Source: Candidatus Parcubacteria bacterium (lineage in GTDB: Bacteria > Patescibacteriota > Saccharimonadia > UBA4664 > JBIOIQ01). Taken from it: a DNA stretch of 64,000 bases. Shown one piece after another: positions 1 to 64,000 of the stretch. Where the stretch lies: NCBI GenBank assembly GCA_963718875.1, contig OY970378.1, forward strand, positions 132,396-196,395. The letters are read 5' to 3'. Each line of letters opens with the position of its first letter. Positions within the stretch are counted from its first letter, which is position 1. The position numbers and the translations under genes were made by a program. The notes below the pieces were generated by a model. It worked only from the letters and a program-made list of their open reading frames with translations. It had not been told where the DNA came from and did no database searches.

Positions 1-269
1 TTCTGTTGCCATCTCGTAGAGGGTCTTCAAGCCACCCCTGCATGACACATCCATACGGTAGTTCGGTTGTTATAATCTCAAGTGTTCTAGACCAGTCGTG
101 GCGCACACCTATGGGAGAATTCGCTACTTCGTTAGCGGCTTCTTCCGGATTGGGAACTTCTGGGTATGGAACACTGGGGTCTATAAGTTCAGGAAGGTCG
201 TGTTGAGGATTAAACTCTGGATTATTTATAAAAAGGCTCCAATCTAGTCGATATACGATTAAGTCTGTA

Positions 270-359
270 TGGCGGAGAGGGTGGGATTTGAACCCACGAT
301 ACCCTTGCGGGCATACTGCTTTTCGAGAGCAGCGCCTTCAGCCACTCGGCCACCTCTCC
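270..359 (-). tRNA. tRNA-Ser (anticodon CGA)
   Basis: Reverse complement reads GGAGAGGTGGCCGAGTGG...TTCAAATCC...CTCTCCGCCA. Cloverleaf with long variable arm, anticodon loop CTCGAAA, encoded CCA. Confidence 0.85.
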
Positions 360-422
360 ATCTTATGGCTTACCCAATTTAAACAATTATTTTGGTTTAG
401 TACAGCTTGTAATATGGCGTAG

Positions 423-1127
423 TTAAAACTTGAGTGTTCGAGTTAAGCGCTCGACAAGGTCAGGTTCGCGGTCAATGCGGGGCAAATGAGTTGAAAGAAT
501 AGATTCAATATGGGGTAAATCATTGCTTTCAAACATCACGGTTAGGCGGGGTTGAAAACGTTGCAGAGGATCTAGGTCAATGCTGTGCCAGGCTACGTCA
601 TTAAAAATGGCAAATGAGCGAAACTGGTTGTAGTGGTAGAGCTTTTGGTCGATCGTAATTCCGCTCGCGCCGAGGTGGTAGTTGAGTAGACGTGGTTCTT
701 TGTTGGCATAAACCACCAGGGCTACAGCCATGACGGCAAATACGGCCGCACTAAACCATTGGCTGGTCAAAATTGTTATAACTACCAAGGCTATTATGAT
801 GAGGCCAAAAAAGACGTACCACATTGGCTTTTTTTGGTGGTGAATAAACTCAGATGCATGCCAGCTAAACTCGGTAGGTCCGTCGCTAGCCGGTTGGGGT
901 TCGTCTTGAAACTGATGCCCTGGTTCTGATTCGCCTAATTCATAATCTTCTGTAGCCGGCTGCTCGGCGTCGTCTGGCTGGATATCATCATCAGCTTCAA
1001 ACCGGGAAGGGCTTTGTGATAAATTTTCTACCTCTAATTGCGGTTCAGGATAGTTGGATTTATGGCTTGGTTCTGTAGGCTCGTTCATGATGGTCCTGCT
1101 TTTGCTTGAATTATGACTTAAGGACAA
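423..1127 (-). CDS. hypothetical membrane protein (acidic N-terminal region, one long TM span, C-terminal bacterial PH-like domain)
   Basis: 234-aa ORF. Hydrophobic stretch MWYVFFGLIIIALVVITILT. C-terminal segment resembles bPH/YdbT-like domains. Low-GC backbone. Confidence 0.55.
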   Translation of the reverse strand: MSLSHNSSKSRTIMNEPTEPSHKSNYPEPQLEVENLSQSPSRFEADDDIQPDDAEQPATEDYELGESEPGHQFQDEPQPASDGPTEFSWHASEFIHHQKKPMWYVFFGLIIIALVVITILTSQWFSAAVFAVMAVALVVYANKEPRLLNYHLGASGITIDQKLYHYNQFRSFAIFNDVAWHSIDLDPLQRFQPRLTVMFESNDLPHIESILSTHLPRIDREPDLVERLTRTLKF

Positions 1128-1190
1128 GCGAATTACAATGTAGTCACGAGTAGTTCACGTTAGATTTAATCCGAGCTAAAGGTGCGTTAT

Positions 1191-1228
1191 AAAAAAATAA
1201 GCCGGACATTAAGTCCGGATTATTTTTT
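1191..1228. terminator. bidirectional hairpin terminator (GCCGGACATTAAGTCCGGAT flanked by A-run and T-run)
   Basis: Perfect 8-bp stem GCCGGACA/TGTCCGGC-like hairpin at 1201-1220 with AAAAAAATAA upstream and TATTTTTT downstream. Directly abuts the 3' end of the minus-strand tRNA-Ser(GCT). Confidence 0.5.
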
Positions 1229-1320
1229 GGCGGAGAGGGAGAGATTCGAACTCTCGCTAGAGATTACTCCCTACTACAGGTTTAGCAAACCCGCCCCTTC
1301 AGCCACTTGGGTACCTCTCC
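1228..1320 (-). tRNA. tRNA-Ser (anticodon GCT)
   Basis: Reverse complement GGAGAGGTACCCAAGTGGCTGAAGGGGCGGGTTTGCTAAACCTG...GAGAGTTCGAATCTCTCCCTCTCCGCCA. Anticodon loop TTGCTAA, long variable arm. Confidence 0.85.
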
Positions 1321-1388
1321 GCGTCGCAGTTTTATATAACTTTCGCTGCAAACTGTCATGTTGAGCGAAGTCGAAACATCTATTCAAT

Positions 1389-1417
1389 AGATCTCTCCAC
1401 TTTGGTCGAGATGACAT
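1389..1417 (+). repeat. REP-like palindromic element, K-subtype (AGATCTCTCCAC...GTCGAGATGACA)
   Basis: Near-identical copies at 53150-53177 and, in reverse orientation, 6829-6857. Hairpin ATCTC/GAGAT. Confidence 0.6.
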
Positions 1418-1450
1418 TTGGCCTTCCAGACGAAGCTAAAGAGCGTAGCC

Positions 1451-1538
1451 TGGCGGAGGGGGTGGGATTCGAACCCACGGACCCGTGAAGGTCTCCGGTT
1501 TTCAAGACCGGTGCACTCGGCCGCTATGCGACCCCTCC
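1451..1538 (-). tRNA. tRNA-Ser (anticodon TGA)
   Basis: Reverse complement GGAGGGGTCGCATAGCGGCCGAGTGCACCGGTCTTGAAAACCGG...GGGTTCGAATCCCACCCCTCCGCCA. Anticodon loop CTTGAAA. Confidence 0.85.
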
Positions 1539-1734
1539 ATCGTCAACCGGCGCCCTCGCTAACTTTGTGAGTATAGTGCTCAAGAGGACTTTTTTCAAGT
1601 AGGGTTGCCGGGTGAGAGACTAACCATAGTCAACGTAACACCAGCTAAACTGGACATTCTTTTTATTTCGTGATATAATAATTTTAGCTTAGTACCAGTT
1701 CGACAACATGCATTTTGACGACAGGAGCATTCTC

Positions 1735-2136
1735 ATGATTCTTCTACCTTTCGATAACCACCCCATTCGCCCTACCTCTATCAACACGGAGGCAGGGCCT
1801 GATCAAAACAGGAAGTTCAGTAGTTTTCCAACGCTCAAGATGAACCGTGCAGCTTTCCTGATCGTCATGATGCTGACCTCGGCAGACGAGTGGATCGAGT
1901 TTACGGTTGCCGATCTCGAAGCCTTTGCCGAGGCGCACGGCTTCCCTTGGAGGGACGCGTCGTACTCGCAGGGGTTCGCCCAGTTGCTCGACAAGACCCA
2001 TCTCGACCGGGAACCCTTTGTGGTCGAGGTTGAGGGCTACTACAGAGTGACGCACATGTTCGTTGCGCTCTGCTTCGCCTCTGCACCCCGAAAGGAGTTC
2101 GTACGGAGGTTCGAGCCCTCGCCGGTTCGTTCCTGA
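1735..2136 (+). CDS. hypothetical protein (GC-rich islet gene)
   Basis: ORF 1708-2136. Preferred start is ATG at 1735, preceded by CAGGAG RBS. TATAAT at 1672-1677 upstream. GC about 58% versus backbone about 45%. Confidence 0.4.
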   Translation: MILLPFDNHPIRPTSINTEAGPDQNRKFSSFPTLKMNRAAFLIVMMLTSADEWIEFTVADLEAFAEAHGFPWRDASYSQGFAQLLDKTHLDREPFVVEVEGYYRVTHMFVALCFASAPRKEFVRRFEPSPVRS

Positions 2137-2282
2137 TCTCGCGATTCAACAATGCTACAAGCGCCATAGGGCGCCGGCCTCACGGTCGGCGCCCTGCTTC
2201 TTTTAAGCGGATTATTGTTGATTGTTTTCTTCCAGACTGCTTTAATGGTGAAACCAAACGACATTTCGAGTGGGAGGTTGCT

Positions 2283-2801
2283 ATGTCGAGAAAGTTTGTA
2301 CACTGGTACCTGCACGGTCTTCGAAATGGCGACCCTGAAGGTTGGCCTTACATCAAGATGGTTGCAATCCCAAGTGGTTGGGTCGAGGTGTCCGAGCAGG
2401 AACAGTATGCGTTTGAAATGGCATACCGTGTTTGGGATGCCAAGAGAATGATTGCTCGGTGCCGTCGAGGTTGCGACCTGTTCTTGTGTTACTACTTGCT
2501 CCAGAGCATTTACCTTGGAAAAGATGACTCGCATCCTCTTTCGCTAAGACAACTCGGGACTTCTTTGCTAGAGGTTGACGGCTTCGTTGCTGCTTACGAG
2601 GAGCAGGAGAGGTCTGAACGGATCAGACATCTCCTGGGAATGCTCGAACGGTGGCGACAAGGCGCTGAGCTACGTTGTGAAGATTTGCTCGGATGTGTAA
2701 AAAAAACGGCTCATACAATGGCGGCTTACTCCAGAGGACATCGGCGCTGCCGCCGAAGAACAAGCTCTATTGGTCTAGCCCTTCTGACCAGCGGAATATA
2801 G
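2283..2801 (+). CDS. hypothetical protein
   Basis: 172-aa ORF with GTGGGAGG RBS 6 nt upstream of ATG. Followed by a hairpin terminator. Confidence 0.5.
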   Translation: MSRKFVHWYLHGLRNGDPEGWPYIKMVAIPSGWVEVSEQEQYAFEMAYRVWDAKRMIARCRRGCDLFLCYYLLQSIYLGKDDSHPLSLRQLGTSLLEVDGFVAAYEEQERSERIRHLLGMLERWRQGAELRCEDLLGCVKKTAHTMAAYSRGHRRCRRRTSSIGLALLTSGI

Positions 2802-2812
2802 CCACTTAGTGG

Positions 2813-2842
2813 CCCCCGCCGGTCGGCGGGGCGTTTCGCTTT
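2813..2842 (+). terminator. rho-independent terminator (CCCCGCC-GGTC-GGCGGGG then TTTCGCTTT)
   Basis: 7-bp GC stem plus T-rich tail immediately after the stop of the 2283-2801 gene. Confidence 0.5.
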
Positions 2843-2844
2843 AT

Positions 2845-2940
2845 AGGAGCTAAGGGAGCCTCCCTCTAAGCGCTAATGCTACATATTTATACTTAAATAC
2901 AATTTAAAGGGAGCCTCCCTCGAAGAGCTAACGCTTAAAT
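2845..2940. repeat. paired palindromic motif element (2x AAGGGAGCCTCCCT about 45 nt apart)
   Basis: GGGAG-C-CTCCC palindromes at 2857-2867 and 2911-2921 with GCTAATGCTA/GCTAACGCT between. The same two-copy arrangement recurs at 32675-32765. Confidence 0.55.
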
Positions 2941-3882
2941 TTTTCCTGTCTCCAATTGATTAATTAAGTCAGCTTGGTGGAGGGCAGCAGCGGTGTTTTG
3001 CTGTCTTAGGTAAACTTCGCGCAGTAGCTTGTGGCTCTCTAGGTTGGCGGGGTCGGTTTGAGCTGCTTTAGCTAAGGCTGTTTCGGCTTCTTTAAGTTTG
3101 GGTGGGTCGTTGGGGGCCAAAATAAGGTTGATTCGGCCTAAAAGGACTTGATCGGGAACCATTAGTTGAGGCTGATTTATTAAAATGGCTCTAGAGCTGC
3201 GTATAAGCCCGCTAGAGTAGAGTTGGTATGCCAGCGCTGGTTTCCCTTGCTTGGCTTGTTTAAGCGTGTGTAGGGCTCGAGGTGAGGTTACAGAGCCTAT
3301 CAAATCGTTCAAACGCACAGTCATGTTGTTAACGGCATAACATAAGCCAAGTTGCACTTGAGCTTCTGGGTTGTGAGTGTCTATGGCTAGGGCAGTTCGA
3401 GCGGCTATTATTGCACTATCCCCTCTCCCCTGTTCTAGCTCAAGCTCGGATTTGGCTATCAGGGCTGCTTGGGATTTATTGGCCTGAAGTACGTCTTCGA
3501 GTACCTTTCCAGCTTGCTTTAGCTGCCCTGATTGACGGTAGATGGTGACAATCTGCATGCCACTCTCCCCTATCGGTAATGTTTTCAGCTCGCGAGCGGC
3601 ATCATTTGGTCGATTAGCCTTAAGGTAGGCGCTGGCTAACAACTGCTTGTAGTTGTGGTTGGCTGGAGCCAGAATAGTAGCTACCTGAAAATCAGCGATG
3701 GCCTGAGTAGTGTCACCCTGACTTAGTCTGGTTTGTGCTTGGGCTACAAGTTTGGCAGCCCGAGCATTAGATATGGGCGTAGCTACAATTATCAGGAGAG
3801 CTATTAGTGCGCTGACTCCGATTATTATGTACCACATATGGGCTTTATTTTTGGGCTTGGCTGATTGCTTGGATTTGCTCAT
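2935..3882 (-). CDS. membrane-anchored tetratricopeptide (TPR) repeat protein
   Basis: 315 aa. N-terminal TM helix WYIIIGVSALIALLIIVA, then repeated A/L/Y-rich TPR-like helices. Confidence 0.6.
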   Translation of the reverse strand: MSKSKQSAKPKNKAHMWYIIIGVSALIALLIIVATPISNARAAKLVAQAQTRLSQGDTTQAIADFQVATILAPANHNYKQLLASAYLKANRPNDAARELKTLPIGESGMQIVTIYRQSGQLKQAGKVLEDVLQANKSQAALIAKSELELEQGRGDSAIIAARTALAIDTHNPEAQVQLGLCYAVNNMTVRLNDLIGSVTSPRALHTLKQAKQGKPALAYQLYSSGLIRSSRAILINQPQLMVPDQVLLGRINLILAPNDPPKLKEAETALAKAAQTDPANLESHKLLREVYLRQQNTAAALHQADLINQLETGKI

Positions 3883-6496
3883 CTAACTTTGATAGTAACA
3901 ATTTGGCCTCGACTTGGCTATCACGAGTTTCTTGAACTACGCTGGCGGGGGCGGAAGAAACGTAACGCTCGTTGGCCAGGCGGGCGTCTAAACTATCTAG
4001 GTAAGCCTGCTTATCTGCCCTCATTTTTGACAACCTGGCTTTTCGGGCACTAATCAACGCATCGTCGGCTTGAATCCATGCTGGAGCGCTACTCCCGAGG
4101 TACAGACCACTCCCCTGCTCCACTAGTTTGATCTCTGTTACCCTTGCAAGATGTTTAATTAAATCTGCGTATTGAACCAGTTTTGGCTCAGTTGTGAGGA
4201 TGGTGGGCCTATCTAGCTTTTCTTCCGTTGCAATGGCTCTGATTTGGAGGGTTGTTTCTTGAATACGGTTAAAATCTTCAACTAAGCTTATATTAGCCGA
4301 ATTGTTAGAATCCGATTCCGGCCAAGGGCTAACAATCAGATCTGCTTTTTGCCACGGCATATTTTGCCAAATGGCCTCTGTTACGAAAGGCGCGGTGGGA
4401 TGAAGCAGTTTTAAAACTGTCTCTAACCCGTAAACTAAGAGGTCGTGATTAGGTGAAATCTTGGATGCCTCAACATACCAGTCGGCAAAATCGTCCCAAA
4501 GCAGAGCGTAAACCATCTGGCCGGCTTCGGAAAAGCGGTAGCTATCGATTGCTTTGGTAACATTCTGGACTGCTTGGTCGAGTTGGTATTTGATCCAGTG
4601 GTCGGCTGGGGCGTTGAGCTGTGGTTCGGCAGGTGTGTAATCGGCTGGCAGTTTGGCCAAGATGAACCTGGCAACATTCCATAGTTTGTTACAAAAATTG
4701 CGGTAGCCTTCAATTTTTTCTTTTCCGAGTGAGCCATTATTCCCGGGTGTAATCCCAATGGTTAGTGCTAAACGAAGAGCATCGGTGCCGTATGTGGCGG
4801 TGTATTCCAGAGGATTAATAACGTTTCCTTTAGATTTACTCATTTTTTTACCTTGTGCATCGTTGACCATGCCCCATAGGTAGACGGTTTTAAAGGGAGG
4901 CAGTTTAAAGCGATAATAACTAAACATCACCATCCGGCTCACCCATAAAAATATAATGTCGCGAGCAGTAGCCATTACGCTGGTGGGGTAAAACTGCTCA
5001 AAATCACCGGTGGCCATGAGGGTAGCGTAAGGCCATTGACCGCTAGAAAACCAAGTATCGAAGGTATCGGTTTCGGTCTCGTAATTATTTTTGCCATAGT
5101 AATCAATGGCTTCATCCTCATTGAAGGCAATGATGTAGGGTTTTTTGGTGGTATCAGAAGAGGCATTGTAATAGATGGGGATAGTTATTCCAAACCAGTT
5201 TTGGCGGCTAATGTTCCAATCGCGTAGGTTTTCCATCCAATCCAAGTAGACTTTTTCGTAACGCTTGGGGACTATTTTGATCTCACCATCCTTAACGGCC
5301 TTGATGGCTGGCTGTTTGAGTTCGGCCACCTTAAGCCACCACTGCTCAGTAACTAGTGGCTCTATTAGGGTGCCACAGCGGTCGTGAAAGGAAACGCTAT
5401 GCTTGTAATCCATTTCAACATGGTCAATTAACCCCCTTTCCTCAAGGTCATGGGCAACTTGCTCTCTAGCTTCGGCTACAGGCATGCCGGCGTATTTACC
5501 TGTTAGGTTGGTTAGCAGTCCGTCTGTCCCAATGGCTTGTTTGACCTCCAGGTCGTGACGTAACCCCATTTCCCAGTCGTTGGGGTCATGTGCAGGAGTA
5601 ACCTTAACTACACCTGTACCAAAGGCTGGGTCAACAAAGTCGTCTGCAATAACCTTGAGCTTGAATTTTCCAAGCAGGCCTTCGGCTTCAATCTCTTGGC
5701 CAATATACTGCGTGTAGCGCTCGTCCTTGGGGTTTACAGCAATGGCGGTATCACCAAATTTTGTTTCAGGCCGGACAGTAGCAAGTATAAACGGGCCGTA
5801 TTTGATGTAATATAACGGGTCAATTTGCTCACGATACTTGATTTCTAGGTCGCTAAAGCCGGAGCGGCAATGAGGGCACCAGTTAACTATGCGATTGCCG
5901 CGGTAAATTAAGCCATCATCGTGCATTTGCTTGAAGGTTTCATAGACGGTACGGACGATGTCGTCGTCCAAGGTGAACTTAAAACGGCTCCAATCGACGC
6001 TAAAGCCCAGGCTGCGGAGTTGAGCTGTTACATTGGCCATGTTCTTTTTTGTAAAAGCTAAGGCACTTTGATAAAACTGCTCACGACCGAGGTCAAATCG
6101 ACTTTTACCCTCTTTGGCCAGCTCGCGCTCGTAGACCACTTGAGTTTCGATACCAGCGTGGTCAGCTCCAGGGAGCCACAAGGTTGGATCCCCTTTCATG
6201 CGGTGGTATCTAGCCATAATGTCCTCGACCACATACATAACGTGGCCAGTGTGCAGGTCGCCGTTGGCATTAGGCGGTGGCATGATTACACTAAACGGCT
6301 CTCGATCAGGTATTGAGTTGTGAGTTGTGAGTTGTGAGTCATTTGTGCTTATCTCTCGACTCGCTTGAACTGAGCCTGTCGAATGGTCGACTCTTGACTC
6401 TTGACTCGAGGTGGGCTTGAAGGCGCCAGAATCTTCCCACATTTTATAAATGTCGGCCTCGTATTTGGCCGGTTCGTAACTTTTTGGTAACTCCAT
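3845..6496 (-). CDS. valS: valine--tRNA ligase (ValRS)
   Basis: 883 aa. HIGH motif (PPPNANGDLHTGH), KMSKS motif (KMSKSKGN), class I aaRS editing and anticodon-binding regions, C-terminal coiled coil. The N-terminus carries an extra ~30-aa low-complexity insert encoded by a tandem-heptamer palindromic segment (6300-6420). Confidence 0.92.
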   Translation of the reverse strand: MELPKSYEPAKYEADIYKMWEDSGAFKPTSSQESRVDHSTGSVQASREISTNDSQLTTHNSIPDREPFSVIMPPPNANGDLHTGHVMYVVEDIMARYHRMKGDPTLWLPGADHAGIETQVVYERELAKEGKSRFDLGREQFYQSALAFTKKNMANVTAQLRSLGFSVDWSRFKFTLDDDIVRTVYETFKQMHDDGLIYRGNRIVNWCPHCRSGFSDLEIKYREQIDPLYYIKYGPFILATVRPETKFGDTAIAVNPKDERYTQYIGQEIEAEGLLGKFKLKVIADDFVDPAFGTGVVKVTPAHDPNDWEMGLRHDLEVKQAIGTDGLLTNLTGKYAGMPVAEAREQVAHDLEERGLIDHVEMDYKHSVSFHDRCGTLIEPLVTEQWWLKVAELKQPAIKAVKDGEIKIVPKRYEKVYLDWMENLRDWNISRQNWFGITIPIYYNASSDTTKKPYIIAFNEDEAIDYYGKNNYETETDTFDTWFSSGQWPYATLMATGDFEQFYPTSVMATARDIIFLWVSRMVMFSYYRFKLPPFKTVYLWGMVNDAQGKKMSKSKGNVINPLEYTATYGTDALRLALTIGITPGNNGSLGKEKIEGYRNFCNKLWNVARFILAKLPADYTPAEPQLNAPADHWIKYQLDQAVQNVTKAIDSYRFSEAGQMVYALLWDDFADWYVEASKISPNHDLLVYGLETVLKLLHPTAPFVTEAIWQNMPWQKADLIVSPWPESDSNNSANISLVEDFNRIQETTLQIRAIATEEKLDRPTILTTEPKLVQYADLIKHLARVTEIKLVEQGSGLYLGSSAPAWIQADDALISARKARLSKMRADKQAYLDSLDARLANERYVSSAPASVVQETRDSQVEAKLLLSKLDEQIQAISQAQK

Positions 6497-6588
6497 AGTC
6501 AGTTAAGTATAGCTAAGTAAGGCCTTAGGCTGCAAATGAACGCAAGCTAATTTTCATTTGATCAAGTTTAAGCCTCCATTGCCTACTT

Positions 6589-6630
6589 GTCATCCTGAAC
6601 CGTCAGCTGATGGTTGTTTCAGGATCTCTT
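6589..6630 (-). repeat. REP/RPE-like palindromic element (family 1, AGATCC-hairpin-GGATGAC)
   Basis: GTCATCCTGAAC...GTTTCAGGATCTCTT is the reverse complement of AAGAGATCCTGAAAC...GTTCAGGATGAC. Matches copies at 26768, 32790, 36929 and others. Confidence 0.6.
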
Positions 6631-6654
6631 AAACTAATTTTTTACATGTTCAAC

Positions 6655-6790
6655 AGATCCAAAAGCGCAGTTATGTTTCAAAATGCTGAAAGCGTTTTTT
6701 CTGCGTGAAAACATAAGCGTTATGCAAATTGGCTAACTTTTAATCTTTGAATTTTGGAACTTTTTGCTTGTGAACTAATTTGATGGTTGG
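6655..6790 (+). repeat. direct repeat copy 1 (about 110 bp, terminator-like hairpin AAACGCT-CAA-AGCGTTT plus CATAA-GCG-TTATG)
   Basis: About 85% identical to 7141-7270 (shared ...GTGAAAACATAAGCGTTATGCAAAYTGGCTAA...). Confidence 0.6.
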
Positions 6791-7140
6791 TGTGCTACTT
6801 AGATTAGATTTAAGTATGTTGTCATCTCGACTCACGTGGAGAGATCTTTCTGGATGGGTTTTTGCACCGGTGCCTCCCGTGCAATGCAAATTAGCCTCAT
6901 TCTGCAATTATCGAGGAGGGGTTTGTGCGCCAAAATGATGTATTCTGGCTTATTTTATACTTAAGAGTATACATGCACGGGAGGCACCCGTGTCTTGACC
7001 GAGAAGCCGAAAGAAAGTTACGAACGCATCTGGGAAAAACACAGCATAGCAATAGCGTACTTGATCGGTGGGTTAGAGATAATTTAAGGGATGAAGCGCG
7101 TCGAGTTGCGGCAGAAAGAGGTGAAGCGGCGTAGAGCTTG

Positions 7141-7270
7141 CAACAGATTTAAAATAGCCATTATGTTTTAAAACGCTCAAAGCGTTTTTTTAGTGTGAAA
7201 ACATAAGCGTTATGCAAACTGGCTAAATTATAATCATTGAGTTTTGTAAGTTTTGTTTGTTGACCTGATC
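7141..7270 (+). repeat. direct repeat copy 2 (partner of 6655-6790)
   Basis: See copy 1. Together they bracket an about 350-bp segment containing a K-type REP (6829-6857) and an 18-bp inverted repeat (6861-6879 / 6977-6995). Confidence 0.6.
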
Positions 7271-7544
7271 TAAGGTTTCAACCAGCATTTTTTGTAACTT
7301 CAAGACCTGGTCTTGACTAACGCGTTTAAAACTTGGGTCAGGCCTCAGGCCCGCCCGCGGGGGTCGTGGACCCCTACGGACGGACACTGAGGGTTTCTCA
7401 CCGAGCGCAGTAGAGCCACGTTCGGCAAGATTGGAGCCCGCAGGCCCTGGTTCGGAAGATGGGGGTTCCTTGCCTGGGCCTGCGGGGGAATTGCCGGTCG
7501 AGTCACGCATAGTGTGTACCCGCCGGCAAGATGGTTGCGCCGGA

Positions 7545-7949
7545 CTAGGCGGGGTTGGAGATGATGCTGAAGCGTAGCTTGACCTTTCGGTCGCCAGCCA
7601 CGGCTTCAACCTCCCACAACAGGCTCCGCGGACGGCTCTCGCCATCTCCGTGGATCAAGAGAGAGTTGAAGAAGCTTTCGCAAAGGCTGCCGACCGAGAA
7701 GTCGGCGGTCAGAAGTGCTTCGCCGATGGAGTCGCCGACGAATCGGAGGGCTTCGCCGAGAGAGCCGCAGGCTTGACGCTGACGCCACACCCCATTGACC
7801 GTATCGTCCGCGAAAACCATGGCTCCGGTTACGCCTTGGTAGGCATCAACGAGCCATGCCCACTCTGTGTCGGTGAGCTCTTGGTACTTCAGCAGCTCGC
7901 TGATTTTCGGCGTGACTACTTTGATGGGCTTTACTGCGACAGCTACCAT
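7545..7949 (-). CDS. hypothetical protein (GC-rich islet)
   Basis: 134-aa ORF with AAGGAGG RBS 5 nt upstream of ATG. Non-repetitive composition, unlike the overlapping alternative-frame ORFs. Confidence 0.5.
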   Translation of the reverse strand: MVAVAVKPIKVVTPKISELLKYQELTDTEWAWLVDAYQGVTGAMVFADDTVNGVWRQRQACGSLGEALRFVGDSIGEALLTADFSVGSLCESFFNSLLIHGDGESRPRSLLWEVEAVAGDRKVKLRFSIISNPA

Positions 7950-8219
7950 TGCATGTGCCTCCTTGAAGGCCTATCGTCCGATGGATTCGGGCGGGGCTTG
8001 CGACTCACATTGCTTGTGAAGCACAAAACCCGACCGAATTTGAATCTGGTGAATCCTAGCCCGATATTTAAAGAGCAATCAACCTAAGATTGAATGTCTA
8101 ACATATTAGCATAAGTGGCATGGAAAGTCAATGGCTGCATCTGGGATATTAAGGATTTGAGATTAGTAGATGGTAGGCAGGGTTCTGAAGCGATCCTCCT
8201 ATCTACTACCTACCAGTCC

Positions 8220-9401
8220 CTAGTCCCTTATTGAATGCGAGTGCATTTGCATGCTCGAGTCAGCCACCAGGAGCTTAGGGTCGGTAGTCATGCCATCGTG
8301 TGCATACCAGTAACCCAGCGCGGCGATCATGGCGGCGTTATCCGTGCAGAGGTTCATAGCGGCATAATTAATTTCTATAGGTAAACGCTTTTTGAGCTCG
8401 GTGCGTAAGGCTTGGCTGGCCGCCACGCCACCAGCAATGACAACAGATTTAGGGCTGTGTCGCTCGTAGGCCACCATCATGCGGTCAACCAGGGTGTCGA
8501 TGACAGTTTTTTGAAATGAAGCAGCCACGTCGTTTTTTTGCTGATCGTTTAAAAGGGGAGCGAGGGTGTGGGAGGCAGCAGTTTGGTCGAGACCGAGCAT
8601 GGTTTGAACTTGACGCAACACGGCGGTTTTAACTCCGCTAAAGCTGTAATCTAGACTATCTTTACCAAGCTTGGCTTTGGGGAAAGTAAAAGCATTGGGG
8701 TCGCCATTTAAGGCAGCTTTTTCTAGCGCCGGTCCACCTGGAAATCCTAGCCCGAGTAATTTAGCAATTTTGTCGAACGCTTCGCCAGCGGCGTCGTCGC
8801 GAGTTTGACCTAAAACTTGGTAGTTGTGGTGGCCATGGAACAGAACGATTTGCGAGTGTCCGCCAGATACAATCATAGCTAGCAGTGGGAAGTCGGGCGG
8901 CTGCCATTCGGATTTAACATTTAACATTTGACCTTTGATGTGTGACGAGTCTAAGAAGTTTGCATAAACGTGGGCTTCTACATGGTTGATGGCATAAAGT
9001 GGTTTGTGGTGGAGCTCGGCCAGGGTTCGTGCTGTCAATGTTCCGATTAAGAGTGACCCGAGTAATCCCGGTCCGGCTGTGACGGCAATTCCGTCAATTT
9101 GATCCCACAGAGTGTTGTCATTCCTGCGAAGGCGGGGATCTAGATCGCTGGATCCTCGATCCGGAGCGCTATGGCTTCCGGTCAAGGATGACAATTGGGG
9201 GAAAGCCTGCTCGAAGGCTTTTTCTACCACGGGAAGCATAGCCTCAATGTGGCTACGGGCGGCAATTTCGGGTACGACACCTCCAAATTGCGCGTGAATG
9301 TCAATTTGCGAAGCCACAATGTTGGATAAAATGTGGCGCCCATCTTTTACGACAGCGGCAGCGGTTTCGTCACAACTGGTTTCAATCCCAAGGATATTCA
9401 T
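8220..9401 (-). CDS. tsaD: tRNA N6-adenosine threonylcarbamoyltransferase TsaD (Kae1/Gcp family)
   Basis: MNILGIETSCDETAAAVV N-terminus, AVTAGPGLLGSLLIG, HVEAH metal-binding motif. Contains an extra ~27-aa insert (PQLSSLTGSHSAPDRGSSDLDPRLRRNDNT) not present in typical TsaD. Confidence 0.9.
   Translation of the reverse strand: MNILGIETSCDETAAAVVKDGRHILSNIVASQIDIHAQFGGVVPEIAARSHIEAMLPVVEKAFEQAFPQLSSLTGSHSAPDRGSSDLDPRLRRNDNTLWDQIDGIAVTAGPGLLGSLLIGTLTARTLAELHHKPLYAINHVEAHVYANFLDSSHIKGQMLNVKSEWQPPDFPLLAMIVSGGHSQIVLFHGHHNYQVLGQTRDDAAGEAFDKIAKLLGLGFPGGPALEKAALNGDPNAFTFPKAKLGKDSLDYSFSGVKTAVLRQVQTMLGLDQTAASHTLAPLLNDQQKNDVAASFQKTVIDTLVDRMMVAYERHSPKSVVIAGGVAASQALRTELKKRLPIEINYAAMNLCTDNAAMIAALGYWYAHDGMTTDPKLLVADSSMQMHSHSIRD
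9124..9184 (+). repeat. REP/RPE-like element inserted in frame inside tsaD
   Basis: GGATCC-TCGATCCGGAGCGCTATGGCTTCCGGTCAA-GGATGACAA matches the intergenic family-1 elements (for example 50672-50736, 32843-32873). It coincides with the TsaD insert. Confidence 0.6.
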
Positions 9402-9575
9402 TGGGTTAGTTTAACCCTTCGATTTCACTCAGGGCAAGCATTTACCTTCCATTTGTGTCATTTAATCATGCTGAGTTGCTTTAGAAGGGCAGACATAAAA
9501 GTGGTTGTGGTTGCTATCTGGGGTTGAGGCTAAAGAAGTCGTACTTTTTTAGCCTCAATAAAGTACGACTTCTTT

Positions 9576-10643
9576 TTAGTCAATGTGTTTGCGCTTAACA
9601 TCGAGCTTTTCTTTGGCGTGAACCAGGCTATAAGGGAGTGGTTTAAAAACATAGTCTTGAACGGGCATATAGAGCTCAATATAGCCCCCAAAGCTTTTTT
9701 TAAACGCGGAGTAGCCGTAGCCATAGTGGCCGGGGTGAAAGTTGGAGTCGCCTACAACGCCCCAAAAGTTGTACTTAGTAGCGCCGTGATCACGAGCGAA
9801 TTTCATAATCTCAATGTGCATGAACTGGGGAGCGTGCAGTTCGCGCTCAATGTCATAGGATGCACCATGGAGGTAAGAGGCTTCTTGCCCGAAAGAAGCA
9901 ATTAAAGCACATGCTAGCGGTTGGCCGTTAAGTTCGGCTACAAAGACCTTTTCAAGTCCGGCCGGAGCCGTGACGGCAAACTGTTTGCGATAATAGTCGG
10001 GAGAAAAAGTACCGATGCCGCCTTTGCGAGCGTCGAGAGCGGCCAGCATTGTAAGAAATAGTTCCAAATCCTTAGGTTTATCAGATGAGCGGACTGTAAC
10101 TCCGGCTTTGGCGGCTTTGCGGAGGTAGCGGGGGACGTTACTACGCATGCCGTGTTCGCCAAGCCACTGCAGCAACTGGTCGTCAGATTTGTCTGCAATA
10201 TCGACTACCCAGGCTCGTCCGACCTGGACAAACCAACGCCCGCCAGGCTTAAACCCCAATTCTGGGAAAAGAGCAGCTTCGGAACTGTCGTGGAGTAGAG
10301 CTGGATCAAGCCGTAGGTAAGCGATACCGGGCTGGGTTTGGCAGTAAGTAGTAAGGGTGGTGAGTACATTACGCATCAGTTCCTGGTCGGAATAGTTTAG
10401 TAACGGACCGCGCGGCGAATAGTAGAATTGACTGAAACGATTACGCTCATGTATTAGCAAAACAGTGGCCACAAGCTGAGCTTGATTGTATAAGCCCAAA
10501 CGCTGGATTGATTTGCCTAAGCTCTCTTGAAACGTGCCCCACTCCCAGGTGTGGTAGAACTTGGCGTAAGCTGCTACCTCAGGTCGAGCTAGGAACTGTC
10601 CCAGCTCCGTTGGTGAACTCAAAGGCTGCAGTGTTAACTTCAT
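9576..10643 (-). CDS. FemXAB-family peptidoglycan bridge aminoacyltransferase
   Basis: 355 aa. Fem/MurM-like core (GATKYNFWGV, GYGYSAFKKSFGG). Confidence 0.75.
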   Translation of the reverse strand: MKLTLQPLSSPTELGQFLARPEVAAYAKFYHTWEWGTFQESLGKSIQRLGLYNQAQLVATVLLIHERNRFSQFYYSPRGPLLNYSDQELMRNVLTTLTTYCQTQPGIAYLRLDPALLHDSSEAALFPELGFKPGGRWFVQVGRAWVVDIADKSDDQLLQWLGEHGMRSNVPRYLRKAAKAGVTVRSSDKPKDLELFLTMLAALDARKGGIGTFSPDYYRKQFAVTAPAGLEKVFVAELNGQPLACALIASFGQEASYLHGASYDIERELHAPQFMHIEIMKFARDHGATKYNFWGVVGDSNFHPGHYGYGYSAFKKSFGGYIELYMPVQDYVFKPLPYSLVHAKEKLDVKRKHID

Positions 10644-11901
10644 TTGCGATCATTGTAGCATGGGATTCAGTAATGTTTGGGCCTGTTGGTAGGTTAATAA
10701 TACGGCTAGCAACAGATTCAGCTATAGGGCAACCGCTCGGCTGATAATTGATAGTAATGTAGTCAACCCCTGCCGGATAAATGGGCGGTGAGTACCAATT
10801 GCTAACGTAAATTGCTTTGGCTGCTAGGGTAGCGACCAAATAATCGCGTAGTTCTGTCGATTGGCAGATTACTGGGTATTTGATATAGGCGGTAGATTGC
10901 TTGGCAGGAGTGAGTCCGGGGTTAGCTTCAATTTTTGATTGGTATAGCTCAGCCAACTTGAGTCGGTGGTTGAGGTTGGGGTTGATATGATTTAAGGCAT
11001 CTAAAACAATTTTGGCGTGTACCCCTGGAAGCGTGGCGAGGGTATGGCTGGGTATCCCGCCGGCGTACTCGGGTTTGGCAACTGCCTGTTTGAGTAATCG
11101 CAGAACTTGTAACAAACGTCGCAAGGGGTTGCTGAGCAAGGTAGGGATTTTGCGTAAAAGCTGGCGTAAAGCAGGATATATCAACCACAAAAAGCTTTGC
11201 CAGCGAGGTAGCTCAGGCAGATCGTGGTAATCTGACTCGACCTCACGAATCAGATGGGGGTTATTAACCAATAAGGCGCCACCCAGTTTGGTTGAAAGGC
11301 TTTTTTCTATGCCAAAACTAATAATGGCTGCATCGCCAAATGTGCCTAGAGCTTGATTGTTTATATTTAGTCCAAGAGCATGAGCACAGTCCTCGATTAA
11401 AAGGAGGCCATGTTTTTTGGCAAGCTCCTGAACGTGTTCTAAGGCTCCTGGAAGGCCGAACGTATGTTGAAGCATAATTACTTTGGTTCGAGGCGTGATG
11501 TGGCTTGTAAGGCTTTCTAGCGAGGCTGAGAGGGTATCTGGATCTATGTCGACGTATACTGGTACTAATCCGGCCCACAAAATTGGGTTAATAGCTGTTA
11601 CACAAGTAAAGCTTTGGACAAGCACTTCGCTACCAGTAGTTAGGTTGAGCGATTTTAAAAACAAGTAAATAGCGGTGCGACCGTTGGCGGTTAAAAACCA
11701 TTGGTGTGGTTTATGGCTATTGGCGAAATAGAGGTCGTCTAAGGCCTTTTTGAGCTGGTTAAATGGCCGCGAGTTGTTGAAGCCCGGAAAGTTGAGGGTA
11801 AGGCCAATGTAGGTTGAGTTGCGCATAAAGTTAACTATAGCAAAGAAGTCAGACTTGGTTGAACGGAAAGAAGTACGACTTGTGAGCGTGTACATAAGCA
11901 T
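10579..11901 (-). CDS. DegT/DnrJ/EryC1/StrS-family PLP-dependent aminotransferase (start uncertain)
   Basis: Conserved aminotransferase core including IEDCAHALG-type motif. The long N-terminal extension suggests the true start is an internal Met. Overlaps the downstream fem gene by 65 nt. Confidence 0.7.
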   Translation of the reverse strand: MLMYTLTSRTSFRSTKSDFFAIVNFMRNSTYIGLTLNFPGFNNSRPFNQLKKALDDLYFANSHKPHQWFLTANGRTAIYLFLKSLNLTTGSEVLVQSFTCVTAINPILWAGLVPVYVDIDPDTLSASLESLTSHITPRTKVIMLQHTFGLPGALEHVQELAKKHGLLLIEDCAHALGLNINNQALGTFGDAAIISFGIEKSLSTKLGGALLVNNPHLIREVESDYHDLPELPRWQSFLWLIYPALRQLLRKIPTLLSNPLRRLLQVLRLLKQAVAKPEYAGGIPSHTLATLPGVHAKIVLDALNHINPNLNHRLKLAELYQSKIEANPGLTPAKQSTAYIKYPVICQSTELRDYLVATLAAKAIYVSNWYSPPIYPAGVDYITINYQPSGCPIAESVASRIINLPTGPNITESHATMIANEVNTAAFEFTNGAGTVPSST

Positions 11902-11938
11902 TAAAGTTACTTAATTAGTCGGATGCTACAATACGAGC

Positions 11939-12928
11939 ATGAATATGCACCCGGGGCTGCCCGAAATTAGTTGGGATAAGTTGCTTGTAACTCAAAATGG
12001 TCATTTTTTGCAGTCTAGAGAGTGGATGCAGTTTCAGATTGAGCTTGGGCGGACAGTTTTCTCGGATCACGGGGACGTATGGAGCTGGATTGCGACAGCT
12101 AGACAGACGTTGCAATTTCGGTATTTAGCTTCAGCCTATGGGCCAACTGCTACCCCGCTATCTTTAGCCGATGCATTAGATTCAATAGTTGTAGCGGCTA
12201 AGAAGCAAAAGGTCGATTTTGTGCGGATTGAACCACTAGGGGTGACAAAAGAGGAGCTCAGGGTAAGCGGCTATAAGCTGGTAGCGCTAGAAGAGATTGA
12301 GCCGGAAATAACTTCATTAATTGATTTAAGCTTGAGCGAGGAAGAATTAAGACATAATTTGAGCTCGGGTCACCGCAATGCCATTAATGGTGCTGAACGG
12401 CGCGGAATTGTTATCCGCGAGGGAAAGTTGAGTTCGGATATCGACGAGTTTAATCGCTTGATGCGTCAAACTGCCCAAAAAGCCGGCATTCGAGTGCATG
12501 ATGCCAGTTATTTTAAAACCATGATGAGAGTGTTGAGTCCAGCGGGCAGAGCAAAACTATATTTGGCTGAAGCCGAGGGAAAGGCGATTGCGGCGACGAT
12601 TATTTATAGCCATAACAAGATTTGGTACTATGCGCATGCGGCGAGCGATCCAGAATTTGTAAAACTTCAGGCTGGAGTACCGTTGCTATGGCGGGCAATT
12701 ATGGACGCTAAGGCAGCTGGAGCAGGTGAATTTGACTTGTGGGGGGTAGTGCCTGTTGACGATGCACATAGTTCAAAATCAGGGTACAGTCGATTTAAGC
12801 GAGCTTTTGGTGGAGTTGACAGGGTATACGCGGGTACTTGGGATTTGATAATAAACCCGGGTCGATATCGGTTGTTTAAGTTAGCGCGCAATGCTTCAAG
12901 AGTAGTGCGCAAACTGAGACGAACGTGA
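11939..12928 (+). CDS. FemXAB-family aminoacyltransferase (paralog 2)
   Basis: 329 aa. LWGVVPVDDAHSSKSGYSRFKRAFGG motif shared with the other Fem paralogs. Confidence 0.75.
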   Translation: MNMHPGLPEISWDKLLVTQNGHFLQSREWMQFQIELGRTVFSDHGDVWSWIATARQTLQFRYLASAYGPTATPLSLADALDSIVVAAKKQKVDFVRIEPLGVTKEELRVSGYKLVALEEIEPEITSLIDLSLSEEELRHNLSSGHRNAINGAERRGIVIREGKLSSDIDEFNRLMRQTAQKAGIRVHDASYFKTMMRVLSPAGRAKLYLAEAEGKAIAATIIYSHNKIWYYAHAASDPEFVKLQAGVPLLWRAIMDAKAAGAGEFDLWGVVPVDDAHSSKSGYSRFKRAFGGVDRVYAGTWDLIINPGRYRLFKLARNASRVVRKLRRT

Positions 12929-13962
12929 GGCAGGCAACTGCAGAGGAGTTAGCGCGGTGGGATGAGTTGGTTTTGGCTAATCCGGACGGTGGGCATGTTT
13001 TTCAGACGCGAGCGTGGGGTGAATTCAAGTCCGGATGCGGTTGGAAGCCACAATTTATGATTCATGATCTGGGGGGAGTGCAGCTAGCGGTGATGTATTT
13101 GGTGCGCAGATTTAGTTACTTTGGTGAATTATGGTGGGTGCCCAAAGGGCCCGGAGTAGCTAGTCAAGCTCAAATAGCCAGCTATGTTGCATCGCTAGAC
13201 CTACCAAAAACAGCTTTTATGCTACGTATAAATCCGGTTTTGAGCGTGGATGGAATTGACCAACCGCTTTTTAAATCCATTGGGTTGATGGAGGCAAAGC
13301 GTGATGTACAGCCGGATAAGGCGACGATTTTGATTGATTTAAGTCGAAATGAGGAGGAAATTTTAGCTGCATTTAAACAAAAGACGCGCTACAATGTGCG
13401 CTTGGCAGCTAAAAAGGGCGTAGTAGTTGAGGCTGTTTCAGCAACAGATGAAAATCTTGAGTTGATGTACCAGTTGATGCACGAAACTAGCTCGCGAGCC
13501 CAATATTACATGCGGGAGCGGAGCTATTATTTAAATTACTGGCGCAAACTGAGTGAGGTTGGTCACGGGCAGTTGATGTTTGCCAGCTTTGAGGGTGAGT
13601 TGCTAGCCGGGTTGTTTGCAACGTATTTTGGTCAAAAAGGCTGGTACAAAGACGGAGGGTCGTTTAAGAAGCATCCGGAAGTAATGGCGCCATATCTGTT
13701 GCAATGGGAGACAATGCGTTGGTTGAGGGGACGAGGCGTGACAGTTTATGACCTGGTGGGCGTGCCGTCACGGCGGGATTTAAACCCAGAAAGTAAGATT
13801 TATAGCTTGTACCAGTTCAAATCTGGCTTTAACGACGAAATTATAGAGTACATCAACTCCTACGACTTGCCGCTGTCATCTAAATTTAGTCAATGGGATG
13901 CTTGGGGTGAGCGGTTAACGAGCAAGTACTATATGCGGATCAAGCGTGAACTTCTGTATTAG
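12925..13962 (+). CDS. FemXAB-family aminoacyltransferase (paralog 3)
   Basis: 345 aa. YDLVGVP...YQFKSGFN motif. The 4-nt overlap with the upstream paralog indicates an operon. Confidence 0.75.
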   Translation: MRQATAEELARWDELVLANPDGGHVFQTRAWGEFKSGCGWKPQFMIHDLGGVQLAVMYLVRRFSYFGELWWVPKGPGVASQAQIASYVASLDLPKTAFMLRINPVLSVDGIDQPLFKSIGLMEAKRDVQPDKATILIDLSRNEEEILAAFKQKTRYNVRLAAKKGVVVEAVSATDENLELMYQLMHETSSRAQYYMRERSYYLNYWRKLSEVGHGQLMFASFEGELLAGLFATYFGQKGWYKDGGSFKKHPEVMAPYLLQWETMRWLRGRGVTVYDLVGVPSRRDLNPESKIYSLYQFKSGFNDEIIEYINSYDLPLSSKFSQWDAWGERLTSKYYMRIKRELLY

Positions 13963-14033
13963 TGACAAGAGATGTGTAGATAGTAGATAGGTAGGGTAAT
14001 CCCAAATTATTGGTTAAATGTTAGACTAGGATT

Positions 14034-15338
14034 ATGTTTCGTAATCTTGTAAAAGCTTTAATCCCGCGGCAGCTTTTCAAGCAAATTGAGCCGTACGGCC
14101 ATTGGGTTGAGGCGCTGCTGGCTAATATTTGGTATGGTTTTCCAGCTCGGAACTTACATGTGATTGGAGTAACTGGAACAGATGGCAAGACTACAACAAC
14201 TACGCTGATTTGGCAGATGTTAGTCGAGGCTGGGTATAAAGCTGGGTTTATGACCACAGTAGGTTATGGCACGCATATGTATCAAAAGGTTCAGCACATA
14301 CACATTACAACTTTGCAAAGTTTTCCTTTGATGAAGCGGATACAGGAGCTAAAACGTGATGGAATTGAATGGTTGGTTCTGGAAACCAGTAGCCACTCTC
14401 TGGCACAAAATCGTACGTTTGGAATTCCTTACGAAGTAGCAGTAATGACAAACGTAACGCTTGATCATCTCGATTATCATGGGACGTTTGAGCGTTATCG
14501 TGATGCCAAAAAACGGTTGTTTAGTTTGGCCAATAAGCGTGGGTTACGAGCAGGAGTTGCTAATGCTGACGACCCATCAGGTGAGTTGTTTACGGCCGAA
14601 GTAGCGCATTCCATTTTATACGGAGTAAATGAGGGAACGTTAAGAGCCGATAAAGTCAAAAGTACTTCGAAGGGGAATCAGTTTGTGGCTGCCTATCAAG
14701 ATCGCCGGATTGAGATTCAGTCATTTTTGCCAGGTAGCTTCAATGTTTATAATGTTCTGGCGGCTGTAGGAACTGGAATAAGCCTGGGATTAACTGATGG
14801 TCAGATTACCGATGGCATTGCGGCGCTCAAAAGTGTGGAAGGCCGGATGAATACAATCGATGAGGGGCAGGATTTTACAGTGATTGTTGATTATGCTTCT
14901 ACCCCGGGCGGGTTTGAGGCAGTGCTTCCGGGCGTCAAAAAAGGGACTAAAGGCCGCGTAATAGCAGTGTTTGGCTCGGCCGGTGGACAGCGAGATCCGG
15001 CTAAACGTCCAGTCCAAGGTAGGGTGGCCGCTACTTATTGCGATGAGGTGGTCATTACTGAAGAAGATGATCGGGATACCGATGGCGTAATGATTATGGA
15101 TCAGATTGCGGCAGGAGCAGAAAGTGCCGGCAAAAAGCGAGATAAAAATCTGTTTTTGGTACACGACAGGCGCGAAGCGATTAAGTTTGCAATTGGTCGA
15201 GCACGTTCAGGGGACACAGTTTTGTTGTTGGGCAAAGGGCATGAACGTACGATTGAGCGCGCCAGTGGTGACGTTCCTTGGAATGAGGCTGGCGAAGCTC
15301 GGATAGCGCTAAGGGCGCGATTAAATACCAGGTCTTAA
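14034..15338 (+). CDS. murE: Mur ligase, UDP-N-acetylmuramoyl-tripeptide synthetase (MurE-like)
   Basis: IGVTGTDGKTTTT P-loop, central Mur ligase domain, C-terminal LLGKGHE. Confidence 0.85.
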   Translation: MFRNLVKALIPRQLFKQIEPYGHWVEALLANIWYGFPARNLHVIGVTGTDGKTTTTTLIWQMLVEAGYKAGFMTTVGYGTHMYQKVQHIHITTLQSFPLMKRIQELKRDGIEWLVLETSSHSLAQNRTFGIPYEVAVMTNVTLDHLDYHGTFERYRDAKKRLFSLANKRGLRAGVANADDPSGELFTAEVAHSILYGVNEGTLRADKVKSTSKGNQFVAAYQDRRIEIQSFLPGSFNVYNVLAAVGTGISLGLTDGQITDGIAALKSVEGRMNTIDEGQDFTVIVDYASTPGGFEAVLPGVKKGTKGRVIAVFGSAGGQRDPAKRPVQGRVAATYCDEVVITEEDDRDTDGVMIMDQIAAGAESAGKKRDKNLFLVHDRREAIKFAIGRARSGDTVLLLGKGHERTIERASGDVPWNEAGEARIALRARLNTRS

Positions 15339-15482
15339 AATCTAGATTTCTTAGGCATTAAGTATCAAGACCTGGTCTTGGAAATACGGCAAATATCAGA
15401 TCTGGTCTTGCAGGAAACTGCCTATGCTTGCATTCGGTATTTGTTCGGTTACACTAAGAAGTGTAATAAGGAGAATGGAGTG

Positions 15483-15653
15483 ATGGAGCAAAGTAATTTG
15501 AGCGTACCAATGACGCCTGCACAGAAAATTTTTTTAAAAGACCTAGCCAAGCAAACGGGTGAAAAGTTTTACGAAGATTTAAGTAAAGCTCAAGCATCGA
15601 AAAAGATTGAAGAGTTGCAGGCAAAGCGAAGAGCTAAGGCTGCTAAGGTTTAA
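15483..15653 (+). CDS. small hypothetical protein (DUF3072-like)
   Basis: Internal Met of ORF 15378-15653 with AAGGAGA RBS. 56 aa, charged helical. Confidence 0.4.
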   Translation: MEQSNLSVPMTPAQKIFLKDLAKQTGEKFYEDLSKAQASKKIEELQAKRRAKAAKV

Positions 15654-15708
15654 GACCAAAGTCAGACTTTTAAATCTAGACTAGCTGAGCCATGACTGAA
15701 GGCTGACT

Positions 15709-16359
15709 TTACTTAAGTCCGATTACCACCAACATTCGTCCCGCCCGATCTCCATCACGACGATAGCTCTGCAAGGATTGGTCGTGGATGGTGCAGCGAG
15801 GATCTAATTCTAGCTGGCTGGCAGGTATACCGACTGTGGATAGCTGGTCTTGAATAATGGCTTGATTGTTGAAATACAGTTTGTCGTCTCGTGTTTCAAA
15901 GAATTTTGACGCAAAGTTAGCTTGAAAGTCGGGCAGGACTTCGTAACAACACTTTTGCGCTAATGGACTTACGTAACCCCAGATGTTTTTAGGCTTGCTA
16001 CCAAACTGATCTACAAGTCGGGTAATGGTTTTTGAAACAATATCCAGTTTGCTGCCGCGCCAACCTGAGTGAATAGCTGCAACTACACTATGTTCGGGAT
16101 CATAAAGCAAAATAGTGGCACAGTCGGCTACGCGCATTCCAATTAACCAGCCAAGTTGGTGGGTGATTAGTGCATCTCCGGAGGTTGGTTCTAGCCCTTG
16201 CTCAGTTTCATTAATGGTGTCGCCGTGAACTTGATGCTGGACAATAATGCGTTTAAAACCAAGAGTTTGTGCGCCGGCATCATCAAACGCATCATGCGAC
16301 AAGCCAGCTAGAATATTTGGAAACTGGTTAAAGATGTTTGGTGGCTCAAGCTGGATCAT
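15709..16359 (-). CDS. pgeF: peptidoglycan editing factor PgeF / YfiH (DUF152) family protein
   Basis: HGDTI...ADCATILLYDPEHSVVAAIHSGWRG motifs typical of YfiH/LACC1 family. Confidence 0.8.
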   Translation of the reverse strand: MIQLEPPNIFNQFPNILAGLSHDAFDDAGAQTLGFKRIIVQHQVHGDTINETEQGLEPTSGDALITHQLGWLIGMRVADCATILLYDPEHSVVAAIHSGWRGSKLDIVSKTITRLVDQFGSKPKNIWGYVSPLAQKCCYEVLPDFQANFASKFFETRDDKLYFNNQAIIQDQLSTVGIPASQLELDPRCTIHDQSLQSYRRDGDRAGRMLVVIGLK

Positions 16360-16557
16360 GTTTTAAGATTGCCATGTCTGTGATGGTGTTGCAATTGATT
16401 TTGATTAGTCTCTGGCTGTCCAAGCGGAACTAATCGAACAATAAGGGGATGCGCATGGATATTGAAATACTTATTCGCAGTTCCAGTAGAAAATTTTATT
16501 GTTCGATCCTGCCTACCGAAGGAAGGCGACAGCGAAAGGTGCCTAGTTGACTCAAGC

Positions 16558-17361
16558 TTAAATCGGCAAATCTAGCCCTAGGCAACGGACTCCACCACCG
16601 GAAAAAACAAATTGGTTGATATTAATCGGAAAGACATTAAAGCCTCGGCTTTCCAACTCTTTGATAAGTCCTGGAGCCCTGAAGGGGAGTATGACATTTG
16701 TGCCGTCGCTCTGAAGGTTGCAGCCAAAACCCAAAGCATCGCGTAAAGAAACTTCTATGAGCTCTACCCCCGGCAAGGCTTTGAGCTTAATTTGACTAGG
16801 CTCGTCTAATGCATCGGGACTATAAGCTATTAAGTCTGGGCGTAACACGCCGACCGACATATCTAGGTCATAAAAACGGGGATCTTTGGCGTGGAGGCTT
16901 ACAACCTCAACGTTAAAATAATCGGATAGTTCTCGGTGGACCTCAATGTCGCTGGCGCGACGATCCCTTTCGCCATAACCCGCTAGCAGCACGTCGCCAA
17001 TCCATAATGCATCACCACCACCACCAAACCTATAATTGGTTTCTTTAACTGCAAAGCCGTGAGACTCGAACCAGTTCTTGTGATAAGGATGTTCTGGTTG
17101 ACGCTCGGCGGGTAAGTTGGATAAAAATACTTTAGAGTCTTTTACAACGCCAGCATTGGCTGTAAAACACAAATCAGGGCAGTTTGGCACTGGTTCAATA
17201 AACTCGAGCTGGTGTCCCTGTGACTTGAGTGTATGAGCTAGCTCATTTTGCTGACTCAAAGCCTTTTCGAGGTTTGGTTGGTGCTCAACGTGCATCCAGG
17301 GGTTAATTTCAAAATTAACCCCAAAATAGTTGGCTTTGCACATAAGAATACGTTTGGTCAT
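16558..17361 (-). CDS. amidinotransferase/DDAH-superfamily hydrolase
   Basis: 267 aa. NYFGVNFEINPWM N-terminus, FGGGGDALWIG, C-terminal GGGVRCLGL (catalytic Cys motif of the amidinotransferase fold). Confidence 0.6.
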   Translation of the reverse strand: MTKRILMCKANYFGVNFEINPWMHVEHQPNLEKALSQQNELAHTLKSQGHQLEFIEPVPNCPDLCFTANAGVVKDSKVFLSNLPAERQPEHPYHKNWFESHGFAVKETNYRFGGGGDALWIGDVLLAGYGERDRRASDIEVHRELSDYFNVEVVSLHAKDPRFYDLDMSVGVLRPDLIAYSPDALDEPSQIKLKALPGVELIEVSLRDALGFGCNLQSDGTNVILPFRAPGLIKELESRGFNVFPININQFVFSGGGVRCLGLDLPI

Positions 17362-17387
17362 AAGAACTATATTAACCCTTGCAAATT

Positions 17388-17951
17388 TTACTTAGTAAAA
17401 AGTAAGAATGAAGTGATGTTGTACTTAAGGTCTTGAATACCGGCTTCTAGAATTTCCAATTCAAATAACTTGGCAGCTTGGGCAGAGGCAATGACGGCGA
17501 CAGTGGATGAAAGCTTACCGTGGCGTAAATCTTGAGCTGCGAGTGCAGTATCTGGGTAATCTTTTAGCGGTGTGCTTCCAAATTCCCGTTTTAAGAATTG
17601 TCGGCATTGGGCAAGGGCTTGAGGGTGAGATGTGATAGATTCTATATCAGTTATTTTTGTTCCAGGTAGAACCATCAGGTTTTGTTGGACATCCAGTTGA
17701 AGTACTTTTTTGATTGTAAAGACATAGTTGGCCATGGCAAAAAGAGTTTCGTTAACCATGCCGCCGGCAGAGTTTTCGAGCGGTACGATTCCGTGGGTTG
17801 CGTTGCCTGACATTACAGTTTGAAAGGTACGTTCAGCGGTAACAGCGTAAAATATGTCGCCATTAAGTTGATTATTGGCCAAATATTTTTGAGCAGCTTC
17901 GTCGTCGAATGATCCAGCAATGCCTGAAACTGCAATTGTTACGTGGTCCAT
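17388..17951 (-). CDS. pheA: prephenate dehydratase (PDT domain only)
   Basis: IAVSGIAGSFDDEAAQKY...IVPLENSAGGMVNETL motifs. 187 aa with no ACT domain. Confidence 0.7.
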   Translation of the reverse strand: MDHVTIAVSGIAGSFDDEAAQKYLANNQLNGDIFYAVTAERTFQTVMSGNATHGIVPLENSAGGMVNETLFAMANYVFTIKKVLQLDVQQNLMVLPGTKITDIESITSHPQALAQCRQFLKREFGSTPLKDYPDTALAAQDLRHGKLSSTVAVIASAQAAKLFELEILEAGIQDLKYNITSFLLFTK

Positions 17952-18093
17952 AAGTGCCTAGCTTACACGATTTTTGTGCTTTGCGCATTTCAAATCAATC
18001 GATCTTTAGCGAGGTTCATACATTTTGCATTGCGGAACTTAGGCGTCAGTGTCAAAAGTTAAATGTTTTTGGTTAGAGTGGTAGAATGAACTC

Positions 18094-18813
18094 ATGAAGC
18101 TTGATGTTGAATTTCAGCCAGTCCGAGTATTGTGCGTTGCTGCTCATCCCGATGACTTAGAGTTTTCAGTCGCTGGTAGTGTAGCAAAATGGACTGCGGC
18201 CGGAGCAGAAGTTTTTTACCTTGTTTGTACGGATGGGGGCAAAGGGTCGGCTGATCGTAATGCAGAAGCCGAGCAATTGGTGGAGGTGCGCCGTCAGGAA
18301 CAGCGAGCTGCTGCTAAAATTTTGGGCGTCAAGGACGTAACTTTTTTAGACTACGAAGATGGTGCTACAGACGTTACGATGGAATTAAAGCGTGATATTG
18401 CCCGCGAAATTCGTCGTCGCAAGCCCGAAGCAGTTTTTTGTTTTGATCCGACTATGGTTTATTCGGCTAAATACAATTTTATTAACCACCCTGATCATCG
18501 CGCGGTGGGTCAAGCTACCCTTGAAGCCGTTTACCCCTTGGCCCGGGATCATTTAACTTTTCCAGAGTTGCTGGGAGAAGGGTTTGAGCCGCATAAAACG
18601 CCCGTGCTTTTGATGCATAATTTTGATGATAACAACTTTGCCATTGATATTACTGAGACTTTTGCGACAAAACTGGAATCATTGGCTGCACATGTAAGTC
18701 AAATCCCAGGGATGAACCAGGCTGAAAAGCTGGTTCGAGAAATGGCAGAAGAGTGCGGTGAGAAGGTAGGAGTGTTGTTAGCTGAAGGTTTTATACGCAT
18801 AAATATCAATTAG
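18094..18813 (+). CDS. PIG-L/LmbE-family N-acetylglucosaminyl deacetylase
   Basis: VLCVAAHPDDLEF and HPDHRAVG zinc-binding motifs. Confidence 0.8.
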   Translation: MKLDVEFQPVRVLCVAAHPDDLEFSVAGSVAKWTAAGAEVFYLVCTDGGKGSADRNAEAEQLVEVRRQEQRAAAKILGVKDVTFLDYEDGATDVTMELKRDIAREIRRRKPEAVFCFDPTMVYSAKYNFINHPDHRAVGQATLEAVYPLARDHLTFPELLGEGFEPHKTPVLLMHNFDDNNFAIDITETFATKLESLAAHVSQIPGMNQAEKLVREMAEECGEKVGVLLAEGFIRININ

Positions 18814-18872
18814 ATCGTAGGCGTGGGCTCAAATAAGTAGGAATGTTTGGATAATAAGTAAAAAGGTGGTGT

Positions 18873-20301
18873 ATGAAGGTTAATCCGGAAATTTTTCGTG
18901 GTTATGATTTAAGAGGGTTGGTGGGCGATGATTTAAACCCGGAGCTGGTAGAACATATAGGCAAGGCCTTTGGAACATACTTAACTAGACGAGGGATGAA
19001 GGAGGCTGTAGTAGCCCGTGACTGTCGGGCAACTAGTCCCGAGTATAGCCAGTGTTTAATTAAGGGATTGACTGCGGTTGGTGTGGACGTTGTGGATATT
19101 GGGATGAACTTGATAGGGACTTTTTACTGGGCTCAGTATTTTTTAAACCGGCCAGCTGGAGTTTTTGTAAGCGCCTCGCATAATCCGCCGGAGTACAACG
19201 GCTTTAAGTTTGCGGATGGCCTGTCTGAAACACTTGTGAGTGATGGAATGAATGAGCTTAAGCGGATGGTACAGGAAGAAGATTATGATTTAGTTCAAGC
19301 TACTGCACCCGTCAGCCAGCAGGATATTCGTCAAGCTTATTTTGATGATGTTATCAAGCGGCTTTCCGCTTAAGCGCGGCGTGAAAGTATTGGTGGATCC
19401 AAGCTGTACTACGGCCGGTGATATTGCGCCCGATATGTTACGTCAGGCAGGGTGCGAGGTGATAGAAAAAAACACCACGGTGGACCCGTCCTTTCCGCTA
19501 GGCATTGCGGATCCTACTGAAACAAAGGTAGTGGAGAGATTAAGCCAAGAAGTACTAGATGCAGGTGCAGAGGTTGGACTTACCTATGACGCCGACGGTG
19601 ACAGGATTGGGATTGTAGACGAAAAAGGTGGGATTATTTGGAATGATGTACTGGTGGCGCTTTTTGCCATTGATGTGTTACGTGATCACCCGGGTGCGAC
19701 AATAATGTATAACACTTTGTGCTCAAAGGTGGTAGCAGAAACTATTTTAAAGCATGGCGGCAAACCATTTATGTGGCGAACTGGTCATTCGTTTTTAAAG
19801 AAAAAGAACCAGTATATAAAAGCCGCATTTATTGGTGAACTGTCAGGCCATTTCTTTTTTTCGGCTGATTTTCACAACCATGATGATGGTTTGTATTCGA
19901 CAATGCGTTTATTAAGATTGTTGTCTTCCATAGACAAAACGCTATCAGAGTTAGTAGCTGAATTGCCCCAGTATATTTCTAGCCCAGAAATTAAGTTGTC
20001 ATGTGATGATGATAAAAAAGTCGAGTTGGTAAAGAAACTTAGCCCCTTACTCAAGCGCGATTATCCAGATGCGGAGGTGATTGATGATGCCAGGGCAGGC
20101 GACGGCATTCGCCTTGACTTGCCTGAAGCCATGTTTGTGGTGCGATATTCGCAAAATGGACCTTATCTTACAATAAAGTTTGAGGCTAAAACTCAGCCAA
20201 AGTACGATGAATTAAAGAACTATATTGCAAATTTGTTGCGGCAGTTTCCGGAAGTTGATTGGAAATCTAAGATTGCAACGAACGTTGAAGCTTTAGCTTA
20301 A
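18873..20301 (+). pseudogene. phosphoglucomutase/phosphomannomutase split by a frameshift near 19340-19380
   Basis: ORF 18873-19373 carries the SASHNPPEYNGFKF active site. ORF 19342-20301 in another frame carries the remaining domains. 166+319 aa equals the normal length. The frame change lies between DDVIKR and LKRGVKVLVDPS. Confidence 0.6.
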
Positions 20302-20446
20302 GGCTTGCGTAAGCGAACATCCAAATAATTGATGGAGCCGAGCGTAATGAATTACTAACTTGATAAAAGGTTAAGCGCTATTGACGTTTTATTGACAAGG
20401 CATTATTTTTTAGACACACCAGACCTTGACGAAAGTGAGGATCGAG

Positions 20447-20593
20447 ATGTTTTCGAAGTTGCTCCTGCCTTTGTTGACCGTAACCGGAAGCGTGGGGGTG
20501 CCGGCTGGCATCCTGTGGCTCTTGCACTCTATCGAGGGGCGTATTGCTCGCCCTCTGAACGCAGAAGTTAGCTACCCGAGGACACGGAGGTAG
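20447..20593 (+). CDS. small hydrophobic peptide (48 aa), candidate
   Basis: ATG preceded by AAGTGAGGA RBS. Not in the ORF track (<60 aa). GC-rich. Confidence 0.3.
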   Translation: MFSKLLLPLLTVTGSVGVPAGILWLLHSIEGRIARPLNAEVSYPRTRR

Positions 20594-20595
20594 AA

Positions 20596-20703
20596 GTGCT
20601 GGCGCATTTAATTTTAGTAGGGTTAGTGTTGATAGGTACCGGTGTGACAATCTGGCGTATATGCCAGGTATTTGGCGGCTACAGTGCAGGTGCCAACTGG
20701 TAA
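20596..20703 (+). CDS. small membrane peptide (35 aa), candidate, translationally coupled
   Basis: GTG start 2 nt after the upstream stop, with a GGAGGTAGAA RBS overlapping that stop. Single predicted TM helix. Confidence 0.3.
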   Translation: MLAHLILVGLVLIGTGVTIWRICQVFGGYSAGANW

Positions 20704-20843
20704 CAACCTGTACCGGGCAGTTGATTTTGTTAAATCCATGAAAAAGAGGTGGCGGAGGCAAGGACGACCTTCGCCGGTCTTTAAAAAAGAGGCTTGCCTT
20801 AGTTAGTAGCTAGAGCGGGCTTTTTGCTTTTATGAACCAGGTC

Positions 20844-20872
20844 TTGACAGGTAAGGAAGTTATTTATAGGAT
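20844..20872 (+). promoter_or_regulatory. sigma-70-like promoter of groESL (TTGACA -35)
   Basis: TTGACA at 20844-20849, 17-nt spacer, TAGGAT. Immediately upstream of CIRCE. Confidence 0.5.
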
Positions 20873-20880
20873 GGTAGTAG

Positions 20881-20907
20881 TTAGCACTCGGCAATCGCGA
20901 GTGCTAA
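20881..20907 (+). promoter_or_regulatory. CIRCE operator (HrcA binding site) TTAGCACTC-N9-GAGTGCTAA
   Basis: Perfect match to the CIRCE consensus inverted repeat about 105 nt upstream of groES. Confidence 0.9.
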
Positions 20908-21014
20908 ATGATAGGTGAAAAGCATAAGAATAAAGAGGTATTGTAGTTCGCCGTAGCACGCAAGCAGAAGTTACGGTAAGGGGGAATCTGCAATATTCTA
21001 ATGGAGGATTAAAT

Positions 21015-21278
21015 ATGAAGCTACAACCATTGGCTGATAGAGTGGTAGCCAAAGCAGTCGAGGCAGAGACTAAAACATCCTCGGGATTTTACTTAACAGA
21101 TAGCGCCAAAGAAAAGCCACAGATGGGTGAAGTTTTGGCCGTTGGTAAAGAAGTTAAGGAAGTCTTGGTAGGTGACAAAATTATTTATACCAAGTATGGC
21201 CCCAATGAAATAAAAGTTGATGGCCAAGATATGTTGTTGCTAAAGGAAGAAGACATATTAGCAGTTGTTAGGGACTAA
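21015..21278 (+). CDS. groES: co-chaperonin GroES
   Basis: 87 aa. Cpn10 pattern MKLQPLADRVV...GDKIIYTKYG. Confidence 0.95.
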   Translation: MKLQPLADRVVAKAVEAETKTSSGFYLTDSAKEKPQMGEVLAVGKEVKEVLVGDKIIYTKYGPNEIKVDGQDMLLLKEEDILAVVRD

Positions 21279-21371
21279 ACCAATTTACATTTTGGCAAGT
21301 TTCAATTTTCATTTGATGCTGCTAGAACTTGGAAATTAAAAATAATACTTAAATGACTGAGAGGAATCTAG

Positions 21372-23051
21372 ATGGCTAAAAAAATATTTTACGATGACGA
21401 AGCGCGTACTCGCGTTTTGGCCGGTGCTAAGGAGCTTTACGACGCTGTAAAAGTTACAATGGGGCCTAAAGGACGAAATGTTGTAATTAGTAAAAGCTAT
21501 GGCGGGCCGACCGTAACTCATGATGGTGTAACTGTTGCGAAAGCTGTCGAAATTGATGAAAACAGCAAGGACGCATCAAGCTTGGGTAAGGGCATTGGGG
21601 CGGAGTTGGTAAAACAAGCAGCCAGCAAAACCAATGATGTGGTTGGAGATGGTACGACCACCGCTACAATCTTGACTTACCAAATTTTGGCTGAGGCAAA
21701 TCGCTTAATTGCGGCCGGGCACAACCCAATGGACTTGAAAAAGGGTCTTGATAAGGCATCTACGGATATTTTGTCGCGAATTAATAGCATGGCCGAAAAA
21801 ATTTCTGGGAACAAAGAAAAGATTGCCCAGGTTGCAACTGTGTCAGCTGGTGATCCGGAAATAGGTGAGTTAATTGCCGACGTTATTGAGGCTGTTGGTG
21901 ATGAGGGTTCGGTGACTGTGGAGCAATCTCAAACCACTGGGCTAGAAAAAGAAGTTGTCGAAGGTTTTAAAATTGACCGTGGTTACGTGAGCCCTTACAT
22001 GGTAACTGACGCGACTCGTATGGAGGCAGCTTACGAAAAACCATTAATCTTAGTAACCGACAAGAAAATTAGCTCCATTCAAGAGATTCTGCCATTACTT
22101 GAAAAGCTTGCTCAAAGCGGCAAAAAAGAACTTATCATAATTGCCGAAGATGTTGATGGTGACGCATTGCCGAATTTGGTGTTAAACCGACTTAAAGGCG
22201 TGTTTAATACCCTGGCTATTAAGGCGCCAAGTTTTGGTGACCGGCGCAAGGCTATTATGGAAGACATTGCAGTGCTAACAGGGGCTACGGTGATTTCCGA
22301 AGACCAAGGTTTGACCTTTGAAAACGCCGGCTTGGAAGTGTTAGGAAGCGCCCGCAAAATTATTGCTACTAAAGACGATACAACTCTCATTGAAGGCTAT
22401 GGAGACGAGGGTGAAATTAAGGCCCGCATTGAGCAAATTAAGGCTCAGGCTGAGAATGCCACTAGCGAATTTGAGAAAGAAAAGTTGGAAGAACGCTTGG
22501 CAGCTCTTGCTGGCAAAGTAGCGGTCATAAAAGTGGGTGGGGCAACTGAAACTGAGATTGAGGAGAAGAAGTTTCGCGTAGATGATGCTGTGGCGGCTAC
22601 TAAAGCGGCTGTGGCTGAAGGTATTGTTCCTGGCGGCGGCGTTACACTTGTGGACTTGTCTAAAACCATAAGCTTAGCCGATGCTCGGGTAACCGATAGT
22701 CACGCGGCCGGAGCGATGATACTGAAACAAGCCTTGCTGGCTCCTTTTCGACAGCTAATGGTGAACTCTGGTCTTAATGCTGAAGAAAAACTTGCTCAGG
22801 TGCTAAAGAGCAATTCGTTGGGGATGGGCTTTAATGTCAATGAAGCTGAGGAGTTGATTAATCTTAAGACCCAAGGGATTGTTGACCCCGCTAAAGTTAC
22901 CCGCGAAGCTATCGTCAATGCTGTTTCGATCGCTGGAACGGCCATGACCATGGGAGCGCTGGTGGTTGATCTCCCCGAAGAGAAGTCGGCCATGGGCGGC
23001 GGTGGTGGCGGGATGGGTGGTATGGGCGGCGGAATGGGCATGGACTACTAG
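21372..23051 (+). CDS. groEL: chaperonin GroEL
   Basis: 559 aa. Cpn60 with GDGTTTATIL and C-terminal GGM repeats. Confidence 0.97.
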   Translation: MAKKIFYDDEARTRVLAGAKELYDAVKVTMGPKGRNVVISKSYGGPTVTHDGVTVAKAVEIDENSKDASSLGKGIGAELVKQAASKTNDVVGDGTTTATILTYQILAEANRLIAAGHNPMDLKKGLDKASTDILSRINSMAEKISGNKEKIAQVATVSAGDPEIGELIADVIEAVGDEGSVTVEQSQTTGLEKEVVEGFKIDRGYVSPYMVTDATRMEAAYEKPLILVTDKKISSIQEILPLLEKLAQSGKKELIIIAEDVDGDALPNLVLNRLKGVFNTLAIKAPSFGDRRKAIMEDIAVLTGATVISEDQGLTFENAGLEVLGSARKIIATKDDTTLIEGYGDEGEIKARIEQIKAQAENATSEFEKEKLEERLAALAGKVAVIKVGGATETEIEEKKFRVDDAVAATKAAVAEGIVPGGGVTLVDLSKTISLADARVTDSHAAGAMILKQALLAPFRQLMVNSGLNAEEKLAQVLKSNSLGMGFNVNEAEELINLKTQGIVDPAKVTREAIVNAVSIAGTAMTMGALVVDLPEEKSAMGGGGGGMGGMGGGMGMDY

Positions 23052-23089
23052 ATTCGGGCCGGTCTTTTGGTGCATTACTGCGTTGAGGC

Positions 23090-23290
23090 TTGCGATGCTC
23101 GCTCAACGTACCATTAAGTACGTCTCGCTGTGCTTCTCGCCTCGCCTAGTACTGCATCCAAAATACCAACCCTTGGGGGATTGGATGACTGTGCGAAGTT
23201 TTGCCGTAGGTTTAGATACGGCTCACTCCGGCCTTCAATATCTCCTTGTACTGCATCAAAGTACACCTTTCTTGAAGCTTGCCGTACCAT
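23090..23290. repeat. post-gene repeat R1 (CAACGTACC-ATTAA-GTACGTCTC and GTACTGCATCCAA palindromic modules)
   Basis: Diverged copy of the segment found after rpoD (49480-49600). Confidence 0.5.
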
Positions 23291-23338
23291 TTATTGCCTG
23301 AGCCTGTCGAAGGCCCTTCGACTATGCTCAGGGAGTAA
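23291..23338. repeat. family-2 palindromic element (ATTGCCTGAGC-CTGTCGAAGGCC-CTTCGAC-TATG-CTCAGG)
   Basis: Full palindrome. Half-copies at 36884-36910, 37027-37054, 53104-53131, 55067-55145. Confidence 0.55.
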
Positions 23339-23443
23339 TCGCAAAACACAAAAAGAGGCCACTCGTGGCCTCTTTTTGTGTGCTGATCATAAAGTTGTGA
23401 TGGAGGGCCGCCTGAGTGGCGGCCCTCCATGCGTGGGCGTGGT

Positions 23444-23896
23444 CTAGGCGCAGTGATCGCCGCCTTTAGAAATGGGGTCCGAGACTCCGGATTTGACGAG
23501 GATGAACGGCTGGTTGGCTGCCCGAGCCTCAGCTGTTTCTAACCCGCGAGGGCCGGATCGAGTTTTTTCGTACTCGAGACAGTGTTGGCTGGGGGCGAAG
23601 CGGCTTGGACATCTAGTCGGATCCATGACCGCATCGTTGTCGTCGTTGGCAGCGTTCCACTCACCCAGTGTCATGAGTGGCGCGCCACAGGTCGAGCATC
23701 TCTCGAGCATGGCTACCTTGCCACCCCGTCCGAGAATCGCTCGTTGAGCTTCATTCTCCGAGACAACATGTTCGTCTCCCGAGACAGTGTCTGTCATGAT
23801 CCCTTCTTCCCGCTGACTGGTCAGCTTGGTGGGGGAGCCGATGCTCCCGGTGGTTTGCAGGAGGGGTCGCCGTTGGGCATAACCTTCCTGAGACAT
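23444..23896 (-). CDS. hypothetical protein with CxxC pair (GC-rich islet)
   Basis: 150-aa ORF. Overlapping alternative frames exist (24006 MATQ... ORF with AGGAGA RBS and its own CxxC). Gene model uncertain. Confidence 0.3.
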   Translation of the reverse strand: MSQEGYAQRRPLLQTTGSIGSPTKLTSQREEGIMTDTVSGDEHVVSENEAQRAILGRGGKVAMLERCSTCGAPLMTLGEWNAANDDNDAVMDPTRCPSRFAPSQHCLEYEKTRSGPRGLETAEARAANQPFILVKSGVSDPISKGGDHCA

Positions 23897-24013
23897 CGTG
23901 GCTTACCTGGCTTAGCGGCAAGCATAAAACCGAGACCGCTGTCCGCTACAACGAGTTCTCGGCCGCAGTTTGCACACAACCCTTTGTTGGGTACTTGGGT
24001 AGCCATCACTCTC

Positions 24014-24238
24014 CTAGCTGGCCGGTCCGTATGGCCGGCCGGCGTCGTGGTAGCAGTCGAGGTGGTAGTGCTCGACGCGTTCCCAAACACCGTCGTTATA
24101 GACGTTGCAGATGACCTGCTGGAGCTTGGACTTGGCCCGGAACTTAACCGGGAGCCGGCAGATGGCGCAGGTGGCCGTGTTTCCGGCTTCGATCAGGCGC
24201 GTTACTGCGCGGCTAGTGAAGATTGACTGTACTGCCAT
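24014..24238 (-). CDS. small Cys/His-containing hypothetical protein (74 aa)
   Basis: GGGAGG RBS 5 nt upstream of ATG. CAICRL...HLDCYH suggests a small zinc-binding fold. Confidence 0.4.
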   Translation of the reverse strand: MAVQSIFTSRAVTRLIEAGNTATCAICRLPVKFRAKSKLQQVICNVYNDGVWERVEHYHLDCYHDAGRPYGPAS

Positions 24239-24486
24239 GTATCCTCCCGCTCGGACGTTGGGTGAGCCCAGGATACACTAATTTGACAAAAAAACCAAGT
24301 ACATAGGGGCAAGTACGATACCTGTCGTTTCCGTTTCATTGACAAGAAATTGAATAGCTGATAGGGTTCATATCCAGATTGAATTTAGAAGTCATTAGTT
24401 ATGCTTTAGGTTCCTCAGTGACTCCCTGCCATTCAGAAAGGTGATCCGGTTGCAAGGGAGCCACTGAGGCTTCGAAAAACAAACAC

Positions 24487-25086
24487 ATGAAAAGAGGACA
24501 AGTGAGAATCCGATACGCTCTGATGTCTGTTGCTTTGGTTGTTGCGGCTCTTGCCGTCCAGGCGTCTCCGGCTACGGCTGACACGCTCTGTAACGGTGCT
24601 TCTGTCGTCGCTCGCGTGGGGACGGTTGTGGTACCTGCTGGCGCCAAGTGCGTCTTGGGGGCTTCAGACAAGCCGACCTACATCACTGTGGCTCCCGGCG
24701 GCACTCTGGCTATGCAAGGAACCCACGCCACGCAAGTGGTATCGCGGGGTGCGACGACAATCGCCAACTCCATCGTTTCCGGCACTGTGGTACTAAGTGG
24801 TATTTCCAACGAATCCAGTCGCATTTGCGGCACAATCATTGGCGGTTACTTGGTGGTGAGTAACAACTCATCACCTGTGGATGTGGCCCCAACCGAATCG
24901 GACGAGTGTCCGATAAGCAACTTTGTGGCCGGCGGAGTATTCGTGTCGGGTAACCGAGGGCCGACCTTCTTCAATGCCCTGTCGATCTTTGGGCCCATCT
25001 ATTGTTGGGGTAACAATCCAGCGCCGGTAGTGTGGGCTGCAACTACTCTCCCGCCTCACCAGTTCTACTGGCAGTGTGCCCGGTAG
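24487..25086 (+). CDS. secreted hypothetical protein (signal peptide, Gly/Thr/Val-rich beta-type)
   Basis: N-terminal MSVALVVAALAVQASPATA signal. 199 aa. Followed by a strong terminator. Confidence 0.6.
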   Translation: MKRGQVRIRYALMSVALVVAALAVQASPATADTLCNGASVVARVGTVVVPAGAKCVLGASDKPTYITVAPGGTLAMQGTHATQVVSRGATTIANSIVSGTVVLSGISNESSRICGTIIGGYLVVSNNSSPVDVAPTESDECPISNFVAGGVFVSGNRGPTFFNALSIFGPIYCWGNNPAPVVWAATTLPPHQFYWQCAR

Positions 25087-25105
25087 CACAACGATTTGAT
25101 TGCTG

Positions 25106-25154
25106 CCCGCGTGGAGCCTCCCTTTAAACGGTGGCTCCACGCGGGAGTTTTTTT
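25106..25154 (+). terminator. rho-independent terminator (13-bp stem CCCGCGTGGAGCC plus T9)
   Basis: CCCGCGTGGAGCC...GGCTCCACGCGGG followed by AGTTTTTTT. Confidence 0.8.
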
Positions 25155-25175
25155 AAAGAGGATTTAACCCGAGGG

Positions 25176-25204
25176 TTGACACTCGAACCTAGTAGGCATA
25201 ATAT
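25176..25204 (+). promoter_or_regulatory. strong sigma-70 promoter (TTGACA-17-TAATAT)
   Basis: Consensus -35, 17-nt spacer, near-consensus -10. No ORF with RBS follows. Confidence 0.6.
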
Positions 25205-25210
25205 CAAAAT

Positions 25211-25820
25211 ATCAGTTTTGCTTATGCTAAGCTGCGAGGTTAGAAAGTTTTTTAGCCGTTATTAACAGACAAGAGAGCAATTGTGTGGGCGGGTTATGAG
25301 CTTTAGAGAGCAGCTAAGGTTTATAACCCGTCCACAAGAAACATCGGACGCGGTAGCGGCAGGTCTTCTGCCGCCTCGATCGCCTCCAATACCGGCAGCC
25401 GGAGCCAACTTCTCGTCCAGCGTTGTGCGAGAAGTTGGCGTTCGGTTTCCCTAGGAGGCGCCAGTTCCGACCAATAGCGGCGGAGAAAGAAGGAGGAGCG
25501 CTGACACAGATCAGCTCTGCAGCAACGTTACTCCTGGTTGCGGCGCTGTGCCGTAGCCTGGGGAGCCTACAGCTCGCAGATACCCTCCCGGTCGGCTCAC
25601 AAGCTCACTTCGCTATCGATCACCGGCGTCGGAGGTCATGGCGACGAGTCAGACTCCGCACTGGAGTCCCGTCGAGCGACAAGGGTGGGTAATCGCCATC
25701 AACAGCGGTGGCCCGCAGCGCCTGAGCGGGCCGTTAGTCTGCCCCCTCAACGCTCGCGGGCCACCGCACTAGTTCTCTCGAACTCTGTTTCGCCCCCTTT
25801 ATGGGGGCGCTTTGTTTTTA
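25211..25820 (+). ncRNA. candidate ~600-nt structured ncRNA (promoter to terminator, GC-rich, many nested hairpins)
   Basis: Begins after the promoter at 25176. Contains long hairpins (TGTGGGCGGGTTAT...ATAACCCGTCCACA, CCAACTTCTCG...CGAGAAGTTGG and others). Ends at hairpin GCCCCCTTT-ATGGGGGC plus T-run (25792-25820). Only RBS-less high-GC ORFs overlap. Confidence 0.35.
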
Positions 25821-25841
25821 TTGGGTACGAAAGCAAAAAGG

Positions 25842-25871
25842 TTGACAAGAATGTTGGGCATCATTTAATAT
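25842..25871 (+). promoter_or_regulatory. sigma-70-like promoter (TTGACA-17-TTAATA)
   Basis: Directly after the previous terminator, upstream of the 25978 ORF. Confidence 0.45.
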
Positions 25872-25977
25872 CAGTGCATCGGTTATTAGTTGTTATGCTA
25901 ATACTGTGAGGCGTGGTTAAGAGCAATTTTGGCCAGCCAAATATTGACAAAGCAATAAGAGCAAAAACACCTGGATT

Positions 25978-26262
25978 GTGGAAGGGCTCAAGTTTTCATT
26001 TATTGAAGATTTTAGCTCTTCCGCAATGCCCGGCGGGAGCGGTTTCGGTCGCATTTCGATCGGATCAGCTACTAGGGCGGTCACGTCAACCATCAGAAAC
26101 GAGGACAGCGTGTTCAAGCGAGTCACCCACAACGAGCCGGCCTTCGAGTTCGACCCCGTGGCGACCTTCTTCGACCCCCACGGCGGCGCCGGCGGGATCA
26201 ACAGGGCCATGGCCGGGATGGCCAACAGCGCGACCAACGCCTTCACCGCGCACTCGGGCTAG
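25978..26262 (+). CDS. small Gly/Ala/Ser-rich hypothetical protein (94 aa, GTG start)
   Basis: ORF followed by long hairpin GGCCAGTGTGCCGCCG...CGGCGGCACACTGGCC. Weak RBS, so model uncertain. Confidence 0.3.
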   Translation: MEGLKFSFIEDFSSSAMPGGSGFGRISIGSATRAVTSTIRNEDSVFKRVTHNEPAFEFDPVATFFDPHGGAGGINRAMAGMANSATNAFTAHSG

Positions 26263-26669
26263 CAGCCCCCGGCCAGTGTGCCGCCGCCGACGAGAATACG
26301 GCGGCACACTGGCCTTGAGATCTCAAGATCGCCTGGACGGGCGGCGCCTGAACCGGCTCCGTAGGCGAGAACGGAGCCGGTTCACGGCTTGCCACTCGCT
26401 GCAAAGTGTCGACGTCAACCAAGGAGGTCTATCGGGTAGCGATACCTGACTCCGTTTCAACACCCACCGTCATCTATCGAAGGGAACGCCTCGTGCGGGA
26501 TCCGCCCTAGAAGATGGACCTCGATGGAAGCACCTCGCCGAGGTCGCAGTTACTACAACCTGCTTTGCCGTGAAGGTGAATGCCATGGGGCAGGGAACGT
26601 CCGCGCGAGCAGTGCCACCAGGCCCTCGCGCGGACGTTCTTCACAGCTCTTATTGCCGAGTCCATCGCG

Positions 26670-26698
26670 GACCTCCTTCGGGAGGTTCTTTTCTTTTT
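26670..26698 (+). terminator. rho-independent terminator (GACCTCC-TTCG-GGAGGTT plus T-run)
   Basis: Closes the GC-rich islet just before the REP element and the pgi-like gene. Confidence 0.5.
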
Positions 26699-26767
26699 AT
26701 ATGGGGCCTAATGCCGAATGCAAGTTTGGCGCTGGGATCACTAACTGGTAGCATTCCGGCTTAGTTT

Positions 26768-26798
26768 AAGAGATCCTGAAACAAGTTCAGGATGACAC
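26768..26798 (+). repeat. REP/RPE-like element (family 1, minimal form AAGAGATCCTGAAAC-AAG-TTCAGGATGACA)
   Basis: Perfect 8-bp hairpin flanked by AGATCC and GGATGACA terminal motifs. Confidence 0.65.
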
Positions 26799-26842
26799 TT
26801 AAAATTTATGAGATAATAAACTTTAAGAAACGGAGCTTTTTT

Positions 26843-27457
26843 ATGTCAGACCCCAACTTTGCATACGTCCCTAAGCATCTGGCCACGCGAACCCACGAAG
26901 ACATGAAAGCGGTTTTAATGAGCCCTGACGCGCAAGGTCCAGCCGTACATTATTACATGATTAGAGGTGGGAGCCAGCAGCGTAATGTAACGGTGTGGGA
27001 GCCGGGTAAGGTAGGGGGTGAATATATCAAAACCTTTGGTCATTACCATGTTGGGCCCTTGGATGAAACTTATGAGATTTTGGAGGGTCAGGGGTTTGTA
27101 CTGCAGGAAAGATTGGAGGTTAACGAGGCGGGAGAAATGGTTGCAGATAGGGTAGCCGAGTTTAAAGTCATTCCCATCAAAGCTGGCGACAGCGTGTTTA
27201 TCCCGGCTGGTTCAGGTCATTTAGCTGTTAATACGGGTGATACCTACATGGTAACGACCGACGACAGCCCGGTTAATTTTGATGATTCTGACCCAAGTGG
27301 ACATCCAGGTCATGCTGATTACTCTCTGGTGAGGCAGACGCGAGGATTTGCCTACTATGTGGTGGAGCGTGATGGCGCGCCTGCCTTAGTAAAGAATCCT
27401 CATTACAGTGTTATTGCAAATGAAGACCTTGGCGGCTTATCGGTGGTAGAAGCTTGA
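26843..27457 (+). CDS. cupin-type glucose-6-phosphate isomerase (cPGI-like)
   Basis: Internal Met with GGAG RBS. TFGHYHVG and YMIRGGSQ cupin/PGI motifs. Low-GC backbone composition. Confidence 0.65.
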   Translation: MSDPNFAYVPKHLATRTHEDMKAVLMSPDAQGPAVHYYMIRGGSQQRNVTVWEPGKVGGEYIKTFGHYHVGPLDETYEILEGQGFVLQERLEVNEAGEMVADRVAEFKVIPIKAGDSVFIPAGSGHLAVNTGDTYMVTTDDSPVNFDDSDPSGHPGHADYSLVRQTRGFAYYVVERDGAPALVKNPHYSVIANEDLGGLSVVEA

Positions 27458-28659
27458 GCGGGGGAGCAGAGGATTCGACTCAGTTTAAGCGCCCATATTT
27501 AGTAATACCCAAACTGATTGAGCAACCTACTTGGGGTGGTACTTATATTGCGGAATTCAAGCAATGGGATATAAAACCGTCTTTAGCGGGTTCAAAAATA
27601 GGCCAGTCGTACGAGTTATTTTCTGGGAGTAACCTATCTTTATTGGATTCAAGTAAAGACCCCTTGTTTGAGGGCGAAATTACCGATCGTGATGAGGTGC
27701 AAAACCCTACTAGTCCCGAGAATTCGGTTAGTTTGGCAAGCTTGATCGAGATGTCGGCCAAAGACACTTTGGGGAGCGCTCGAGCAGTGCGCAGCGGCCG
27801 CAAGTTTGATTTGTTGATTAAGTTTACACAGTCATTAGGCAACTCTTTTCAAATTCACATCAAAGATGGGTTGGAAGACCCATGGTGGAAGCCAAAGCCC
27901 GAGTCGTGGTATTACCTGGAGCCCGGGCTGATAACTTTAGGAGTTAAATCGGGGGTTGATTGGGGGGATTATGAGGCGGCAGTGTCGTCTGTGGCCGAAG
28001 CTATGACTGGCTTGGAGCGCCAAATTTCTACTGGAGAGCTAGACTACGACGAGGCGCAAGCTGAAGTTCATAGTTTGCTGGAGCGCTACGATCCTTGGGT
28101 ATATGTTAATACAGTCGAGGTTAAAAAAGATCAGTTGGTGGATCTTTCGGCAGGAGCTCTGCACCATTCTTGGGAAGAAGATTCGGTAAAAATCCCTTTA
28201 GGGAATGTCTTGTATGAATTGCAACTTGAGGCTATGGATGATGTCTCGACTATAAGGGTGTTTGATAAAGGCAAGATGACCAGAGGTGGGTCGCTGCGTA
28301 AGCTTAATATTTCCGATTATTTTCGGCTGATCGATCGAACTCCAGAGGCTAATGATCCTAAGAACCATATGGGGGAACCGACGGATCTAATTAAAACGGC
28401 GGAGTATGGACTATCTAGGTTACTTAGTACCAAATATTACACTTTGAATAAACTATTGCTTTTAACTCCGACGGCCTCTTATAACGAACGGATTGACCAG
28501 TTCCGACATTTGTTTGTGCGCAAAGGCGAAATCCAAGTTTCAACTGAATTGGGGAGTGTCATTGTAAGCCAGGGGCACGCCTGTTTTATCCCAGCTGGAG
28601 CAATGGAATATAGAGTTGAGTGCAAACGCCCAGCTACTGAAGTGCTAATAAGTTACTAG
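27454..28659 (+). CDS. cupin-fold sugar isomerase, type I mannose-6-phosphate isomerase-like (tentative)
   Basis: PTWGGTYI N-terminal motif resembling class I PMI. 401 aa. 4-nt overlap with the upstream pgi-like gene. Confidence 0.45.
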   Translation: MSGGAEDSTQFKRPYLVIPKLIEQPTWGGTYIAEFKQWDIKPSLAGSKIGQSYELFSGSNLSLLDSSKDPLFEGEITDRDEVQNPTSPENSVSLASLIEMSAKDTLGSARAVRSGRKFDLLIKFTQSLGNSFQIHIKDGLEDPWWKPKPESWYYLEPGLITLGVKSGVDWGDYEAAVSSVAEAMTGLERQISTGELDYDEAQAEVHSLLERYDPWVYVNTVEVKKDQLVDLSAGALHHSWEEDSVKIPLGNVLYELQLEAMDDVSTIRVFDKGKMTRGGSLRKLNISDYFRLIDRTPEANDPKNHMGEPTDLIKTAEYGLSRLLSTKYYTLNKLLLLTPTASYNERIDQFRHLFVRKGEIQVSTELGSVIVSQGHACFIPAGAMEYRVECKRPATEVLISY

Positions 28660-28715
28660 TAAAAACTTTTTATATCATTACGACTTTAAGTTTTTAAGTT
28701 TACCGTGAATCTTAC

Positions 28716-28903
28716 AAACCTCCCATCATTGTCATTACCTATCCCCGGATCGTGGTCCGGGGCAGGCTCCAGCCAAACTCCACTATTGCCTAGTTTGGTG
28801 CTCCGGATAGGGAATCTAGCCGAGATCCTCCGATCATCCGTCGATTGACGGACGGAGGATGACAAAAAATTTAAGGGGTTTCAAGATTCACAAATAAGTT
28901 CAT
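28716..28903. repeat. MITE-like composite: 15-bp terminal inverted repeats (GTGAATCTTACAAACC / GGTTTCAAGATTCAC) enclosing REP-like hairpins
   Basis: TIRs match at 14 of 16 positions. The interior contains CCCCGGATCGTGGTCCGGGG and the family-1 copy GAGATCC...GGAGGATGACAA (28822-28865). Confidence 0.45.
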
Positions 28904-29103
28904 ACTCGCCGTAGGACTTTTTTGTTCTATACCAAAGTACAAAAAGTTTTTAAGGATTATAATTTATGGTGCCGACGCTTAAGAGATAGATTGATAGTCG
29001 CTCTTAATGCGTTTGGTGTTCCCGCCGGCGGGGAGGAGCGATTTCTCGCTCCTCCCCGCTTGGCGGCTTAGTTTTGTTAACCGTAAACTAAACGTGTGAA
29101 GAG

Positions 29104-29703
29104 TTACTTGGGCTTTTCGGTGAAGTTGAAAGTGGCTTGTTGAACCACCACTCGCTTATCGGCTGGGTAGGAGTTGATGATCCCGATGGTGGAATCGACG
29201 TAGCCTTCCCAGTACTTGGCGAACTTCTTGCCGTTGTTGTCCAAGCAAAGCGTCCAGGTACCCGATGATTGCCCGATGTACACGCCGGTGGGCTCACCCT
29301 GATCGATGCTGAACAGCTCGCGGCTGTTGTCATCGGGGAGATCCACCCACTGCGTTGAACCAGACAGTTGATAGCTGCTGGGGACTGGTGCTCCTGCGGA
29401 GGGGCACCACCAGATGAGGCCAATGCCTTCGAGGTACCCCGCGGTGGTGCTGGTGGCACCGGTGGCGCGGATGGTTTCGACGTCAATGACTGTCTGCCTC
29501 TCCTGGCTCCAGTCGAAGGTAGGAACTTGCTGGCTGTTACTCAGCCGGTTGAAGCCGGTTTGCACAGCCTTCTGCTCCTCCTTGGCGGTTTTGCCGCCTT
29601 TCTCGGATTCCTCGCTGTTGTTGCTGCATGTGCCAGCAAATGTTCCGAAGAACACCACTAGCACGAATGCAATTATGCTGAACTGCTTGCGGTTCATGAG
29701 CAT
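29104..29703 (-). CDS. lipoprotein (hypothetical)
   Basis: Signal peptide with lipobox FAGTC. 199 aa. GC about 55%. Confidence 0.55.
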   Translation of the reverse strand: MLMNRKQFSIIAFVLVVFFGTFAGTCSNNSEESEKGGKTAKEEQKAVQTGFNRLSNSQQVPTFDWSQERQTVIDVETIRATGATSTTAGYLEGIGLIWWCPSAGAPVPSSYQLSGSTQWVDLPDDNSRELFSIDQGEPTGVYIGQSSGTWTLCLDNNGKKFAKYWEGYVDSTIGIINSYPADKRVVVQQATFNFTEKPK

Positions 29704-30017
29704 TCCTTAGTTTCGAAGCGGACAATGATGGTGTCGCGGTAGGGCGGCGTCAGCCGGGCGATGAGTTCGCACGTCTGGTCGCGTAACGCGCTACGGGCTG
29801 CGGTGTTGGCGGGGTCAACCAGCTCGTAGTCCTTGATGTTCTGGACAGCTTGGTCACGCCACGCGGTCTGCGTGCCCTTGTTGCGGTTGTCGATGTTGAC
29901 CTGGCGGTCAACATTCTTCTCGGTTACAAACCACCCAAATTGCCAGGCGGCGATGCCGAGAATAGCCATCATGACAAAAGCCACGATGGCTACCAAAATG
30001 CCTTTTGCGGTTTCCAT
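29694..30017 (-). CDS. small membrane-anchored hypothetical protein
   Basis: 107 aa with N-terminal TM helix. 10-nt overlap with the downstream lipoprotein gene indicates an operon. Confidence 0.5.
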   Translation of the reverse strand: METAKGILVAIVAFVMMAILGIAAWQFGWFVTEKNVDRQVNIDNRNKGTQTAWRDQAVQNIKDYELVDPANTAARSALRDQTCELIARLTPPYRDTIIVRFETKECS

Positions 30018-30408
30018 TTTTACCTTTCTGGAAGTAACTCTTCAAGTTGTGAAGGGACATACGCGGGGACGGCCCGCGTGGCCGCGAGTGGCTTTTTAGG
30101 GCCTCTCGTCGCCGGGGTGAATTCAAGTTCCCCGGCGATAAGAGGTGATAAGTGCAGGTCATCAACGCCTCCGATTTTTACGGATTGGCGGATTTTCGAG
30201 TATAAAAAAACCAGGGTCATTGTTGGGCTTTAGGCTAAGCACCAGACTCTGGGGAAACGTTTTCGATACCGATAGCTATTTAACTGATGAAACCATTATA
30301 GGACACCATTTTTGATTTGTCAATAGGTAAATCTCGTAATTATAGTTGACTAAGTGAGCCGGAATATATATAGTGTGGCGGCTGTTTCCAACTATCAGGA
30401 GGACAGAA

Positions 30409-31092
30409 GTGCGTGGTATTCGAAAGCTGCCGCTTGCTGCTGCACTACTTGCGGTCGTATTGGTCGCATCGGCTTGCCCAGGTGGAGAGAGCTCCCCGCC
30501 AACCCCAGCGGAACAAGCTCTCGCGAGCCTGACAAACGATCTTGCCGGCGGCTCTTTGACAAAGCAGCATACCCTTGCGGGCGAGAAGTTCAGGTTCATC
30601 ACGAGGTACGACACGACGTACAACGCCAAGTCGTGGCGTATTACCGACTCAAAGACAATTCATTTCCAGGCCGGGATCGAATTGTTGCCTGGTGGCGAAG
30701 GTGTGCTGGTGATGATCGAGCATGTCCATGTGGACGTCAACCTGCAAGGCGATAAGGCAGGGCTCGATGGAATGCCGCAGGATTCAATGGATGACAGCAT
30801 CCATGGCGGCGATCAGCCAGGGTTTCTTGTGACGCCTCAATACATGTACGAGGAAGTGTTTGTGATCGAGGGGCTTTCCCAAACCTTGATCAACGGCTGG
30901 GGTTTTGCCACTGGTGGTACGGGCAGCTCGGACATAAGCGAGGAACGATTGACCGAGAAGCATCTGAGGAAGAACGGAGTGAAGGGTAACAAATTCAGCT
31001 TCGTCTACGATGTGCTTGTCAGGTACCCAGGGGAGCCGGGCTTCCACAAACGCATCGTTGTCGACGAGTTCCTGATTCAAACGGCCGCATAG
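30409..31092 (+). CDS. lipoprotein (hypothetical)
   Basis: GTG start with AGGAGG RBS. Signal plus lipobox VASAC. Two candidate TTGNNN-17/18-TATAGT promoters at 30316-30365. Confidence 0.55.
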   Translation: MRGIRKLPLAAALLAVVLVASACPGGESSPPTPAEQALASLTNDLAGGSLTKQHTLAGEKFRFITRYDTTYNAKSWRITDSKTIHFQAGIELLPGGEGVLVMIEHVHVDVNLQGDKAGLDGMPQDSMDDSIHGGDQPGFLVTPQYMYEEVFVIEGLSQTLINGWGFATGGTGSSDISEERLTEKHLRKNGVKGNKFSFVYDVLVRYPGEPGFHKRIVVDEFLIQTAA

Positions 31093-31214
31093 AAAGTTCT
31101 GCTCGCTGGTGAGGTTGGGGACGAAAATCTCCCAACCTCACCCCCTACAAGTTATAAACTCAATGTTTTATGCCAAACAGAGTTTAAGTAGTACAATGGT
31201 ACGAGCTCAAGCAG

Positions 31215-31305
<91 letters not shown>

Positions 31306-31332
31306 ATATTATTGATCTTAGTTAATTATCAC

Positions 31333-31935
31333 ATGAACCATTCAACCTATTTTGACTTGATGTCGTCCGAATTGATTCTGAAAGGTAACATTGTCGTGTT
31401 GCCTACAAATACTGTGTACGGGCTTGCGGCCAGGGCGGCAGATATATTAGCCGTAAGGCGTTTGTATGGCTTAAAAGATCGTCATCATAAACCAGGTACA
31501 ATTGTGGCAGCTAATTTGGAGCAGCTGGCAAAGCTGGGTTTAGATTTTACGATTCTAAACGATGTTAAACAGTTTTGGCCGGGAGCGGTCAGCGTAGTTG
31601 TTCCAGCTGACAAGAAATTGGATTACTTGCACCAAGGCTTAAACAGCTTGGCTGTGCGCATACCGGCAGATAAAGAATTTAGGGATTTTCTAATGGTTAC
31701 CGGGCCATTACTCACCAGTAGTGCTAATCTGCCCGGCGAGCCAACGGCTAATACGGTGGAAGAAGCCAAAAATTACTTTGGGGATCAGGTAGATTGGTAT
31801 GTGGACGGAGGGGACTTAAGCGGACGATTGCCTTCAGCATTGGTTCGGTTTACCAATGGTCAGTTAAAGGTCTTACGCGGAGAAAAACTTGCTCGAGATC
31901 TTAGGTCAAACGTTGAGAGCTTGGAGTTTATTTAA
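31333..31935 (+). CDS. tsaC: L-threonylcarbamoyladenylate synthase (YrdC/TsaC family)
   Basis: Internal Met start. VLPTNTVYGLAA motif. About 200 aa YrdC domain. Confidence 0.8.
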   Translation: MNHSTYFDLMSSELILKGNIVVLPTNTVYGLAARAADILAVRRLYGLKDRHHKPGTIVAANLEQLAKLGLDFTILNDVKQFWPGAVSVVVPADKKLDYLHQGLNSLAVRIPADKEFRDFLMVTGPLLTSSANLPGEPTANTVEEAKNYFGDQVDWYVDGGDLSGRLPSALVRFTNGQLKVLRGEKLARDLRSNVESLEFI

Positions 31936-31976
31936 GGCAAAAATGTTGTAACTATGCTTTAGGCTGAAAGATCGGA

Positions 31977-32522
31977 TTAGTTTACATAGAGTGTGATTTC
32001 GCTATAAATTCCGGCTTTTACTTCAACCGTAGTAGGTGACCCGGTTGATCCTTGAAGTTCTGCTGTAAAACTGCCTGTACCGGTGCTGACGAGAAAATAA
32101 CCACTTGAGTTAGATTTGACAGCTTGGATGATGCCATTGGGGCCTTTGATGATGACCGTTCCTGCTTGGGTGCGGGGTTGGTTGCAGGAGCTGTTGGGAT
32201 CAGGAGAATAGCAACCAGTAGCCGCACCGGCGTAAATTTGGCCCTTTATCCCAGAACCTCCAAGGGGTGGGGCAGAGTTCAGGTTTTCAGGCGTTGTAGC
32301 GGATTGAGTAGGTGTCGATTGCGGAGACGTTGTTGAGTTAACAGGCTGAGAAATGGATTTTTTCTGCCCGGTTTGAGCTTGATTCGTATTGGACTTGGTT
32401 TTTTCTTTGGATTTGGCCTGCTGGACTTGAGTCAATACAATGCCGGTTGTAACAAGCAGAGCGGCCAGAATCCCCAGCTCCATTATAACAAGACTGCCGC
32501 GTTGATAATTTGGCTTAACCAT
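31977..32522 (-). CDS. prepilin-type N-terminal domain protein (pilin/pseudopilin-like)
   Basis: N-terminus QRGSLVIMELGILAALLVTTGIVL (class III signal-like) followed by a Ser/Thr/Gln-rich low-complexity region and beta domain. Confidence 0.55.
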   Translation of the reverse strand: MVKPNYQRGSLVIMELGILAALLVTTGIVLTQVQQAKSKEKTKSNTNQAQTGQKKSISQPVNSTTSPQSTPTQSATTPENLNSAPPLGGSGIKGQIYAGAATGCYSPDPNSSCNQPRTQAGTVIIKGPNGIIQAVKSNSSGYFLVSTGTGSFTAELQGSTGSPTTVEVKAGIYSEITLYVN

Positions 32523-32564
32523 GAGCTTAATATAAATGTTTACTTATAAGGTGTCAAAGCTTGC

Positions 32565-32584
32565 TAGAGGTTAAACCTCTGGAT
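32565..32584. repeat. family-3 palindrome CTAGAGGTTAAACCTCTGGA
   Basis: Copies at 37846-37864, 43171-43206 (1.5 copies), 61628-61648. Confidence 0.6.
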
Positions 32585-32674
32585 TATAGGCATGATAATC
32601 GAAAGTCCTCAGATAGCTGAGGCCATGCGAGAGTTGTTCCGGCTGGCGCAGCTGGGGGGAGAGGCTCTGCTTTA

Positions 32675-32765
32675 CAAGTAAAGGGAGCCTCCCTTTTAGT
32701 GGTTATGTTAGCATTTCGAGCTCATTTCTTAAGTTAGGGAGCCTCCCTCGAATTTGTTATGCTCC
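32675..32765. repeat. paired palindromic motif element (2x GGGAGCCTCCC), second locus
   Basis: Same arrangement as 2845-2940. Marks the left boundary of the GC-rich cassette array. Confidence 0.55.
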
Positions 32766-32789
32766 GACCCAAGGCTTCAAACTCCACGT

Positions 32790-32873
32790 TGTCACCCTGA
32801 ACCGTCGGCTGACGGTTGTTTCAGGATCTCTTAATCTGGACAAGAGATCCCGGATCGTGGTCCGGGATGACAA
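32790..32873. repeat. inverted pair of family-1 REP/RPE-like elements
   Basis: Reverse copy GTCACCCTGAAC...TCAGGATCTCTT, then forward copy AGAGATCCCGGATCGTGGTCCGGGATGACAA. Confidence 0.6.
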
Positions 32874-32937
32874 GAAGAAGGTTGAAAACTTAGGTCGGGC
32901 CCCGCACCAGCCTTGGTAGACTTGGTGCGGGACGGGG

Positions 32938-33384
32938 TTAGGACGGGTCGGATTCGGGTGCCGGAGGGCGCTTGGCGAGCTCGATTTCGAGCTCGGCGAC
33001 ACATCTTTCGTGGTCTTTAACAACCTCCATGAGTAGCTCAGCTTTTTCCTGATAACGCTGGGCCTCGGCCGCGATGCGCATGTAAAGCGTTTCGATGGTG
33101 CAGTCTTTGGGGAACTGGTCGAACCCTGCGTCAAGGAGTGCGATGAAAGCATCGATAGCCTTTTTGGCTGCTTTGTACTCATGCTTGTAAAACCAACCGG
33201 GCCAGTCGGGATCGGCCTCGCAGTAGGGAACCATGAACTCCTGGAGCAGCTGAGCGTAGGGTCGAATGACGCTCCATGGCTCATTCCACGGATTGTAGAA
33301 CTGGGTGATCCTCTCCAGTGTCCACATTCCGTCTCTGATTCTTTTGAGGACGTCTCGCAGTGCCTGGGTGGGGTGAATGGTCAT
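32938..33384 (-). CDS. cassette-array paralog A1 (hypothetical, C-terminal coiled coil and Pro-rich tail)
   Basis: 148 aa, N-terminal MTIHPTQALRDVL. Shares N-terminal and C-terminal (ELEIELAKRPP...DPS) features with 33395-33811, 35444-35989 and 36119-36628. Confidence 0.6.
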   Translation of the reverse strand: MTIHPTQALRDVLKRIRDGMWTLERITQFYNPWNEPWSVIRPYAQLLQEFMVPYCEADPDWPGWFYKHEYKAAKKAIDAFIALLDAGFDQFPKDCTIETLYMRIAAEAQRYQEKAELLMEVVKDHERCVAELEIELAKRPPAPESDPS

Positions 33385-33394
33385 GGGATCTGTT

Positions 33395-33811
33395 TCAGTT
33401 GGAGTGCGAAGGGGGCGAGGAAGGACGCTTTTTGAGCTCGGTTTCGAGTCCTTTGATGCGGGCGTCCAGTTCTTTAACCTGTGACGCGAGGGACTCAGAC
33501 CAGTTTTTGTAACGGATCCTTTCGCCGGCGATTCTCATGTAGAGATCACCGATGGTAGTACCACTTGGGAGCCGATCGAATCCGGCATCTATTAACTCGA
33601 TGAAGGCGTCAAGTGCCTGTGTGAAAGTGGGCGAGTAAGGAAGTTCATGGTGCTCGCCAAGGAAAGCTTTGATGAGCTCCTGGTAGGGTGAAAACACGCT
33701 GTCGGTTGCCATGCCACCGCCTTGCATTACTGCGGCATATGCGCTACGAGAGTTTGCGTCTCTGGCTGCGACGAGCGCGTCGCGAAGTGCTTGGGTTGGG
33801 GTTAGCGTCAC
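33395..33811 (-). CDS. cassette-array paralog A2
   Basis: 138 aa, MTLTPTQALRDAL... Shares DAFIELIDAGFD...LYMRIAGE block with A1. GTG start with AAAGGAT RBS. Confidence 0.6.
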   Translation of the reverse strand: MTLTPTQALRDALVAARDANSRSAYAAVMQGGGMATDSVFSPYQELIKAFLGEHHELPYSPTFTQALDAFIELIDAGFDRLPSGTTIGDLYMRIAGERIRYKNWSESLASQVKELDARIKGLETELKKRPSSPPSHSN

Positions 33812-33978
33812 GGGTTATCTATCCTTTGGGTTGTGGATCGTGTACACGGGTTGCATCGTTGCTTCCCGACCTAAGGTTTCAAAGCTCTTTTTAAGACCTG
33901 ATCTTCGATAGTTGAAAGCTTGGGTCGGGGTTCCGCCGTGCGCTGGTTAGGGCGCAGGCAGCGGAACCTGTGGATGGG

Positions 33979-34383
33979 CTATACCGGGTGGATCTTGTGC
34001 ATACTGCACTTGAAGATGTCGATCATGGGGAACTCGGCCTGAGGGTGTTCCGCCTCGAGGTAAACTACGCCGGCCAGGTCGGAAGTCAGGTTGAGGCCGG
34101 TGGAGCTGGTAATGAAGTCACTTACCAAGTCGATGGCCATGCTGTCGTCCTGGTCCAGCTCGTACTTGCTGACGCCGAACTTGGCGGCGATCTTGCCGTG
34201 GTCGAGCTCGAACTGCTCGGTGTTGGTGTCGCGGTCGTAGTCGTTGCGAGAGCAGAGCCAGGCGCTGCGGACTCGGACGATGGCTTTGACTTGGACGCCT
34301 TGCTCTTCTCTGAGCTCGCGCTTGACGAGCGTGAGCTGCTTGGCACTGACCTTGCCGATCACCACTAGCGTGGTGGCTGCCAT
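33979..34383 (-). CDS. cassette-array gene B (hypothetical, 134 aa)
   Basis: Own conserved leader with AAAGGAAGA RBS. Flanked by the TTAGGTCGGG/CCCGACCTAAG inverted-repeat boundary elements. Confidence 0.5.
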   Translation of the reverse strand: MAATTLVVIGKVSAKQLTLVKRELREEQGVQVKAIVRVRSAWLCSRNDYDRDTNTEQFELDHGKIAAKFGVSKYELDQDDSMAIDLVSDFITSSTGLNLTSDLAGVVYLEAEHPQAEFPMIDIFKCSMHKIHPV

Positions 34384-34548
34384 GATGTTCTTCCTTTGAT
34401 CGTCGGTACACGGGTAAGCACTGTTGCTTCCCGACCCAAGACTTCAATCTTATTTACACGGGTGGAACCGATGTAGGATTTGAAAACTTAGGTCGGGGTT
34501 CCGCCGCTGTAGCCGGAGCTACAAACGGCGGAACCTGGGAATGGGTGG

Positions 34549-35226
34549 TTAGCTGGATACGCCTTCGGGTGCTGATCCCTCAACGGGTGCATCCTCGAAG
34601 GGATATGCCAAGACTCGAGCGACTTCACTCTCCAAGGTCTCGGTGCTGAAGCCCACCAGGGCACGGTCTAGGGCTTGGCTACGAAGCTTGACCTCAAGTG
34701 CCTTGAGGCGCTCCGGGATCCCGCTGCTTTGCCAGTCCCGGTAGAGGTGTTGAGCGCAGAGCATCTCCATATGGTAGTGGCTTGCAACTGCCGAGCGGAA
34801 GCCATCGGTGCCTACAGGGCTGTTGGGGTAGTTGCCGAAAATGGCGATGATGAGCTCACCGTCCTCGCCGAAGACGGCGAGAGAGAACTCGTCATCGATG
34901 TCGTAGCCAGCACCGTGACGGAATGGGAAGCCGAAGCTGTCACGACCAGGATCCGGCTGCTTGATCTCGTAGTGGAACACGATACCCATCTCGATGCGTA
35001 GCAGCTCGCCGCCCTTGTTTCGAAGGTGGCGGGTGACCACTTTGCCGCTGACAATGAAATCGAGCGTGTTGCCGAGCTTGACGAGCTCATAGGTGGTGCC
35101 ATTGATGTCGGCTGAGTAAATATCCCTCAACACTTCCTCAATGAGGTGGTGCTCAGGGCTGTGGTGGTGAATCGATCGGTAGCCAACTGCTTGGGGGTGA
35201 GCGTGGGCGGGTCGGGTGTAGGCCAT
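34549..35226 (-). CDS. cassette-array gene C (hypothetical, 225 aa)
   Basis: Conserved leader ...CCGAAAAAGGATGG-N7-ATG. Same boundary elements. Confidence 0.5.
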   Translation of the reverse strand: MAYTRPAHAHPQAVGYRSIHHHSPEHHLIEEVLRDIYSADINGTTYELVKLGNTLDFIVSGKVVTRHLRNKGGELLRIEMGIVFHYEIKQPDPGRDSFGFPFRHGAGYDIDDEFSLAVFGEDGELIIAIFGNYPNSPVGTDGFRSAVASHYHMEMLCAQHLYRDWQSSGIPERLKALEVKLRSQALDRALVGFSTETLESEVARVLAYPFEDAPVEGSAPEGVSS

Positions 35227-35349
35227 TGAAAACCATCCTTTTTCGGTTGTCGATCGGGTACACGGGTAAGCACTATTGCTTCCCGACCTAAGACTTCAAA
35301 ACTCTTTGTTGTCACCTTGTACTTGATTCAGGGTCTCTTAATCTGGACA

Positions 35350-35380
35350 AGAGATCCCGGATCGTGGTCCGGGATGACAA
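35350..35380 (+). repeat. family-1 REP/RPE-like element (AGAGATCCCGGATCGTGGTCCGGGATGACAA)
   Basis: Identical to 32843-32873. Preceded by a degenerate reverse copy. Confidence 0.6.
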
Positions 35381-35443
35381 TTTAGGGTTGAAAACTTAGG
35401 TCGGGCCCCGCATCAGCCTTGGAAGACTTGATGCGGGACGGGG

Positions 35444-35989
35444 TTAGGACGGGTTCGGCTTGGATACCGGAGGACGGGTGGCGAGTTCGGCTTCGAGCTC
35501 GGCGATGCGGGCGTTGAGGTCGTCGTTCTGCTGGCAAACCTTGCGGTGCTCGCGAGCGAGGTTGTCGAGTTGGCTGTACCGCTCTTGGAGTGAGATGACA
35601 AGGGAGTCGTGGTCTAGACGTACTGTCGCGAGCTTGGCCTCGAGCTTGGCGACGGTCTCCCTCGTGATGGCGAGCCAGTACTCTGCCTTGAAACGGTATC
35701 CTGCAGCCCACATCAGCCTGTTGTCGATGGGGTTGGTAGGGGAAAGCTCGTCGGCTCCTGAGTTTACCAACCAGATGATGCTGTTGATGGCCGCGATGTT
35801 GCGAGCTTGGGTTCCCGCGAAGTCTACCTGGGCAGCATCGATGAAGGTACGGAAGTGGCCACTGACTGTGCTGAAGATGCTGTGGTTACCCGGGTTGCCA
35901 ATTATCTGCTCAATGTTGGACTCTTGGGGGTCGGAGTCCCTGAGCGCCTTGAGGGCGTCGATGAGGGCCTGGGTAGGGTTGATTGCCAT
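35444..35989 (-). CDS. cassette-array paralog A3
   Basis: Start at internal Met (MAINPTQALIDALKALRD) with AAAAAGGACGG RBS. C-terminus ARIAELEAELATRPPVSKPNPS. Confidence 0.6.
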   Translation of the reverse strand: MAINPTQALIDALKALRDSDPQESNIEQIIGNPGNHSIFSTVSGHFRTFIDAAQVDFAGTQARNIAAINSIIWLVNSGADELSPTNPIDNRLMWAAGYRFKAEYWLAITRETVAKLEAKLATVRLDHDSLVISLQERYSQLDNLAREHRKVCQQNDDLNARIAELEAELATRPPVSKPNPS

Positions 35990-36118
35990 GGTGGCCGTCC
36001 TTTTTGGGTTGTCGGGTACACGGGTAAGCACTGTTGCTTCCCGACCTAGGGCTTCAAACGAGGTTGAAAACTTAGGTCGGGCCCCGCACCAGCTGGGTAG
36101 GCAAGGTGCGGGACGGGG

Positions 36119-36628
36119 TTAGGACGGGTCGGGTTCGGGTGAGTAAGGCTCCTGCAGAGCTGCGACTTTGGCTTCGAGTTCGGCGACGAGGAGCTTCATT
36201 TGATGACCCTCATGCCTGAGAACCTGGTTCTCGTTGCGCTCTTCCCTCAGGTGGTCTAGGTTCTCGCGGATGACCTGTCGGGCTTGGTAGAGCTCGCCGC
36301 CAACCTTCATAGCGAAGTCAGCAACCTGAGAGCCGTCAGGGAGTACCGTCAAGCCGGCCCAGATGAGCTCGAACAGGTGGTTGATGACAGCCTTGCACTG
36401 CGTGTACAGGATGTCCCTCCTGGTTTGCGAGTTCATGCCCTCGAGGTTATCCAGGATCCCACATGCCTTCCTGAACGGCAGGATGAGTTGAGCGACCTCG
36501 TAGAACATGTGGTAGGGGTCGGTGGTGGTAAGGAGCTGAACTGCTTCGGCGACGTCCAGGGTGCCGGTGTTGGCGCCAATGCGCATTTCTTCCAGCTTGG
36601 CCATCAGAGTTACGGTGGGGTTGAGCAT
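36119..36628 (-). CDS. cassette-array paralog A4 (promoter-proximal)
   Basis: 169 aa. C-terminus LVAELEAKVAALQEPYSPEPDPS. AAAGGACGAATACC-ATG leader. Confidence 0.6.
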   Translation of the reverse strand: MLNPTVTLMAKLEEMRIGANTGTLDVAEAVQLLTTTDPYHMFYEVAQLILPFRKACGILDNLEGMNSQTRRDILYTQCKAVINHLFELIWAGLTVLPDGSQVADFAMKVGGELYQARQVIRENLDHLREERNENQVLRHEGHQMKLLVAELEAKVAALQEPYSPEPDPS

Positions 36629-36699
36629 GGTATTCGTCCTTTGGGTTGTGTAGGTGCGAATGTGTCTGATTGGGCTGTTCCCAACTCAGTGCGGACAAG

Positions 36700-36790
36700 T
36701 CTATACTATTTATGCTTAAATGTCAATATAATGTAGGTAAAATGTAATATCTACAGATAGATATTTGTCAAAATGAGAATTGACAAATAC
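36700..36790 (-). promoter_or_regulatory. AT-rich promoter region of the cassette array (TTGACA boxes on minus strand)
   Basis: Reverse complement contains TTGACAAATATCTATCTGTAGATATTACAT and TTGACATTTAAGCATAAATAGTATAGAC. It is the only AT-rich stretch in the array. Confidence 0.35.
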
Positions 36791-36928
36791 AATTTAGCCA
36801 AGTAATCTATGGTTAGCCTCTCTTTCGTCGAACTATAGGAGGCACGGCGCTTTTATCGTTCGAGGTAATCCGAGAGACTCACTGAGGCCTTCGACTACGT
36901 TCAGGCAATGAGCCAGAGAATTTGGTTA

Positions 36929-36986
36929 AGAGTTCCTGAAAGGTAGAAGCGTCCCGCAAGGGCGGGACTTTCTCTTCAGGATGACA
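36929..36986 (+). repeat. family-1 REP/RPE-like element with nested hairpin (GTCCCGC-AAG-GGCGGGAC)
   Basis: AGTTCCTGAAAG...TCTTCAGGATGACAA. Confidence 0.55.
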
Positions 36987-37064
36987 ATGAGGGTTTGTTG
37001 TTCAAAGAGGGAGGACGAAGACTAACCGGGCCTTCGACTCTGCTCAGGCAATAAGGGAGAAAGA

Positions 37065-37844
37065 ATGACAGAAGAACAGCTTCAACAACTAGGATTATCA
37101 CCTACACAAGCTAAGGCGTACCTTTTACTAGTGCTGACGGGTAAGCTGACGCCGGCGGATTTGATGGCTAAGACGGGGGATAGCCGAACCAATGCTTACA
37201 TGGTGCTGGACAGATTAGTTGAGCTGGGGCTGGCGATTAAAGATGAGGTGGGCAAAAAGCTGATTTATCGCTCAAACAGCCCCGTTGGACTGGCCAAGAT
37301 TGCGGAGCGTCAAAGGGAGAAGGCCACCCAAACGGAAGGCAAGATTCGCGATGCCATGCCTGAGCTGGTTAAGTTTTACCATTCTCACCGAACTCAACCC
37401 GGAGTGCGGTTTTTACAAGGGAAAGAGGGGCTACAACAGGTTTATAAAGACCATCTTAAGACCGGTGGAGACGAGGTAATTTTTAGAACTAAGGCGGATA
37501 ACGAGTATTATGGTCAAGGGTTACTGACGTACATGGAGGAGCGGGCAGCAAAGGGAATTAAGACCGATATGATTTCACCCTGGCAGAGGGATATGGTTAA
37601 GTATGCTCCGGTGGAAAACGTGCGGTTAAAACGTGATGTGACTTTTGTACCGCCTGAGGCCTACGATGTGCCTGTGGAGATTGCGGTATATGGTACTAGG
37701 GTTGCGATTACCTCCTTTGGTGAGGAGGCGATTGCAACGATTATTGACAGCCCCCAGGTGGCGGATGCGGTAAGACAAGTATTTGCCATGGCTAAGGCAG
37801 GGGCGGATAAGCTTTGGGTTGAGGCCGGCGGCTTGCCCGAGTAA
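37065..37844 (+). CDS. TrmB-family transcriptional regulator
   Basis: N-terminal winged HTH (LGLSPTQAKAYLLLVLTGKLTPADLMAKTGDSRTNAYMVLDRLVELGL) plus C-terminal TrmB-like domain. Paralog at 53755. Confidence 0.7.
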   Translation: MTEEQLQQLGLSPTQAKAYLLLVLTGKLTPADLMAKTGDSRTNAYMVLDRLVELGLAIKDEVGKKLIYRSNSPVGLAKIAERQREKATQTEGKIRDAMPELVKFYHSHRTQPGVRFLQGKEGLQQVYKDHLKTGGDEVIFRTKADNEYYGQGLLTYMEERAAKGIKTDMISPWQRDMVKYAPVENVRLKRDVTFVPPEAYDVPVEIAVYGTRVAITSFGEEAIATIIDSPQVADAVRQVFAMAKAGADKLWVEAGGLPE

Positions 37845-37905
37845 TCCAGAGGTTAAACCTCTGGCAATGGTAATATGTTGAAATACAAACTTAAGGTGGG
37901 TATTT

Positions 37906-38310
37906 ATGAGCGATATGAAAGATAAACCGGACGAGTATTGGCGGGCTAAGTTGACGCCGGAGCAATATCGGGTGATGCGGGAAAAGGGCACGGAGTATCC
38001 GGGGACGGGTAAGTACATTGAGACGGACGACAAAGGGGTTTATAAATGTGCTGCCTGCGGACAGGAGTTATTTTCCAGTGATACTAAATTTGGTGGAAGC
38101 TGGATGAGTGGTTGGCCTAATTTTACAGACCCCGTAAATACTAAAAATGTAATTCTTTCCCCAGATTATTCTTATGGGATGACCCGTACTGCTGTGGCTT
38201 GTTCGAATTGTGGTGGCCATTTGGGTCATGCGTTTGGGTATGATGTGGGTCATTCGGGAAGTCGGTACTGTATTAACTCGTGCTCTTTGGATTTTGAGTC
38301 TAAAAGTTAG
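37906..38310 (+). CDS. msrB: peptide-methionine (R)-S-oxide reductase MsrB
   Basis: CAACGQELF...CSNCGGHLGHAF Zn-binding and catalytic motifs. Confidence 0.85.
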   Translation: MSDMKDKPDEYWRAKLTPEQYRVMREKGTEYPGTGKYIETDDKGVYKCAACGQELFSSDTKFGGSWMSGWPNFTDPVNTKNVILSPDYSYGMTRTAVACSNCGGHLGHAFGYDVGHSGSRYCINSCSLDFESKS

Positions 38311-38312
38311 GC

Positions 38313-38870
38313 ATGAAGACGCTCTGGTTTCGATACGCAGGTATAGCAGCAATAATATTGGAATATCTGGGCGTGGCTTATTTTGTATTAATTAAAAAAC
38401 ACCCGTTGGGCTTGGGCTACACCGTTAGTGACTTTGGCGCGTCGGAGTCGCCATTAATTTTCTCTTTGGTTTTTTCGATTGCGGGGATTTTGTACGGCTG
38501 CTTTAGCGCTTGGTTATATCGACAACTGTCTTTGGGTCGTAACTTCCGTTTAAGCTATGTCTTGGCTGTTATAGCAGTCGTAATGTTGTCTTGGTTGCCG
38601 GATGCGGGAAATCACATAACGCCGCTTTTACATACTTATTTTGCCGTGATAGTGATGATTGCGACACCCCTAATGATTTACTATTACCGGCAAAAAGTTA
38701 AGAATCAGCTGTATCGCAAGGTACTAAATGTAATTATTTGGTGTGAGGTGCTTGTCTTGGCTTTGTTGCCATTGGCTGTTTATTTGGATGTTACATTGTT
38801 GCCAGAAATCATAGCATCAATAGCTTTTCAGGCTTGGGTGATAATGGCGACATTTAGAGCAAAGAATTGA
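38313..38870 (+). CDS. hypothetical polytopic membrane protein
   Basis: 185 aa with about 5 hydrophobic helices. Confidence 0.5.
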   Translation: MKTLWFRYAGIAAIILEYLGVAYFVLIKKHPLGLGYTVSDFGASESPLIFSLVFSIAGILYGCFSAWLYRQLSLGRNFRLSYVLAVIAVVMLSWLPDAGNHITPLLHTYFAVIVMIATPLMIYYYRQKVKNQLYRKVLNVIIWCEVLVLALLPLAVYLDVTLLPEIIASIAFQAWVIMATFRAKN

Positions 38871-38888
38871 TAAATAAATTAAAGTGGG

Positions 38889-38921
38889 TCCCACCCGACC
38901 CCTTGTGTAGGGGTCGGGTGG
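38889..38921. terminator. GC-rich hairpin (CCCACCCGACCCC-TTGTGTA-GGGGTCGGGTGGG), bidirectional terminator candidate
   Basis: 13-bp perfect stem between convergent genes. Confidence 0.5.
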
Positions 38922-38928
38922 GGAACCG

Positions 38929-38985
38929 TCTAGTGGCCGAAGCTGACGTGGCCGATGTGCCCGTCGAAACGGCAGTTGAAGTTCA
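38929..38985 (-). CDS. tiny ORF (18 aa, MNFNCRFDGHIGHVSFGH) with strong RBS, candidate
   Basis: AGGAGGTGTCAC-ATG. Bracketed by a long upstream hairpin (39007-39070) and the downstream terminator hairpin. Confidence 0.3.
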
Positions 38986-39061
38986 TGTGACACCTCCTTT
39001 TCTTTGCTAGACGGCGGGGTTCTTGCCAACAACTCTGAAGTTGTAAGCAAGAGGGCGCCGT

Positions 39062-40174
39062 CTAGGTTGGACAATAGGTTTTGATGATTTGAACGTACAT
39101 CTCGGTGAGGGCTTGCAGGGAATCAGTATCCACCCACTCATTGGGAGCATGAGCGTTGCCGCCCAAAGGGCCCAGGTAGGCAACGGGAATTTTCCAAGCT
39201 GCTTGAAGTAGTTGGCCATCGCCATAACCCTTGGATGATGCGTCGAGGTAGTTGTTTCCGACTATGCTCTCCAATCGTTTGAGTTTGGTTGGGTTAGTGT
39301 ACAAGGCTCCGAAATCATGCTTGATGGTGGTCTGTGTGACCGTGAGTCCGGCTGACAGTGCTAGCTGGTTGAATTTAGAAACTACATCCTGGGCGCGCAG
39401 CTCTGGCTTGGTAGGGCGAATGTCAAGGACGGCTTCGGCGTAATCGGGGATATTGTTACCGTCTTTTCCTAGGATTGTTCTCCCGCTTTTTTCTCCTTGA
39501 TAGAGGCCACCTTGAAAGTAAGCGACATTGAGCGATGGAGCGCCAAGAGTTGGGCGGCGGAAGGTACTAAGCCAGGCCTTGAGCTTACTAAGGACATCTT
39601 GTAAGCCGGCAATAGCGTTTATGCCTGAGTTAGGATTGGCTGCGTGTCCGCTGATTCCACGAACGGCTACGCTAAGTTCAATTAGTCCGCGGTGCTCGTT
39701 CCATATTTGCAAATCTGTGGGTTCTGCAATCAGGGCAAGTTGGGGCTTGAGCTGGTTCTTGACCTCTAAAAACTTTTTCATGCCGGCAAAATCGTATTCT
39801 TCATCGCAGTAGAACAGCAGAGAGAGACTGGTAGCGGACTCAATCTGGCTGAGGGAGGAGAGGATTGCTGCGATACCGCCTTTCATGTCGTAAGCACCGA
39901 GGCCGTAGAGCTTTTTACCTTCTAAGAAAGGCTCAAGTGGGTCACGATTTGATCCTTCCTTAGGTACAACCGTATCCATGTGGCCGGCTAGCAATAGTTG
40001 GGGTTTGCCGGGCGTGGTTGCCACCACGTTGAATCGGCCGGGGGCTACCCGCTGCTTGGTGACTTTGAGCCAGCTGAACTGTTGCAAGTAATTGTAGATG
40101 TATTGGCCGACCTCACTTTCCCGCTTGTAGCTGGACAGACGGATGAGGTCGCGGGTAATTGCTAGGGGGTCCAT
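39062..40174 (-). CDS. M20-family metallopeptidase (ArgE/DapE/ACY1-like)
   Basis: LLAGHMDTVVP and YGLGAYDMKGGIAA motifs. Confidence 0.8.
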   Translation of the reverse strand: MDPLAITRDLIRLSSYKRESEVGQYIYNYLQQFSWLKVTKQRVAPGRFNVVATTPGKPQLLLAGHMDTVVPKEGSNRDPLEPFLEGKKLYGLGAYDMKGGIAAILSSLSQIESATSLSLLFYCDEEYDFAGMKKFLEVKNQLKPQLALIAEPTDLQIWNEHRGLIELSVAVRGISGHAANPNSGINAIAGLQDVLSKLKAWLSTFRRPTLGAPSLNVAYFQGGLYQGEKSGRTILGKDGNNIPDYAEAVLDIRPTKPELRAQDVVSKFNQLALSAGLTVTQTTIKHDFGALYTNPTKLKRLESIVGNNYLDASSKGYGDGQLLQAAWKIPVAYLGPLGGNAHAPNEWVDTDSLQALTEMYVQIIKTYCPT

Positions 40175-40243
40175 AAATTATTCCTTATTACTAAAAACCT
40201 CCTCTTTGCGAGGAGGGTTAAAGCTTCGATTATGTATCGAAAG

Positions 40244-40576
40244 TTATTCTCTCATCGCAAAACCGGGCTTCCAGTGATGATGAAGCCCCAGGACATGGCG
40301 GTAGCCCTGGCCGTTTTCTAAAAAGCTAGCTACGCGAGTAACGGTCGTAGTACTGGCGCCGACTTTGTCGGTAATGCTGCGGTAGGGGGAACCATTAGCT
40401 AGCTCACGCGCAACATCTAGTCGTTCGCTCATGGCTTGAAGCTCGGAAAGGGTGGCGATGTCACGTAAAAAGTTTTGAACTTGGGATTCGGTTGTGCAGT
40501 CCAAAAACGCTCTACATAAACGCTTAAAAGCCGGGTCTTTGCTCCAAGTGGTTTCATTTAATCGACGTTTACTCAT
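40244..40576 (-). CDS. YerC/YecD (TrpR-like) family DNA-binding protein
   Basis: Internal Met start. Helical TrpR-like fold signature (LCRAFLDCTTESQVQNFLRDI...GASTTTVTRV). Confidence 0.55.
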   Translation of the reverse strand: MSKRRLNETTWSKDPAFKRLCRAFLDCTTESQVQNFLRDIATLSELQAMSERLDVARELANGSPYRSITDKVGASTTTVTRVASFLENGQGYRHVLGLHHHWKPGFAMRE

Positions 40577-40705
40577 GGAAGTGAGCTTAGCACAGATGTT
40601 TGTATGTGTCAACGTTTTAATACGATGATACAGATTAATCAGGATTGTAGGTTTAAGTGAAGGGCACCCTTGCGGGTGCCCTGGTGATCGTCTCGTTTTA
40701 CCTCC

Positions 40706-41386
40706 TTACCCCTCTTGCAGACCGCGAATTTCTTGTTCCAAAACAAGCTGATCATCTACTTGTCTTAAAAGCGTATCGACGCAGACTCCTATTCCAGCAA
40801 TTACGTCAAAGTAATTGCGAATACTGTCGCGCACCTCGATTTCACAGATTCCGTGAGTGCCAACCCTGACAATTACTTGAGGGTACTGATCTGGGCTTGT
40901 AATAGTGGCGAAGCGGTATTCAACCCATTCTGGCTCCGGTGGGACCCAATAATTCTGACTACCCTGGTAATACACCGGGACGACGGAGTTTGCTCTAATA
41001 ACTGTTAGTCCTCTAGAGCTGAACCACTCTGCCAGAAAAATCTTCTTTTCTCTTCGAGTTAGCCTAGGAGGCTGAGAGTTAACTGTAATTTGGATTGAGT
41101 TACCGATGGCTCTTACTCTTGCCTCGTACGTCTTTGGGTTGGCCCATTCAACGACCCGAGTACGACGCACGGCTGCCATAGATCTAGGAAGAAGATTCGC
41201 CAAGTCGTCTATAAGCTGCAAAGGAGAGCGAACGTACTCGATGCCGATGGGACTAGGCTCATTCCAAGGAGGTCGCTTGCCTGCGCGATATGCCTCAGCA
41301 GCAACCAGCTTTTCTAAGGGGAAAATTCCATCTGGGATGTAGGGCGAAGTCACTTTTCGTACAGCAAGTCGATTGTCCTTAAACAC
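40706..41386 (-). CDS. hypothetical protein
   Basis: 226-aa ORF, backbone composition. Confidence 0.5.
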   Translation of the reverse strand: MFKDNRLAVRKVTSPYIPDGIFPLEKLVAAEAYRAGKRPPWNEPSPIGIEYVRSPLQLIDDLANLLPRSMAAVRRTRVVEWANPKTYEARVRAIGNSIQITVNSQPPRLTRREKKIFLAEWFSSRGLTVIRANSVVPVYYQGSQNYWVPPEPEWVEYRFATITSPDQYPQVIVRVGTHGICEIEVRDSIRNYFDVIAGIGVCVDTLLRQVDDQLVLEQEIRGLQEG

Positions 41387-41587
41387 GGGCTCACATCTCC
41401 TTCGTGCGGGTGATCACGAACAAGACCCTATCATAGGATTTTTTTTATTGTCAAACTTGAGAGCAAATTGAGTCTTATCCCTGATCCCTATGCTCATTTT
41501 TGAGACTTTTTGATCGGTTGGGAAGAGGAAGCTCTTCGAAGTTTTTATGCTGAGTTAGCTGACCCGAACGGTAGCTCGTTTAAATTG

Positions 41588-41929
41588 TTAATACCAGGCA
41601 AAAGCCAACATGTAGGCTACAAAAACCAAGACGAGACTTGAGCATATGGATAGTAAGGTTACAATCAACCGGTTTCTGATTAGCTGATAAATTAGGAGCC
41701 AAAGTAAGGCAAATGTTATGCCTGATGCCGCAAACTTTAAGACAGTCGCAAATGCACCTGATGTCAGCGAGTATGAAGGGATGATTTGATGCCAAATAGA
41801 TAAGTTTGAATAATGGTTATCTATTAAAGGGATTAAAGATAAATAACAAACTATAAAAACGGCTAAAAGCAACAAAAAAGGGATTATTTTTGGTTTCTTA
41901 AACATGAGCGTATTGTAGTGGATCAGCAA
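41588..41929 (-). CDS. hypothetical membrane protein
   Basis: 113 aa, 3 predicted TM helices. Confidence 0.45.
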   Translation of the reverse strand: MLIHYNTLMFKKPKIIPFLLLLAVFIVCYLSLIPLIDNHYSNLSIWHQIIPSYSLTSGAFATVLKFAASGITFALLWLLIYQLIRNRLIVTLLSICSSLVLVFVAYMLAFAWY

Positions 41930-41983
41930 GTTTTGGGCTAGAGGAGACCTAGCGTTTTTATTTGATTAGCGAAACGTTACAAT

Positions 41984-42823
41984 ATGGGCATGACAGCGGA
42001 TGACGTAAAGGCTGTATTGCGACAACTGGGGAGTGCTGAAAAAGCCAAGAGTTCCGCTTGGTTTTTTAAGACTGGAGTTGGTCAATACGGTGAAGGAGAT
42101 GTGTTTATTGGCGTAACGGTGCCGGAGCAGCGGGCGGTGGCAAAACGATTTTTGGGTTTATCAATCCATGAGGTTGAAAATTTGTTGCATTCGCCAGAGC
42201 ATGAGTTTCGGCTGACGGCTTTAGTTATTTGGGTGAATCAATACCGGAAAGGCTCGGAGGAGGTTCAGGCTGAGATTTTTAAACGCTATTTGGCTAACAC
42301 CAAGTGGATTAATAATTGGGACTTAGTGGATGCTTCGGCAGATCAGATTGTAGGGGCTTACTTGCAGGGCGAAGATAAAGCTTTGCTTGCTAGGATGGCG
42401 CGATCTAGCGACTTGTGGGAAAGACGGATTGCCATGCTTGCGACCTTTTACTATATAAAAAAGGGTGACGCCGTTGATGCGCTAAAAGTGGCTGCGATTT
42501 TGGTTCATGACCATCACGATTTGATTCAAAAAGCCGTAGGATGGATGTTGCGCGAAGTCGGTAAGAGATGCGGTCAGCTGTCGTCGCAAATTGCTTTGTC
42601 GACAACTCCAGTCCGCATTCGTCGTAGGTCTACTACGGCTCACTTGCGGGCTTCATCGTCTCCTCGCACTTTATCAACGACCGCTGGCCTTGAATCCGGC
42701 GTAGAGATTTTGGAAGGGTTTTTGAAACAGCATTACAAGACTATGCCAAGGACGATGCTACGCTACGCGATTGAGCATTTTGAGCCAGAGCTGCGAACTG
42801 CTTACCTGAAAGGGCAGATATGA
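41984..42823 (+). CDS. DNA alkylation repair enzyme (AlkC/AlkD-like HEAT-repeat glycosylase)
   Basis: WFFKTG...GWMLREVGKR...MPRTMLRYAIEHF motifs. Contains an atypical ~40-aa Ser/Thr/Arg-rich insert (about 42590-42710). Confidence 0.65.
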   Translation: MGMTADDVKAVLRQLGSAEKAKSSAWFFKTGVGQYGEGDVFIGVTVPEQRAVAKRFLGLSIHEVENLLHSPEHEFRLTALVIWVNQYRKGSEEVQAEIFKRYLANTKWINNWDLVDASADQIVGAYLQGEDKALLARMARSSDLWERRIAMLATFYYIKKGDAVDALKVAAILVHDHHDLIQKAVGWMLREVGKRCGQLSSQIALSTTPVRIRRRSTTAHLRASSSPRTLSTTAGLESGVEILEGFLKQHYKTMPRTMLRYAIEHFEPELRTAYLKGQI

Positions 42824-43140
42824 ACGTTGAAGAATATTGTTTGAGTTTGCCGGGAGTGGTCGAAGATTACCCATTTGGCGACGGGGTGGCAGTATTCAAA
42901 GTGGGAGGCAAGATGTTTGCGCTGACAAGTCCGGCCGGAAAACCGACAAGTGTTAACTTGAAATGTGATCCGGCTCTGGCTGTAAGTTTGCGCCAAACTT
43001 ATCCTGCCGTGACTCCTGGCTATCACATGAACAAAACGCATTGGAACACGGTGGAGCTGGATGGGGGTGTGCCGGATGAGGAGCTAGCGCGGTGGATCGA
43101 ACATTCCTATGAGTTGGTGGCACCAGAGCTGAGAAGTTAA
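42820..43140 (+). CDS. MmcQ/YjbR family DNA-binding protein
   Basis: 106 aa. Matches the MmcQ/YjbR pattern (MNVEEYCLSLPGVVEDYPFGDG...FKVGGKMFAL). Confidence 0.7.
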   Translation: MNVEEYCLSLPGVVEDYPFGDGVAVFKVGGKMFALTSPAGKPTSVNLKCDPALAVSLRQTYPAVTPGYHMNKTHWNTVELDGGVPDEELARWIEHSYELVAPELRS

Positions 43141-43217
43141 AGAGCTAATCCGGGCGGAGTCTTTTAATCATCCAGAGGTTAAACCTCTGGATGAAACCTC
43201 TGGATGATCGACGTAGA

Positions 43218-43919
43218 TTAGTGGTCAACTTTTTGTTGTTCGACAACCGTTCTTAAAAGCGGGTGGAGAATAAGATTGCCAGTTTTATGAAGCCATAAGT
43301 CGAGATATTCGTTTTGGAGTCTCCCTTCGTTCGACATTCTTCGAAACTCAAAAACGCCTTCTGGCGTAAAACTAGAAACCTTGGTTGGCGGGTGACCTAA
43401 ATCTGGCAAAACGCCAACAATACCGTCCCAAGCACGGGACATGCTATCCAAATCTGGCTCTAGGGGTCTAAAGGAAATGGAGGTTGTGCCTTGGTCACCG
43501 TCCTCAACTGTTACTTCCAGCGCACGAAGCTTTTCTTTCGTCGCTTGATCCAAAACAAATTCTCCGTCTATACTTTGGATGTCGTGGTTAATACCAGCAA
43601 ACCCCGAAGAAGTTGTAAGATAGCCTTTTCTCCACATTGATAAAACCGCTTGCCTTACTTGCGGTTCAAGACTCTCGATTAACATCCCCATTCCTAGCTC
43701 TTCTTCAGTCGCAGTAGGATTAGTCAAAAGTCTCTCCCGGGTATCATTAAAAGACTGTACATAGGCTTGCTCGCGCAAATCATAAAAACCGGCTAACCTG
43801 TCGGTCATTTCATTAATTTCGTATTGGGTTACTTTTGGCTTAGCAGCCTCCGCTGTATTCCAATTGCTCAAATTAGAATTGATTTGGTCTATGTTGTCCT
43901 GTGAGTTCGATTCGCCCAT
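43218..43919 (-). CDS. hypothetical protein
   Basis: 233-aa ORF, backbone composition. Confidence 0.5.
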   Translation of the reverse strand: MGESNSQDNIDQINSNLSNWNTAEAAKPKVTQYEINEMTDRLAGFYDLREQAYVQSFNDTRERLLTNPTATEEELGMGMLIESLEPQVRQAVLSMWRKGYLTTSSGFAGINHDIQSIDGEFVLDQATKEKLRALEVTVEDGDQGTTSISFRPLEPDLDSMSRAWDGIVGVLPDLGHPPTKVSSFTPEGVFEFRRMSNEGRLQNEYLDLWLHKTGNLILHPLLRTVVEQQKVDH

Positions 43920-44035
43920 ATGCTTAAACTTAGATTAATTTGCTGGTCTGGTTGTAATATAAGGTATTGTTCAGACAAACTCAATTTATAAGATCAAAAA
44001 GCAATGTCCCGCACCGTTGGGCGGTGCGGGACTGG

Positions 44036-44377
44036 TTATGGAGCTAAAGTTCGCTCCTGTGTCGGTTGGCCAGTTTGGCGGGTCGTTAGCGCATCGATGG
44101 CGAAGCTGATGAACGGCTTGGCCGCCGCATAGCCTTCGACATGGGCATCGATCACTTCCATTAGGTCTTGGAAGGTTGGAGCGGTCAATCTTCTGAGTAG
44201 GTTGAAAATGGCATTGATCGGATACAGAACGCTTTCCCCCGTACTGCTCATGTTCGAGATTGTTGCCCACAGTTTGCCGGCTTCTTGGGTTACCGTAGTG
44301 TCACTGGACGTGTCGGGATCCAAGTTGAGCCGTCCCAGGATGGCATGGACAACCGCAGTAGTGTCGGATGTGCTCAC
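44036..44377 (-). CDS. hypothetical protein (GC-rich, IS-adjacent)
   Basis: GTG start with AAGAGG RBS. 113 aa. Confidence 0.45.
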   Translation of the reverse strand: MSTSDTTAVVHAILGRLNLDPDTSSDTTVTQEAGKLWATISNMSSTGESVLYPINAIFNLLRRLTAPTFQDLMEVIDAHVEGYAAAKPFISFAIDALTTRQTGQPTQERTLAP

Positions 44378-44578
44378 CGTTACCTCTTTTCAGTCGAATG
44401 GGTTTTGCTATTATGCCTGAACTGGAGGTGGTTGGCAAACTCTCGGTTCGTCGAGGCTGCCTAACTGAGAGTTGGCGCAAAAAAAGATGTGCGTTTTAAT
44501 CGGAGGGCGTAAAGAAGAAAGCACCCCGGGCCGCTCTGGTGGGAGCGACGCCGGGGTGCGAGACGGGGAGGATGAGGG

Positions 44579-45121
44579 CTAGTCCCTCGGGTTGATGGTG
44601 AGGGTGCCGGTGAATGTCTGGGTGTTGTAGAGGACCCGGACGGGGCTTCCGTCCATGACGAGGTTGCCGGTCAAGATCCAGCTGTTGTTGATTCCCGACT
44701 CCCGATCAACGTGGTTAACGAGCACGGTGACGGTGCGGGACTGCTTCGTGGTGAAGACGATGTTTTGTCCACCGAAGAAGCGGTTCCCGAGATCGTCACG
44801 GATGGGGCTGCGTCCCGGGATGATGTCGAGCTGGCGGGTGGCAGCAGCATTGATGGTGAGCCTTCCATCCCTAGTGTGGGTGTGGTAGTAGCCCGAGAAC
44901 GGAACTTGGGCTCTGGCGGTCACCCCTGCGATGTTCCAGCAGAAGGGGTTTTTGGTGTGCGTGAGGGAGTTCACATACACATTGACTTTACGCCCGGATT
45001 CAGTGATGAAGGTGACCATCTTCCGTGCGTAGGTGCGCTGGAATAGCTCAAGGCCGTCGGGGTTGTCGGAGCCGTCTATCTTGATTTCGTGGCGGGTTGT
45101 TGTAGGTGCGGCAGCGGACAT
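44579..45121 (-). CDS. hypothetical beta-rich protein (GC-rich, IS-adjacent)
   Basis: AGGAGC RBS. 180 aa. Confidence 0.5.
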   Translation of the reverse strand: MSAAAPTTTRHEIKIDGSDNPDGLELFQRTYARKMVTFITESGRKVNVYVNSLTHTKNPFCWNIAGVTARAQVPFSGYYHTHTRDGRLTINAAATRQLDIIPGRSPIRDDLGNRFFGGQNIVFTTKQSRTVTVLVNHVDRESGINNSWILTGNLVMDGSPVRVLYNTQTFTGTLTINPRD

Positions 45122-45149
45122 GAGTGCCTCACGTTCAGCTCCTGAGATA

Positions 45150-46230
45150 GTGCAGGGCCTCCTCCATTCCGTTTTGAATCAGGACAGTCAACCCGTAGAG
45201 TGTCATCATGGTAAAAGCTACTAAACTAACATCGGCAGAGCGTTCGGAAATAGAAATTCTTTTAAATAAAGGTCACACTCTTAGGGCCATTGGTCGGGCT
45301 TTGGGCCGGAGCCTCAATACCATCAGTGATGAGGTGAAGCGTAATAAGACCCCGGAAGGCTACAATGCCCGCATCGCCAAACAAAAAGCCTACGTCAAAC
45401 GCAAGTATGCCAAGTACCAGGGCAAGAAGATCCAGGAGAATGATGATTTGCGCTGGTACATCATTGTGCGCCTCATGGATGGCTGGAATCCCGATGAGAT
45501 AGCGGGACGACTAAAAAAAGATCAGCACGGTTACTATGCCTCTAAGACAGCCATCTACGAATGGCTCGACAGCGCCAGAGGGCAGAAGTACTGTGACTAC
45601 CTGCCCTCCCGTAGGTACAGACCAAAGAAGCGCAAACCAAAGACCGATCGGGTGATGATTCCAGATCGGGTGAGTATTACAGAGCGCCCCCATGAAGCTA
45701 CCGTCCGGAGCGAAGTGGGCCACTATGAGGGGGATACCATCGTTAGCGGCAAGCGGACTGGATCAAAAGCAGCAATCGTAGTGATTCAGGAACGAGTCAC
45801 CAGACTGATTGCTGCTAGACCCATCCCAGACTTGTGTCCGGTGAGCTTTAATGGAGCCATCAGCTCTTCCAAACTGGTCTTGCTCTCATCAGCAGTCTGA
45901 CTCTCGACAACGGTATCGAGAACCGTTGGCACAGATTGCTCGATATGCTCGTTTTTTTCTGTGACCCCTATTCTAGCTGGCAAAAAGGAGGGGTGGAAAA
46001 CGCCAACCGAATGATTCGGCACTACTTGCCCAAAGGCATGGATCTAGCCACCGTGACGAACAAAGAATTGCAGCGTATCATTACGATCATAAACAACAAA
46101 CCCAGGAAGATCCTGGGATATATGTCCGCTATTGAAATGGCTAAAGAGAAAGGAGTTTTACGAGAGACTGTCCTGATTGAGGGGTGAATTCAGGGCAAAC
46201 ACTGTTAATTGATTATAGCACCAATGCTTA
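45150..46230 (+). mobile_element. IS30-family insertion sequence (boundaries approximate)
   Basis: Contains a transposase with N-terminal HTH and C-terminal DDE region (SLTLDNGIENRWH, LVFFCDPYSSWQKGGVENAN). Terminal repeats are only weakly recognisable. Confidence 0.6.
45208..46187 (+). pseudogene. IS30-family transposase interrupted by a frameshift near 45840-45855
   Basis: ORF 45208-45900 (N-terminal two-thirds) and ORF 45936-46187 (C-terminus). The frame-0 continuation upstream of 45936 reads ...SLTLDNGIENRWHRLLDMLVFFCDP, matching the IS30 consensus. Confidence 0.75.
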
Positions 46231-46278
46231 AATAAGTCAAATTTGCGTAATCGTGAATCTAGTCTATTTTCTTTTCTG

Positions 46279-46327
46279 GGTCCCCGATCCGGAGCGGTTG
46301 AGTACAACCTTCCGATCGAGGATGACG
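46279..46327 (+). repeat. family-1 REP/RPE-like element
   Basis: CCCCGATCCGGAGCGGTTGAGTACAACCTTCCGATCGAGGATGACGA. Confidence 0.5.
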
Positions 46328-46444
46328 ATGAGGCTGTTCAGGTTAATGTTATGACAAGTCGGACTTCTCACCGGAAAAGAAGTCCGACTTGTATTGACTT
46401 TTCGGTTTTTGTTTGGTATGCAAGATTAGGGGTATAATACTGCT

Positions 46445-48187
46445 ATGGATGAGGTTGGGGAAATCAAACAAAGGTTGGACGTGGCTGAAGTAGTGGGGGG
46501 ATACATTACCCTTAAACAAGCAGGACGTAACCTAAAGGCACCGTGTCCGTTTCATAATGAAAAATCGGCTAGTTTTATGGTGAGCCCAGAAAAGGGCATT
46601 TGGCACTGTTTTGGCTGTGGAGAAGGCGGCGACATTTTTAAGTTTGTGATGCGCATGGAGGGGTTGGAGTTTAGGTCGGCTCTGGAATTATTGGCAAAAA
46701 AGGCCGGAGTTGAGCTTAAAAACACTGGCCGCAATGATAACTCGAAGGTTAAAGAGCGTTTGATTAAAGCTCATGATTGGGCGGTCAAGTACTTTCAATC
46801 CAGCTTGGTGCGTAATGAAAAGGCTCTCAATTATGTTGTTAAATCACGTGGGCTGACGAGGCAAACTATTATTGATTTTCAGATTGGTTATGCACCGCAA
46901 AGCTGGGAAGGCTTGGTAGGGATATTACGCAAAAAAGGCTTTAGCGATGACGAGCTAGTTAAGAGTGGGTTGGCGGGCCAGCGGACTGCGGGACGAGGAC
47001 TTTATGACAGTTTTCGAGGACGAATTATGTTTACCATTTGCGATGGGCAAGGTCGGCCAATTGGGTTTACAGGGAGGGTGCTGGATGATTCAGTTCCAAA
47101 GTACTTAAATACCCCGCAAACTATGTTGTACGACAAAAGCCGGGCCATATATGGGTTGCACTTAGCCAAAGAAGCTATTCGGTCAAGCGACGAAGTGGTG
47201 CTGGTAGAGGGCAATATGGACGTGGTAGCGAGCCATCAGGCGGGGGTAAAGCAAGTGGTGGCGGCTAGCGGGACAGCTTTGACGCTTGATCAGCTAAAGA
47301 CGCTGGGGCGATTAACCAAAAATGTAAAATTGGCTTTTGACCAAGATTTGGCGGGGTTAGCTGCTACAGAGCGGGCAATTGAACTGGCGCAAAAGCTAGG
47401 CCTGGTTTTAAAAGTTGTGGTAATAAAAGACGCTAAGGACCCAGATGAGCTCATAACACAGTCGGTGAAAGCTTGGGAAAAGTCCATTGCTGAGGCGCCG
47501 TATGTGGTGGATTACTTGTTTGAACGCTTCAAAAGCGAGTATGACTTAACTTCGGCAACGGGCAAGCGTCAGTATAGCGACCGCTTGGCAGCAAACTTGC
47601 GCAGGCTGGCCGATCCGGTGGAGCGTGATCACTACGTACAACTGTTGGCTCGGACAATTGATGTTTCTGTAGAGGCAGTTAAGCAAAAGCTTGAGCAAGC
47701 GCCTACAGAAACAGAGGTTAGACCTGCGGGCAAACCTCAGCATACGCCCGTGCCGACTGTATTAGAGCCCAAGAGTGGCAAACACGTACTAGAAGAGGCA
47801 ATGCTAGCGCTGGTTTTGGCCTATCCTGATACCCGAATTAGTCTAGATGATTTAAAGGAAAGTGATTTTGATATGCCGATGGCTGCGGAAATACTAGTTT
47901 GTATTCGTCAACACGTCTTACGATCTAGTCAAGAAATAGCAGTTCTCTTGCCAAATGCCAGTGACTATGTCAAAATTCTTACATTACGGGGCGAGGAGCA
48001 ATATGCGTCGCTCGCTCCTGCAGATCGAAGCAGTGAAGCCTTCCTGCTTGCTAGACGGCTGCAAATCCGTGCCAACAAGTACAGACGAGAGAATATAAGC
48101 AAACAACTTCGCGAAGCCGAAACCAAGGGTGATGCGGCGTTGGCGTTGCGTTTGCAAAAACAGTTTCAAACGTTGATGGATGAGTAA
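46445..48187 (+). CDS. dnaG: DNA primase DnaG
   Basis: Zinc-ribbon CPFHNEKSASF...CFGCG and TOPRIM domain (EGNMDV). Confidence 0.92.
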   Translation: MDEVGEIKQRLDVAEVVGGYITLKQAGRNLKAPCPFHNEKSASFMVSPEKGIWHCFGCGEGGDIFKFVMRMEGLEFRSALELLAKKAGVELKNTGRNDNSKVKERLIKAHDWAVKYFQSSLVRNEKALNYVVKSRGLTRQTIIDFQIGYAPQSWEGLVGILRKKGFSDDELVKSGLAGQRTAGRGLYDSFRGRIMFTICDGQGRPIGFTGRVLDDSVPKYLNTPQTMLYDKSRAIYGLHLAKEAIRSSDEVVLVEGNMDVVASHQAGVKQVVAASGTALTLDQLKTLGRLTKNVKLAFDQDLAGLAATERAIELAQKLGLVLKVVVIKDAKDPDELITQSVKAWEKSIAEAPYVVDYLFERFKSEYDLTSATGKRQYSDRLAANLRRLADPVERDHYVQLLARTIDVSVEAVKQKLEQAPTETEVRPAGKPQHTPVPTVLEPKSGKHVLEEAMLALVLAYPDTRISLDDLKESDFDMPMAAEILVCIRQHVLRSSQEIAVLLPNASDYVKILTLRGEEQYASLAPADRSSEAFLLARRLQIRANKYRRENISKQLREAETKGDAALALRLQKQFQTLMDE

Positions 48188-48321
48188 ATGAGTTCGCCTA
48201 TTGTTCGAACGTAGTGAGAGACTAACTATTTTTCGGTTAGTCTCTCGGCTGAAGCTTCGAACAATATTTCGGGGACGGTCAGCCAAGTGAAAAAAGTGGT
48301 AATGATTATAAAGGAGTTTTT

Positions 48322-49458
48322 ATGCCTAAAAAAGCCGTACAGCCGAGTGAAAATGATGATGAAAAAGCCCTGCGTCCTTCGGGCGATGGCGCTGACATTG
48401 ACGCTTTAGTAGCCAGAGGGAAAGAACAGGGCTTCTTGAGCCAGCAAGAAATTTTGGCTGCCGTGGGGGATCCTGAGGAAAACGTAGAGGAGCTTGATGA
48501 CATTTATGCTGCTTTACTTGAAAACAGTATTGAAATTGCCGATAGCAAAGAGCTTACCAGCGATTGGGATGATGCGGCAGAAGCGGAGCCAGAAGCGGCC
48601 GCCATCGAGAGTGATGACTACGTTAAAGACATTGCCGACGACTCAGTACGGCTGTATTTACGCGAGATTGGTCGTGTGCCGCTTTTAACCGGCGCCGAAG
48701 AAGTTGAGCTAGCTAAAAAGATTGAGGCAGGCGATAAGATAGCCAAAGACAAGATGGTAGAAGCCAACTTGCGTTTGGTGGTGAGTATTGCCAAAAAATA
48801 CATTGGCCGTGGATTGGATTTGTTAGATCTAATTCAAGAAGGGTCGAGTGGTTTGCTGCGGGCTGTCGAAAAGTTTGATTACACTAAGGGTTATAAGTTT
48901 AGCACCTATGCTACTTGGTGGATTCGTCAGGCTATTACCCGAGCCATTGCCGACCAAGCTCGAACCATTCGTATCCCTGTGCACATGGTGGAAACCATCA
49001 ACAAGCTCATCCGTACGCAACGCCGTTTGGTGCAAGAGCTGGGTCGCGAACCGTTGCCAGAGGAAATTGCCGCTGAAATGGAAATGGATGTCGAGAAAGT
49101 TAACCACATTATCAAGATTAAGCAGGATATTGTGAGTCTAGAAGCGCCTGTGGGAGAAGAAGAAGATTCCAAATTAGGTGATTTTATTGAAGACGAAGAT
49201 AATCCTCGCCCCGAAGAACTTGCGACTTACCAATTGCTAAAGGAGCATGTTAATAACGTGTTGGCATTGCTAACCCCGCGCGAGCAAAAGATTTTGCGCA
49301 TGCGGTTTGGGCTAGAAGATGGCCGGGGTCACACTTTGGAAGAAGTTGGACAAGAATTTGGCGTTACTCGCGAGCGGATACGGCAGATTGAAGCCAAGGC
49401 GTTAGCTAAATTGCGCAAACATCGTGAGAGTAAGAAGCTCAAAGATTATTTGCGCTAG
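48322..49458 (+). CDS. rpoD: RNA polymerase sigma factor RpoD (sigma-70)
   Basis: Regions 1.2-4 present: [56 protein letters not shown]. Confidence 0.95.
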
Positions 49459-49479
49459 GGCGGCTCGCGTACTTGTCTC

Positions 49480-49600
49480 ATTTCGGCGTCAAAGCTTGCG
49501 CTTCGCATTCAACGTACCTATGAGTACGTCTCATTTGCTATGCTCAACTTTTCCTTGAACTGCATCCAAGTACGCAAGCCTTAGGAAAGATGAATGTTAG
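49480..49600. repeat. post-gene repeat R2 (partner of 23090-23290)
   Basis: TTCAACGTACCTATGAGTACGTCTC and CCTTGAACTGCATCCAAGTACGC modules shared with the post-groEL segment. Confidence 0.5.
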
Positions 49601-49602
49601 AT

Positions 49603-49644
49603 TAAAAACAACGAACCCCCGACCAGGCGAGCGGGGGGCTCGTT
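49603..49644 (+). repeat. hairpin direct repeat, copy 1 (AACAACGAACCCCCGACCAGGCGAGCGGGGGGCTCGTTGTT)
   Basis: Near-identical copy at 50746-50790. Together they flank a GC-rich gene plus a REP element. Confidence 0.6.
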
Positions 49645-49681
49645 GTTCCTGGTCGAGGGCTTGGGAGGGTGTGAACCCTGG

Positions 49682-50503
49682 TTAAGCGGAGCGTGAGGCC
49701 GATCTGGCCTGCTTGGTCCAGTACCCCGGGTGGTTCATGTCGTCGGCGGTGTCAAGCAGTCGATGGCCTGGGACTCCGCCTGCTACGACCGCCTGATGGA
49801 GGGCGGTGAATTTCTTGATCAGTGCTCCGAGCGAATCGGGATGCATTGGTTCCTCCCATCTGCGCTGATACTTTTCCAGCAGCCCTATGGCTTCATTCAG
49901 AGCTGATGTGCATGATGACCTGGACATGCGTCCATACTGGATATTGCTCAGGAGCAGTCGGATTCTGGTGTACCATGCAGGGAAGTTGTCTTTGTCAGCT
50001 CCGAACTCGTTGGACACGAAGCCATCTAGCTGGGTTCGCAGAACGGGCATGTGCAGCCGCAGGCGTTCCGGCAGATTGGTGCCATCGCCCACGTCCTCGG
50101 TCAGCCTGGCGGAATCCTTCATGGCCGAAAGAAGACTTAAGAGAAACGTGTTCGGATAGGTTCCGGAAATGAGGATCCTCCAGGCCTCTGCCAAATGGGC
50201 CTCGAGAGCCCTTGCGACGATCTGCCAGTCGGTTGTAAAAAGCGGACGACTGGGGGTAGGGCCTCGCTGGCCGAAGGTGTCTTGAACTTCTTGCAGAGAC
50301 CCCAGAATTCGGGACAATGGTCCATGAAGAGCCGTTTGTGAAGGGTCGTTACTTCCGAGGGGACGCAGGTCGATCACTTGTCTACGCAAGTCTGTTGCTC
50401 CGAAGAAGGCGAACTTCGTTACCCAAGCCAGCGGATCGCCTTCTACTTTGGGGATGGTCAGGAAGATGGAGAGCCGGTCTCCGTCTATCGTGGTCATGGA
50501 CAT
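49682..50503 (-). CDS. hypothetical protein (GC-rich insert between hairpin direct repeats)
   Basis: 273-aa ORF, GC about 60%. Confidence 0.45.
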   Translation of the reverse strand: MSMTTIDGDRLSIFLTIPKVEGDPLAWVTKFAFFGATDLRRQVIDLRPLGSNDPSQTALHGPLSRILGSLQEVQDTFGQRGPTPSRPLFTTDWQIVARALEAHLAEAWRILISGTYPNTFLLSLLSAMKDSARLTEDVGDGTNLPERLRLHMPVLRTQLDGFVSNEFGADKDNFPAWYTRIRLLLSNIQYGRMSRSSCTSALNEAIGLLEKYQRRWEEPMHPDSLGALIKKFTALHQAVVAGGVPGHRLLDTADDMNHPGYWTKQARSASRSA

Positions 50504-50671
50504 GTGCTCCTATCGAGGAGGGTCGGGAACCCGACCAGGTGCAGGCCGACTTGGCCATGGATAAAGTTTGATACTAAATCATGTATTTGTCAATAAAAGC
50601 CTACCTGTCGTATGTTTTTTGGGCCTTTCACTTCGCTCGGAGCGTTGAAAGGGGTCGAAAAAATCAAGATA

Positions 50672-50736
50672 AGAGATCCCGGATCCGGAGCGCCAAGCTA
50701 TGCAATGGTTCGGCTTGGCTTCCGGTCCGGGATGAC
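50672..50736 (+). repeat. family-1 REP/RPE-like element with nested hairpin
   Basis: AAGAGATCCCGGA-TCCGGAGCGCCAAGC...GCTTGGCTTCCGG-TCCGGGATGACG. Closest relative of the copies embedded in tsaD and polA. Confidence 0.65.
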
Positions 50737-50745
50737 GTTTTTTTA

Positions 50746-50790
50746 AAACAACGAGCCCCCGACCAGACGAGCGGAGGCTCGTTGTAGTCG
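50746..50790 (+). repeat. hairpin direct repeat, copy 2
   Basis: AACAACGAGCCCCCGACCAGACGAGCGGAGGCTCGTTG. Confidence 0.6.
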
Positions 50791-50801
50791 GGGGCGGGGC
50801 G

Positions 50802-51473
50802 TCAGTCCGTGAAGCGGAATGACGCCAAGAAGGCGTCGGCGAAGTGGGGCGTTGTGGTGATCAGGCCGCCTGCCCAAATGCTGTAGACAGCTCCATTGTG
50901 CCAGACGTCGATGAAGGGCCCGGAGCCTCCCAGGGGCGTATGGAAGGTGGAGAAAATTGCAGGCTTCCCCATGAAGGTTCCCTGGCGAACGTCCCTATAG
51001 TTCGAATCGAGCATGTCCTTCCGCACCATTGCCAAGACATCGTCGAAAGCTCTATCCGGGTAACGGACGATGATGACCTCGTAGATCTCGTGAGCAAACC
51101 TATTGCAGAGGGAATTGTCGCTGAAAATGTCCGGGCAGATTTTCCCATTGGTTTGGTCTACACTGATTGCGCTGATATAGATTCCGTCTTTGTCGCCGTC
51201 TTGAAGGATAAGTTTCCTTTGAACAGGATCGCCGTCAGTGGGGAAGTCGGCGCAAAACCCTTTGTCGCAGATTGTCAGGATGATTGGTTGAGTGAGTAGA
51301 CCTCGCACGATGGTACTCGAGGCGGACAACTCAGCAATCGGGATTCGGCGTACAGTTGAGGATGGTGCTTCGATAGTTGTGTCGGGCGAAACGGCGGTTG
51401 TGCCGTCGTCGGATGAACATGCATTGACTATGAAGGCCAGTGCGAGGGATAGAATGACGGTGCGGCGGCGCAT
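50802..51473 (-). CDS. lipoprotein (hypothetical)
   Basis: Signal plus lipobox FIVNAC. 223 aa. Confidence 0.55.
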   Translation of the reverse strand: MRRRTVILSLALAFIVNACSSDDGTTAVSPDTTIEAPSSTVRRIPIAELSASSTIVRGLLTQPIILTICDKGFCADFPTDGDPVQRKLILQDGDKDGIYISAISVDQTNGKICPDIFSDNSLCNRFAHEIYEVIIVRYPDRAFDDVLAMVRKDMLDSNYRDVRQGTFMGKPAIFSTFHTPLGGSGPFIDVWHNGAVYSIWAGGLITTTPHFADAFLASFRFTD

Positions 51474-51694
51474 GGCCGGCCTCCTTAGGCTCGAGGATTG
51501 GAACTGATAATACTATACACTAATTCGAGCATTTTTCAATAATCATAAGTACAAAATTTTGTGCTTGCTCTGCTATAATGAAACAGGCTTTTGAGGATGA
51601 GCAAATAATAAATGAGGAAGTATGAATTTTATGAGAACGCTATGAGCCGATCCCATCATACTTTATTCTTAATTCCTGATTCGCGAGGCTTGAA

Positions 51695-52249
51695 ATGATT
51701 ATTGGCGTAGTGGGTACATTTGCATCCGGTAAGGACACGGTGGCGGAATATTTGGCTGATGCTAAGGGATTTTTCCATATATCTACAGCTGATGTTTTGC
51801 GGCAATACATTCGCGACAACGATTTAGGTGGTTTGGATCGTGATAACTTGCGCTTAGTTTCCAACAAAACCCGCAGTGAACGTGGCGGAGATTTTTTTGT
51901 TAAAGAAGCTTTAACCAGGCCAGAAAGGCCAATGGTATTGACGGCCATGAGAAGTCCGCGGGAAATTGAGGCGATTCAGGCGGCCCATGGGCATGTTGTA
52001 GCTGTGGACGCGCCGGTGCAGCAGCGTTACGACTGGGCTGTGGCGAGGGGCAGGATTGACGATGCGGTAACGGCGGAGCAGTTTAAGCACCAGGAGGAGG
52101 CGGAAACGATTAATACTGACCCCAACCACCAACAGCTTACAACTGTGATTAGTATGGCCGATTTTAACATTGCCAATGATGGTAGCCTCCAGGATTTGTA
52201 CGATAAGGTTGACGGTATTTTAGAACGGTTGGGGTTTACTGAATCATGA
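51695..52249 (+). CDS. P-loop NTPase, dephospho-CoA kinase/nucleoside-monophosphate kinase-like
   Basis: Walker A GTFASGKDT. 184 aa. Confidence 0.55.
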   Translation: MIIGVVGTFASGKDTVAEYLADAKGFFHISTADVLRQYIRDNDLGGLDRDNLRLVSNKTRSERGGDFFVKEALTRPERPMVLTAMRSPREIEAIQAAHGHVVAVDAPVQQRYDWAVARGRIDDAVTAEQFKHQEEAETINTDPNHQQLTTVISMADFNIANDGSLQDLYDKVDGILERLGFTES

Positions 52250-52331
52250 ACTATGAATCAATAAACATGGAGAGGCGTTCGGTGGCTATACTTGATTCAT
52301 CATTCGTAATTCATAATTCGCGAGGCGCTGA

Positions 52332-53114
52332 ATGATAGTAGTTGGCCTCACCGGCGGAATGGGGCAGGGTAAAAGCACAGTTGGGCAGATGCTGCGCGAG
52401 CTTGCGAAAGTGGATTATAAGGCTGACCTAGAGTCATCGTATCCCATTACGACGGTGGCCAATCAGTGGCTATCGACGTGGCCGCAGTCGTTGGTGCTTG
52501 CTGCCAATGAGACGCAGATACAGCTGGCAAACCGGCTAATTGAAAGCCTACCACCCATTATCGAGGAAGTTACTGGTAAATCTACAACAGCCAAAGTTTT
52601 ACAAATTAATGAAGCTGATTCTGCGAATGTGACTTTGCATAAGCGTTTACTTGATTACATAGGTCAATGGCTAGAAGAATCCGAGGGTGAACGTCATGAC
52701 CGGCTACCGCTGCCGATTGTGCCACAAAATAAGGCTCTACATAGGGCGCTGTTTCAGTGGTTGGGTGGGATGGCGATTGAACTGATTTATCGCCCAATTT
52801 GGAGCGACTTGCTTGATAAACGGATAAAACAACTAGCTGAGAGGGATTATAAGTTGGTGACGGTTGGTGGAATCCGCTATGACCATGATGCGGACATGAT
52901 TCAGGCTAACAAGGGGGTTATTTTAAAAGTTATGCGGCCGCATTCTGCTCATAGTAGTGATGTGACGGAGACCTCCATGAGTGAAGTTGAGGCTGATATT
53001 GTGCTGCATAATGATGGGACGCTGGCGCAGTTAGAATGGGTTGTGCGGCAGCTATGGCAGGATTTGCAAGTGGGGAAACCACAGGCAGAGTATCGGGCTA
53101 GTCTTATTGCCTGA
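52332..53114 (+). CDS. P-loop kinase, dephospho-CoA kinase-like
   Basis: VGLTGGMGQGKSTV resembles the CoaE GLTGGIGSGKST motif. Confidence 0.55.
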   Translation: MIVVGLTGGMGQGKSTVGQMLRELAKVDYKADLESSYPITTVANQWLSTWPQSLVLAANETQIQLANRLIESLPPIIEEVTGKSTTAKVLQINEADSANVTLHKRLLDYIGQWLEESEGERHDRLPLPIVPQNKALHRALFQWLGGMAIELIYRPIWSDLLDKRIKQLAERDYKLVTVGGIRYDHDADMIQANKGVILKVMRPHSAHSSDVTETSMSEVEADIVLHNDGTLAQLEWVVRQLWQDLQVGKPQAEYRASLIA

Positions 53115-53149
53115 GCGGAGTCGAAGGCTCCTTTTATTAACATCTGGAT

Positions 53150-53177
53150 AGATCTCTCCACAGGGTCGAGATGACAG
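53150..53177 (+). repeat. REP-like K-subtype element
   Basis: AGATCTCTCCACAGGGTCGAGATGACAG, matches 1389-1417. Confidence 0.6.
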
Positions 53178-53754
53178 AGGGGAATAACTTCATTCAAAAA
53201 GAAAGCGGGCCAGCTCTGGGGAGGGGATTCCCAAGAGCTGGCCCGTGGGGGCCGGATATGTGGGGGGCTAGCCAGTGACGGTGGTGATGACACTGATGCC
53301 GAGCGTGAACCCTGCGCCGAGCGCACCATCCTCGATGAGGTCACGACGAGTCAGCGGCTTGGGTTCCCTCGTGGGGAAGATGACGTCGAAGATGACGACA
53401 ATCAGGGTGCAGAGCGTCCAGCGGAAGCCATGACGACGAAGAAACTGGGACATTGGAACTCACTTTCCCGACCGGTTGGTCGTGGATAGAGGCCATGTGA
53501 AGGCCGATTTGGGTGGGCTTGAGATGGCTGAGGCCGAAACCCGCCGTTGTGATGCTTTTGACCCCAGGAGGGAGTCTACTTGTGTCGAGGGTGCTTGCGT
53601 CTTTGAGACGTGGCACGTTCTCGAAACATGAATCGGATTTTAACATAGATTAATATAAATGTCAACTTTTTGTACGCATGATAGCCAGGGTGGTGAATCG
53701 TGTCATAAGACGAATTCTGTTGAAAAAAACTGACAACAATGCTATGTTGAAATT

Positions 53755-54513
53755 ATGCAAATAACAGAGTTGGCCGCTAAGTTACAATCGTTGGGACTAT
53801 CTGACAAAGAAGCCAAGGTATATGTGGCGTCTTTATTTTTGGGGCCTGCAGCTGTACAGAAGATTGCCGAACAGGCTGGGGTTAATCGCGCGACGGCCTA
53901 TGTGATTCTTGATCAATTAGGTGAGATTGGGCTGGTGAGCCAGAGTACGGAAGATAAAAAAACCGTGTTCGTACCGGAAGGGCCTGAGGCGCTGGATCGG
54001 TGGATTGATAGTCAAGAAGAGCTAGTTAAGGGTCGCCGGAACGAGCTTAAGTCGTTGTTACCTGAGCTCAAACAATCTGCCAGAGCTGATACCGAAGACG
54101 CTCCAGTGGTACGATTTTATAAAGGCGCCGAGGGGAGTAGAGCGGTTACCGATTATGCCCGAAAAAAGGCTAAGCCCGGGACAGAAATATACAGCTTGAC
54201 GAATGTAGATGAGATTGAAAGGAAGTTACCTGGGCATCTGGGATCAAACCCCTCTCACAGAGTTAAAAAGAAAATATCTAGCAAAGTTATTTACTCATAC
54301 GTGGGCGATGTGCCAAGTGACCCAAAGTTATTACGCCAGACCTATAAAATAGGTCAACCAGTTATTGCTGACATTGATCTTTATGACGATCGGGCTTCTT
54401 TGGAGACATATGGTGAAAAAAATTCTGTAAGTATTTTGATTGAAAGTAAGGAGATTGTAGGTGCACTTCGACAGCTTTTTGAACTTGCCTGGAAGAACCA
54501 ACTCAAAAAATAA
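53755..54513 (+). CDS. TrmB-family transcriptional regulator (paralog)
   Basis: HTH LGLSDKEAKVYVASLFLGPAAVQKIAEQAGVNRATAYVILDQLGEIGL. Same architecture as 37065-37844. Confidence 0.7.
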   Translation: MQITELAAKLQSLGLSDKEAKVYVASLFLGPAAVQKIAEQAGVNRATAYVILDQLGEIGLVSQSTEDKKTVFVPEGPEALDRWIDSQEELVKGRRNELKSLLPELKQSARADTEDAPVVRFYKGAEGSRAVTDYARKKAKPGTEIYSLTNVDEIERKLPGHLGSNPSHRVKKKISSKVIYSYVGDVPSDPKLLRQTYKIGQPVIADIDLYDDRASLETYGEKNSVSILIESKEIVGALRQLFELAWKNQLKK

Positions 54514-54525
54514 CGTCAGCTTTGG

Positions 54526-54554
54526 TTGACAATAATTTATAAACGTGCTATACT
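54526..54554 (+). promoter_or_regulatory. strong sigma-70 promoter (TTGACA-17-TATACT)
   Basis: Near-consensus elements with optimal spacing. The transcript starts in GC-rich DNA with no RBS-associated ORF. Confidence 0.6.
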
Positions 54555-54560
54555 GCTTAA

Positions 54561-55056
54561 GCTACGTTTGAAGGGTTAAGCCTGTGTTTTACCCTGATTA
54601 CTCCTTCGGACCCTCCAAGGGAGTGCGCAAGCTCGTAGTAGTTTTCCCGAGAAAGGGGAAATCGATGAACCTCCTCATGGGAGGCGGCGGCCTCTAGCCG
54701 TCGTCCAATGCGAGACACCTCCGGCCATCCAGGCTGAGAACCTCGCATCGCAACACCTGGATCTGCCGGTCGGGCATTGGCCCGGTATCGACACGATCGA
54801 GCGATGACCGCGAGTATGGCGGTCAAAAAAAGCCAGATCTGGCGGTGGGCATCAACCCCCACATACCGTCGAGATCGAACAGCACCCGCGTTCAACGCGG
54901 TCGCAGTTGCAAAAGTAATACTTCCAAACATCGGCTCCTTTGGGGCCACACCGTTTGCTGGAGGGCATGGAACCGGGAATCGCCTGGTAACCACCCTCCA
55001 GCAAACGGAACACATTTTATGAAGCTGTATTTGCACGGCAATGGCCGTGTTTTTTA
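54561..55056 (+). ncRNA. candidate ~500-nt structured ncRNA (promoter to terminator)
   Basis: GC-rich and hairpin-dense. Ends at CACGGCAATGGCCGTG plus TTTTTT (55034-55056). The overlapping ORFs are antisense or RBS-less. Confidence 0.35.
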
Positions 55057-55401
55057 TGCATTATTCCCTGAGCCTGAATGACGGCAGTCAGGCTTGTCGA
55101 AAAAAAAGGGGGGGTTAATGGCCTTCGACTAGGCTCAGGCAGTAGCTAAGTTTACTTTTGCCGACATTAATTTTAGTTACTTTAACAGATACGAAACAAA
55201 GAATTTTAATAAAAACTGTAAAAAAGTATTGACATAAATATATTATGTATGCTAGGCTTGTGAAGTTGTGAAAATAACGTCAAATGTTATGGACACAATA
55301 GTACATTTACTTTTTGTTCTTGCTTACTATTGCATTAACTTTCCGTCAATTGAGCTAAACATTTAACTTAGTTGTCGGAAAGCTATGGGAGGGGGTGAGC
55401 A

Positions 55402-55560
55402 ATGGACGAGTTCGAATACATTCTCTTGCTTGCGCTGTTGATGGGCTATTCGCCCTTCGACATCTGCATGTTCTTCTTTGGGCTGGGCTGCGAGAGCGGC
55501 CACGCCTGTGCGAGGGAGCAGCAGGAGCGCGAGTGGGAGCAGGCCCGGATCGGCTACTAG
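55402..55560 (+). CDS. small membrane protein (52 aa), candidate
   Basis: GGAGGGGGTGAGCA-ATG RBS. Hydrophobic core plus Cys-containing tail. Immediately upstream of the tRNA-like element. Confidence 0.35.
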   Translation: MDEFEYILLLALLMGYSPFDICMFFFGLGCESGHACAREQQEREWEQARIGY

Positions 55561-55590
55561 TCGGTGGAGTGGTCGCCCTAAGCGACTAAG

Positions 55591-55665
55591 AGGGCTGATT
55601 GGTTTCGCTTGGAATGGTCGCATTTGCGAACTGACCAAGCCCGGGTTCGATTCCCGGCAGCTCTA
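55591..55665 (+). ncRNA. tRNA-like element resembling the tmRNA tRNA-like domain (Ala identity features), no tag ORF
   Basis: 7-bp acceptor stem AGGGCTG/CAGCTCT with a G3:U70 wobble and A73 discriminator. Canonical T-arm CCGGG-TTCGATT-CCCGG. No D-stem. 5' AGGGCUGAUU and 3' GGGUUCGAUUCCCGGCAGCUC mimic the tmRNA ends, but only a short hairpin sits between them. Confidence 0.45.
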
Positions 55666-56037
55666 CTTATGGCGAAAAACAGCAGGAAAACGTTACGAGT
55701 TGGCCGAGCCAGCTCATCCTCCCAGAGGTTCGTCTGGGGCGTAATCTTCGGCCCAGACGCCGAACGATACGTCGAGATCACGTCTGATCTGCTTTTTCCT
55801 CCTACGGAGGCAGAAGCACGATGGAGGCTTGGCCTCCCTGACGGCACTCCGGTGTTGGTCGGCTGCCCCTAAGGCAGATCTGCGGCGTTCGGCTACGCCA
55901 AGAACCTTGAAGGAGCATAGCTCCAAGTTGCGCTCTGGGCTAGAGCGAAAACAAAAGCTGGCCAATAGGTGTGGCCATCAAGCTCGGTTCAGAGCAACCT
56001 GTAACCCATTCAAGCGTTAATTTTTTCGCGCTTGAAT

Positions 56038-56124
56038 GGGAGCTGTCATCCACTAAGTAGTGGATCTGATGAGTCCTTCGATTCGTCCTGCGGGTGCGGG
56101 ACTCGCTCAGGACGAAACGGCTGC
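56038..56124 (+). ncRNA. hammerhead ribozyme, type III (copy 1)
   Basis: Stem III 5' strand GGAGCUGUC^A. Stem I hairpin TCCACT-AAGT-AGTGGA. Core CUGAUGA. Stem II GUCC...GGAC with an internal hairpin. Then GAAAC and stem III 3' strand GGCUGC. Predicted cleavage after C56047. Confidence 0.8.
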
Positions 56125-56897
56125 ATATTTAACATTTGGGAGTCGACTTTCGAAACTGGCGCAGATAGTCTGCTTCGGTTTCGGAAGTCGCAAACTTCCA
56201 GCCAAGTCCCATACCAGAAAAACTCAAAAGGTTCCCGGGCCAATCGGGCGCGCTCCTGAGCGTGGTACCCAAAATGGGTGAGAGTAAGAGATAAAAGTCC
56301 GCGCCATCCTTAATAGGGCTGGTTAAGAAAGTCGGACTGGGGTAACTCTACTGGTTTAAAGTGCGTCTCTCTTCCCCAGGAGGTGTTGGGTGGAACCAGC
56401 AACTTCTTTTATAAGAGAACGCAATGTCTAAAAAGGATGATGCCTCTTTGGCAGTACGCCAAAGCAAGGCTCTCCCAAGTTCGCCACCAGAAACCAGTCG
56501 GTATCGCGTACGTCCGCGACTCGCGAGTGCGGCCCGCACTGTCATCCCCAGTAGGGAAGACAATATCCTCTCCCATCGTGGGAAAGGAAGGGTACTGGCA
56601 GTAATGTGAAAAGACCAAACCCGGACGATAACCCGTCCACGCTAGTCCAGGGGAAAAGCTCCTGGGATGCGGTCGCGAGAGTGGCGGGGGATGAACAAAT
56701 TGGTCTGGGGGAATCACTGGTGAAATTGCGGGTTCGGTCCCCAGAGTTGTTGGCCTGAAAAACCAATAATCTTCACATCCGAACTCGTAGGCTCGACGGC
56801 ACAGGAGTAAGCCATGGCGCAGGTTAAACCGCGACAAAAACTCCTTCTCGAAGAGAGAGCTCCTTGATCGCTTTAAGTGACCGAGTGAGACCTCTTC

Positions 56898-56984
56898 GAG
56901 GCAGTTCCTCCGATGTGTGTCGGAGCTGATGAGTCCTTCGATTCTTCCCATCTAAGTGGGATCGCTCAGGACGAAAACTGCGGG
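56898..56984 (+). ncRNA. hammerhead ribozyme, type III (copy 2)
   Basis: GAGGCAGUUC^ then stem I CTCCGA-TGTGTG-TCGGAG, CUGAUGAGUCC...GGACGAAA, stem III ACUGC. Stem I and the stem II insert differ from copy 1 but remain hairpins (compensatory changes). About 50 nt upstream of the RBS of the 57035 lipoprotein gene. Confidence 0.8.
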
Positions 56985-57034
56985 TTGCAACGGTTGGTTT
57001 GCGCTCTTTGTCTTTGTGAGAAAGGAGGCAGGGA

Positions 57035-57403
57035 ATGCAAACCAAAAGCAATACCCACCGGAGCCGCACGGTCATCGCGGCAGTCACATTTGCTCTGTTC
57101 GTCGCAGTCTCGACGTCGGCTTGTGCCAGCTCGCTGTGGAGCGTAACGCCTCTCCCCAGGATGTACGCCTGCAGCTACACGAGCCAGCCGACGCAGGGCC
57201 AGACACTGTCGGCCGTTGCCGTCGCGACCTACAACCGTCAAGGACAAGGGGTTGACGACTGGAAGGCACTGATTCGTGAGCGCAGCCACTACATTGGGGC
57301 TGACACAGCTGTTCTGGATCCCAACCTGACTCTCGTCATCCCGCGCATCTGTGAGGAGGGGGAGCAGTCGGGTTCGGTCAGCAGCGACGTTCCGGCGTCT
57401 TAG
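57035..57403 (+). CDS. lipoprotein (hypothetical, weak LysM-like C-terminus)
   Basis: AAAGGAGG RBS. Signal plus lipobox STSAC. 122 aa. Confidence 0.55.
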   Translation: MQTKSNTHRSRTVIAAVTFALFVAVSTSACASSLWSVTPLPRMYACSYTSQPTQGQTLSAVAVATYNRQGQGVDDWKALIRERSHYIGADTAVLDPNLTLVIPRICEEGEQSGSVSSDVPAS

Positions 57404-57608
57404 GCAGCCCAGTAGACGAGCAAAATGGTTAGCGCGACCAACCCGCATCAAGCGGACAACGCGTCACAATATCACTTCCCTTCGATCGACTTAATGGCTG
57501 ATCGAAGGCCAACCCAGCGCTTCAAAAGTTGAATTTGAAGTTTTAGGCTGGCTATTAAAGCCTATTCAGACATCCCAGAATCAAGACCTCGGTCAGCAGC
57601 GCCATTAT

Positions 57609-57995
57609 TTACATAAATGGGCGGGTTGCTTGGGCGAGGTTTTTGGTTTTATGACTGGATTTTAAGTGCAACCTATACTCGACCTGAGATACTAATTCTT
57701 TTAGACGCTTTAGTTCTTCTCCCAGGAACTCCTGCCCAAAGCCAGCAATAGAGTAGGTTCTAGAAGTGTGGCCGGGGTGATGACTCTCCGAGCTTTCAAC
57801 CATGTAAAATTTTTCAAGCCTGTTTAAGGTGCGGGATATTGATCCATAACTGAACTTCGGCTCGTCTACGGCATCTTTTTGGCACAGTTTGACTAGTTCG
57901 TAAGCGTTGGCTCTTCGCTTTAACAAGACGCTTAAGATTCTTATATCCAATAAGCTGAGTCTGATTTGATCGTCATGCTTCAGAGACTTTACCAT
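57609..57995 (-). CDS. PadR-family transcriptional regulator (start uncertain)
   Basis: Winged-helix PadR pattern (YELVKLCQKD...GSISRTLNRLEKFYMVES). Upstream palindromes TTGAGATA/TATCTCAA are likely operators. Confidence 0.55.
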   Translation of the reverse strand: MVKSLKHDDQIRLSLLDIRILSVLLKRRANAYELVKLCQKDAVDEPKFSYGSISRTLNRLEKFYMVESSESHHPGHTSRTYSIAGFGQEFLGEELKRLKELVSQVEYRLHLKSSHKTKNLAQATRPFM

Positions 57996-58225
57996 GGTTT
58001 TATTATATATCTTATTGAGATACATGGAAATATATTGTTTGAGCTCAACTACTTGATATACGATATATCTCAATGAGATATATGTGAAAAGAGGAAGGGG
58101 TTAGGTAGTACTACGAATGATGAATCGAGGATGCCAAAAAAAGTTATCAGTGTCGAGGGTTACAAAATGTAAGAGACAAGAGATCTATTAAAAGAGGTCG
58201 GCTGAGTTACGCTATACTATAGGGC

Positions 58226-61033
58226 ATGGCTCAAAAGAAACTAATATTAGTTGACGGAAATGCATTGTTCCACCGGGCGTATCACGCTATTCCACATTTA
58301 ACGAACTCTGAAGGGTTGCCGACTAATGCAGTGTATGGGTTTACTAATATTTTGCTCAAAGTTTTTAATGATTTAAAGCCAGATTACGCTATTGTGGCTT
58401 GGGACAAATCAAGTAAAACCTTTCGAGATGAGTTGTATCCACAATATAAAGCGACTCGTACAAAACAGCCGGATGATCTGTATGCCCAAATACCCTTGGT
58501 AAAAGAGCTAGTGGCAGCGCTTAATTTACCCTTTGTAGAACTCGAAAACTATGAAGCCGATGACGTTATAGGGACGCTGGCTGCTCAAGCCAAAGGAGTT
58601 GAGACGATTGTGGTTACAGGCGATCGCGATGAATTACAGCTTGTGAGTGATACTACCAAAGTGGATCTGTATAACCCTATGACAGGGGCGAGCGTGCTGT
58701 ATGATCTTCCGGCGATGCAAGAGCGTTATGGGATGACGCCGGCTCAGTTTATTGACCTCAAGGCGCTTAAGGGCGATGCGAGCGATAATATTCCGGGGGT
58801 GCCCGGAGTCGGTGAAAAAACGGCTATGGATCTAATCCAGCGTTATGGCAGTTTGGACGGCGTCTATGAGCATTTGGATGAGAACAAGGGTAAGCTCTTA
58901 GAACGATTAACCGATAACAAAGAACTAGCTTACTTGAGTCAAAAACTTTCAACTATTGTTTGCGACGCACCAGTGACTTTAGAGCTGGATAAAGCGGAAG
59001 TGGGCCGTTATAACCGTGAAGCTACACATGAACTGTTTCGGAGACTGGGTTTTAAAAGCTTGTTGGCAAAACTGCCAGCTGAACTAGCCATGGCAGAGGT
59101 TGGTGCTCCGCCAAGTTTGTTTGACTCAAAAACACCGCAAAAGTTGCGCTCACACATAGACGATACCAAATACATTTGCGTTAAAAGCGTGCAGCAGCTG
59201 GATGATCTGCTGAAAAAAATGACTACAGTTAGTGAGTTTGCGGTAGATACTGAAACGGATGATATAGCTGTAATATCGGCCAAGTTGGTGGGGATAGCAG
59301 TGTCCTTTAAAGAGGCGGAAGCTTACTACATACCGGTTGGGCATGAAACAAGTGAGGGGGGCAAGGATAAATCCCAGCTTGATCTAGAACTGGTGATTAC
59401 AAAGCTTAAGCCAGTGCTAGAAAACGAAAAAATTGGAAAAATTGGACATAATCTAAAGTTCGATTATCAGGTACTTGCGACTCATGGTGTTGTTCTCAAA
59501 CCAATAGTCTTTGATACTATGATTGCGGCGTTTTTGATGAATCCGTTAATGAGATCGCAAACTTTGGGTGACTTAGCATATTCCGAACTAGGGATAGACA
59601 TGATACCGATTGAGGAAATGATAGGTAAAGGCAAAGGGCAGGTTTCGTTTGACCGCGTAACAGTAGAAGATGCTACGCGTTATGCTGCAGAGGATGCTGA
59701 TATAAGCTGGCGGCTGTACCAAAAAATGCAACCAGAATTGGTTAAAACCGGATTCGATGATTTAGCACGTCAAATGGAGTGGCCGTTGATACCACTTTTG
59801 GGAGACATGGAGCTGGCCGGTATTACACTTGATAAAGACTTTTTAAAACACTTCAATAAAAGCATTAGCGCTCGGATTTTGGAACTGGAGGAAGAAATTT
59901 GGAAAGTGGCAGGGGAAAAGTTCAACATTGCTTCTCCAGGGCAGTTGGCCAGAATCTTATTTGAAAATTTAGGGATTGATCCCCAGGGCATTAAAAAAGG
60001 TAAAACGGCTTATTCAACAGCTGCAACTGAGTTGGAGAAAATGCGCCATTTGCACCCCATTATTGAGATGATCTTTGAGTATCGTGAGTTAGTAAAGCTT
60101 AAGAACACTTACGTAGATGCACTGCCGGAGATGGTAAGTTCTGTAGATCATCGGATTCATACCAGTTTTAGCCAAACAATTGCCCAGACTGGTCGGTTGA
60201 GTTCATCAAATCCGAATTTGCAAAATATTCCGGTAAGGACGGAGTTGGGTCGGGAAATTCGCAAGGCTTTTGTGACGCCACCTGGGCGTGTGTTTGTGGG
60301 AGCAGACTATTCCCAAATTGAGTTGCGAGTGGCAGCAGCACTTTCTAAGGATGAGGCCATGATAGAAACCTTTAAAAGTGGCGTTGATTTGCATCAACAA
60401 ACAGCAGCCGAGTTGTATGGTGTGTCTCTTGATAAAGTTACCAAAGACCAACGGAGTGCCTCCAAAACAATTAATTTTGGAGTTCTGTATGGGATGAGTG
60501 CCCATGGGTTGAGCGTCGCTACAGGGATGGCTCGCGATGAGGCACTAGGATTTATAAAACGCTATTTTGAAGTCAGACCAAAACTAGCTCAATATATAGA
60601 GGAGACCAAGGAGTTTGCACGCAAAAACGAGTACACAGAAACCCTGTTTGGGCGCAAGCGGCCATGTCCAGAAATTAACTCGAACAATCACATTGTGGCG
60701 GCTGCAGCCGAAAGAATGGCAGTAAATGTGCCAATTCAGGGAACGGCAGCTGATATTTATAAGCTGGCTATGATTGCACTTGTGCCAAAGCTGGGGATGG
60801 CGGGTTTGTCATCCCCGATCGGAAGCGATAGCGCTCCGGATCCGGGATCCACCACCCGCCTTGGAACTCAACTGCTGTTGCAAATCCATGATGAACTGAT
60901 AGCTGAAACCGATGAGGATAAGGGAGTTGAGGTGGCCAAAGTTATGAAAGAGGTCATGGAAAATGTTTACGATATCGGCGTCCCTTTGGCGGTTGATACA
61001 GCTGTAGGTAAAAGCTGGGGACAGCTAAAATAA
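58226..61033 (+). CDS. polA: DNA polymerase I
   Basis: 935 aa. 5'-3' exonuclease N-terminus, 3'-5' exonuclease, polymerase motifs A/B/C (DYSQIELR, RSASKTINFGVLYG, QIHDEL). Contains an extra ~20-aa insert (GMAGLSSPIGSDSAPDPGSTTRL) before motif C. Confidence 0.95.
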   Translation: MAQKKLILVDGNALFHRAYHAIPHLTNSEGLPTNAVYGFTNILLKVFNDLKPDYAIVAWDKSSKTFRDELYPQYKATRTKQPDDLYAQIPLVKELVAALNLPFVELENYEADDVIGTLAAQAKGVETIVVTGDRDELQLVSDTTKVDLYNPMTGASVLYDLPAMQERYGMTPAQFIDLKALKGDASDNIPGVPGVGEKTAMDLIQRYGSLDGVYEHLDENKGKLLERLTDNKELAYLSQKLSTIVCDAPVTLELDKAEVGRYNREATHELFRRLGFKSLLAKLPAELAMAEVGAPPSLFDSKTPQKLRSHIDDTKYICVKSVQQLDDLLKKMTTVSEFAVDTETDDIAVISAKLVGIAVSFKEAEAYYIPVGHETSEGGKDKSQLDLELVITKLKPVLENEKIGKIGHNLKFDYQVLATHGVVLKPIVFDTMIAAFLMNPLMRSQTLGDLAYSELGIDMIPIEEMIGKGKGQVSFDRVTVEDATRYAAEDADISWRLYQKMQPELVKTGFDDLARQMEWPLIPLLGDMELAGITLDKDFLKHFNKSISARILELEEEIWKVAGEKFNIASPGQLARILFENLGIDPQGIKKGKTAYSTAATELEKMRHLHPIIEMIFEYRELVKLKNTYVDALPEMVSSVDHRIHTSFSQTIAQTGRLSSSNPNLQNIPVRTELGREIRKAFVTPPGRVFVGADYSQIELRVAAALSKDEAMIETFKSGVDLHQQTAAELYGVSLDKVTKDQRSASKTINFGVLYGMSAHGLSVATGMARDEALGFIKRYFEVRPKLAQYIEETKEFARKNEYTETLFGRKRPCPEINSNNHIVAAAAERMAVNVPIQGTAADIYKLAMIALVPKLGMAGLSSPIGSDSAPDPGSTTRLGTQLLLQIHDELIAETDEDKGVEVAKVMKEVMENVYDIGVPLAVDTAVGKSWGQLK
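60806..60850 (-). repeat. family-1 REP/RPE-like element inserted in frame inside polA (reverse orientation)
   Basis: Plus strand TTGTCATCCCCGATCGGAAGCGATAGCGCTCCGGATCCGGGATCC is the reverse complement of GGATCCCGGATCCGGAGCGCTATCGCTTCCGATCGGGGATGACAA. Confidence 0.6.
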
Positions 61034-61168
61034 GTAGCTTAAACTCCTTTTTAGCTAAATTTAGAATTTTTTAAAAATTTTTGTTGGGTTTTTAACCAAT
61101 GACCTAAGTTAGTGGTTGCGGTTATAATTTGGAAGTCCAAAACTCGATTGGCGATGTAAGGGAGATTC

Positions 61169-61549
61169 ATGAGACAAATCTCAGCTAATCTCAGCACCGT
61201 CCTTCGAACGACGGCTGAGAACTTGATACGGCGAGGAACTCAAGCTGGTGCAGACGGTCGACTGTGGGCGGCCATCGGTGCGGCCCGTGTTGTGGCTGAT
61301 ACCAACCCCTTGCGGGCTACGGCTGTAGCACGTGAGCTGAAGGCGCTGGGGTGCGATATTGATCCGCGAGGTTTTGCAAGCCAGTTGTTACGATCAAGCC
61401 GCCTCATAACTCCAGCAGAACTTGCTCTCCCGAGCTTGTGGACTCCTCTGGCTCAGGCAATCTTGGAAATGCTAGAGCGACCAGACGTCAGCAAGGAATA
61501 CGGGCTGTGTGATCTTTGGGCAGGTACCTCGTCTGCGGCAAACGAATAA
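61169..61549 (+). CDS. hypothetical protein (GC-rich)
   Basis: AAGGGAGA RBS. 126 aa. Followed by hairpin GGGGCTGACGAC...GTCGGCCCC. Confidence 0.5.
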   Translation: MRQISANLSTVLRTTAENLIRRGTQAGADGRLWAAIGAARVVADTNPLRATAVARELKALGCDIDPRGFASQLLRSSRLITPAELALPSLWTPLAQAILEMLERPDVSKEYGLCDLWAGTSSAANE

Positions 61550-61582
61550 GCCCAGGGCGTATGATGCGCCTTGCGGTGCGGT

Positions 61583-61623
61583 GGGGCTGACGACTTTGAT
61601 CGTCGGCCCCATCCTCCTTTATG
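61583..61623 (+). terminator. hairpin terminator candidate (GGGGCTGACGAC-TTTGAT-CGTCGGCCCC)
   Basis: 10-bp stem. The downstream tail is only moderately T-rich. Confidence 0.4.
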
Positions 61624-61749
61624 AATTGCTAGAGGTTTAACCTCTAGCGTCACAAAATTGGTTATAAATGGTGAGGCGCCCCGGTTGCAGCAGGTAAGCT
61701 GCGAACCGGGGCGCCAGAGGCGCGGTTGAGAGATGTGGTTGATCAGGTG

Positions 61750-61956
61750 CTAGCGGTTGAGGGCCCAGTGGAGGGTCAGTGCGATGGTGGCGCCGAGGCA
61801 GGCGCAGGCTCCGCTCAGGATGATCTCGAACGTGTCGTCATCGTTGAGCTGGCGGGGGTTGCCACTGGCATCGGTGGCGCACATGTACGTGACCGCACCC
61901 GTGACCAGGCCAGCGGGGATGAGGACGGGGGCGACCCGCCGGAAAATCGTACGCAT
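61750..61956 (-). CDS. small membrane protein (68 aa), candidate
   Basis: Internal Met start with GAAGGGA RBS. The reverse complement upstream contains TTGCAA-17-TATTAT. GC-rich. Confidence 0.4.
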   Translation of the reverse strand: MRTIFRRVAPVLIPAGLVTGAVTYMCATDASGNPRQLNDDDTFEIILSGACACLGATIALTLHWALNR

Positions 61957-62054
61957 CGGATGATCCCTTCGTAGTAGTATGAGACGATTTGTATAATAAC
62001 ATACTTTTGTTTGTTTTGCAATAGAAGAACACATATTCAGGTATAATAAATCGT

Positions 62055-62927
62055 ATGCCTGAATTACCGGAAGTGGAAACAATTCGAGCTGGCTTGGAAC
62101 TAGGAATCGTGGGTCAAACCATCCAAAGGGTGGAAGTTTTAAACCCATCTACTTTTATGGCGTCGACAGATATGATTGGACAAGCCGTCGAAAAGAGCGT
62201 CGTTAAACATGTAAACCGGCGCGGTAAGGTGCTGATCTGGGACTTGGATAATGGTTATAGCTTGTTATTTCATCTTAAAATGACGGGGCAAGTAGTGCTA
62301 ATAAAGGGCGATGGTGAGCGCTTTGCGGGTGGCCATCCTACTGGTTCAATGGCTGGGGATTTGCCGGATAGATCAACCCGGGCGGTATTTAACCTAGCGT
62401 CCGGTGACCAAGTGTATTACAACGACCAACGCAAGTTTGGCTGGATTAAATTGGTAGAAACGGCCAACATAGAACTTGATTCGTTGATAGGGCGGATGGG
62501 GCCGGAGCCTCTAAGTAGTGCGTTCAAAGTTGAGGAGTTTTCAGCTAAGCTCAAAAGACACGCTCGAGCGCCAATAAAAGCGGTTATTTTGGATCAATCA
62601 ACCGTGGCGGGAGTGGGCAATATTTATGCCGATGAATCACTGCATTTAGCAAGGATTCATCCTGCGCGATCGGCAGGGAGCCTTAACGGGGCCGAAATTA
62701 AGCGGTTATTTCAAGCCATTCGAGATATTTTAACGTTGGGGGTGCAGCACGGGGGAACTAGCTTTACGCATTATGTGAACGCTTTGGGAGGTAAGGGGGA
62801 CTATCTTGAGCATGCCCGTGTGTTTCGGAGGCAAGGGCAAGCCTGTCCAGCTTGCAAAAGGGTGATTCAAAAAATCCGGGTAACTGGACGCGGTACGCAT
62901 ATGTGCCCGAAATGCCAGGTTTTATAA
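62055..62927 (+). CDS. mutM: formamidopyrimidine-DNA glycosylase (MutM/Fpg)
   Basis: MPELPEVE N-terminus (catalytic Pro2), H2TH, C-terminal zinc finger CPAC...CPKC. A TATAAT box 7 nt before the ATG suggests a leaderless mRNA. Confidence 0.9.
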   Translation: MPELPEVETIRAGLELGIVGQTIQRVEVLNPSTFMASTDMIGQAVEKSVVKHVNRRGKVLIWDLDNGYSLLFHLKMTGQVVLIKGDGERFAGGHPTGSMAGDLPDRSTRAVFNLASGDQVYYNDQRKFGWIKLVETANIELDSLIGRMGPEPLSSAFKVEEFSAKLKRHARAPIKAVILDQSTVAGVGNIYADESLHLARIHPARSAGSLNGAEIKRLFQAIRDILTLGVQHGGTSFTHYVNALGGKGDYLEHARVFRRQGQACPACKRVIQKIRVTGRGTHMCPKCQVL

Positions 62928-63057
62928 AGATAAAATATATTTTACGTCTTTTGACAGGTTGATTTAGCTAAGAAATTATACTTAATTTTTTTTGCTAAAA
63001 ACAACATGTCGATGTCTCGACTTCCAACTTTACAGATTCACCTCTAAACTATAAGCT

Positions 63058-63984
63058 ATGATATTTTTCTTTTATGGTCCCAATACCTTCGCGGCTAAAC
63101 AAAAAATTCGCGACATGGCTAAAGCTTACATAACTAAGACCGGTAGCAATTTTGGGTTGGAACGGTTTGATGGGTCGGTTGCGTTCGAAGTATTAGGAGG
63201 AGCCTTAACCGCTATGCCTTTTTTAGCAACTAGCAGGTTGGTGATAATAGACCGATTAAGCGAGAACAAAGTTACATCGGAGCAAATTCATGGGTTGTTG
63301 GTACAGGTGCCAGATTCGACCGTAGCGGTGTTTTATGAGCCTGGAGTAGATCAGCGTACCATCTATTTTAAGACCATGTCTAAGAGCGTTGATAAGAGCG
63401 TAAAGTTTGAAAATTTAAATTCGGCACAGTTAGCTGCCTGGGTTAGGCGCGAAGTGGTAAGGCTTGAGGGTACGATTGATGCCGACGCTGTCGTTTGGTT
63501 AATAGATAATGTGGGCGAAGACCAATGGCGAATGGAGCAAGAGCTTATGAAGTTAGTTAACTATGATTCTCACATAAGCATTGATTCAGCCAAAAAAATG
63601 GTGGCTACGAGTCCTACCCAGAGCATTTTCGATTTAGTGGATGCGATGTCGGCGCGGCGAGTGGGCAAAGCCTTATTGATTTTTCGCGAACTAATTGGTG
63701 AACGAACAAGCGAGCTATATATATTGACCATGATAACATGGCAGCTCAGAAATTTATTGTTGGCTAAAACGGCTGGTTTAGGCAGCTCAAGTGAGTTGGC
63801 AAAACAAGCAGGGCTTTCCCCGTATGTCGCCGGCAAAGCTTTAGCCCTGCAGAAGACAATGAGTAAAGATTACCTCAAAACGGCTTATTTGGCGGCGGTT
63901 GAAACGGATTATGCGATAAAAACCGGCAAGGGCAAGCCTGAGCAGCTAGTGGAGCAACTTATTTACGAGATAGCTGCAGTTTAG
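63058..63984 (+). CDS. holA: DNA polymerase III subunit delta (HolA)
   Basis: 308 aa. HolA N-terminal pattern (IFFFYGPNTFAAKQKI) and C-terminal helical domain. Confidence 0.75.
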   Translation: MIFFFYGPNTFAAKQKIRDMAKAYITKTGSNFGLERFDGSVAFEVLGGALTAMPFLATSRLVIIDRLSENKVTSEQIHGLLVQVPDSTVAVFYEPGVDQRTIYFKTMSKSVDKSVKFENLNSAQLAAWVRREVVRLEGTIDADAVVWLIDNVGEDQWRMEQELMKLVNYDSHISIDSAKKMVATSPTQSIFDLVDAMSARRVGKALLIFRELIGERTSELYILTMITWQLRNLLLAKTAGLGSSSELAKQAGLSPYVAGKALALQKTMSKDYLKTAYLAAVETDYAIKTGKGKPEQLVEQLIYEIAAV

Positions 63985-64000
63985 AATAATATGCCTTTAA

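What the first reader, a model, noticed from the sequence alone, without database searches (positions are those of the whole stretch)
6300..6420. valS N-terminal in-frame insertion built from tandem heptamers with inverted symmetry
(GTGAGTT)x3.5 on one side and (GACTCTT)x2-GACTCGAG on the other form an imperfect inverted repeat. The core between them (CTGAGCCTGTCGAATGGTCGAC) resembles the family-2 palindrome CCTGAGCCTGTCGAAGGCC. It adds about 30 low-complexity residues (SSQESRVDHSTGSVQASREISTNDSQLTTHNSIPDRE) between the conserved FKP and FSVIMPPPNANG blocks of ValRS.
Basis: seen in the sequence. Interest (0 to 1): 0.55.

Follow-up and report, generated by a model that had tools for sequence, protein, structure and literature searches.

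The report
Repeat-DNA insert inside valS gene
A 93-base piece of repetitive DNA sits in frame inside the essential valyl-tRNA synthetase gene of a Saccharibacterium (TM7) and adds a floppy 31-residue surface loop; other small repeat elements occupy the same spot and other housekeeping genes across the phylum, much like the palindromic elements known from Rickettsia.

Summary
valS (3845-6496, minus strand) carries a 31-codon in-frame insertion (6311-6403) in the loop between GAFKP and PFSVIMPPPNANG. That loop is 7 residues long in 90 of 120 Saccharibacteria orthologues, including the nearest one. The peptide has no homologue in 1.84 billion representative proteins, and AlphaFold predicts it as the only long disordered stretch of the enzyme. 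At DNA level it is a composite of repeat DNA. Two perfect heptad arrays, (GAGTCAA)n and (ACTCACA)n, occur in the same order and orientation as an intergenic hairpin element in acidobacterial metagenome contigs. A nested 24-nt piece carries the core motif of a palindromic repeat family that has six arms at five intergenic sites in this window. In the same window, tsaD carries an in-frame copy of a second palindromic family. In other TM7 genomes, further element families sit in frame in ValRS (same loop and two other sites), TsaD and ExoIII. Best reading: tolerated selfish or repetitive DNA in a permissive loop, working like Rickettsia palindromic elements, and not a conserved functional extension. 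How it inserted is unknown, and slippage variation could not be tested. This is a new variant of a known kind, of moderate interest.

The parts
3845..6496 (-). valS (valyl-tRNA synthetase), 883 aa, the host gene
   Evidence: ORF and translation. 8000 ValRS hits, the best named Ca. Saccharimonadia valine--tRNA ligase. PDB 1GAX ValRS aligns from residue 64.
6311..6403 (-). 31-codon (93-nt) in-frame insertion QESRVDHSTGSVQASREISTNDSQLTTHNSI. The boundaries are ambiguous by a few bases.
   Evidence: The loop is 7 aa in 90/120 orthologues and 38 aa here. DNA alignment with L011. Coordinates. AlphaFold pLDDT <50 for residues 31-63 only.
6387..6407 (-). 5' heptad array in the mRNA sense, GAGTCAA GAGTCAA GAGTCGA (on the + strand: GACTCTT x2.7)
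   Evidence: TRF, 100% matches. The same heptad array is present in L088-L093.
6363..6386 (-). Nested 24-nt segment CCATTCGACAGGCTCAGTTCAAGC, which carries the family-2 palindrome core (14-mer at 6370-6383) and interrupts the GAGTC heptads
   Evidence: MAFFT opens a 24-column gap in all five acidobacterial copies exactly here. The 14/14 match is to 23298-23311. Motif statistics.
6353..6362 (-). Continuation of the GAGTC heptads after the nested piece (GAGTCGAGAG)
   Evidence: Alignment A5; coordinates.
6340..6352 (-). 13-nt spacer ATAAGCACAAATG. It corresponds in position to the G+C-rich loop of the acidobacterial copies but is not similar in sequence.
6314..6339 (-). 3' heptad array in the mRNA sense, (ACTCACA) x3.7 (on the + strand: TGAGTTG x3.7)
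   Evidence: TRF, 100% matches, score 52. The same heptad is present in L088-L093.
23290..23340 (+). Reference copy of the family-2 palindrome (TTATTGCCTGAGCCTGTCGAAGGCC / CTTCGACTATGCTCAGGGAG), intergenic. Other arms lie at 36886-36911, 37029-37055, 53103-53130 and 55063-55145.
   Evidence: (family D10).
9117..9203 (-). Supporting case in the same window: a 29-aa in-frame insertion in tsaD that is a copy of the palindromic family TTGTCAYCC...GGATGACAA
   Evidence: (D15/D16).

Best explanation
The segment is repetitive DNA that became part of the valS reading frame and is tolerated there. It is a composite. The outer part is a paired-heptad element, (GAGTCRA)n - spacer - (ACTCACA)n. Nested inside it is a 24-nt fragment of the genome's own family-2 palindromic repeat. 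It lies in the loop between the N-terminal helix and the first Rossmann-fold strand that leads to the HIGH-type motif. That loop is short in nearly all relatives and is predicted here to be disordered, so the enzyme most likely works with an extra floppy 31-residue loop. The insert survives for three reasons: its length is a multiple of three, it lies in the only orientation in which both heptad arrays lack stop codons, and the site is permissive. It works like the Rickettsia palindromic elements, as selfish or repeat DNA colonising coding sequence, and has no function of its own. Shown: the insertion, its absence from relatives, its repeat composition, its relatives at DNA level, the predicted disorder, and parallel in-frame repeat insertions in tsaD here and in ValRS, TsaD and ExoIII of other TM7. 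Inferred: that the heptad part arrived as a pre-formed element and did not grow in situ, that the family-2 piece was inserted second, and that the insert is neutral.
For: Insertion and lineage specificity. Orphan peptide: phmmer against 1.84e9 representatives gave one hit, a repetitive C2H2 zinc-finger protein that I judge a low-complexity artefact. Disorder: the model has mean pLDDT 88, and the only long stretch below 50 is residues 31-63. Heptad pair: a scan of JGI metagenomes with both arrays as pattern gave 6 contigs with the same order, orientation and heptads. My estimate of the chance expectation is about 0.01-0.1, assuming about 1e12 bases or fewer. One of the contigs is from Thermoanaerobaculia. 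Both sites whose flanking ORFs were examined lie between genes: prmC-murA, and between two genes read as glycosyltransferases (by inspection only, no family search), where the element overlaps the 3' end of the upstream ORF. The best copy folds with z = -4.9. Nested family-2 core: 14/14 identity, and the motif occurs 7 times in the window against 0.17 expected, with only 5 hits in 1.41 Mb of other CPR loci. Orientation filter: the antisense of GAGTCAA and of ACTCACA has stops in all three frames, and the sense has none. The same process elsewhere: a tsaD in-frame copy of a multi-copy palindromic family in this window; the same family in frame in ValRS of another TM7; a third element family in frame in ValRS (two sites), TsaD and ExoIII of other TM7. 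Hotspot: 11 of 120 orthologues carry inserts of 12 aa or more in this loop, scattered over the tree.
Against: No second copy of the heptad element exists in the 64-kb window or in 1.4 Mb of other TM7/CPR loci, so multi-copy status in this genome is unproven. The rest of the 1.19-Mb genome could not be read. No target-site duplication or clean element boundary is visible, and the left array overlaps an ancestral AGT codon, which would also fit in-situ slippage. The acidobacterial matches were found with a pattern taken from the insert itself, and the spacers are not homologous. Folding of this copy is not significant. Neutrality is inferred only from non-conservation and predicted disorder.
Confidence: 0.65

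Rival explanations
1. In-situ loop expansion: replication slippage and short local duplications in a permissive loop built the heptad arrays de novo, with no element arriving from elsewhere.
For: Heptanucleotide repeats are reported as the commonest class of 5-11-nt repeats in most bacterial genomes and are ascribed to polymerase slippage (PMC4679880). Both arrays are 100% perfect. The left array starts in the ancestral Ser codon. An internal direct repeat CTTATCTCTCGACTCG / CTTGACTCTTGACTCG exists. A third heptad array lies in another expanded loop of tsaD (8912-8929). No other copy was found in the window.
Against: The same two heptads, in the same order and orientation, form an element in Acidobacteriota. 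The core carries a 14/14 match to a dispersed repeat family. Single-unit slippage of a heptad shifts the frame of an essential gene, so stepwise growth is strongly constrained.
Confidence: 0.2
2. Functional lineage-specific ValRS appendage: the Ser/Thr/Gln-rich loop was recruited for a new interaction (tRNA, partner protein, host contact) and is kept by selection.
For: The reading frame is intact in an essential gene. Many aminoacyl-tRNA synthetases carry idiosyncratic appended segments (established knowledge). The site is used repeatedly across TM7.
Against: There is no protein-level homologue anywhere. It is absent from the closest orthologues. It is predicted disordered with pLDDT about 30. 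Its sequence is explained by repeat DNA. Inserts at the same site in other lineages are unrelated in sequence.
Confidence: 0.06
3. Contingency locus: the heptad arrays act as slippage-prone tracts that switch valS on and off or alter its N-terminus (phase variation or a programmed frameshift).
For: There are two perfect tandem arrays whose unit is not a multiple of three, 50 nt apart, near the 5' end of the gene. In principle a shift in one could be compensated in the other.
Against: valS is single-copy and essential, and the arrays are short (2.7 and 3.7 units). The other two frames on the sense strand of the insert contain stops. No length variants are available.
Confidence: 0.03
4. Assembly or sequencing artefact: the segment is a chimeric or misassembled piece and is not part of the real gene.
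For: Repeat-rich segments are prone to misassembly. Only one genome carries it: the protein cluster has 2 members from 1 contig.
Against: It is exactly 93 nt, stop-free and in frame, flanked by colinear valS codons. The contig is 1.19 Mb. A second in-frame repeat insertion in tsaD and analogous cases in independent assemblies show that the phenomenon is biological.
Confidence: 0.03

Closest known systems
Rickettsia palindromic elements (RPEs): 'selfish DNA in protein-coding genes' (reviewed in PMC10969869)
   Same: Both are small (about 100-150 bp) hairpin-type repeat DNA found in frame inside unrelated housekeeping genes of a small-genome bacterium. Both add a peptide compatible with the fold of the host protein. 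Several families exist, with intergenic as well as intragenic copies.
   Different: The phylum is different (Saccharibacteria) and there is no sequence relation. The valS insert is a composite of heptad arrays plus a nested palindrome fragment, not a copy of one conserved element. It encodes no conserved peptide, and only one copy was seen in the DNA available.
Bacterial heptanucleotide tandem-repeat elements: cyanobacterial STRR repeats (from memory: Mazel et al. 1990); TAACTGA repeats of Beggiatoaceae and cyanobacteria (PMC4679880); four-heptad elements of Geobacter metallireducens found between and within genes (PMC2700814)
   Same: All have perfect tandem heptads of 2-6 units and a scattered phylogenetic distribution that suggests horizontal spread. 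All are mostly intergenic, with occasional intragenic copies.
   Different: Here two different heptads are paired in opposite orientation around a spacer, giving a hairpin. The heptad sequences differ from those described. The copy lies in an essential gene and is translated.
REP/REPIN and MITE-type palindromic repeats (PMC3116915; PMC10969869)
   Same: The family-2 and TTGTCAYCC...GGATGACAA families of this window are short, dispersed, hairpin-forming and mostly intergenic. Nesting of one repeat inside another is typical of such DNA.
   Different: No RAYT or IS transposase, terminal inverted repeats with target-site duplication, or doublet organisation was demonstrated here.
Very small mobile repeats nested in other repeats in Nostoc (SDRs; Elhai et al. 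2008, cited from memory and from reference 43 of PMC3116915; the paper itself could not be read)
   Same: A piece of about 24 nt from a dispersed repeat is nested within another repeat.
   Different: No sequence relation was tested, and the details are recalled, not checked.

Membership tests
Rickettsia palindromic elements (RPE) | Located in frame within a protein-coding gene without disrupting it | tested here: met
   93 nt, no stop, flanked by conserved ValRS blocks.
Rickettsia palindromic elements (RPE) | Member of a multi-copy family within the same genome | tested here: inconclusive
   Only the nested 24-nt core has relatives in the window (six arms of family-2). The heptad part is single-copy in 64 kb.
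Rickettsia palindromic elements (RPE) | Sequence homology to RPE families, and a conserved encoded peptide | tested here: not met
   The peptide has no homologue in 1.84e9 proteins. The organism is a Saccharibacterium. So it works like an RPE but is not a member.
MITE | Terminal inverted repeats | tested here: inconclusive
   The two heptad arrays are in inverted orientation, but only 10 of 13 bases are complementary. Related copies pair well.
MITE | Target-site duplication flanking the element | tested here: not met
   No convincing direct repeat lies at the borders. TCGAG occurs on both sides, but that would imply a 4-residue ancestral loop, shorter than any orthologue.
Heptanucleotide tandem repeats (STRR-like) | At least 2 head-to-tail copies of a 7-nt unit | tested here: met
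   3.7 and 2.7 perfect copies.
Paired-heptad hairpin element (defined here from L088-L093) | (GAGTCRA)n, then a spacer, then (ACTCACA)n on the same strand | tested here: met
   Alignment A5. The pattern used for retrieval came from the insert, so only the regions outside the 25 fixed bases are independent evidence. There the heptads continue identically in all copies.
Paired-heptad hairpin element (defined here from L088-L093) | Stable hairpin between the two arrays | tested here: inconclusive
   L091 z = -4.9. L089 and L088 are weak. The valS copy gives z -1.2 and -1.85.
Family-2 palindrome of this genome (TTATTGCCTGAGC-N3-4-TCGAAGGCC and its complement) | Core CTGAGC-N3-4-TCGAAGG | tested here: met
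   CTGAGC-CTG-TCGAAtGG, a 14/14 match to the arm at 23298.
Family-2 palindrome of this genome (TTATTGCCTGAGC-N3-4-TCGAAGGCC and its complement) | Complete hairpin with outer TTATTGCC / GGCAATAA ends | tested here: not met
   Only one arm plus a 5-bp remnant hairpin (GTCGA ATGG TCGAC) is present. It is a fragment, not a full copy.
Conserved idiosyncratic ValRS extension | Present and similar in related ValRS | tested here: not met

The most novel reading that the evidence does not exclude
Saccharibacteria as a phylum may host an undescribed RPE-like phenomenon. At least three families of hairpin mini-elements repeatedly colonise the same permissive loops of essential enzymes (ValRS, TsaD, ExoIII) in frame. 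The families are the TTGTCAYCC...GGATGACAA family, the 'QGDxEQ..EAHxDVRR' family with a covarying CG-YAC/GTR-CG stem, and the paired-heptad element. The ValRS N-terminal loop was hit independently in many lineages. The heptad element is shared with Acidobacteriota, which would imply cross-phylum spread or a common, still unknown, generating activity. If the recurrence reflects targeting and not just tolerance, there is an insertion mechanism to discover.
Probability: 0.35. Interest if true: 0.7.

Novelty: new variant of a known kind. Interest (0 to 1): 0.5.

Why it matters
It shows that small repeat DNA can become part of an essential, highly conserved enzyme in a reduced-genome episymbiont, a group not known for this. 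The same loops are hit again and again across the phylum. This gives a natural map of permissive sites in ValRS, TsaD and ExoIII. It also provides a source of orphan disordered segments in CPR proteins, which complicate annotation and phylogenomics. A set of element families (heptad hairpin, QGD element, TTGTCAYCC family) is now available whose mobility mechanism can be searched for. The finding does not change what is known about ValRS function.

Tried and rejected
(1) A word-indexed protein search with the insert peptide and with a profile of the foreign QGD element returned nothing, not even the self protein. These are uninformative, not negative. Searches were rejected for parameter limits.
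(2) The look-up of the window's own ValRS in the contig index failed, so the rest of the genome could not be fetched.
(3) Rfam found only four tRNAs in the window at gathering score. At E<=1 it found nothing credible on the acidobacterial elements, only miRNA-type hairpin noise.
(4) Two scans of viral contigs for the heptad pair found nothing.
(5) I considered that the heptad arrays are an operator or centromere for a ribbon-helix-helix protein (omega or ParG type, recalled from memory). I dropped the idea because the acidobacterial copies lie between housekeeping or glycosyltransferase genes with no partition or regulator gene nearby, and because the copy here is inside a coding sequence.
(6) I considered an intein, intron or translational bypass. 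I rejected these because the segment is 93 nt, open in frame, and lacks the size or motifs they need.
(7) A 13-mer match of the insert to 26112-26124 lies in an ordinary ORF and is taken as chance. So is ACTCACAACCCA at 3378.
(8) The paper by Elhai et al. 2008 could not be opened.
Full report
**1. What is at the coordinates.**
The ORF 3845-6496 on the minus strand encodes an 883-aa valyl-tRNA synthetase. Its N-terminus reads ...WEDSGAFKP-TSSQESRVDHSTGSVQASREISTNDSQLTTHNSIPDRE-PFSVIMPPPNANGDLHTGH.
- Tandem Repeats Finder reports two perfect period-7 arrays inside the flagged segment: 6314-6339 (TGAGTTG x3.7) and 6389-6407 (GACTCTT x2.7).
- In the whole 64-kb window only one further period-7 array passes the same threshold.
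- The 14-mer CTGAGCCTGTCGAA at 6370-6383 recurs exactly at 23298-23311, in one arm of a hairpin palindrome.
- The inverted repeat between the two arrays is weak in this copy: 13 nt at 77% complementarity.
- Neither strand folds better than dinucleotide shuffles as RNA or DNA (z from -1.07 to -1.85).

**2. It is a lineage-specific insertion.**
The gene belongs to a Saccharibacterium (TM7). The best hits are named Candidatus Saccharimonadia/Saccharimonadales valine--tRNA ligase, and the source contig is 1.19 Mb.
- In 120 orthologues the loop between GAFKP and PF[ST]IIMPPPNANG is 7 residues in 90 cases, 5-8 in 104, and 38 here.
- The closest relatives lack the insertion: P0002 (70% identity; FKPSDDPKAKPF) and L011 (71%; FKPSDGPKAEPF).
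- If TSS...PDRE is the ancestral 7-residue loop, the insertion is QESRVDHSTGSVQASREISTNDSQLTTHNSI. That is 93 nt at window 6311-6403, with boundaries uncertain by a few bases.
- A full HMMER scan of the peptide against 1.84 billion representative proteins gave a single hit. It is a repetitive protein with C2H2 zinc fingers, matched in five low-complexity stretches, and I regard it as spurious.

**3. Where it sits in the protein.**
An AlphaFold2 model built on 50 orthologues has mean pLDDT 88 and pTM 0.80.
- The only long segment below pLDDT 50 is residues 31-63, which is the insert. It has no secondary structure and lies between helix 9-23 and strand 68-71.
- The solved Thermus thermophilus ValRS (1GAX) aligns from residue 64 onward, with its residues 22-31 forming the short equivalent loop.

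That the insert is a tolerated surface loop is an inference from these predictions, not a measurement.

**4. What the DNA is made of: the heptad pair.**
In the mRNA sense the insert reads:
GAGTCAA GAGTCAA GAGTCGA | CCATTCGACAGGCTCAGTTCAAGC | GAGTCGAGAG | ATAAGCACAAATG | ACTCACA ACTCACA ACTCACA ACTCA.
- I scanned the JGI metagenome contigs with AGAGTCAAGAGTC-N30-60-ACTCACAACTCA and obtained six contigs of 59-66% G+C, so not TM7.
- All six show (GAGTCRA)x3-5, a G+C-rich spacer of about 20 nt ending ..GGTGCCTGA, then (ACTCACA)x2-5.
- Under a uniform random model, and assuming at most about 1e12 bases (my estimate; the size of the collection is not given), 0.01-0.1 such matches are expected.
- One contig (L091, identical over the element to L093) belongs to Thermoanaerobaculia (Acidobacteriota), judged from a release factor 1 cluster.
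- The element lies between prmC and murA in L091. In L088 it lies between two ORFs that I read as glycosyltransferase genes by inspection only, with no family search, and it overlaps the 3' end of the upstream one.
- The L091 copy folds into a long hairpin on the (GUUGUGA)n...(GACUCUY)n strand at -40.2 kcal/mol, z = -4.9. Other copies fold less well.
- The retrieval pattern came from the insert, so the independent evidence is that the heptads continue identically beyond the 25 fixed bases, in the same order and orientation, in all copies.

I conclude that the heptad pair is a recurrent element type, akin to the heptanucleotide repeat elements described in cyanobacteria, Beggiatoaceae and Geobacter. 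The Geobacter elements also occur within genes (PMC4679880; PMC2700814).

**5. What the DNA is made of: the nested palindrome fragment.**
In the alignment with the acidobacterial copies, MAFFT opens one 24-column gap in all of them. It corresponds exactly to CCATTCGACAGGCTCAGTTCAAGC (6363-6386), after which the GAGTC heptads resume.
- This 24-nt piece holds the 14-mer shared with the family-2 palindrome.
- Family-2 reads TTATTGCCTGAGC-N3-4-TCGAAGGCC and its complement. It has six arms at five intergenic sites in the window: 23290-23340 (a full hairpin), 36886, 37029, 53103 and 55063-55145.
- The motif CTGA[GA]C-N3-4-TCGAA occurs seven times in the window: those six arms plus the valS insert. 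Markov-shuffled windows give 0.17 hits per 64 kb, so about 2.5e-4 are expected within 93 nt.
- The motif occurs only five times in 1.41 Mb of other TM7/CPR loci, about the chance level.
- I shortened the motif after seeing the insert, so the probability is somewhat optimistic, but the conclusion stands: the core derives from a repeat family specific to this genome.
- It is a fragment, consisting of one arm plus a 5-bp remnant hairpin, not a full copy.

**6. Why it is open in frame.**
- The sense orientation of GAGTCAA, GAGTCGA and ACTCACA arrays has no stop in any frame. The antisense of GAGTCAA and of ACTCACA has stops in all three frames.
- Of the three sense frames of the whole insert, only the one in use is open.
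- The nested piece is 24 nt and the whole insert is 93 nt.

This is what a selective filter on random insertion into an essential gene would leave.

**7. The same process elsewhere in the window.**
tsaD (8220-9401, minus) carries a 29-aa insertion (...EQA-FPQLSSLTGSHSAPDRGSSDLDPRLRRNDNTL-WD...) that is absent from three TM7 orthologues.
- Its DNA (about 9117-9203) is a copy of a dispersed palindromic family with ends TTGTCAYCC / GGATGACAA and core GATCCGGAGCG...CTTCCGGTC.
- That family has intergenic copies at 46270-46330, 50660-50740, 32790-32875 and 35300-35382, and a partial copy at 6587-6635, 90 nt upstream of the valS start.

This is a clear RPE-like case 2.7 kb from the valS insert. It supports the general mechanism.

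**8. The ValRS loop is a hotspot across the phylum.**
- Eleven of 120 orthologues have inserts of 12 aa or more in this loop. The next most used region, around residues 618-624, has five.
- On a neighbour-joining tree built without the insert columns, the carriers are scattered, each with sisters that have the 7-residue loop. The tree is rough, but at least six separate clades are involved.
- Most foreign inserts start EGNxHLR, and several contain QGDxEQRxEAHxDVRR..DDAEMR.
- The same element occurs in frame at a second ValRS site (L087, 82.7% DNA identity over 52 nt to the N-loop copy of L002), twice in tandem in TsaD (L018), and in ExoIII (L001, L084).
- Between L001 and L002 the element core is 89% identical, against 78% for the gene as a whole.
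- Its DNA alignment shows a compensatory CAC/GTG to TAC/GTA change in a small stem (by eye; not tested statistically).
- The TTGTCAYCC...GGATGACAA family also sits in frame in ValRS of another TM7 (P0118: CHPELDLGSDSIPGQARNDN).
- None of these foreign elements resembles the insert studied here.

**9. Comparison with what is known.**
- Functionally the closest system is the Rickettsia palindromic elements. These are small palindromic repeats found in frame in many housekeeping genes and thought compatible with the fold and function of the host proteins (PMC10969869).
- The present insert works like an RPE but is not a member of that family. There is no sequence relation and no conserved peptide, and multi-copy status is unproven.
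- Structurally the outer part belongs with bacterial heptanucleotide repeat elements.
- Full-text searches found no description of such elements in Saccharibacteria or Patescibacteria in the library held. That is not proof of absence from the literature.

**10. Verdict.**
- The most likely explanation, at about 0.65 confidence, is tolerated repeat DNA in a permissive, disordered loop. It is a paired-heptad element carrying a nested fragment of a local palindromic repeat.
- In-situ slippage is the main rival (0.2). A functional appendage, a contingency locus and an artefact are each unlikely.
- The insertion mechanism is unknown. Slippage variation and genome-wide copy number could not be tested with the data available.
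- Novelty: a new variant of a known kind. Interest is moderate (0.5), and it would be higher if the phylum-wide, multi-family, recurrent-site pattern proves to reflect a targeted mechanism.

Noticed in passing
window 9117-9203 (tsaD, 8220-9401, minus strand): A 29-aa in-frame insertion in TsaD that is a copy of the dispersed palindromic family TTGTCAYCC...GATCCGGAGCG..CTTCCGGTC..GGATGACAA. It is absent from three TM7 TsaD orthologues.
   Followed up: yes
window 8912-8929 (inside tsaD): This is the third and last period-7 tandem array of the window (ATTTAAC x2.6). It lies in a second TsaD loop (..SSHIKGQMLNVKSEWQ..) that is about 9 residues longer than in L087/L084. It is the same loop that carries two tandem QGD elements in L018.
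   Followed up: partly
window 6587-6635, 6651-6788 and 7141-7278: The region just upstream of the valS start is full of repeats. There is a partial copy of the TTGTCATCC family, and a 138-nt segment is duplicated 490 nt away at 78% identity.
   Followed up: no
window 23290-23340, 36886-36911, 37029-37055, 53103-53130, 55063-55145: These are the family-2 palindrome arms, all intergenic. Several are single arms or are split by other sequence (the copy at 55063-55145 has insertions inside it). Their translations give the PFDRLR / LSLSxG-type peptides that I recall from spurious ORFs in many phyla.
   Followed up: partly
window 32500-37100: A repeat-dense stretch with G+C up to 0.58. Modules of 33-120 nt recur 2-4 times at spacings of 565-2507 nt (families D2-D5, D11, D13), with overlapping ORFs on both strands. 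Its nature is unknown.
   Followed up: no
L001 10100-10330; L002 3228-3422; L084 10088-10231; L087 11552-11680; L018 8131-8406; L001 4123-4260; L084 4028-4144: A family of in-frame elements of about 120 nt ('QGDxEQRxEAHxDVRR..DDAEMR') occurs in other TM7 genomes. It is found in ValRS (N-terminal loop and a second site), TsaD (two tandem copies) and ExoIII. The DNA core is more conserved than the host gene, and there appears to be a covarying CG-YAC/GTR-CG stem.
   Followed up: partly
ValRS orthologues P0003, P0007, P0027, P0038, P0045, P0057, P0095, P0097 and locus L009: Inserts at the same ValRS loop begin with a shared EGNxHLR motif, although the carriers are scattered over the ValRS tree. 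This suggests repeated acquisition or recombination of a cassette. Shorter EGNxxLR/IQ loops of 12-14 aa occur in P0041, P0056, P0061 and P0067.
   Followed up: partly
L094 about 4744-4845 (ValRS of P0118); also P0113: The TTGTCATCC...GGAATGACAA element lies in frame (CHPELDLGSDSIPGQARNDN) in ValRS of another Saccharibacterium, near residue 618 in the numbering of the window's ValRS. This region is a second insertion hotspot, with 5 of 120 orthologues carrying inserts.
   Followed up: yes
L001 5859-7980: TsaD in this metagenome contig is called as two separate genes (120 aa and 302 aa) with a 167-aa ORF of unknown family between them. This may be a larger insertion or a disruption of the gene.
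   Followed up: no
L091 1901-1994: A second strong hairpin lies between prfA and prmC in the acidobacterial contig. It scores as miRNA-like noise in Rfam. The contig seems to carry hairpin repeats in successive intergenic gaps.
   Followed up: no
tool behaviour: The word-indexed protein search did not return even the self protein for a 41-aa query, so negative results with short queries carry no weight.
   Followed up: yes

What the first reader, a model, noticed from the sequence alone, without database searches (positions are those of the whole stretch)
9124..9184. REP/RPE-like palindromic elements inserted in frame into essential genes (tsaD, polA, probably valS)
The intergenic repeat family AGATCC-(hairpin)-GGATGACAA has at least 12 intergenic copies in this window. 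It also occurs inside the tsaD ORF (9124-9184) and, reverse-complemented, inside polA (60806-60850). In both proteins the element lies exactly where the sequence has a 20-27-aa insert relative to standard homologs. TsaD has the insert between the EQAF and IDGIAVTAGPG blocks. PolA has it just before the QIHDEL motif. The reading frame is preserved. This is the behaviour described for Rickettsia palindromic elements, which insert in frame into protein-coding genes. valS has a comparable ~30-aa N-terminal insert encoded by a palindromic segment with (GTGAGTT)x3.5 and (GACTCTT)x2 tandem heptamers (6300-6420).
Basis: partly seen in the sequence, partly recalled or inferred. Interest (0 to 1): 0.8.

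Follow-up and report, generated by a model that had tools for sequence, protein, structure and literature searches.

The report
Hairpin repeats inserted in essential genes
A small Saccharibacteria genome carries a family of short hairpin-forming DNA repeats, and two copies sit in frame inside the essential genes tsaD and polA, adding floppy surface loops to the proteins; this is known from Rickettsia and other bacteria but I found no report of it for this phylum.

Summary
The core observation is real. The window (Candidatus Saccharibacteria, 49% GC) holds 13 loci of a hairpin repeat. Read head-first, each module is (T/C)GTC | 8-bp stem starting AT | loop | stem | CTC or CCA. A strict descriptor finds 12 modules against 0.17 in shuffles.

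- **tsaD:** an 80-nt dimer with the tags outward lies at 9115-9194.
- **polA:** a single module lies at 60807-60851.
- **Similarity:** the two share 46 nt at 87% (E 3e-7) and are read in the same orientation and frame (LSSLTGSHSAPDRGSS and LSSPIGSDSAPDPGST).
- **Empty sites:** the closest relatives lack exactly these segments (net +81 nt and +63 nt).
- **Structure:** AlphaFold models place both in low-confidence loops on otherwise confident folds.

The anatomy fits the CGTC-tagged REP superfamily of Di Nocera 2013. That superfamily includes Rickettsia RPE-4/RPE-6 and Neisseria dRS3/NTS. One tsaD module differs from the NTS consensus at 3 of 28 positions.

Other Saccharibacteria carry different REP dimers at the same tsaD and polA loops.

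The valS insert and its heptamer arrays are real, but the segment is not palindromic and is not shown to belong to this family.

Verdict: a new member of a known kind, of moderate interest.

The parts
8220..9401 (-). tsaD gene (393 aa; relatives without inserts are 342-344 aa)
   Evidence: ORF; PDB TsaD matches at E 4e-76; Pfam TsaD on the homologues
9108..9204 (-). Extra segment of tsaD relative to the closest relatives (net +81 nt, 27 codons). It encodes FPQLSSLTGSHSAPDRGSSDLDPRLRRNDNT(L).
   Evidence: DNA alignment A2 with L081 and L082; TsaD alignment A1; AlphaFold pLDDT 50-68 here against 93-96 in the flanks
9115..9194 (.). REP dimer with the tags outward (TTGTCA...TGACAA), made of two different hairpin modules (a heterodimer, 'HH' in Di Nocera's terms)
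   Evidence: Sequence; DNA fold -17 kcal/mol, z -3.4; the same two-module architecture occurs in metagenome contigs L084, L085 and L087 (A4)
9149..9193 (-). Module 1: TGTC ATCCTTGA ccggaagccatagcgctccgga TCGAGGAT CCA
   Evidence: Strict descriptor; 87% match to the polA copy
9116..9143 (+). Module 2: TGTC ATTCCTGC gaag GCGGGGAT CTAG. It differs from the Neisseria NTS consensus CGTCATTCCCGCGMAVGCGGGAATCYRG at 3 of 28 positions.
   Evidence: NTS consensus from PMC11893778
58226..61033 (+). polA gene (935 aa)
   Evidence: ORF; Taq and Klenow matches
60796..60858 (+). Extra 63 nt (21 codons) of polA just before the QIHDEL motif. It encodes (M)AGLSSPIGSDSAPDPGSTTRL.
   Evidence: DNA alignment A5 with L090; absent from 120 relatives; AlphaFold pLDDT 47-51 against 90-95 in the flanks
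60807..60851 (+). REP module TGTC ATCCCCGA tcggaagcgatagcgctccgga TCCGGGAT CCA, flanked by a 6-7 bp inverted repeat GGCGGGT/ACCCGCC
   Evidence: (fold -17.4 kcal/mol, z -3.65)
1389..1416 (-). Intergenic module of the ATCTCGAC type, between two tRNA-Ser genes
   Evidence: (I7)
6588..6628 (+). Intergenic module upstream of valS
6820..6847 (+). Intergenic module of the ATCTCGAC type
   Evidence: (I7)
26770..26797 (-). Intergenic module TGTC ATCCTGAA cttgt TTCAGGAT CTC
   Evidence: the identical module lies inside tsaD of L088
28822..28864 (-). Intergenic module between convergent ORFs
32789..32873 (.). Intergenic REP dimer with the tags outward
   Evidence: (D6, D13); fold -22.9 kcal/mol, z -4.5; one module matches the published SRM pattern
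35296..35380 (.). Intergenic REP dimer, one arm degenerate
36930..36986 (-). Intergenic module with a nested hairpin in its long loop
46277..46327 (-). Intergenic module with a CGTC tag, downstream of a decayed IS30 copy
   Evidence: (A3)
50673..50737 (-). Intergenic module with a CGTC tag and a long nested loop
   Evidence: fold z -4.9
53150..53176 (-). Intergenic module of the ATCTCGAC type
6305..6412 (-). Lineage-specific N-terminal insert of valS (about 31-37 aa), with heptamer arrays at 6389-6407 and 6314-6339. It is not a hairpin and is not shown to belong to the REP family.
   Evidence: shared arm motif with the L094 polA insert (A7)

Best explanation
**What it is.** The segments in tsaD and polA are copies of a non-autonomous, hairpin-forming repeat of the CGTC-tagged REP kind. 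This is the superfamily that includes Neisseria dRS3/NTS and Rickettsia RPE-4/RPE-6. Each module has an unpaired tag (TGTC or CGTC), an 8-bp stem whose first two pairs are A-T and T-A, a variable loop that is often itself a hairpin, and a 3-nt tail (CTC or CCA). Modules occur singly or as inverted pairs with the tags outward.

**How the inserts arose.** Copies are dispersed through the genome, almost always between genes. Two copies landed in, or were retained in, essential genes. They could persist because the net insertion is a multiple of three, the frame in use has no stop codon, and the site is a permissive surface loop. They are most likely translated as 21-27 extra, probably disordered, residues that leave the fold intact.

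**Shown.** Repeat anatomy; significance against shuffles; similarity between intragenic and intergenic copies; absence from the closest orthologues; strong bias toward intergenic DNA; low-confidence loops in confident models; different REP dimers at the same loops in other Saccharibacteria.

**Inferred.** Spread probably involves single-stranded hairpin DNA and an enzyme acting in trans that is encoded outside this window. My best guess, at about 35%, is an Ssn-type GIY-YIG nuclease of the kind shown to bind and cut NTS-like hairpins. A HUH/RAYT-like enzyme is the alternative. Translation of the inserts and their near-neutrality are also inferred.
For: - **Family is real.** 12 strict modules against 0.17 in shuffles; 26 against 3.2 with the loose descriptor.
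- **Intragenic copies belong to it.** tsaD and polA share 46 nt at 87%, E 3e-7. polA matches the intergenic copy at 50675-50693 at E 1e-5 (alignment A3).
- **Conserved composite unit.** The tsaD dimer has the same two-module build as elements in unrelated metagenome contigs (A4).
- **Empty sites.** tsaD gains 81 nt against L081 and L082. polA gains 63 nt against L090. None of 120 PolA relatives has the segment.
- **The tsaD gain is derived.** In the TsaD tree the window is sister to P0002, inside a clade that lacks the insert.
- **Hairpins.** DNA folds give z -3.4 (tsaD), -3.65 (polA) and -4.5 to -4.9 (intergenic copies).
- **Loops.** The TsaD model has pLDDT 88 overall and 50-68 in the insert. 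The PolA C-terminal model has 86 overall and 47-51 in the insert.
- **Intergenic bias.** Only 2 of 13 REP loci lie in ORFs, although ORFs cover about 77% of the window (P 6e-6).
- **Published definitions.** The tag, stem, tail and tags-outward dimer rules come from PMC3733652. That paper already lists DNA polymerase I and tRNA synthetases among REP-bearing genes. Module 9116-9143 matches the NTS consensus with 3 of 28 mismatches.
- **Recurrence in relatives.** CGTC/TGTC-tagged dimers lie at TsaD site 1 in L088 and L091 and at site 2 in L091; a shared CGTC-tagged single module lies at both sites in L092. L093 and L094 carry such elements at the same PolA loop. L091 tsaD and L093 polA, from one sample, share about 75 alignable nt.
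Against: - No candidate mobilising enzyme is in the window. I found no Y1_Tnp in about 50 ORFs scanned with Pfam.
- The published SRM search pattern matches only 2 modules.
- Many loops are far longer than the 4-5 nt given for CGTC REPs.
- Only one genome of this lineage is available, so mobility is inferred from comparison and not observed.
- Translation of the inserts is not demonstrated.
- The flanks at the tsaD site differ from the empty site (AFPQ...TL against AKLA), so the event was not a clean cut-and-paste.
- CGTC-head tripeptide signatures are not enriched in the inserts of TsaD relatives at the protein level (0.68 against 0.59 per 100 aa).
Confidence: 0.8

Rival explanations
1. The elements are classical MITEs: deletion derivatives of an insertion sequence, with terminal inverted repeats TTGTCA/TGACAA, moved by a DDE transposase such as the IS30 copy in the window.
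For: The dimers have inverted ends. An IS30-family transposase, NF033563 at 110.8 bits, lies at 45208-45900 with its C-terminal part at 45936-46187, and a module lies 90 nt downstream at 46277.
Against: No target-site duplication flanks any dimer. Single modules are as common as dimers. Stems differ between copies while staying paired, which is not what copies of one master element look like. The IS30 gene is frameshifted. The modules fit the REP definition, not IS30 ends.
Confidence: 0.06
2. The intragenic copies are kept because they do something. They could act as mRNA or DNA hairpins that tune expression. Or they could be recognition sites for an Ssn-type single-strand nuclease that limits replacement of these essential genes by incoming DNA during natural transformation.
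For: NTS hairpins reduce integration of transforming DNA through SsnA in Neisseria (PMC11893778). The same tsaD and polA loops carry REP dimers in several Saccharibacteria lineages. Di Nocera et al. noted an excess of REPs in replication and repair genes.
Against: The closest relatives do without the inserts. The insert sequences differ between lineages. No ssn gene was found in the window. Recurrence can be explained by selection allowing only these loops.
Confidence: 0.1
3. The inserts are old lineage-specific loops that resemble the intergenic repeats by chance, or the intergenic repeats derive from the genes.
For: Both sites vary in length in many relatives.
Against: E 3e-7 between two unrelated genes. 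The same architecture occurs in unrelated contigs. The descriptor finds 12 modules against 0.17 in shuffles. The window's insert is absent from its sister sequences.
Confidence: 0.02
4. The segments are not translated. They would be bypassed by the ribosome or removed from the mRNA, as with hairpin-forming 'byp' elements in some yeast mitochondria.
For: The segments form strong hairpins within coding sequence.
Against: All 11 intragenic inserts seen at DNA level here and in relatives are in frame and free of stop codons (window tsaD, polA and valS; L088; L089 x2; L091 x2; L092 x2; L093; L094). Bypassing would not require that. No take-off/landing codon pair or intron signature is evident, and Rfam reports nothing there.
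Confidence: 0.02

Closest known systems
CGTC-tagged REPs (Di Nocera, De Gregorio & Rocco 2013, PMC3733652), including Rickettsia conorii RPE-4 and RPE-6
   Same: Unpaired tag CGTC or TGTC. 8-bp stem whose first two pairs are A-T and T-A. 3-nt tail (CCA or CTC). Inverted dimers with the tags outward, often made of two different modules. Mostly intergenic. Occasional in-frame copies in genes, with DNA polymerase I and tRNA synthetases among the hosts listed. No transposase next to them.
   Different: Many loops here are 18-42 nt with a nested hairpin, where the family description gives 4-5 nt. The host is a Saccharibacteria (Patescibacteria/CPR) genome of about 1.2 Mb, a phylum not among those reported. 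Several stem variants coexist within 64 kb.
Neisseria NTS/dRS3 and Ssn-related motifs (SRM) with the GIY-YIG single-strand nuclease SsnA (PMC11893778, 2025)
   Same: Module 9116-9143 differs from the NTS consensus at 3 of 28 positions. The metagenome relatives L084 and L085 carry near-perfect NTS cores. The repeats are oriented hairpins with a conserved 5' tag.
   Different: Only 2 modules match the published SRM pattern. No ssnA-like gene is in the window. [quoted passage not shown]
Rickettsia palindromic elements RPE-1 (Ogata et al. 2000, as summarised in PMC10969869)
   Same: Palindromic repeats inserted in frame into unrelated housekeeping genes. They add a peptide judged compatible with the fold, in a small reduced genome.
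   Different: RPE-1 is about 100-150 bp and encodes a conserved peptide. The elements here are 45-80 nt and the peptide depends on the frame in use (LSS..., CHP..., VI...).
GTAG REPs/REPINs with RAYT transposases
   Same: Short hairpins with an unpaired tag, inverted dimers, spread thought to go through single-stranded DNA.
   Different: The tag is TGTC/CGTC, not GTAG. No RAYT (Y1_Tnp) gene was seen in the window.

Membership tests
CGTC-tagged REP superfamily (PMC3733652) | Unpaired terminal tag CGTC (variants TGTC, CCTC) | tested here: met
   All 12 strict modules start with TGTC (10) or CGTC (2)
CGTC-tagged REP superfamily (PMC3733652) | Stem of 8-9 bp whose first and second pairs are A-T and T-A | tested here: met
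   8-bp stems with at most 1 mismatch, all starting AT (one AC); 12 observed against 0.17 in shuffles
CGTC-tagged REP superfamily (PMC3733652) | Loop of 4-5 nt | tested here: not met
   Loops are 4-6 nt in 4 of 12 modules and 18-42 nt, with a nested hairpin, in 8. The paper notes loops of other lengths in some CGTC-1 and CGTC-3 families.
CGTC-tagged REP superfamily (PMC3733652) | 3-nt unpaired tail, consensus CCA | tested here: met
   Tails are CCA (tsaD module 1, polA, 46277), CTC (most copies) or CTA
CGTC-tagged REP superfamily (PMC3733652) | Dimers mostly with the tags outside ('HH'), often heterodimers | tested here: met
   The three dimers (9115-9194, 32789-32873, 35296-35380) have tags outside and unlike stems. 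Definition read.
CGTC-tagged REP superfamily (PMC3733652) | Mostly intergenic, with rare in-frame intragenic units | tested here: met
   11 of 13 loci are intergenic although ORFs cover about 77% of the window (P 6e-6)
NTS/SRM-Ssn system (PMC11893778) | Match to the SRM search pattern HGTCWYN(0-2)YYVSBRHN(0-5)WNVSBRGN(0-2)RNCYNB | tested here: inconclusive
   2 matches (32843-32872, 35350-35379) against 0.25 in shuffles, maximum 2. Long loops exclude most modules. Module 9116-9143 matches NTS with 3 of 28 mismatches.
NTS/SRM-Ssn system (PMC11893778) | A small GIY-YIG (cd10448) ssnA gene in the genome, usually flanked by the repeats | tested here: inconclusive
   None in this 64-kb window or in the fetched loci, by tblastn with remembered YhbQ/YazA-like queries and by Pfam scans. 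The other 1.1 Mb of the genome could not be read.
NTS/SRM-Ssn system (PMC11893778) | Sequence-specific cleavage of the hairpin as single-stranded DNA | not testable with these tools
   Needs purified enzyme and oligonucleotides
Rickettsia palindromic elements (RPE) | Palindromic repeat present both between genes and in frame inside housekeeping genes, absent from orthologues | tested here: met
Rickettsia palindromic elements (RPE) | Insert lies on the protein surface and is compatible with the fold | tested here: met
   Low-pLDDT loops between confident elements in both models. These are predictions, not solved structures.
MITE moved by a DDE transposase | Target-site duplication flanking terminal inverted repeats, and a parent IS with the same ends | tested here: not met
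   No duplication at any dimer. The only IS in the window is a decayed IS30.
GTAG REP/REPIN-RAYT | GTAG tag and a RAYT (Y1 transposase) gene flanked by REPs | tested here: not met
   The tag is TGTC/CGTC. No Y1_Tnp hit among about 50 ORFs.

The most novel reading that the evidence does not exclude
In Saccharibacteria, several distinct hairpin-repeat families colonise the same few loops of essential proteins again and again: two loops in TsaD, the loop before motif C in PolA, and the N-terminus of ValRS. The families include CGTC REP dimers, an 84-nt element with 7-nt periodicity, and composite elements with heptamer-array arms around an NTS-like core. Under this reading the recurrence reflects targeted insertion or homing rather than survival alone, for example an Ssn-type single-strand nuclease acting at pre-existing hairpins in a naturally competent organism. 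It would make these repeats a main source of the lineage-specific protein length variation seen in this phylum.
Probability: 0.25. Interest if true: 0.7.

Novelty: new member of a known kind. Interest (0 to 1): 0.45.

Why it matters
**Selfish repeats in a minimal genome.** The finding shows that an ultra-small CPR genome tolerates a dense population of selfish hairpin repeats, about two modules per 10 kb. Such repeats can lengthen essential enzymes without destroying them.

**Link to a known system.** The repeats are tied by sequence to the NTS/dRS3 hairpins, for which a partner nuclease and a role in transformation were recently shown. This gives a concrete hypothesis to test in Saccharibacteria, which can be transformed naturally (my own knowledge, not checked here).

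**Natural map of permissive sites.** The same loops are hit in different lineages. These loops are therefore candidate permissive insertion sites in TsaD, Pol I and ValRS.

**Annotation.** These inserts generate spurious peptide similarities and length outliers in CPR proteins.

Tried and rejected
- **Genome-contig scan with TsaD.** It returned mostly distant phyla and not the source genome. It was useful only to name the phylum and as 1.3 Mb of control DNA.
- **Exact look-ups of the window's TsaD.** No contig on record and no accession, so the rest of the 1.19-Mb genome could not be read.
- **First hairpin scripts.** A bug, then an over-strict rule. They were replaced by the descriptors.
- **Long-loop descriptor on control loci.** Too many chance hits, about 2-3 per 10 kb, so I tightened it.
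- **Protein-level signature test.** REP-head tripeptides (RDD, RND, GMT, VIx, CHP, LSS) are not enriched in the TsaD inserts of relatives (0.68 against 0.59 per 100 aa). I therefore do not claim that most relatives' inserts derive from this family. DNA was checked case by case instead.
- **Rfam at gathering thresholds.** Only four tRNAs; nothing at the repeats.
- **Plasmid collection, distant mode.** No match.
- **GIY-YIG search.** A regex and tblastn found nothing in the window or the loci.
- **Published SRM pattern.** Only 2 matches.
- **Literature.** No paper in the held library describes REPs or MITEs in Saccharibacteria or Patescibacteria.
- **Hammerhead idea.** I considered that the REP tag and stem might be hammerhead stem I, because one loose hit at 56044-56065 is part of a hammerhead-like motif. 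No other module is followed by CTGATGA...CGAAA, so I dropped it as an explanation of the family.
- **Covariance model.** I did not build one. The descriptor-against-shuffle tests and the BLAST E-values already answered the question.
Full report
**Source and genes**

The window has 49% GC. Its TsaD is recorded on a single contig of 1,189,924 bp. The best named relatives of its TsaD and PolA are Candidatus Saccharibacteria or Saccharimonadales.

- tsaD is 8220-9401 on the minus strand (393 aa).
- polA is 58226-61033 on the plus strand (935 aa).
- valS is 3845-6496 on the minus strand (883 aa).

**The repeat family**

- GGATGACAA occurs 7 times against 0.5 expected.
- A loose descriptor finds 26 hits against a mean of 3.2 in 100 dinucleotide-preserving shuffles.
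- A strict descriptor requires the tag, an 8-bp stem with at most one mismatch, a loop of 3-45 nt and a tail starting C[CT]. It finds 12 modules against 0.17, maximum 2, in 300 shuffles.
- Counting degenerate copies there are 13 loci.
- The stems differ between copies but stay paired: ATCCTGAA/TTCAGGAT, ATCCCGGA/TCCGGGAT, ATCCTCCG/CGGAGGAT, ATTCCTGC/GCGGGGAT.
- Long loops usually hold a second hairpin.
- Three loci are inverted pairs with the tags outward: 9115-9194, 32789-32873 and 35296-35380.
- As single-stranded DNA these fold far better than shuffles, with z from -3.4 to -4.9.
- Only 2 of the 13 loci lie inside ORFs, although ORFs cover about 77% of the window (binomial P 6e-6).
- No target-site duplication is visible at any dimer.

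**The copy in tsaD**

- Against T. maritima TsaD, residues 70-100 are extra. The structure's residues 69 and 70 are contiguous where the window has the insert.
- The two closest relatives are 75% and 71% identical. At DNA level they read GC-AAAACTGGCT-TGGGAT or GC-CCAACTGAAC-TGGGAT.
- The window reads GC-TTTCCCCCAA-TTGTCATCC...GGAATGACAA-CACTCTG-TGGGAT. The net gain is 81 nt, or 27 codons.
- In a neighbour-joining tree on 342 core columns, the window's TsaD is sister to P0002 inside a clade that lacks the insert. The gain is therefore derived.

**The copy in polA**

- The module at 60807-60851 is 87% complementary over 46 nt to 9149-9194. blastn-short gives E 3e-7 within the window.
- It also matches the intergenic copies at 50675-50693 (E 1e-5) and 46309-46326 (alignment A3).
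- Against Taq polymerase, 19 residues are extra just before the QVHDEL motif.
- None of 120 relatives has the segment.
- A 72%-identical relative lacks exactly 63 nt, window 60796-60858.
- Both genes read the element in the same orientation and frame: LSSLTGSHSAPDRGSS in TsaD and LSSPIGSDSAPDPGST in PolA.
- Three of six frames of the tsaD dimer and four of six of the polA module are free of stops. An open frame is therefore not rare, but it is required.

**Structure**

- The AlphaFold model of TsaD has mean pLDDT 88 and pTM 0.87. The insert has pLDDT 50-68, between a helix and a strand with pLDDT 93-96.
- The model of the PolA C-terminal 377 residues has pLDDT 86. The insert has 47-51, between a long helix and the strand that carries QIHDEL, both at 90-95.
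- Both inserts therefore look like flexible surface loops. These are predictions, not solved structures.

**What kind of element it is**

Di Nocera and colleagues (PMC3733652) defined CGTC-tagged REPs as follows:
- an unpaired tag CGTC, often TGTC;
- an 8-9 bp stem whose first two pairs are A-T and T-A;
- a 3-nt tail, consensus CCA;
- dimers mostly with the tags outside, which they call HH;
- no dedicated transposase;
- occasional intragenic copies, with DNA polymerase I and tRNA synthetases among the hosts.

They equate CGTC-1 with Neisseria dRS3, and CGTC-1 and CGTC-4 of R. conorii with RPE-6 and RPE-4.

The window's modules meet the tag, stem, tail, dimer and distribution criteria. They depart in loop length. 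The same stem, ATCCCGGA...TCCGGGAT with tail CCA, occurs in a Bosea control locus.

A 2025 paper (PMC11893778) extends dRS3 to the 28-nt NTS, CGTCATTCCCGCGMAVGCGGGAATCYRG. It shows that NTS-like hairpins are bound and cut, as single-stranded DNA only, by a small GIY-YIG nuclease, SsnA. The ssnA gene is usually flanked by these hairpins.

- The tsaD module 9116-9143, TGTCATTCCTGCGAAGGCGGGGATCTAG, differs from NTS at 3 of 28 positions.
- The paper's degenerate SRM pattern matches only two modules.
- I found no ssn-like or RAYT-like gene in the window. The rest of the genome could not be read.

**Related sequences elsewhere**

A metagenome scan for the long-loop subtype returned five short contigs. 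Three of them carry the same two-module unit as the tsaD insert: TGTCATCCTCGAYCGGAAG...CTCCGGATCgGGGATCCA, a spacer, then GATTCCCGCyTTCGCGGGAATGACA. The tsaD insert is therefore a copy of a conserved composite element.

Among 120 TsaD relatives, 94 have 3 residues at the first site and 17 have 10 or more. The insert-bearing sequences are scattered over the tree. I checked several at DNA level:
- **L088.** It carries TGTC ATCCTGAA cttgt TTCAGGAT CT plus a second inverted module at the same site. It is read in another frame (CHPELVSGS). Its first module is identical to the window's intergenic copy at 26770-26797.
- **L091.** It carries CGTC- or TGTC-tagged dimers at both variable sites. One ends GACAAATTGGGGG, like the window's GACAATTGGGGG.
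- **L092.** A CGTC-tagged module is shared between its two sites.
- **L089.** It is syntenic with the window (FemAB-tsaD-valS). It carries a different 84-nt element, 90% identical, at both TsaD sites, and fragments of it at the ValRS N-terminal site.
- **L093 (PolA).** It has a CGTC dimer at the same loop. About 75 nt align with the TsaD insert of L091, which comes from the same sample.
- **L094 (PolA).** It has an NTS-like core flanked by heptamer arrays at that loop.

The same loops are thus occupied by different repeats in different lineages. A crude protein-level test found no general enrichment of REP-head tripeptides in relatives' inserts. I therefore claim recurrence only for the cases checked at DNA level.

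**valS**

- The insert is real. Residues about 28-63 are extra against T. thermophilus ValRS. Nearly all of 120 relatives lack it, including one at 65% identity.
- The heptamer arrays are real.
- The segment does not fold better than shuffles (z +0.2) and has no significant copy in the window.
- It shares the 15-nt run GAGTCAAGAGTCAAG and the arm-centre-arm layout with the L094 polA insert, whose centre is an NTS-like REP.
- My reading is that it is a decayed composite element. That is an inference.

**Mechanism and rivals**

The best-supported account is a selfish hairpin repeat that is filtered by selection. It persists between genes, and only exceptionally within genes, when it is in frame, stop-free and in a permissive loop.

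The enzyme and the single-stranded route are inferred from the family's published biology.

I weighed four rivals:
- a DDE-type MITE, which lacks target duplications here, and the only IS in the window is a decayed IS30;
- a retained function, which is possible but not needed because sister lineages lack the inserts;
- chance resemblance, which the statistics exclude;
- ribosomal bypass or excision, which would not require all 11 inserts examined to be in frame and stop-free.

**Novelty**

In-frame REP and RPE insertions have been known since 2000, and polymerase I and tRNA synthetases are listed hosts. I found no report for Saccharibacteria or Patescibacteria in the searchable library. This is a new member of a known kind. 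The recurrent use of the same loops is the part most worth following.

Noticed in passing
window 56040-56123 (+): A hammerhead type III-like motif with every core nucleotide in place: GAGCUGUC | AUCCACU-aagua-GUGGAU | CUGAUGAG-UCCUU[31 nt]GGAC-GAAAC-GGCUG. Rfam RF00008 scores 30.1 bits, below the gathering score of 48.5, with E 3e-4 in a 1-kb search. The RNA fold gives a three-way junction with z -2.95. Its stem I looks like a REP module (TGTC ATCCAC...GTGGAT CTG).
   Followed up: partly
window 55591-55668 (+): A tRNA-like or tmRNA-like acceptor and T-arm. RF00023 scores 44.8 bits against a gathering score of 47, with E 8e-16 in a 3.3-kb search. ARAGORN called neither a tmRNA nor a tRNA here. 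It could be the 3' part of ssrA or a remnant attachment site.
   Followed up: partly
window 54500-57500: About 3 kb without a convincing ORF: overlapping ORFs in all frames, GC up to 61%, no Pfam-bearing gene. It holds the two RNA-like motifs above and several repeats. It may be a decayed integrated element next to a tmRNA-like site.
   Followed up: partly
window 45208-46187 (+): An IS30-family transposase split into two ORFs: 45208-45900 (NF033563, 110.8 bits, profile positions 1-168 of 267) and 45936-46187 (the C-terminal part). This is a frameshifted, probably dead IS copy. A REP module lies 90 nt downstream.
   Followed up: partly
window 18873-20301 (+): A phosphoglucomutase/phosphomannomutase gene is split into two overlapping ORFs. 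Domain I is in 18873-19373 and domains II-III are in 19342-20301. The relative L092 has one 451-aa gene. This is a frameshift, a sequencing error or a pseudogene.
   Followed up: no
window 8912-8929, inside tsaD (second variable loop, residues 151-167): The window's TsaD also has a 17-aa segment at the second variable site, where basal relatives have 3-4 aa. It is encoded partly by a heptamer array, (ATTTAAC)x2.6. A 17-nt exact match lies in intergenic DNA of the closest relative, L082 2026-2042 (E 0.004). Heptamer arrays also build the valS insert and the L089, L092 and L094 inserts.
   Followed up: partly
window 6497-8219: The spacer between tsaD and valS is 1.7 kb here but 169 bp in the syntenic relative L089. 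It holds a 138-nt direct repeat (6651-6788 and 7141-7278, 78% identical), two REP modules and three ORFs with no Pfam or NCBIfam hit.
   Followed up: partly
window 32700-36200: A tandem set of paralogous small ORFs with no Pfam hit. REP dimers and other conserved repeats separate them (families D2-D7, D13, D16 and D17). The repeat unit is about 2.5 kb (32880-32999 against 35386-35505, 87% identical).
   Followed up: partly
window 23313, 36886, 37029, 55120 and inverted at 53103: A further repeat family, GGCCTTCGACTnnGCTCAGGC. It often forms hairpins with an adjacent inverted copy, as at 23298-23344. A 14-nt piece of it matches the centre of the valS insert (E 0.02). Other small hairpin families are AAGGGAGCCTCCCT (2852, 2907, 32681, 32735) and CCAGAGGTTAAACCTCTGG (32562, 37844, 43170, 61627).
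   Followed up: no
TsaD relatives, alignment A1: Every TsaD relative with an insert of 7 or more residues at the first site begins it with Phe (AF...), except P0089. This holds even though the inserts have different sequences and arose in different branches. Insert-free proteins have A-x-L-x-W there. I have no tested explanation. It may be a structural need for a hydrophobic cap, or sequence carried in by the elements.
   Followed up: partly
window 9536-9575 and 11842-11881: A 40-nt inverted repeat (78%), AAGTCGTACTT...AAGTACGACTT, brackets the FemAB-DegT gene pair. The second arm lies inside the annotated 5' end of ORF 10579-11901, whose true start is probably further downstream (the relative's DegT is 419 aa against 440 aa here).
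   Followed up: no

What the first reader, a model, noticed from the sequence alone, without database searches (positions are those of the whole stretch)
25176..25820. Strong promoter driving a ~600-nt hairpin-dense transcript with no credible ORF (candidate large ncRNA)
A near-consensus TTGACA-17-TAATAT promoter sits right after a strong terminator. About 600 nt of 60%-GC sequence follow, with many long nested stems (for example a 14-bp stem TGTGGGCGGGTTAT/ATAACCCGTCCACA, CCAACTTCTCG/CGAGAAGTTGG, CGGTGGCCCG/CGGGCCACCG). It ends with GCCCCCTTT-ATGGGGGC plus a T-run. Overlapping ORFs lack an RBS and are typical high-GC artefacts. The size and context, inside a GC-rich accessory island, are reminiscent of large structured ncRNAs of mobile elements (ROOL/GOLLD class), though I cannot match it to a known family by eye.
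Basis: inference. Interest (0 to 1): 0.6.

Follow-up and report, generated by a model that had tools for sequence, protein, structure and literature searches.

The report
End-clamped structured RNA cassette, Saccharimonadia
The flagged stretch is a real, separately transcribed, very tightly folded ~610-base RNA with no believable protein, but it is not a ROOL/GOLLD-type RNA: it belongs to an uncatalogued family of cassette transcripts in Saccharimonadia (TM7) bacteria, mostly just downstream of groEL, in which only a scaffold that pairs the two RNA ends is conserved and the GC-rich interior differs in every copy.

Summary
A TTGACA-17-TAATAT promoter (25176-25204) sits 22 nt after a terminator. 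About 610 nt follow, ending in a terminator at 25791-25820. The RNA folds far better than shuffles (z -15.8 on +, -5.5 on -). No ORF shows a coding signature or credible homology, and there is no Rfam match.

The ROOL/GOLLD interpretation is only partly right. The next unit (25842-26698) is a paralog. Related units occur in at least nine other Saccharimonadia groEL loci (two in L016). They share a consensus promoter, a (C)AUC start, one or two 5'-terminal hairpins, and a UUGACA-type strand that pairs with a strand just before the terminator (helix P1). A 20-25 bp hairpin (H3) follows P1-5', then a GC-rich interior of about 400-900 nt. P1 and H3 sequences differ between units but stay complementary. 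Interiors do not align.

About half the relatives carry a ribosome-binding site plus a 30-77 aa orphan ORF with GC3 0.84-0.98. Unit 1 and four others do not.

My best reading is a stable, end-clamped transcript family with modular coding or non-coding cargo, in a hypervariable island that also holds a gene recently exchanged with Actinobacteria. The function of unit 1 is inferred, not shown.

The parts
25106..25154 (+). Intrinsic terminator of the upstream 199-aa orphan secreted-protein gene (24487-25086); marks the 5' limit of the unit
   Evidence: Sequence; terminator scan
25176..25204 (+). Sigma-70-type promoter: TTGACA, 17-nt spacer, TAATAT
   Evidence: The -35, the -10 and the 6-nt distance to ATCRGTT are shared by unit 2 and by two units in L016
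25211..25257 (+). Predicted 5' end (AUCAG...) and leader hairpins H1 (25213-25234) and H2 (25238-25257)
   Evidence: Folds. The sense strand is 10.9 kcal/mol more stable than the antisense strand. H1 and H2 keep pairing through changes in the 4 closest units. The transcription start is inferred, not mapped
25264..25282 (+). P1 5' strand (UUAACAGA-CAA-GAGAG-C-AAUU), homologous to the UUGACA... strand of relatives
   Evidence: MFE; duplex (-14.3 kcal/mol, the weakest in the family)
25283..25338 (+). H3: 23-bp hairpin with 4 G-U pairs
   Evidence: The sense strand is 16.3 kcal/mol more stable than the antisense strand
25339..25704 (+). GC-rich variable interior (cargo); many hairpins, including the nested 25381-25462 with a perfect 12-bp core at 25404-25439
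   Evidence: No coding periodicity, and no similarity to the other units
25705..25767 (+). Last hairpin before P1-3' (GCGGUGGCCCGC...GCGGGCCACCGC). The motif CUCGCGGGCCAC is shared with L016 unit b
25770..25789 (+). P1 3' strand (UAGUU-CUCUC-GAAC-UCUGUU)
25791..25820 (+). Intrinsic terminator (7 G-C pairs, loop TTTAT, T-run)
25842..26698 (+). Tandem paralog, unit 2. Promoter 25842-25871; H1/H2; P1 GCAAUAAGAGC 25952-25962 pairing with GCUCUUAUUGC 26646-26656; H3 about 25975-26028; SD plus 50-aa orphan ORF 26110-26262 (GC3 0.98); terminator 26669-26698

Best explanation
The region 25176-25820 is an autonomous transcription unit of a Candidatus Saccharimonadia genome. It makes a ~610-nt non-coding, or at most vestigially coding, RNA.

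The RNA belongs to a family not in Rfam, which I call end-clamped cassette transcripts. In this family a consensus sigma-70 promoter starts the RNA at (C)AUC. The 5' end is capped at once by one or two hairpins (H1, H2). A UUGACA-type segment then pairs with a segment just upstream of the intrinsic terminator (helix P1), so the whole body is enclosed between its own ends. A near-perfect 20-25 bp hairpin (H3) follows the 5' strand of P1. Inside the clamp sits a GC-rich, densely hairpinned cargo of about 400-900 nt that is unrelated from unit to unit.

Inferred mechanism. The hairpin cap, the P1 clamp and the terminator leave no free 5' or 3' single strand, so the transcript should be unusually resistant to exonucleases. 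H3 is long enough to be an RNase III or double-stranded-RNA-binding-protein site. In ORF-bearing relatives the scaffold serves as a stabilising frame for a small orphan protein's mRNA. Unit 1 carries no ORF, so it would act as RNA only, or it is a recently disabled copy.

Shown: the anatomy, family membership, complementarity of P1 and H3 kept through sequence change, sense-strand bias of the scaffold, and lack of coding signal. Inferred: transcription itself, stability, RNase III involvement, and any RNA-level function.
For: Organism: the window's GroEL is 86% identical to that of a Saccharimonadia MAG, and the 80 best loci are nearly all Saccharibacteria.

Homology:
- An nhmmer profile of the leader finds exactly four strong copies: window 25172 and 25838, and L016 10694 and 12028 (E 1e-33 to 1e-38).
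- An architecture scan finds the same layout in L002, L005, L007, L014, L017, L064, L070 and L011, and in L009.

Helix P1:
- Of 153 strong promoters scanned, 7 have a perfect 5'-3' inverted word of at least 14 nt. Two controls have none.
- Cognate P1 duplexes average -23.7 kcal/mol against -13.5 +/- 3.0 for non-cognate pairs. The cognate partner ranks first in 10 of 13 units.
- The 3' strand always lies 30-97 nt from the unit's end.
- The four units found by homology, not by complementarity, also keep P1 with compensatory changes. Compare GCAAGAGAGC/GCUCUCUUGC with GCAAUAAGAGC/GCUCUUAUUGC.

H1 and H3: present in 12 of 13 units with unrelated sequences.

Strand bias: the leader is more stable on the sense strand in 11 of 12 units and H3 in 8 of 12. 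Unit 1 shows -10.9 and -16.3 kcal/mol.

Structure: 12 units have z between -6 and -15.5 and the atypical L023 has -3.4. Control coding regions range from +0.6 to -2.5.

No coding in unit 1:
- GC by codon position is flat.
- The periodicity index peaks at 0.24, with 0 of 126 windows above 0.35.
- No homologs.
- The gene caller placed no gene there on the public contig.

Relatives with ORFs: SD plus 30-77 aa ORFs with GC3 0.84-0.98, all in sense orientation.

No antisense promoter in the unit.
Against: - There are no expression data, so the transcript and its ends are predictions.
- Unit 1's own P1 is the weakest in the family (-14.3 kcal/mol, interrupted by an internal loop). Energy alone does not separate it from non-cognate background.
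- Most members outside the window and L016 were found with a filter that required 5'-3' complementarity. P1 in those is partly built in, although its position, the UUGACA start, H3, the terminator and the groEL context were not selected for.
- The interior is about as stable on the antisense strand (z -6.9 against -5.2). Across the family the whole-unit MFE favours the sense strand in only 5 of 13 units. RNA-level selection on the cargo is therefore not demonstrated.
- No close homolog of unit 1's interior was found, so there is no covariation test for it.
- Only about 14 members are known. The pattern scans of the metagenome and viral collections returned only chance matches.
Confidence: 0.6

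Rival explanations
1. Decayed cassette. Unit 1 is a recently pseudogenised copy of a small-protein mRNA cassette like unit 2. The ORF is lost, the scaffold is still intact, and there is no function of its own.
For: - It is a paralog of ORF-bearing units.
- It has leftover SD-like motifs: AGGAGG before a CTG frame and GGAGG before ATG 25638.
- It sits in a fast-turnover island that differs in every relative.
Against: - The promoter, terminator, H1-H3 and P1 are all intact, with G-U pairs on the sense strand.
- The interior keeps 63% GC in a genome of about 46% GC, and stays strongly folded (z -6.9, MFE close to centroid).
- Four further family members in other genomes are also ORF-less, so the ORF-less state recurs.
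Confidence: 0.22
2. It is a conserved large ornate ncRNA of the ROOL/GOLLD/OLE kind.
For: Its size (~610 nt), many nested stems, strong promoter, and GC-rich sequence in an AT-richer genome.
Against: - No Rfam hit, even at E<=10.
- The interior cannot be aligned between paralogs and homologs.
- Relatives carry ORFs.
- It is not next to tRNAs (the nearest is 5.4 kb away), and no phage genes were seen among the ORFs scanned.
Confidence: 0.04
3. It is an mRNA for a small protein with unusual initiation. The candidates are the CTG-initiated 63-aa frame 25501-25692, which follows a perfect AGGAGG and has a signal-peptide-like N-terminus, and the 44-aa frame 25638-25772.
For: - SD-like motifs are present.
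- Relatives encode small orphan proteins at a comparable position.
- phmmer gave one hit (P0122, E 8.7e-23).
Against: - GC by codon position in these frames is flat: 0.66/0.63/0.77 for the ATG frame and about 0.66/0.67/0.67 for the open frame that holds the CTG ORF. Real cassette ORFs show GC3 0.84-0.98.
- CTG starts are rare, the SD spacing is 3-4 nt, and the ATG lies inside a predicted stem.
- The P0122 score is the sum over 11 near-identical repeats of a 2071-aa surface protein. A single repeat gives no BLASTP alignment.
- The third frame has no homolog.
Confidence: 0.07
4. It is a DNA-level feature. The inverted repeats belong to captured actinobacterial DNA or to a recombination or mobile cassette, with P1 acting as terminal inverted repeats. 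On this view RNA folding is incidental.
For: - The interior folds almost equally well on both strands.
- The island contains a gene that is 77% nt and 84% aa identical to one in 69-73% GC actinobacterial contigs.
- The units are modular and tandem.
Against: - P1 sequences differ in every unit apart from (UU)GACA. A transposase or recombinase site would be conserved in sequence.
- By eye I saw no target-site duplications in the flanks of three units (L014, L016 unit b, L002; sequences).
- No integrase, transposase or RT domain was found among the ORFs scanned.
- The scaffold hairpins are clearly more stable on the transcribed strand.
- All ORFs are complete and in sense orientation behind an SD, which is not what random capture would give.
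Confidence: 0.07

Closest known systems
mRNAs controlled by 5'-UTR/3'-UTR base pairing (S. aureus icaR, B. subtilis hbs; recalled from my own knowledge, not read here)
   Same: A long-range helix joins the 5' leader to the 3' end just before the terminator. The presumed effect is on RNase access, stability or translation.
   Different: - Here the clamp is a family-wide, modular scaffold with a conserved UUGACA start, a following 20-25 bp hairpin and a 5' cap hairpin.
- It encloses interchangeable cargo that is often non-coding.
- In typical members P1 does not cover the SD.
hok/sok-type type I toxin mRNAs (fold-back inhibition)
   Same: A heavily folded, stable transcript in which the 3' end pairs with the 5' region and encloses a small ORF.
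   Different: - There is no hydrophobic toxin ORF. The peptides in relatives are Gly/Ala/Asp/Pro-rich.
- No antisense promoter was found in the unit.
- The units are 600-1000 nt long.
- Only the atypical L023 unit hides its SD in the 5'-3' helix.
S. aureus RNAIII-like dual-function RNAs (recalled from my own knowledge)
   Same: A multi-hairpin RNA of about 500 nt or more with long-range end interactions that may also encode a short peptide.
   Different: There is no evidence for target pairing, the interior is not conserved, and tandem paralogs carry unrelated bodies.
ROOL / GOLLD / OLE large ornate ncRNAs (PMC5737381; PMC12286853)
   Same: Size class, hairpin density, and GC-rich sequence relative to the genome.
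   Different: [quoted passage not shown]
- There is no Rfam match here and the interiors are unalignable.
rRNA-operon processing stems (RNase III) and retron msr-msd a1/a2 stems
   Same: The flanks of a structured RNA pair to form a closing helix.
   Different: - P1 is only 11-18 bp.
- There is no adjacent RT.
- No conserved mature product is known.
Integron gene-cassette arrays
   Same: A hot spot holding tandem, short, mostly orphan modular units with palindromic elements.
   Different: - Every unit here has its own promoter and terminator.
- No integrase domain appeared among the ORFs scanned, and I did not search for attC sites.
- The inverted strands vary in sequence.

Membership tests
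ROOL (Rfam) | Match to the family covariance model | tested here: not met
   cmscan of the whole window at gathering score, and of 23000-27000 at E<=10, gave no ROOL hit
ROOL (Rfam) | Conserved complex fold (six multistem junctions, three pseudoknots, about 10 invariant nucleotides; PMC5737381) shared among homologs | tested here: not met
   The interiors of the 4 closest units do not align (54% mean column identity; no BLASTN similarity)
ROOL / GOLLD | Frequent context next to tRNAs or in prophages | tested here: not met
   The nearest tRNA is at 31215-31301. The neighbours are groEL, orphan genes and a cupin-type GPI
GOLLD, OLE, raiA, HEARO and all other Rfam 15 families | Covariance-model match | tested here: not met
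   also no hit at gathering score in seven related loci
End-clamped cassette transcripts of Saccharimonadia (family proposed here) | Consensus sigma-70 promoter with the (C)AUC start 6 nt after the -10 | tested here: met
   25176-25204, then ATCAG at 25211
End-clamped cassette transcripts of Saccharimonadia (family proposed here) | 5'-terminal hairpin(s) H1 (and H2) | tested here: met
   25213-25234 and 25238-25257
End-clamped cassette transcripts of Saccharimonadia (family proposed here) | UUGACA-type P1 5' strand pairing with a strand 30-100 nt from the 3' end | tested here: met
   25264-25282 pairs with 25770-25789, 30 nt from the end. It is a weak variant: UUAACA, an internal loop, -14.3 kcal/mol
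End-clamped cassette transcripts of Saccharimonadia (family proposed here) | 20-25 bp hairpin H3 directly after P1-5' | tested here: met
   25284-25336, 23 bp, 4 G-U pairs
End-clamped cassette transcripts of Saccharimonadia (family proposed here) | GC-rich hyper-structured interior, intrinsic terminator, location downstream of and co-oriented with groEL | tested here: met
   Interior GC 0.63, z -6.9; terminator; 2.1 kb downstream of groEL
Type I toxin-antitoxin (hok/sok-like) | Small hydrophobic toxin ORF and an antisense RNA gene | tested here: not met
   No ORF with a coding signal. No minus-strand promoter-like site inside the unit
Retron ncRNA | Adjacent reverse transcriptase | tested here: not met
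   No RT domain in the flanking ORFs scanned. Not every ORF of the window was scanned
Integron cassette | attC site and IntI integrase | tested here: inconclusive
   No integrase domain in the ORFs scanned, but no attC model was run. The units have their own promoters and terminators

The most novel reading that the evidence does not exclude
Saccharimonadia, obligate epibionts thought to live on high-GC Actinobacteria, maintain a dedicated RNA scaffold at a groEL-adjacent hot spot. The scaffold consists of a cap hairpin, a UUGACA-P1 end clamp and H3. Rapidly exchanged, actinobacteria-like GC-rich cargo, coding or non-coding, is plugged into it and expressed as ultra-stable RNA. The cargo could serve as effectors or decoys directed at the host or at phages. 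Unit 1 would be an RNA-only cargo of this platform.
Probability: 0.12. Interest if true: 0.85.

Novelty: new variant of a known kind. Interest (0 to 1): 0.6.

Why it matters
If the family is real, CPR/Saccharibacteria genomes contain a recurrent class of 0.6-1 kb hyper-structured transcripts that is not in Rfam. The class has a simple, testable design rule: the two ends are clamped, the 5' end is capped, and the body is free to vary. This would matter in three ways.

- It gives a handle on how reduced-genome episymbionts stabilise and express fast-evolving accessory genes with foreign composition.
- It marks the region downstream of groEL as a hypervariable hot spot.
- The adjacent gene shared at 77% nucleotide identity with 70%-GC Actinobacteria offers a concrete locus for studying gene flow between Saccharimonadia and Actinobacteria, their presumed hosts.

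For annotation, it also shows that 'large ncRNA' calls in such islands should be checked for a scaffold-plus-cargo architecture before being likened to ROOL or GOLLD.

Tried and rejected
- Rfam at gathering score and at E<=10: nothing relevant.
- BLASTN of both units against the phage and plasmid collections: no match.
- Degenerate leader pattern scanned in metagenome contigs (83 hits) and viral contigs (21 hits): all were chance promoter-like matches by nhmmer.
- BLASTN of the island against 80 GroEL loci: only the o74 gene matched.
- Protein searches:
  - The unit 2 ORF is an orphan.
  - The unit 1 frames have no real homolog. The single phmmer hit is a repeat-summed artefact.
- Peptides of unit 2 and L016 unit b: a weak nucleotide similarity was not confirmed at protein level.
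- MAFFT plus RNAalifold on the four leaders gave a poor consensus. I therefore relied on per-unit folds and on cognate against non-cognate tests, and did not build a covariance model.
- A sliding 20-nt duplex scan to test other island units for end pairing was too noisy in GC-rich sequence.
- Exact-protein look-ups for strain variants of this locus returned only the same sample, without DNA.
- Five literature searches found no description of such units in Saccharibacteria or Patescibacteria.
- Random capture of host DNA was rejected as an origin for the cargo, because the ORFs are complete, preceded by an SD and in sense orientation.
- Transposon terminal inverted repeats were rejected, because P1 varies in sequence and I saw no target duplications.

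Full report
**1. Observation**

- A terminator (stem 25106-25118 / 25133-25145, T-run to 25154) ends the upstream 199-aa orphan gene.
- Twenty-two bases later comes TTGACA-17-TAATAT (25176-25204). The extended pattern is expected 0.35 times per window.
- The unit ends in a 7-bp all-G-C hairpin with a T-run (25791-25820).
- The named stems exist. The '14-bp' stem is really a 23-bp hairpin (25284-25306 / 25314-25336) with four G-U pairs.

The 611-nt RNA folds to -298.5 kcal/mol, against -225.4 +/- 4.6 for dinucleotide shuffles. That is z = -15.8 with 20 shuffles, or -9.4 in my own 12-shuffle run. The reverse complement is 31 kcal/mol weaker. Coding regions of the same window, including GC-rich island genes, give z between +0.6 and -2.5. 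GC content therefore does not explain the folding.

**2. Coding potential**

- GC by codon phase is flat across 25280-25790. The neighbouring unit contains a stretch with 0.97 in one phase.
- A sliding 25-codon periodicity index peaks at 0.24 in unit 1, with 0 of 126 windows above 0.35. ORF-bearing relatives reach 0.38-0.56.
- Two frames have SD-like motifs: AGGAGG followed by CTG at 25501, and GGAG(G) followed by ATG at 25638. Both have abnormal spacing or start codon, and the ATG lies inside a predicted stem.
- One frame has no homolog among 5.8 billion proteins.
- The 89-aa frame gave a single phmmer hit among 1.84 billion representatives. The target is a 2071-aa actinobacterial-type repeat surface protein, and the score is summed over 11 near-identical repeats. 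One repeat gives no BLASTP alignment. I do not count this as homology.
- On the public contig from the same sample, the gene caller placed no gene there.

**3. What it is**

The window is from a Candidatus Saccharimonadia (TM7) genome. In one relative (L012) the cupin-type GPI gene directly follows groEL. The stretch 23051-26790 is therefore a variable island.

The unit that follows (25842-26698) is a paralog with the same promoter spacing, leader and first hairpin. A relative with 82% identical GroEL (L016) has two more copies. An nhmmer profile finds exactly these four.

All four share the following, in order:
- the promoter and an ATCRGTT start;
- hairpins H1 and H2;
- a strand (U)UGACAAAGCAAGAGAGC that is complementary to a strand just before the terminator (helix P1);
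- a long hairpin, H3;
- an unalignable GC-rich interior;
- a strong hairpin just before P1-3';
- a terminator.

P1 changes in a compensatory way. Compare GCAAGAGAGC/GCUCUCUUGC with GCAAUAAGAGC/GCUCUUAUUGC. In unit 1 it reads AACAGA-GAGAG / CUCUC-UCUGUU.

**4. A wider family**

I scanned the window and 80 GroEL loci for strong promoters whose leader holds a word complementary to sequence 250-1400 nt downstream. This recovered the same layout in L002, L005, L007, L014, L017, L064, L070 and L011. A descriptor search added L009.
- Perfect inverted words of at least 14 nt occur at 7 of 153 promoters and in neither control.
- With a 22-nt probe starting at the UUGACA-type motif, cognate duplexes average -23.7 kcal/mol against -13.5 +/- 3.0 for non-cognate pairs. 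The cognate partner is best in 10 of 13 units, and the 3' strand always lies 30-97 nt from the end.

Several features were not used for selection but recur:
- the (UU)GACA start of P1;
- the (C)AUC transcript start;
- a 5'-terminal hairpin, and a 20-25 bp H3 with unrelated sequences, in 12 of 13 units;
- a GC-rich hyper-structured body, z -6 to -15.5;
- an intrinsic terminator;
- co-orientation with groEL, with most units lying 0-3 kb downstream of it.

The scaffold is more stable on the transcribed strand: the leader in 11 of 12 units and H3 in 8 of 12. This points to RNA-level structure. L023 lacks H3 and hides its SD in the long-range helix. It is probably a different, hok-like case.

**5. 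Cargo**

Six units carry an SD plus a complete sense ORF of 30-77 aa with GC3 0.84-0.98: unit 2, both L016 units, L007, L064 and L011. L070 carries a 254-aa ORF. None has a Pfam domain, and the unit 2 ORF is an orphan. Unit 1, L002, L005, L014 and L017 show no coding periodicity above the 0.35 cut-off. The scaffold therefore frames either small-protein mRNAs or ORF-less RNAs.

Native genes of the window have GC3 0.42-0.52, so the cargo is compositionally foreign or is selected for GC. The island does hold clearly exchanged DNA. The 74-aa Zn-ribbon-like gene at 24014-24238 (minus strand, GC3 0.85) is 84% aa and 77% nt identical to a gene in 69-73% GC actinobacterial contigs. It is 60-68% identical to a syntenic core gene of Acidimicrobiia. 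Random capture of host fragments is unlikely for the cargos, because the ORFs are complete and in sense orientation.

**6. Mechanism (inferred)**

A consensus promoter, a hairpin at the very 5' end, a clamp joining leader and 3' end, and a terminator together give an RNA with no free ends. This is the design expected to resist 5' and 3' exonucleases. H3 is long enough for RNase III. Comparable logic is known from mRNAs with 5'/3'-UTR pairing and from hok-type mRNAs (my own knowledge, not read here).

For unit 1 I favour an RNA-only member (0.6). The main rival is a recently disabled cassette (0.22). Against decay stand the intact scaffold, the maintained GC content and fold, and the recurrence of ORF-less members. 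In favour of decay stand the weak P1, the lack of strand bias in the interior, and the absence of any ortholog of the interior.

**7. Comparison and novelty**

It is not ROOL or GOLLD. There is no covariance-model match, no conserved interior, and no tRNA or prophage context; the definition is from PMC5737381. No paper describing such units in Saccharibacteria was found.

I class it as a new variant of a known kind, namely end-paired stabilised transcripts. Here the design forms a modular, family-level scaffold in CPR bacteria.

**8. Limits**

- About 14 members are known.
- Discovery was partly biased towards complementarity.
- There are no expression data.
- No covariance model was built.
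- The genome and metagenome collection scans were exhausted.

Noticed in passing
window 23073-23190 and 49479-49590: A ~110-nt element (core CAACGTACC-N4-AGTACGTC, then ACTGCATCCAA) directly follows the stop codons of groEL and of rpoD (sigma-70, 48322-49458). Each copy is followed by a GC-rich island. Part of the element also follows groEL in L185-L189. It could be a 3'-UTR RNA element or an island insertion site.
   Followed up: partly
window 24014-24238 (-): A 74-aa Zn-ribbon-like orphan (CxxC...HxxC, GC3 0.85). It is 84% aa and 77% nt identical to a gene in 69-73% GC actinobacterial contigs (L194-L197, with Kgd/OdhA, Ser/Thr kinase and MerR as neighbours). It is 60-68% identical to a syntenic core gene of Acidimicrobiia (L192, L193). 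Only the gene itself is shared. This looks like recent gene transfer between Actinobacteria and Saccharimonadia.
   Followed up: yes
window 24341-25154: Another promoter-to-terminator unit. It has TTGACA-17-TAGGGT, a long 5' hairpin (about 24407-24466), a 199-aa orphan ORF with a signal peptide, and a strong terminator. No clear end clamp was found.
   Followed up: partly
window 32700-36700: An array of 4-5 repeated modules (direct-repeat families D2-D7 and D12, spaced 565-852 nt apart, including inverted TTGAARNCTTAGGTCGGG pairs). The minus-strand ORFs are GC3-rich orphans with no Pfam domain.
   Followed up: partly
window 23313-23344, 36886-36917, 37029-37060, 55120-55151: A 32-nt repeat, GGCCTTCGACT..CTCAGGCA, present in four copies. 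It lies within a palindromic context at 23290-23335 and may be a REP- or MITE-like element.
   Followed up: no
L023 3825-4500: A 144-aa multi-pass membrane ORF whose Shine-Dalgarno sequence lies inside a perfect 14-bp helix formed with the 3' end of the transcript. This resembles hok-like fold-back inhibition. It has no H3 hairpin, and z is only -3.4.
   Followed up: partly
L185 (minus strand) 8252-7690 and 7621-~7300: In a Saccharimonadia species with the same groEL synteny, the gene-free kilobase downstream holds two consensus-promoter units. One is GC-rich with a long 5' hairpin. The other is a ~300-nt RNA-like unit ending in a terminator. Neither carries a called gene, and I did not run Rfam on this locus.
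   Followed up: no
L002, L005, L007, L014, L017 (3' tails); window ~26019-26025 and the 3' arm of H3 in L016 unit b: The motif (CC)GCAAU(UAUU) sits between P1-3' and the terminator in L002, L007, L014 and L017; in L005 it lies just after the terminator. The related heptamer CCGCAAU closes hairpin H3 in unit 2 and in L016 unit b. No pairing partner was found.
   Followed up: no
window 31215-31301 and 31237-31935: A tRNA call overlaps the 5' end of the longest ORF for the Sua5/YciO/YrdC-family gene. The true start of that gene is probably further downstream.
   Followed up: no
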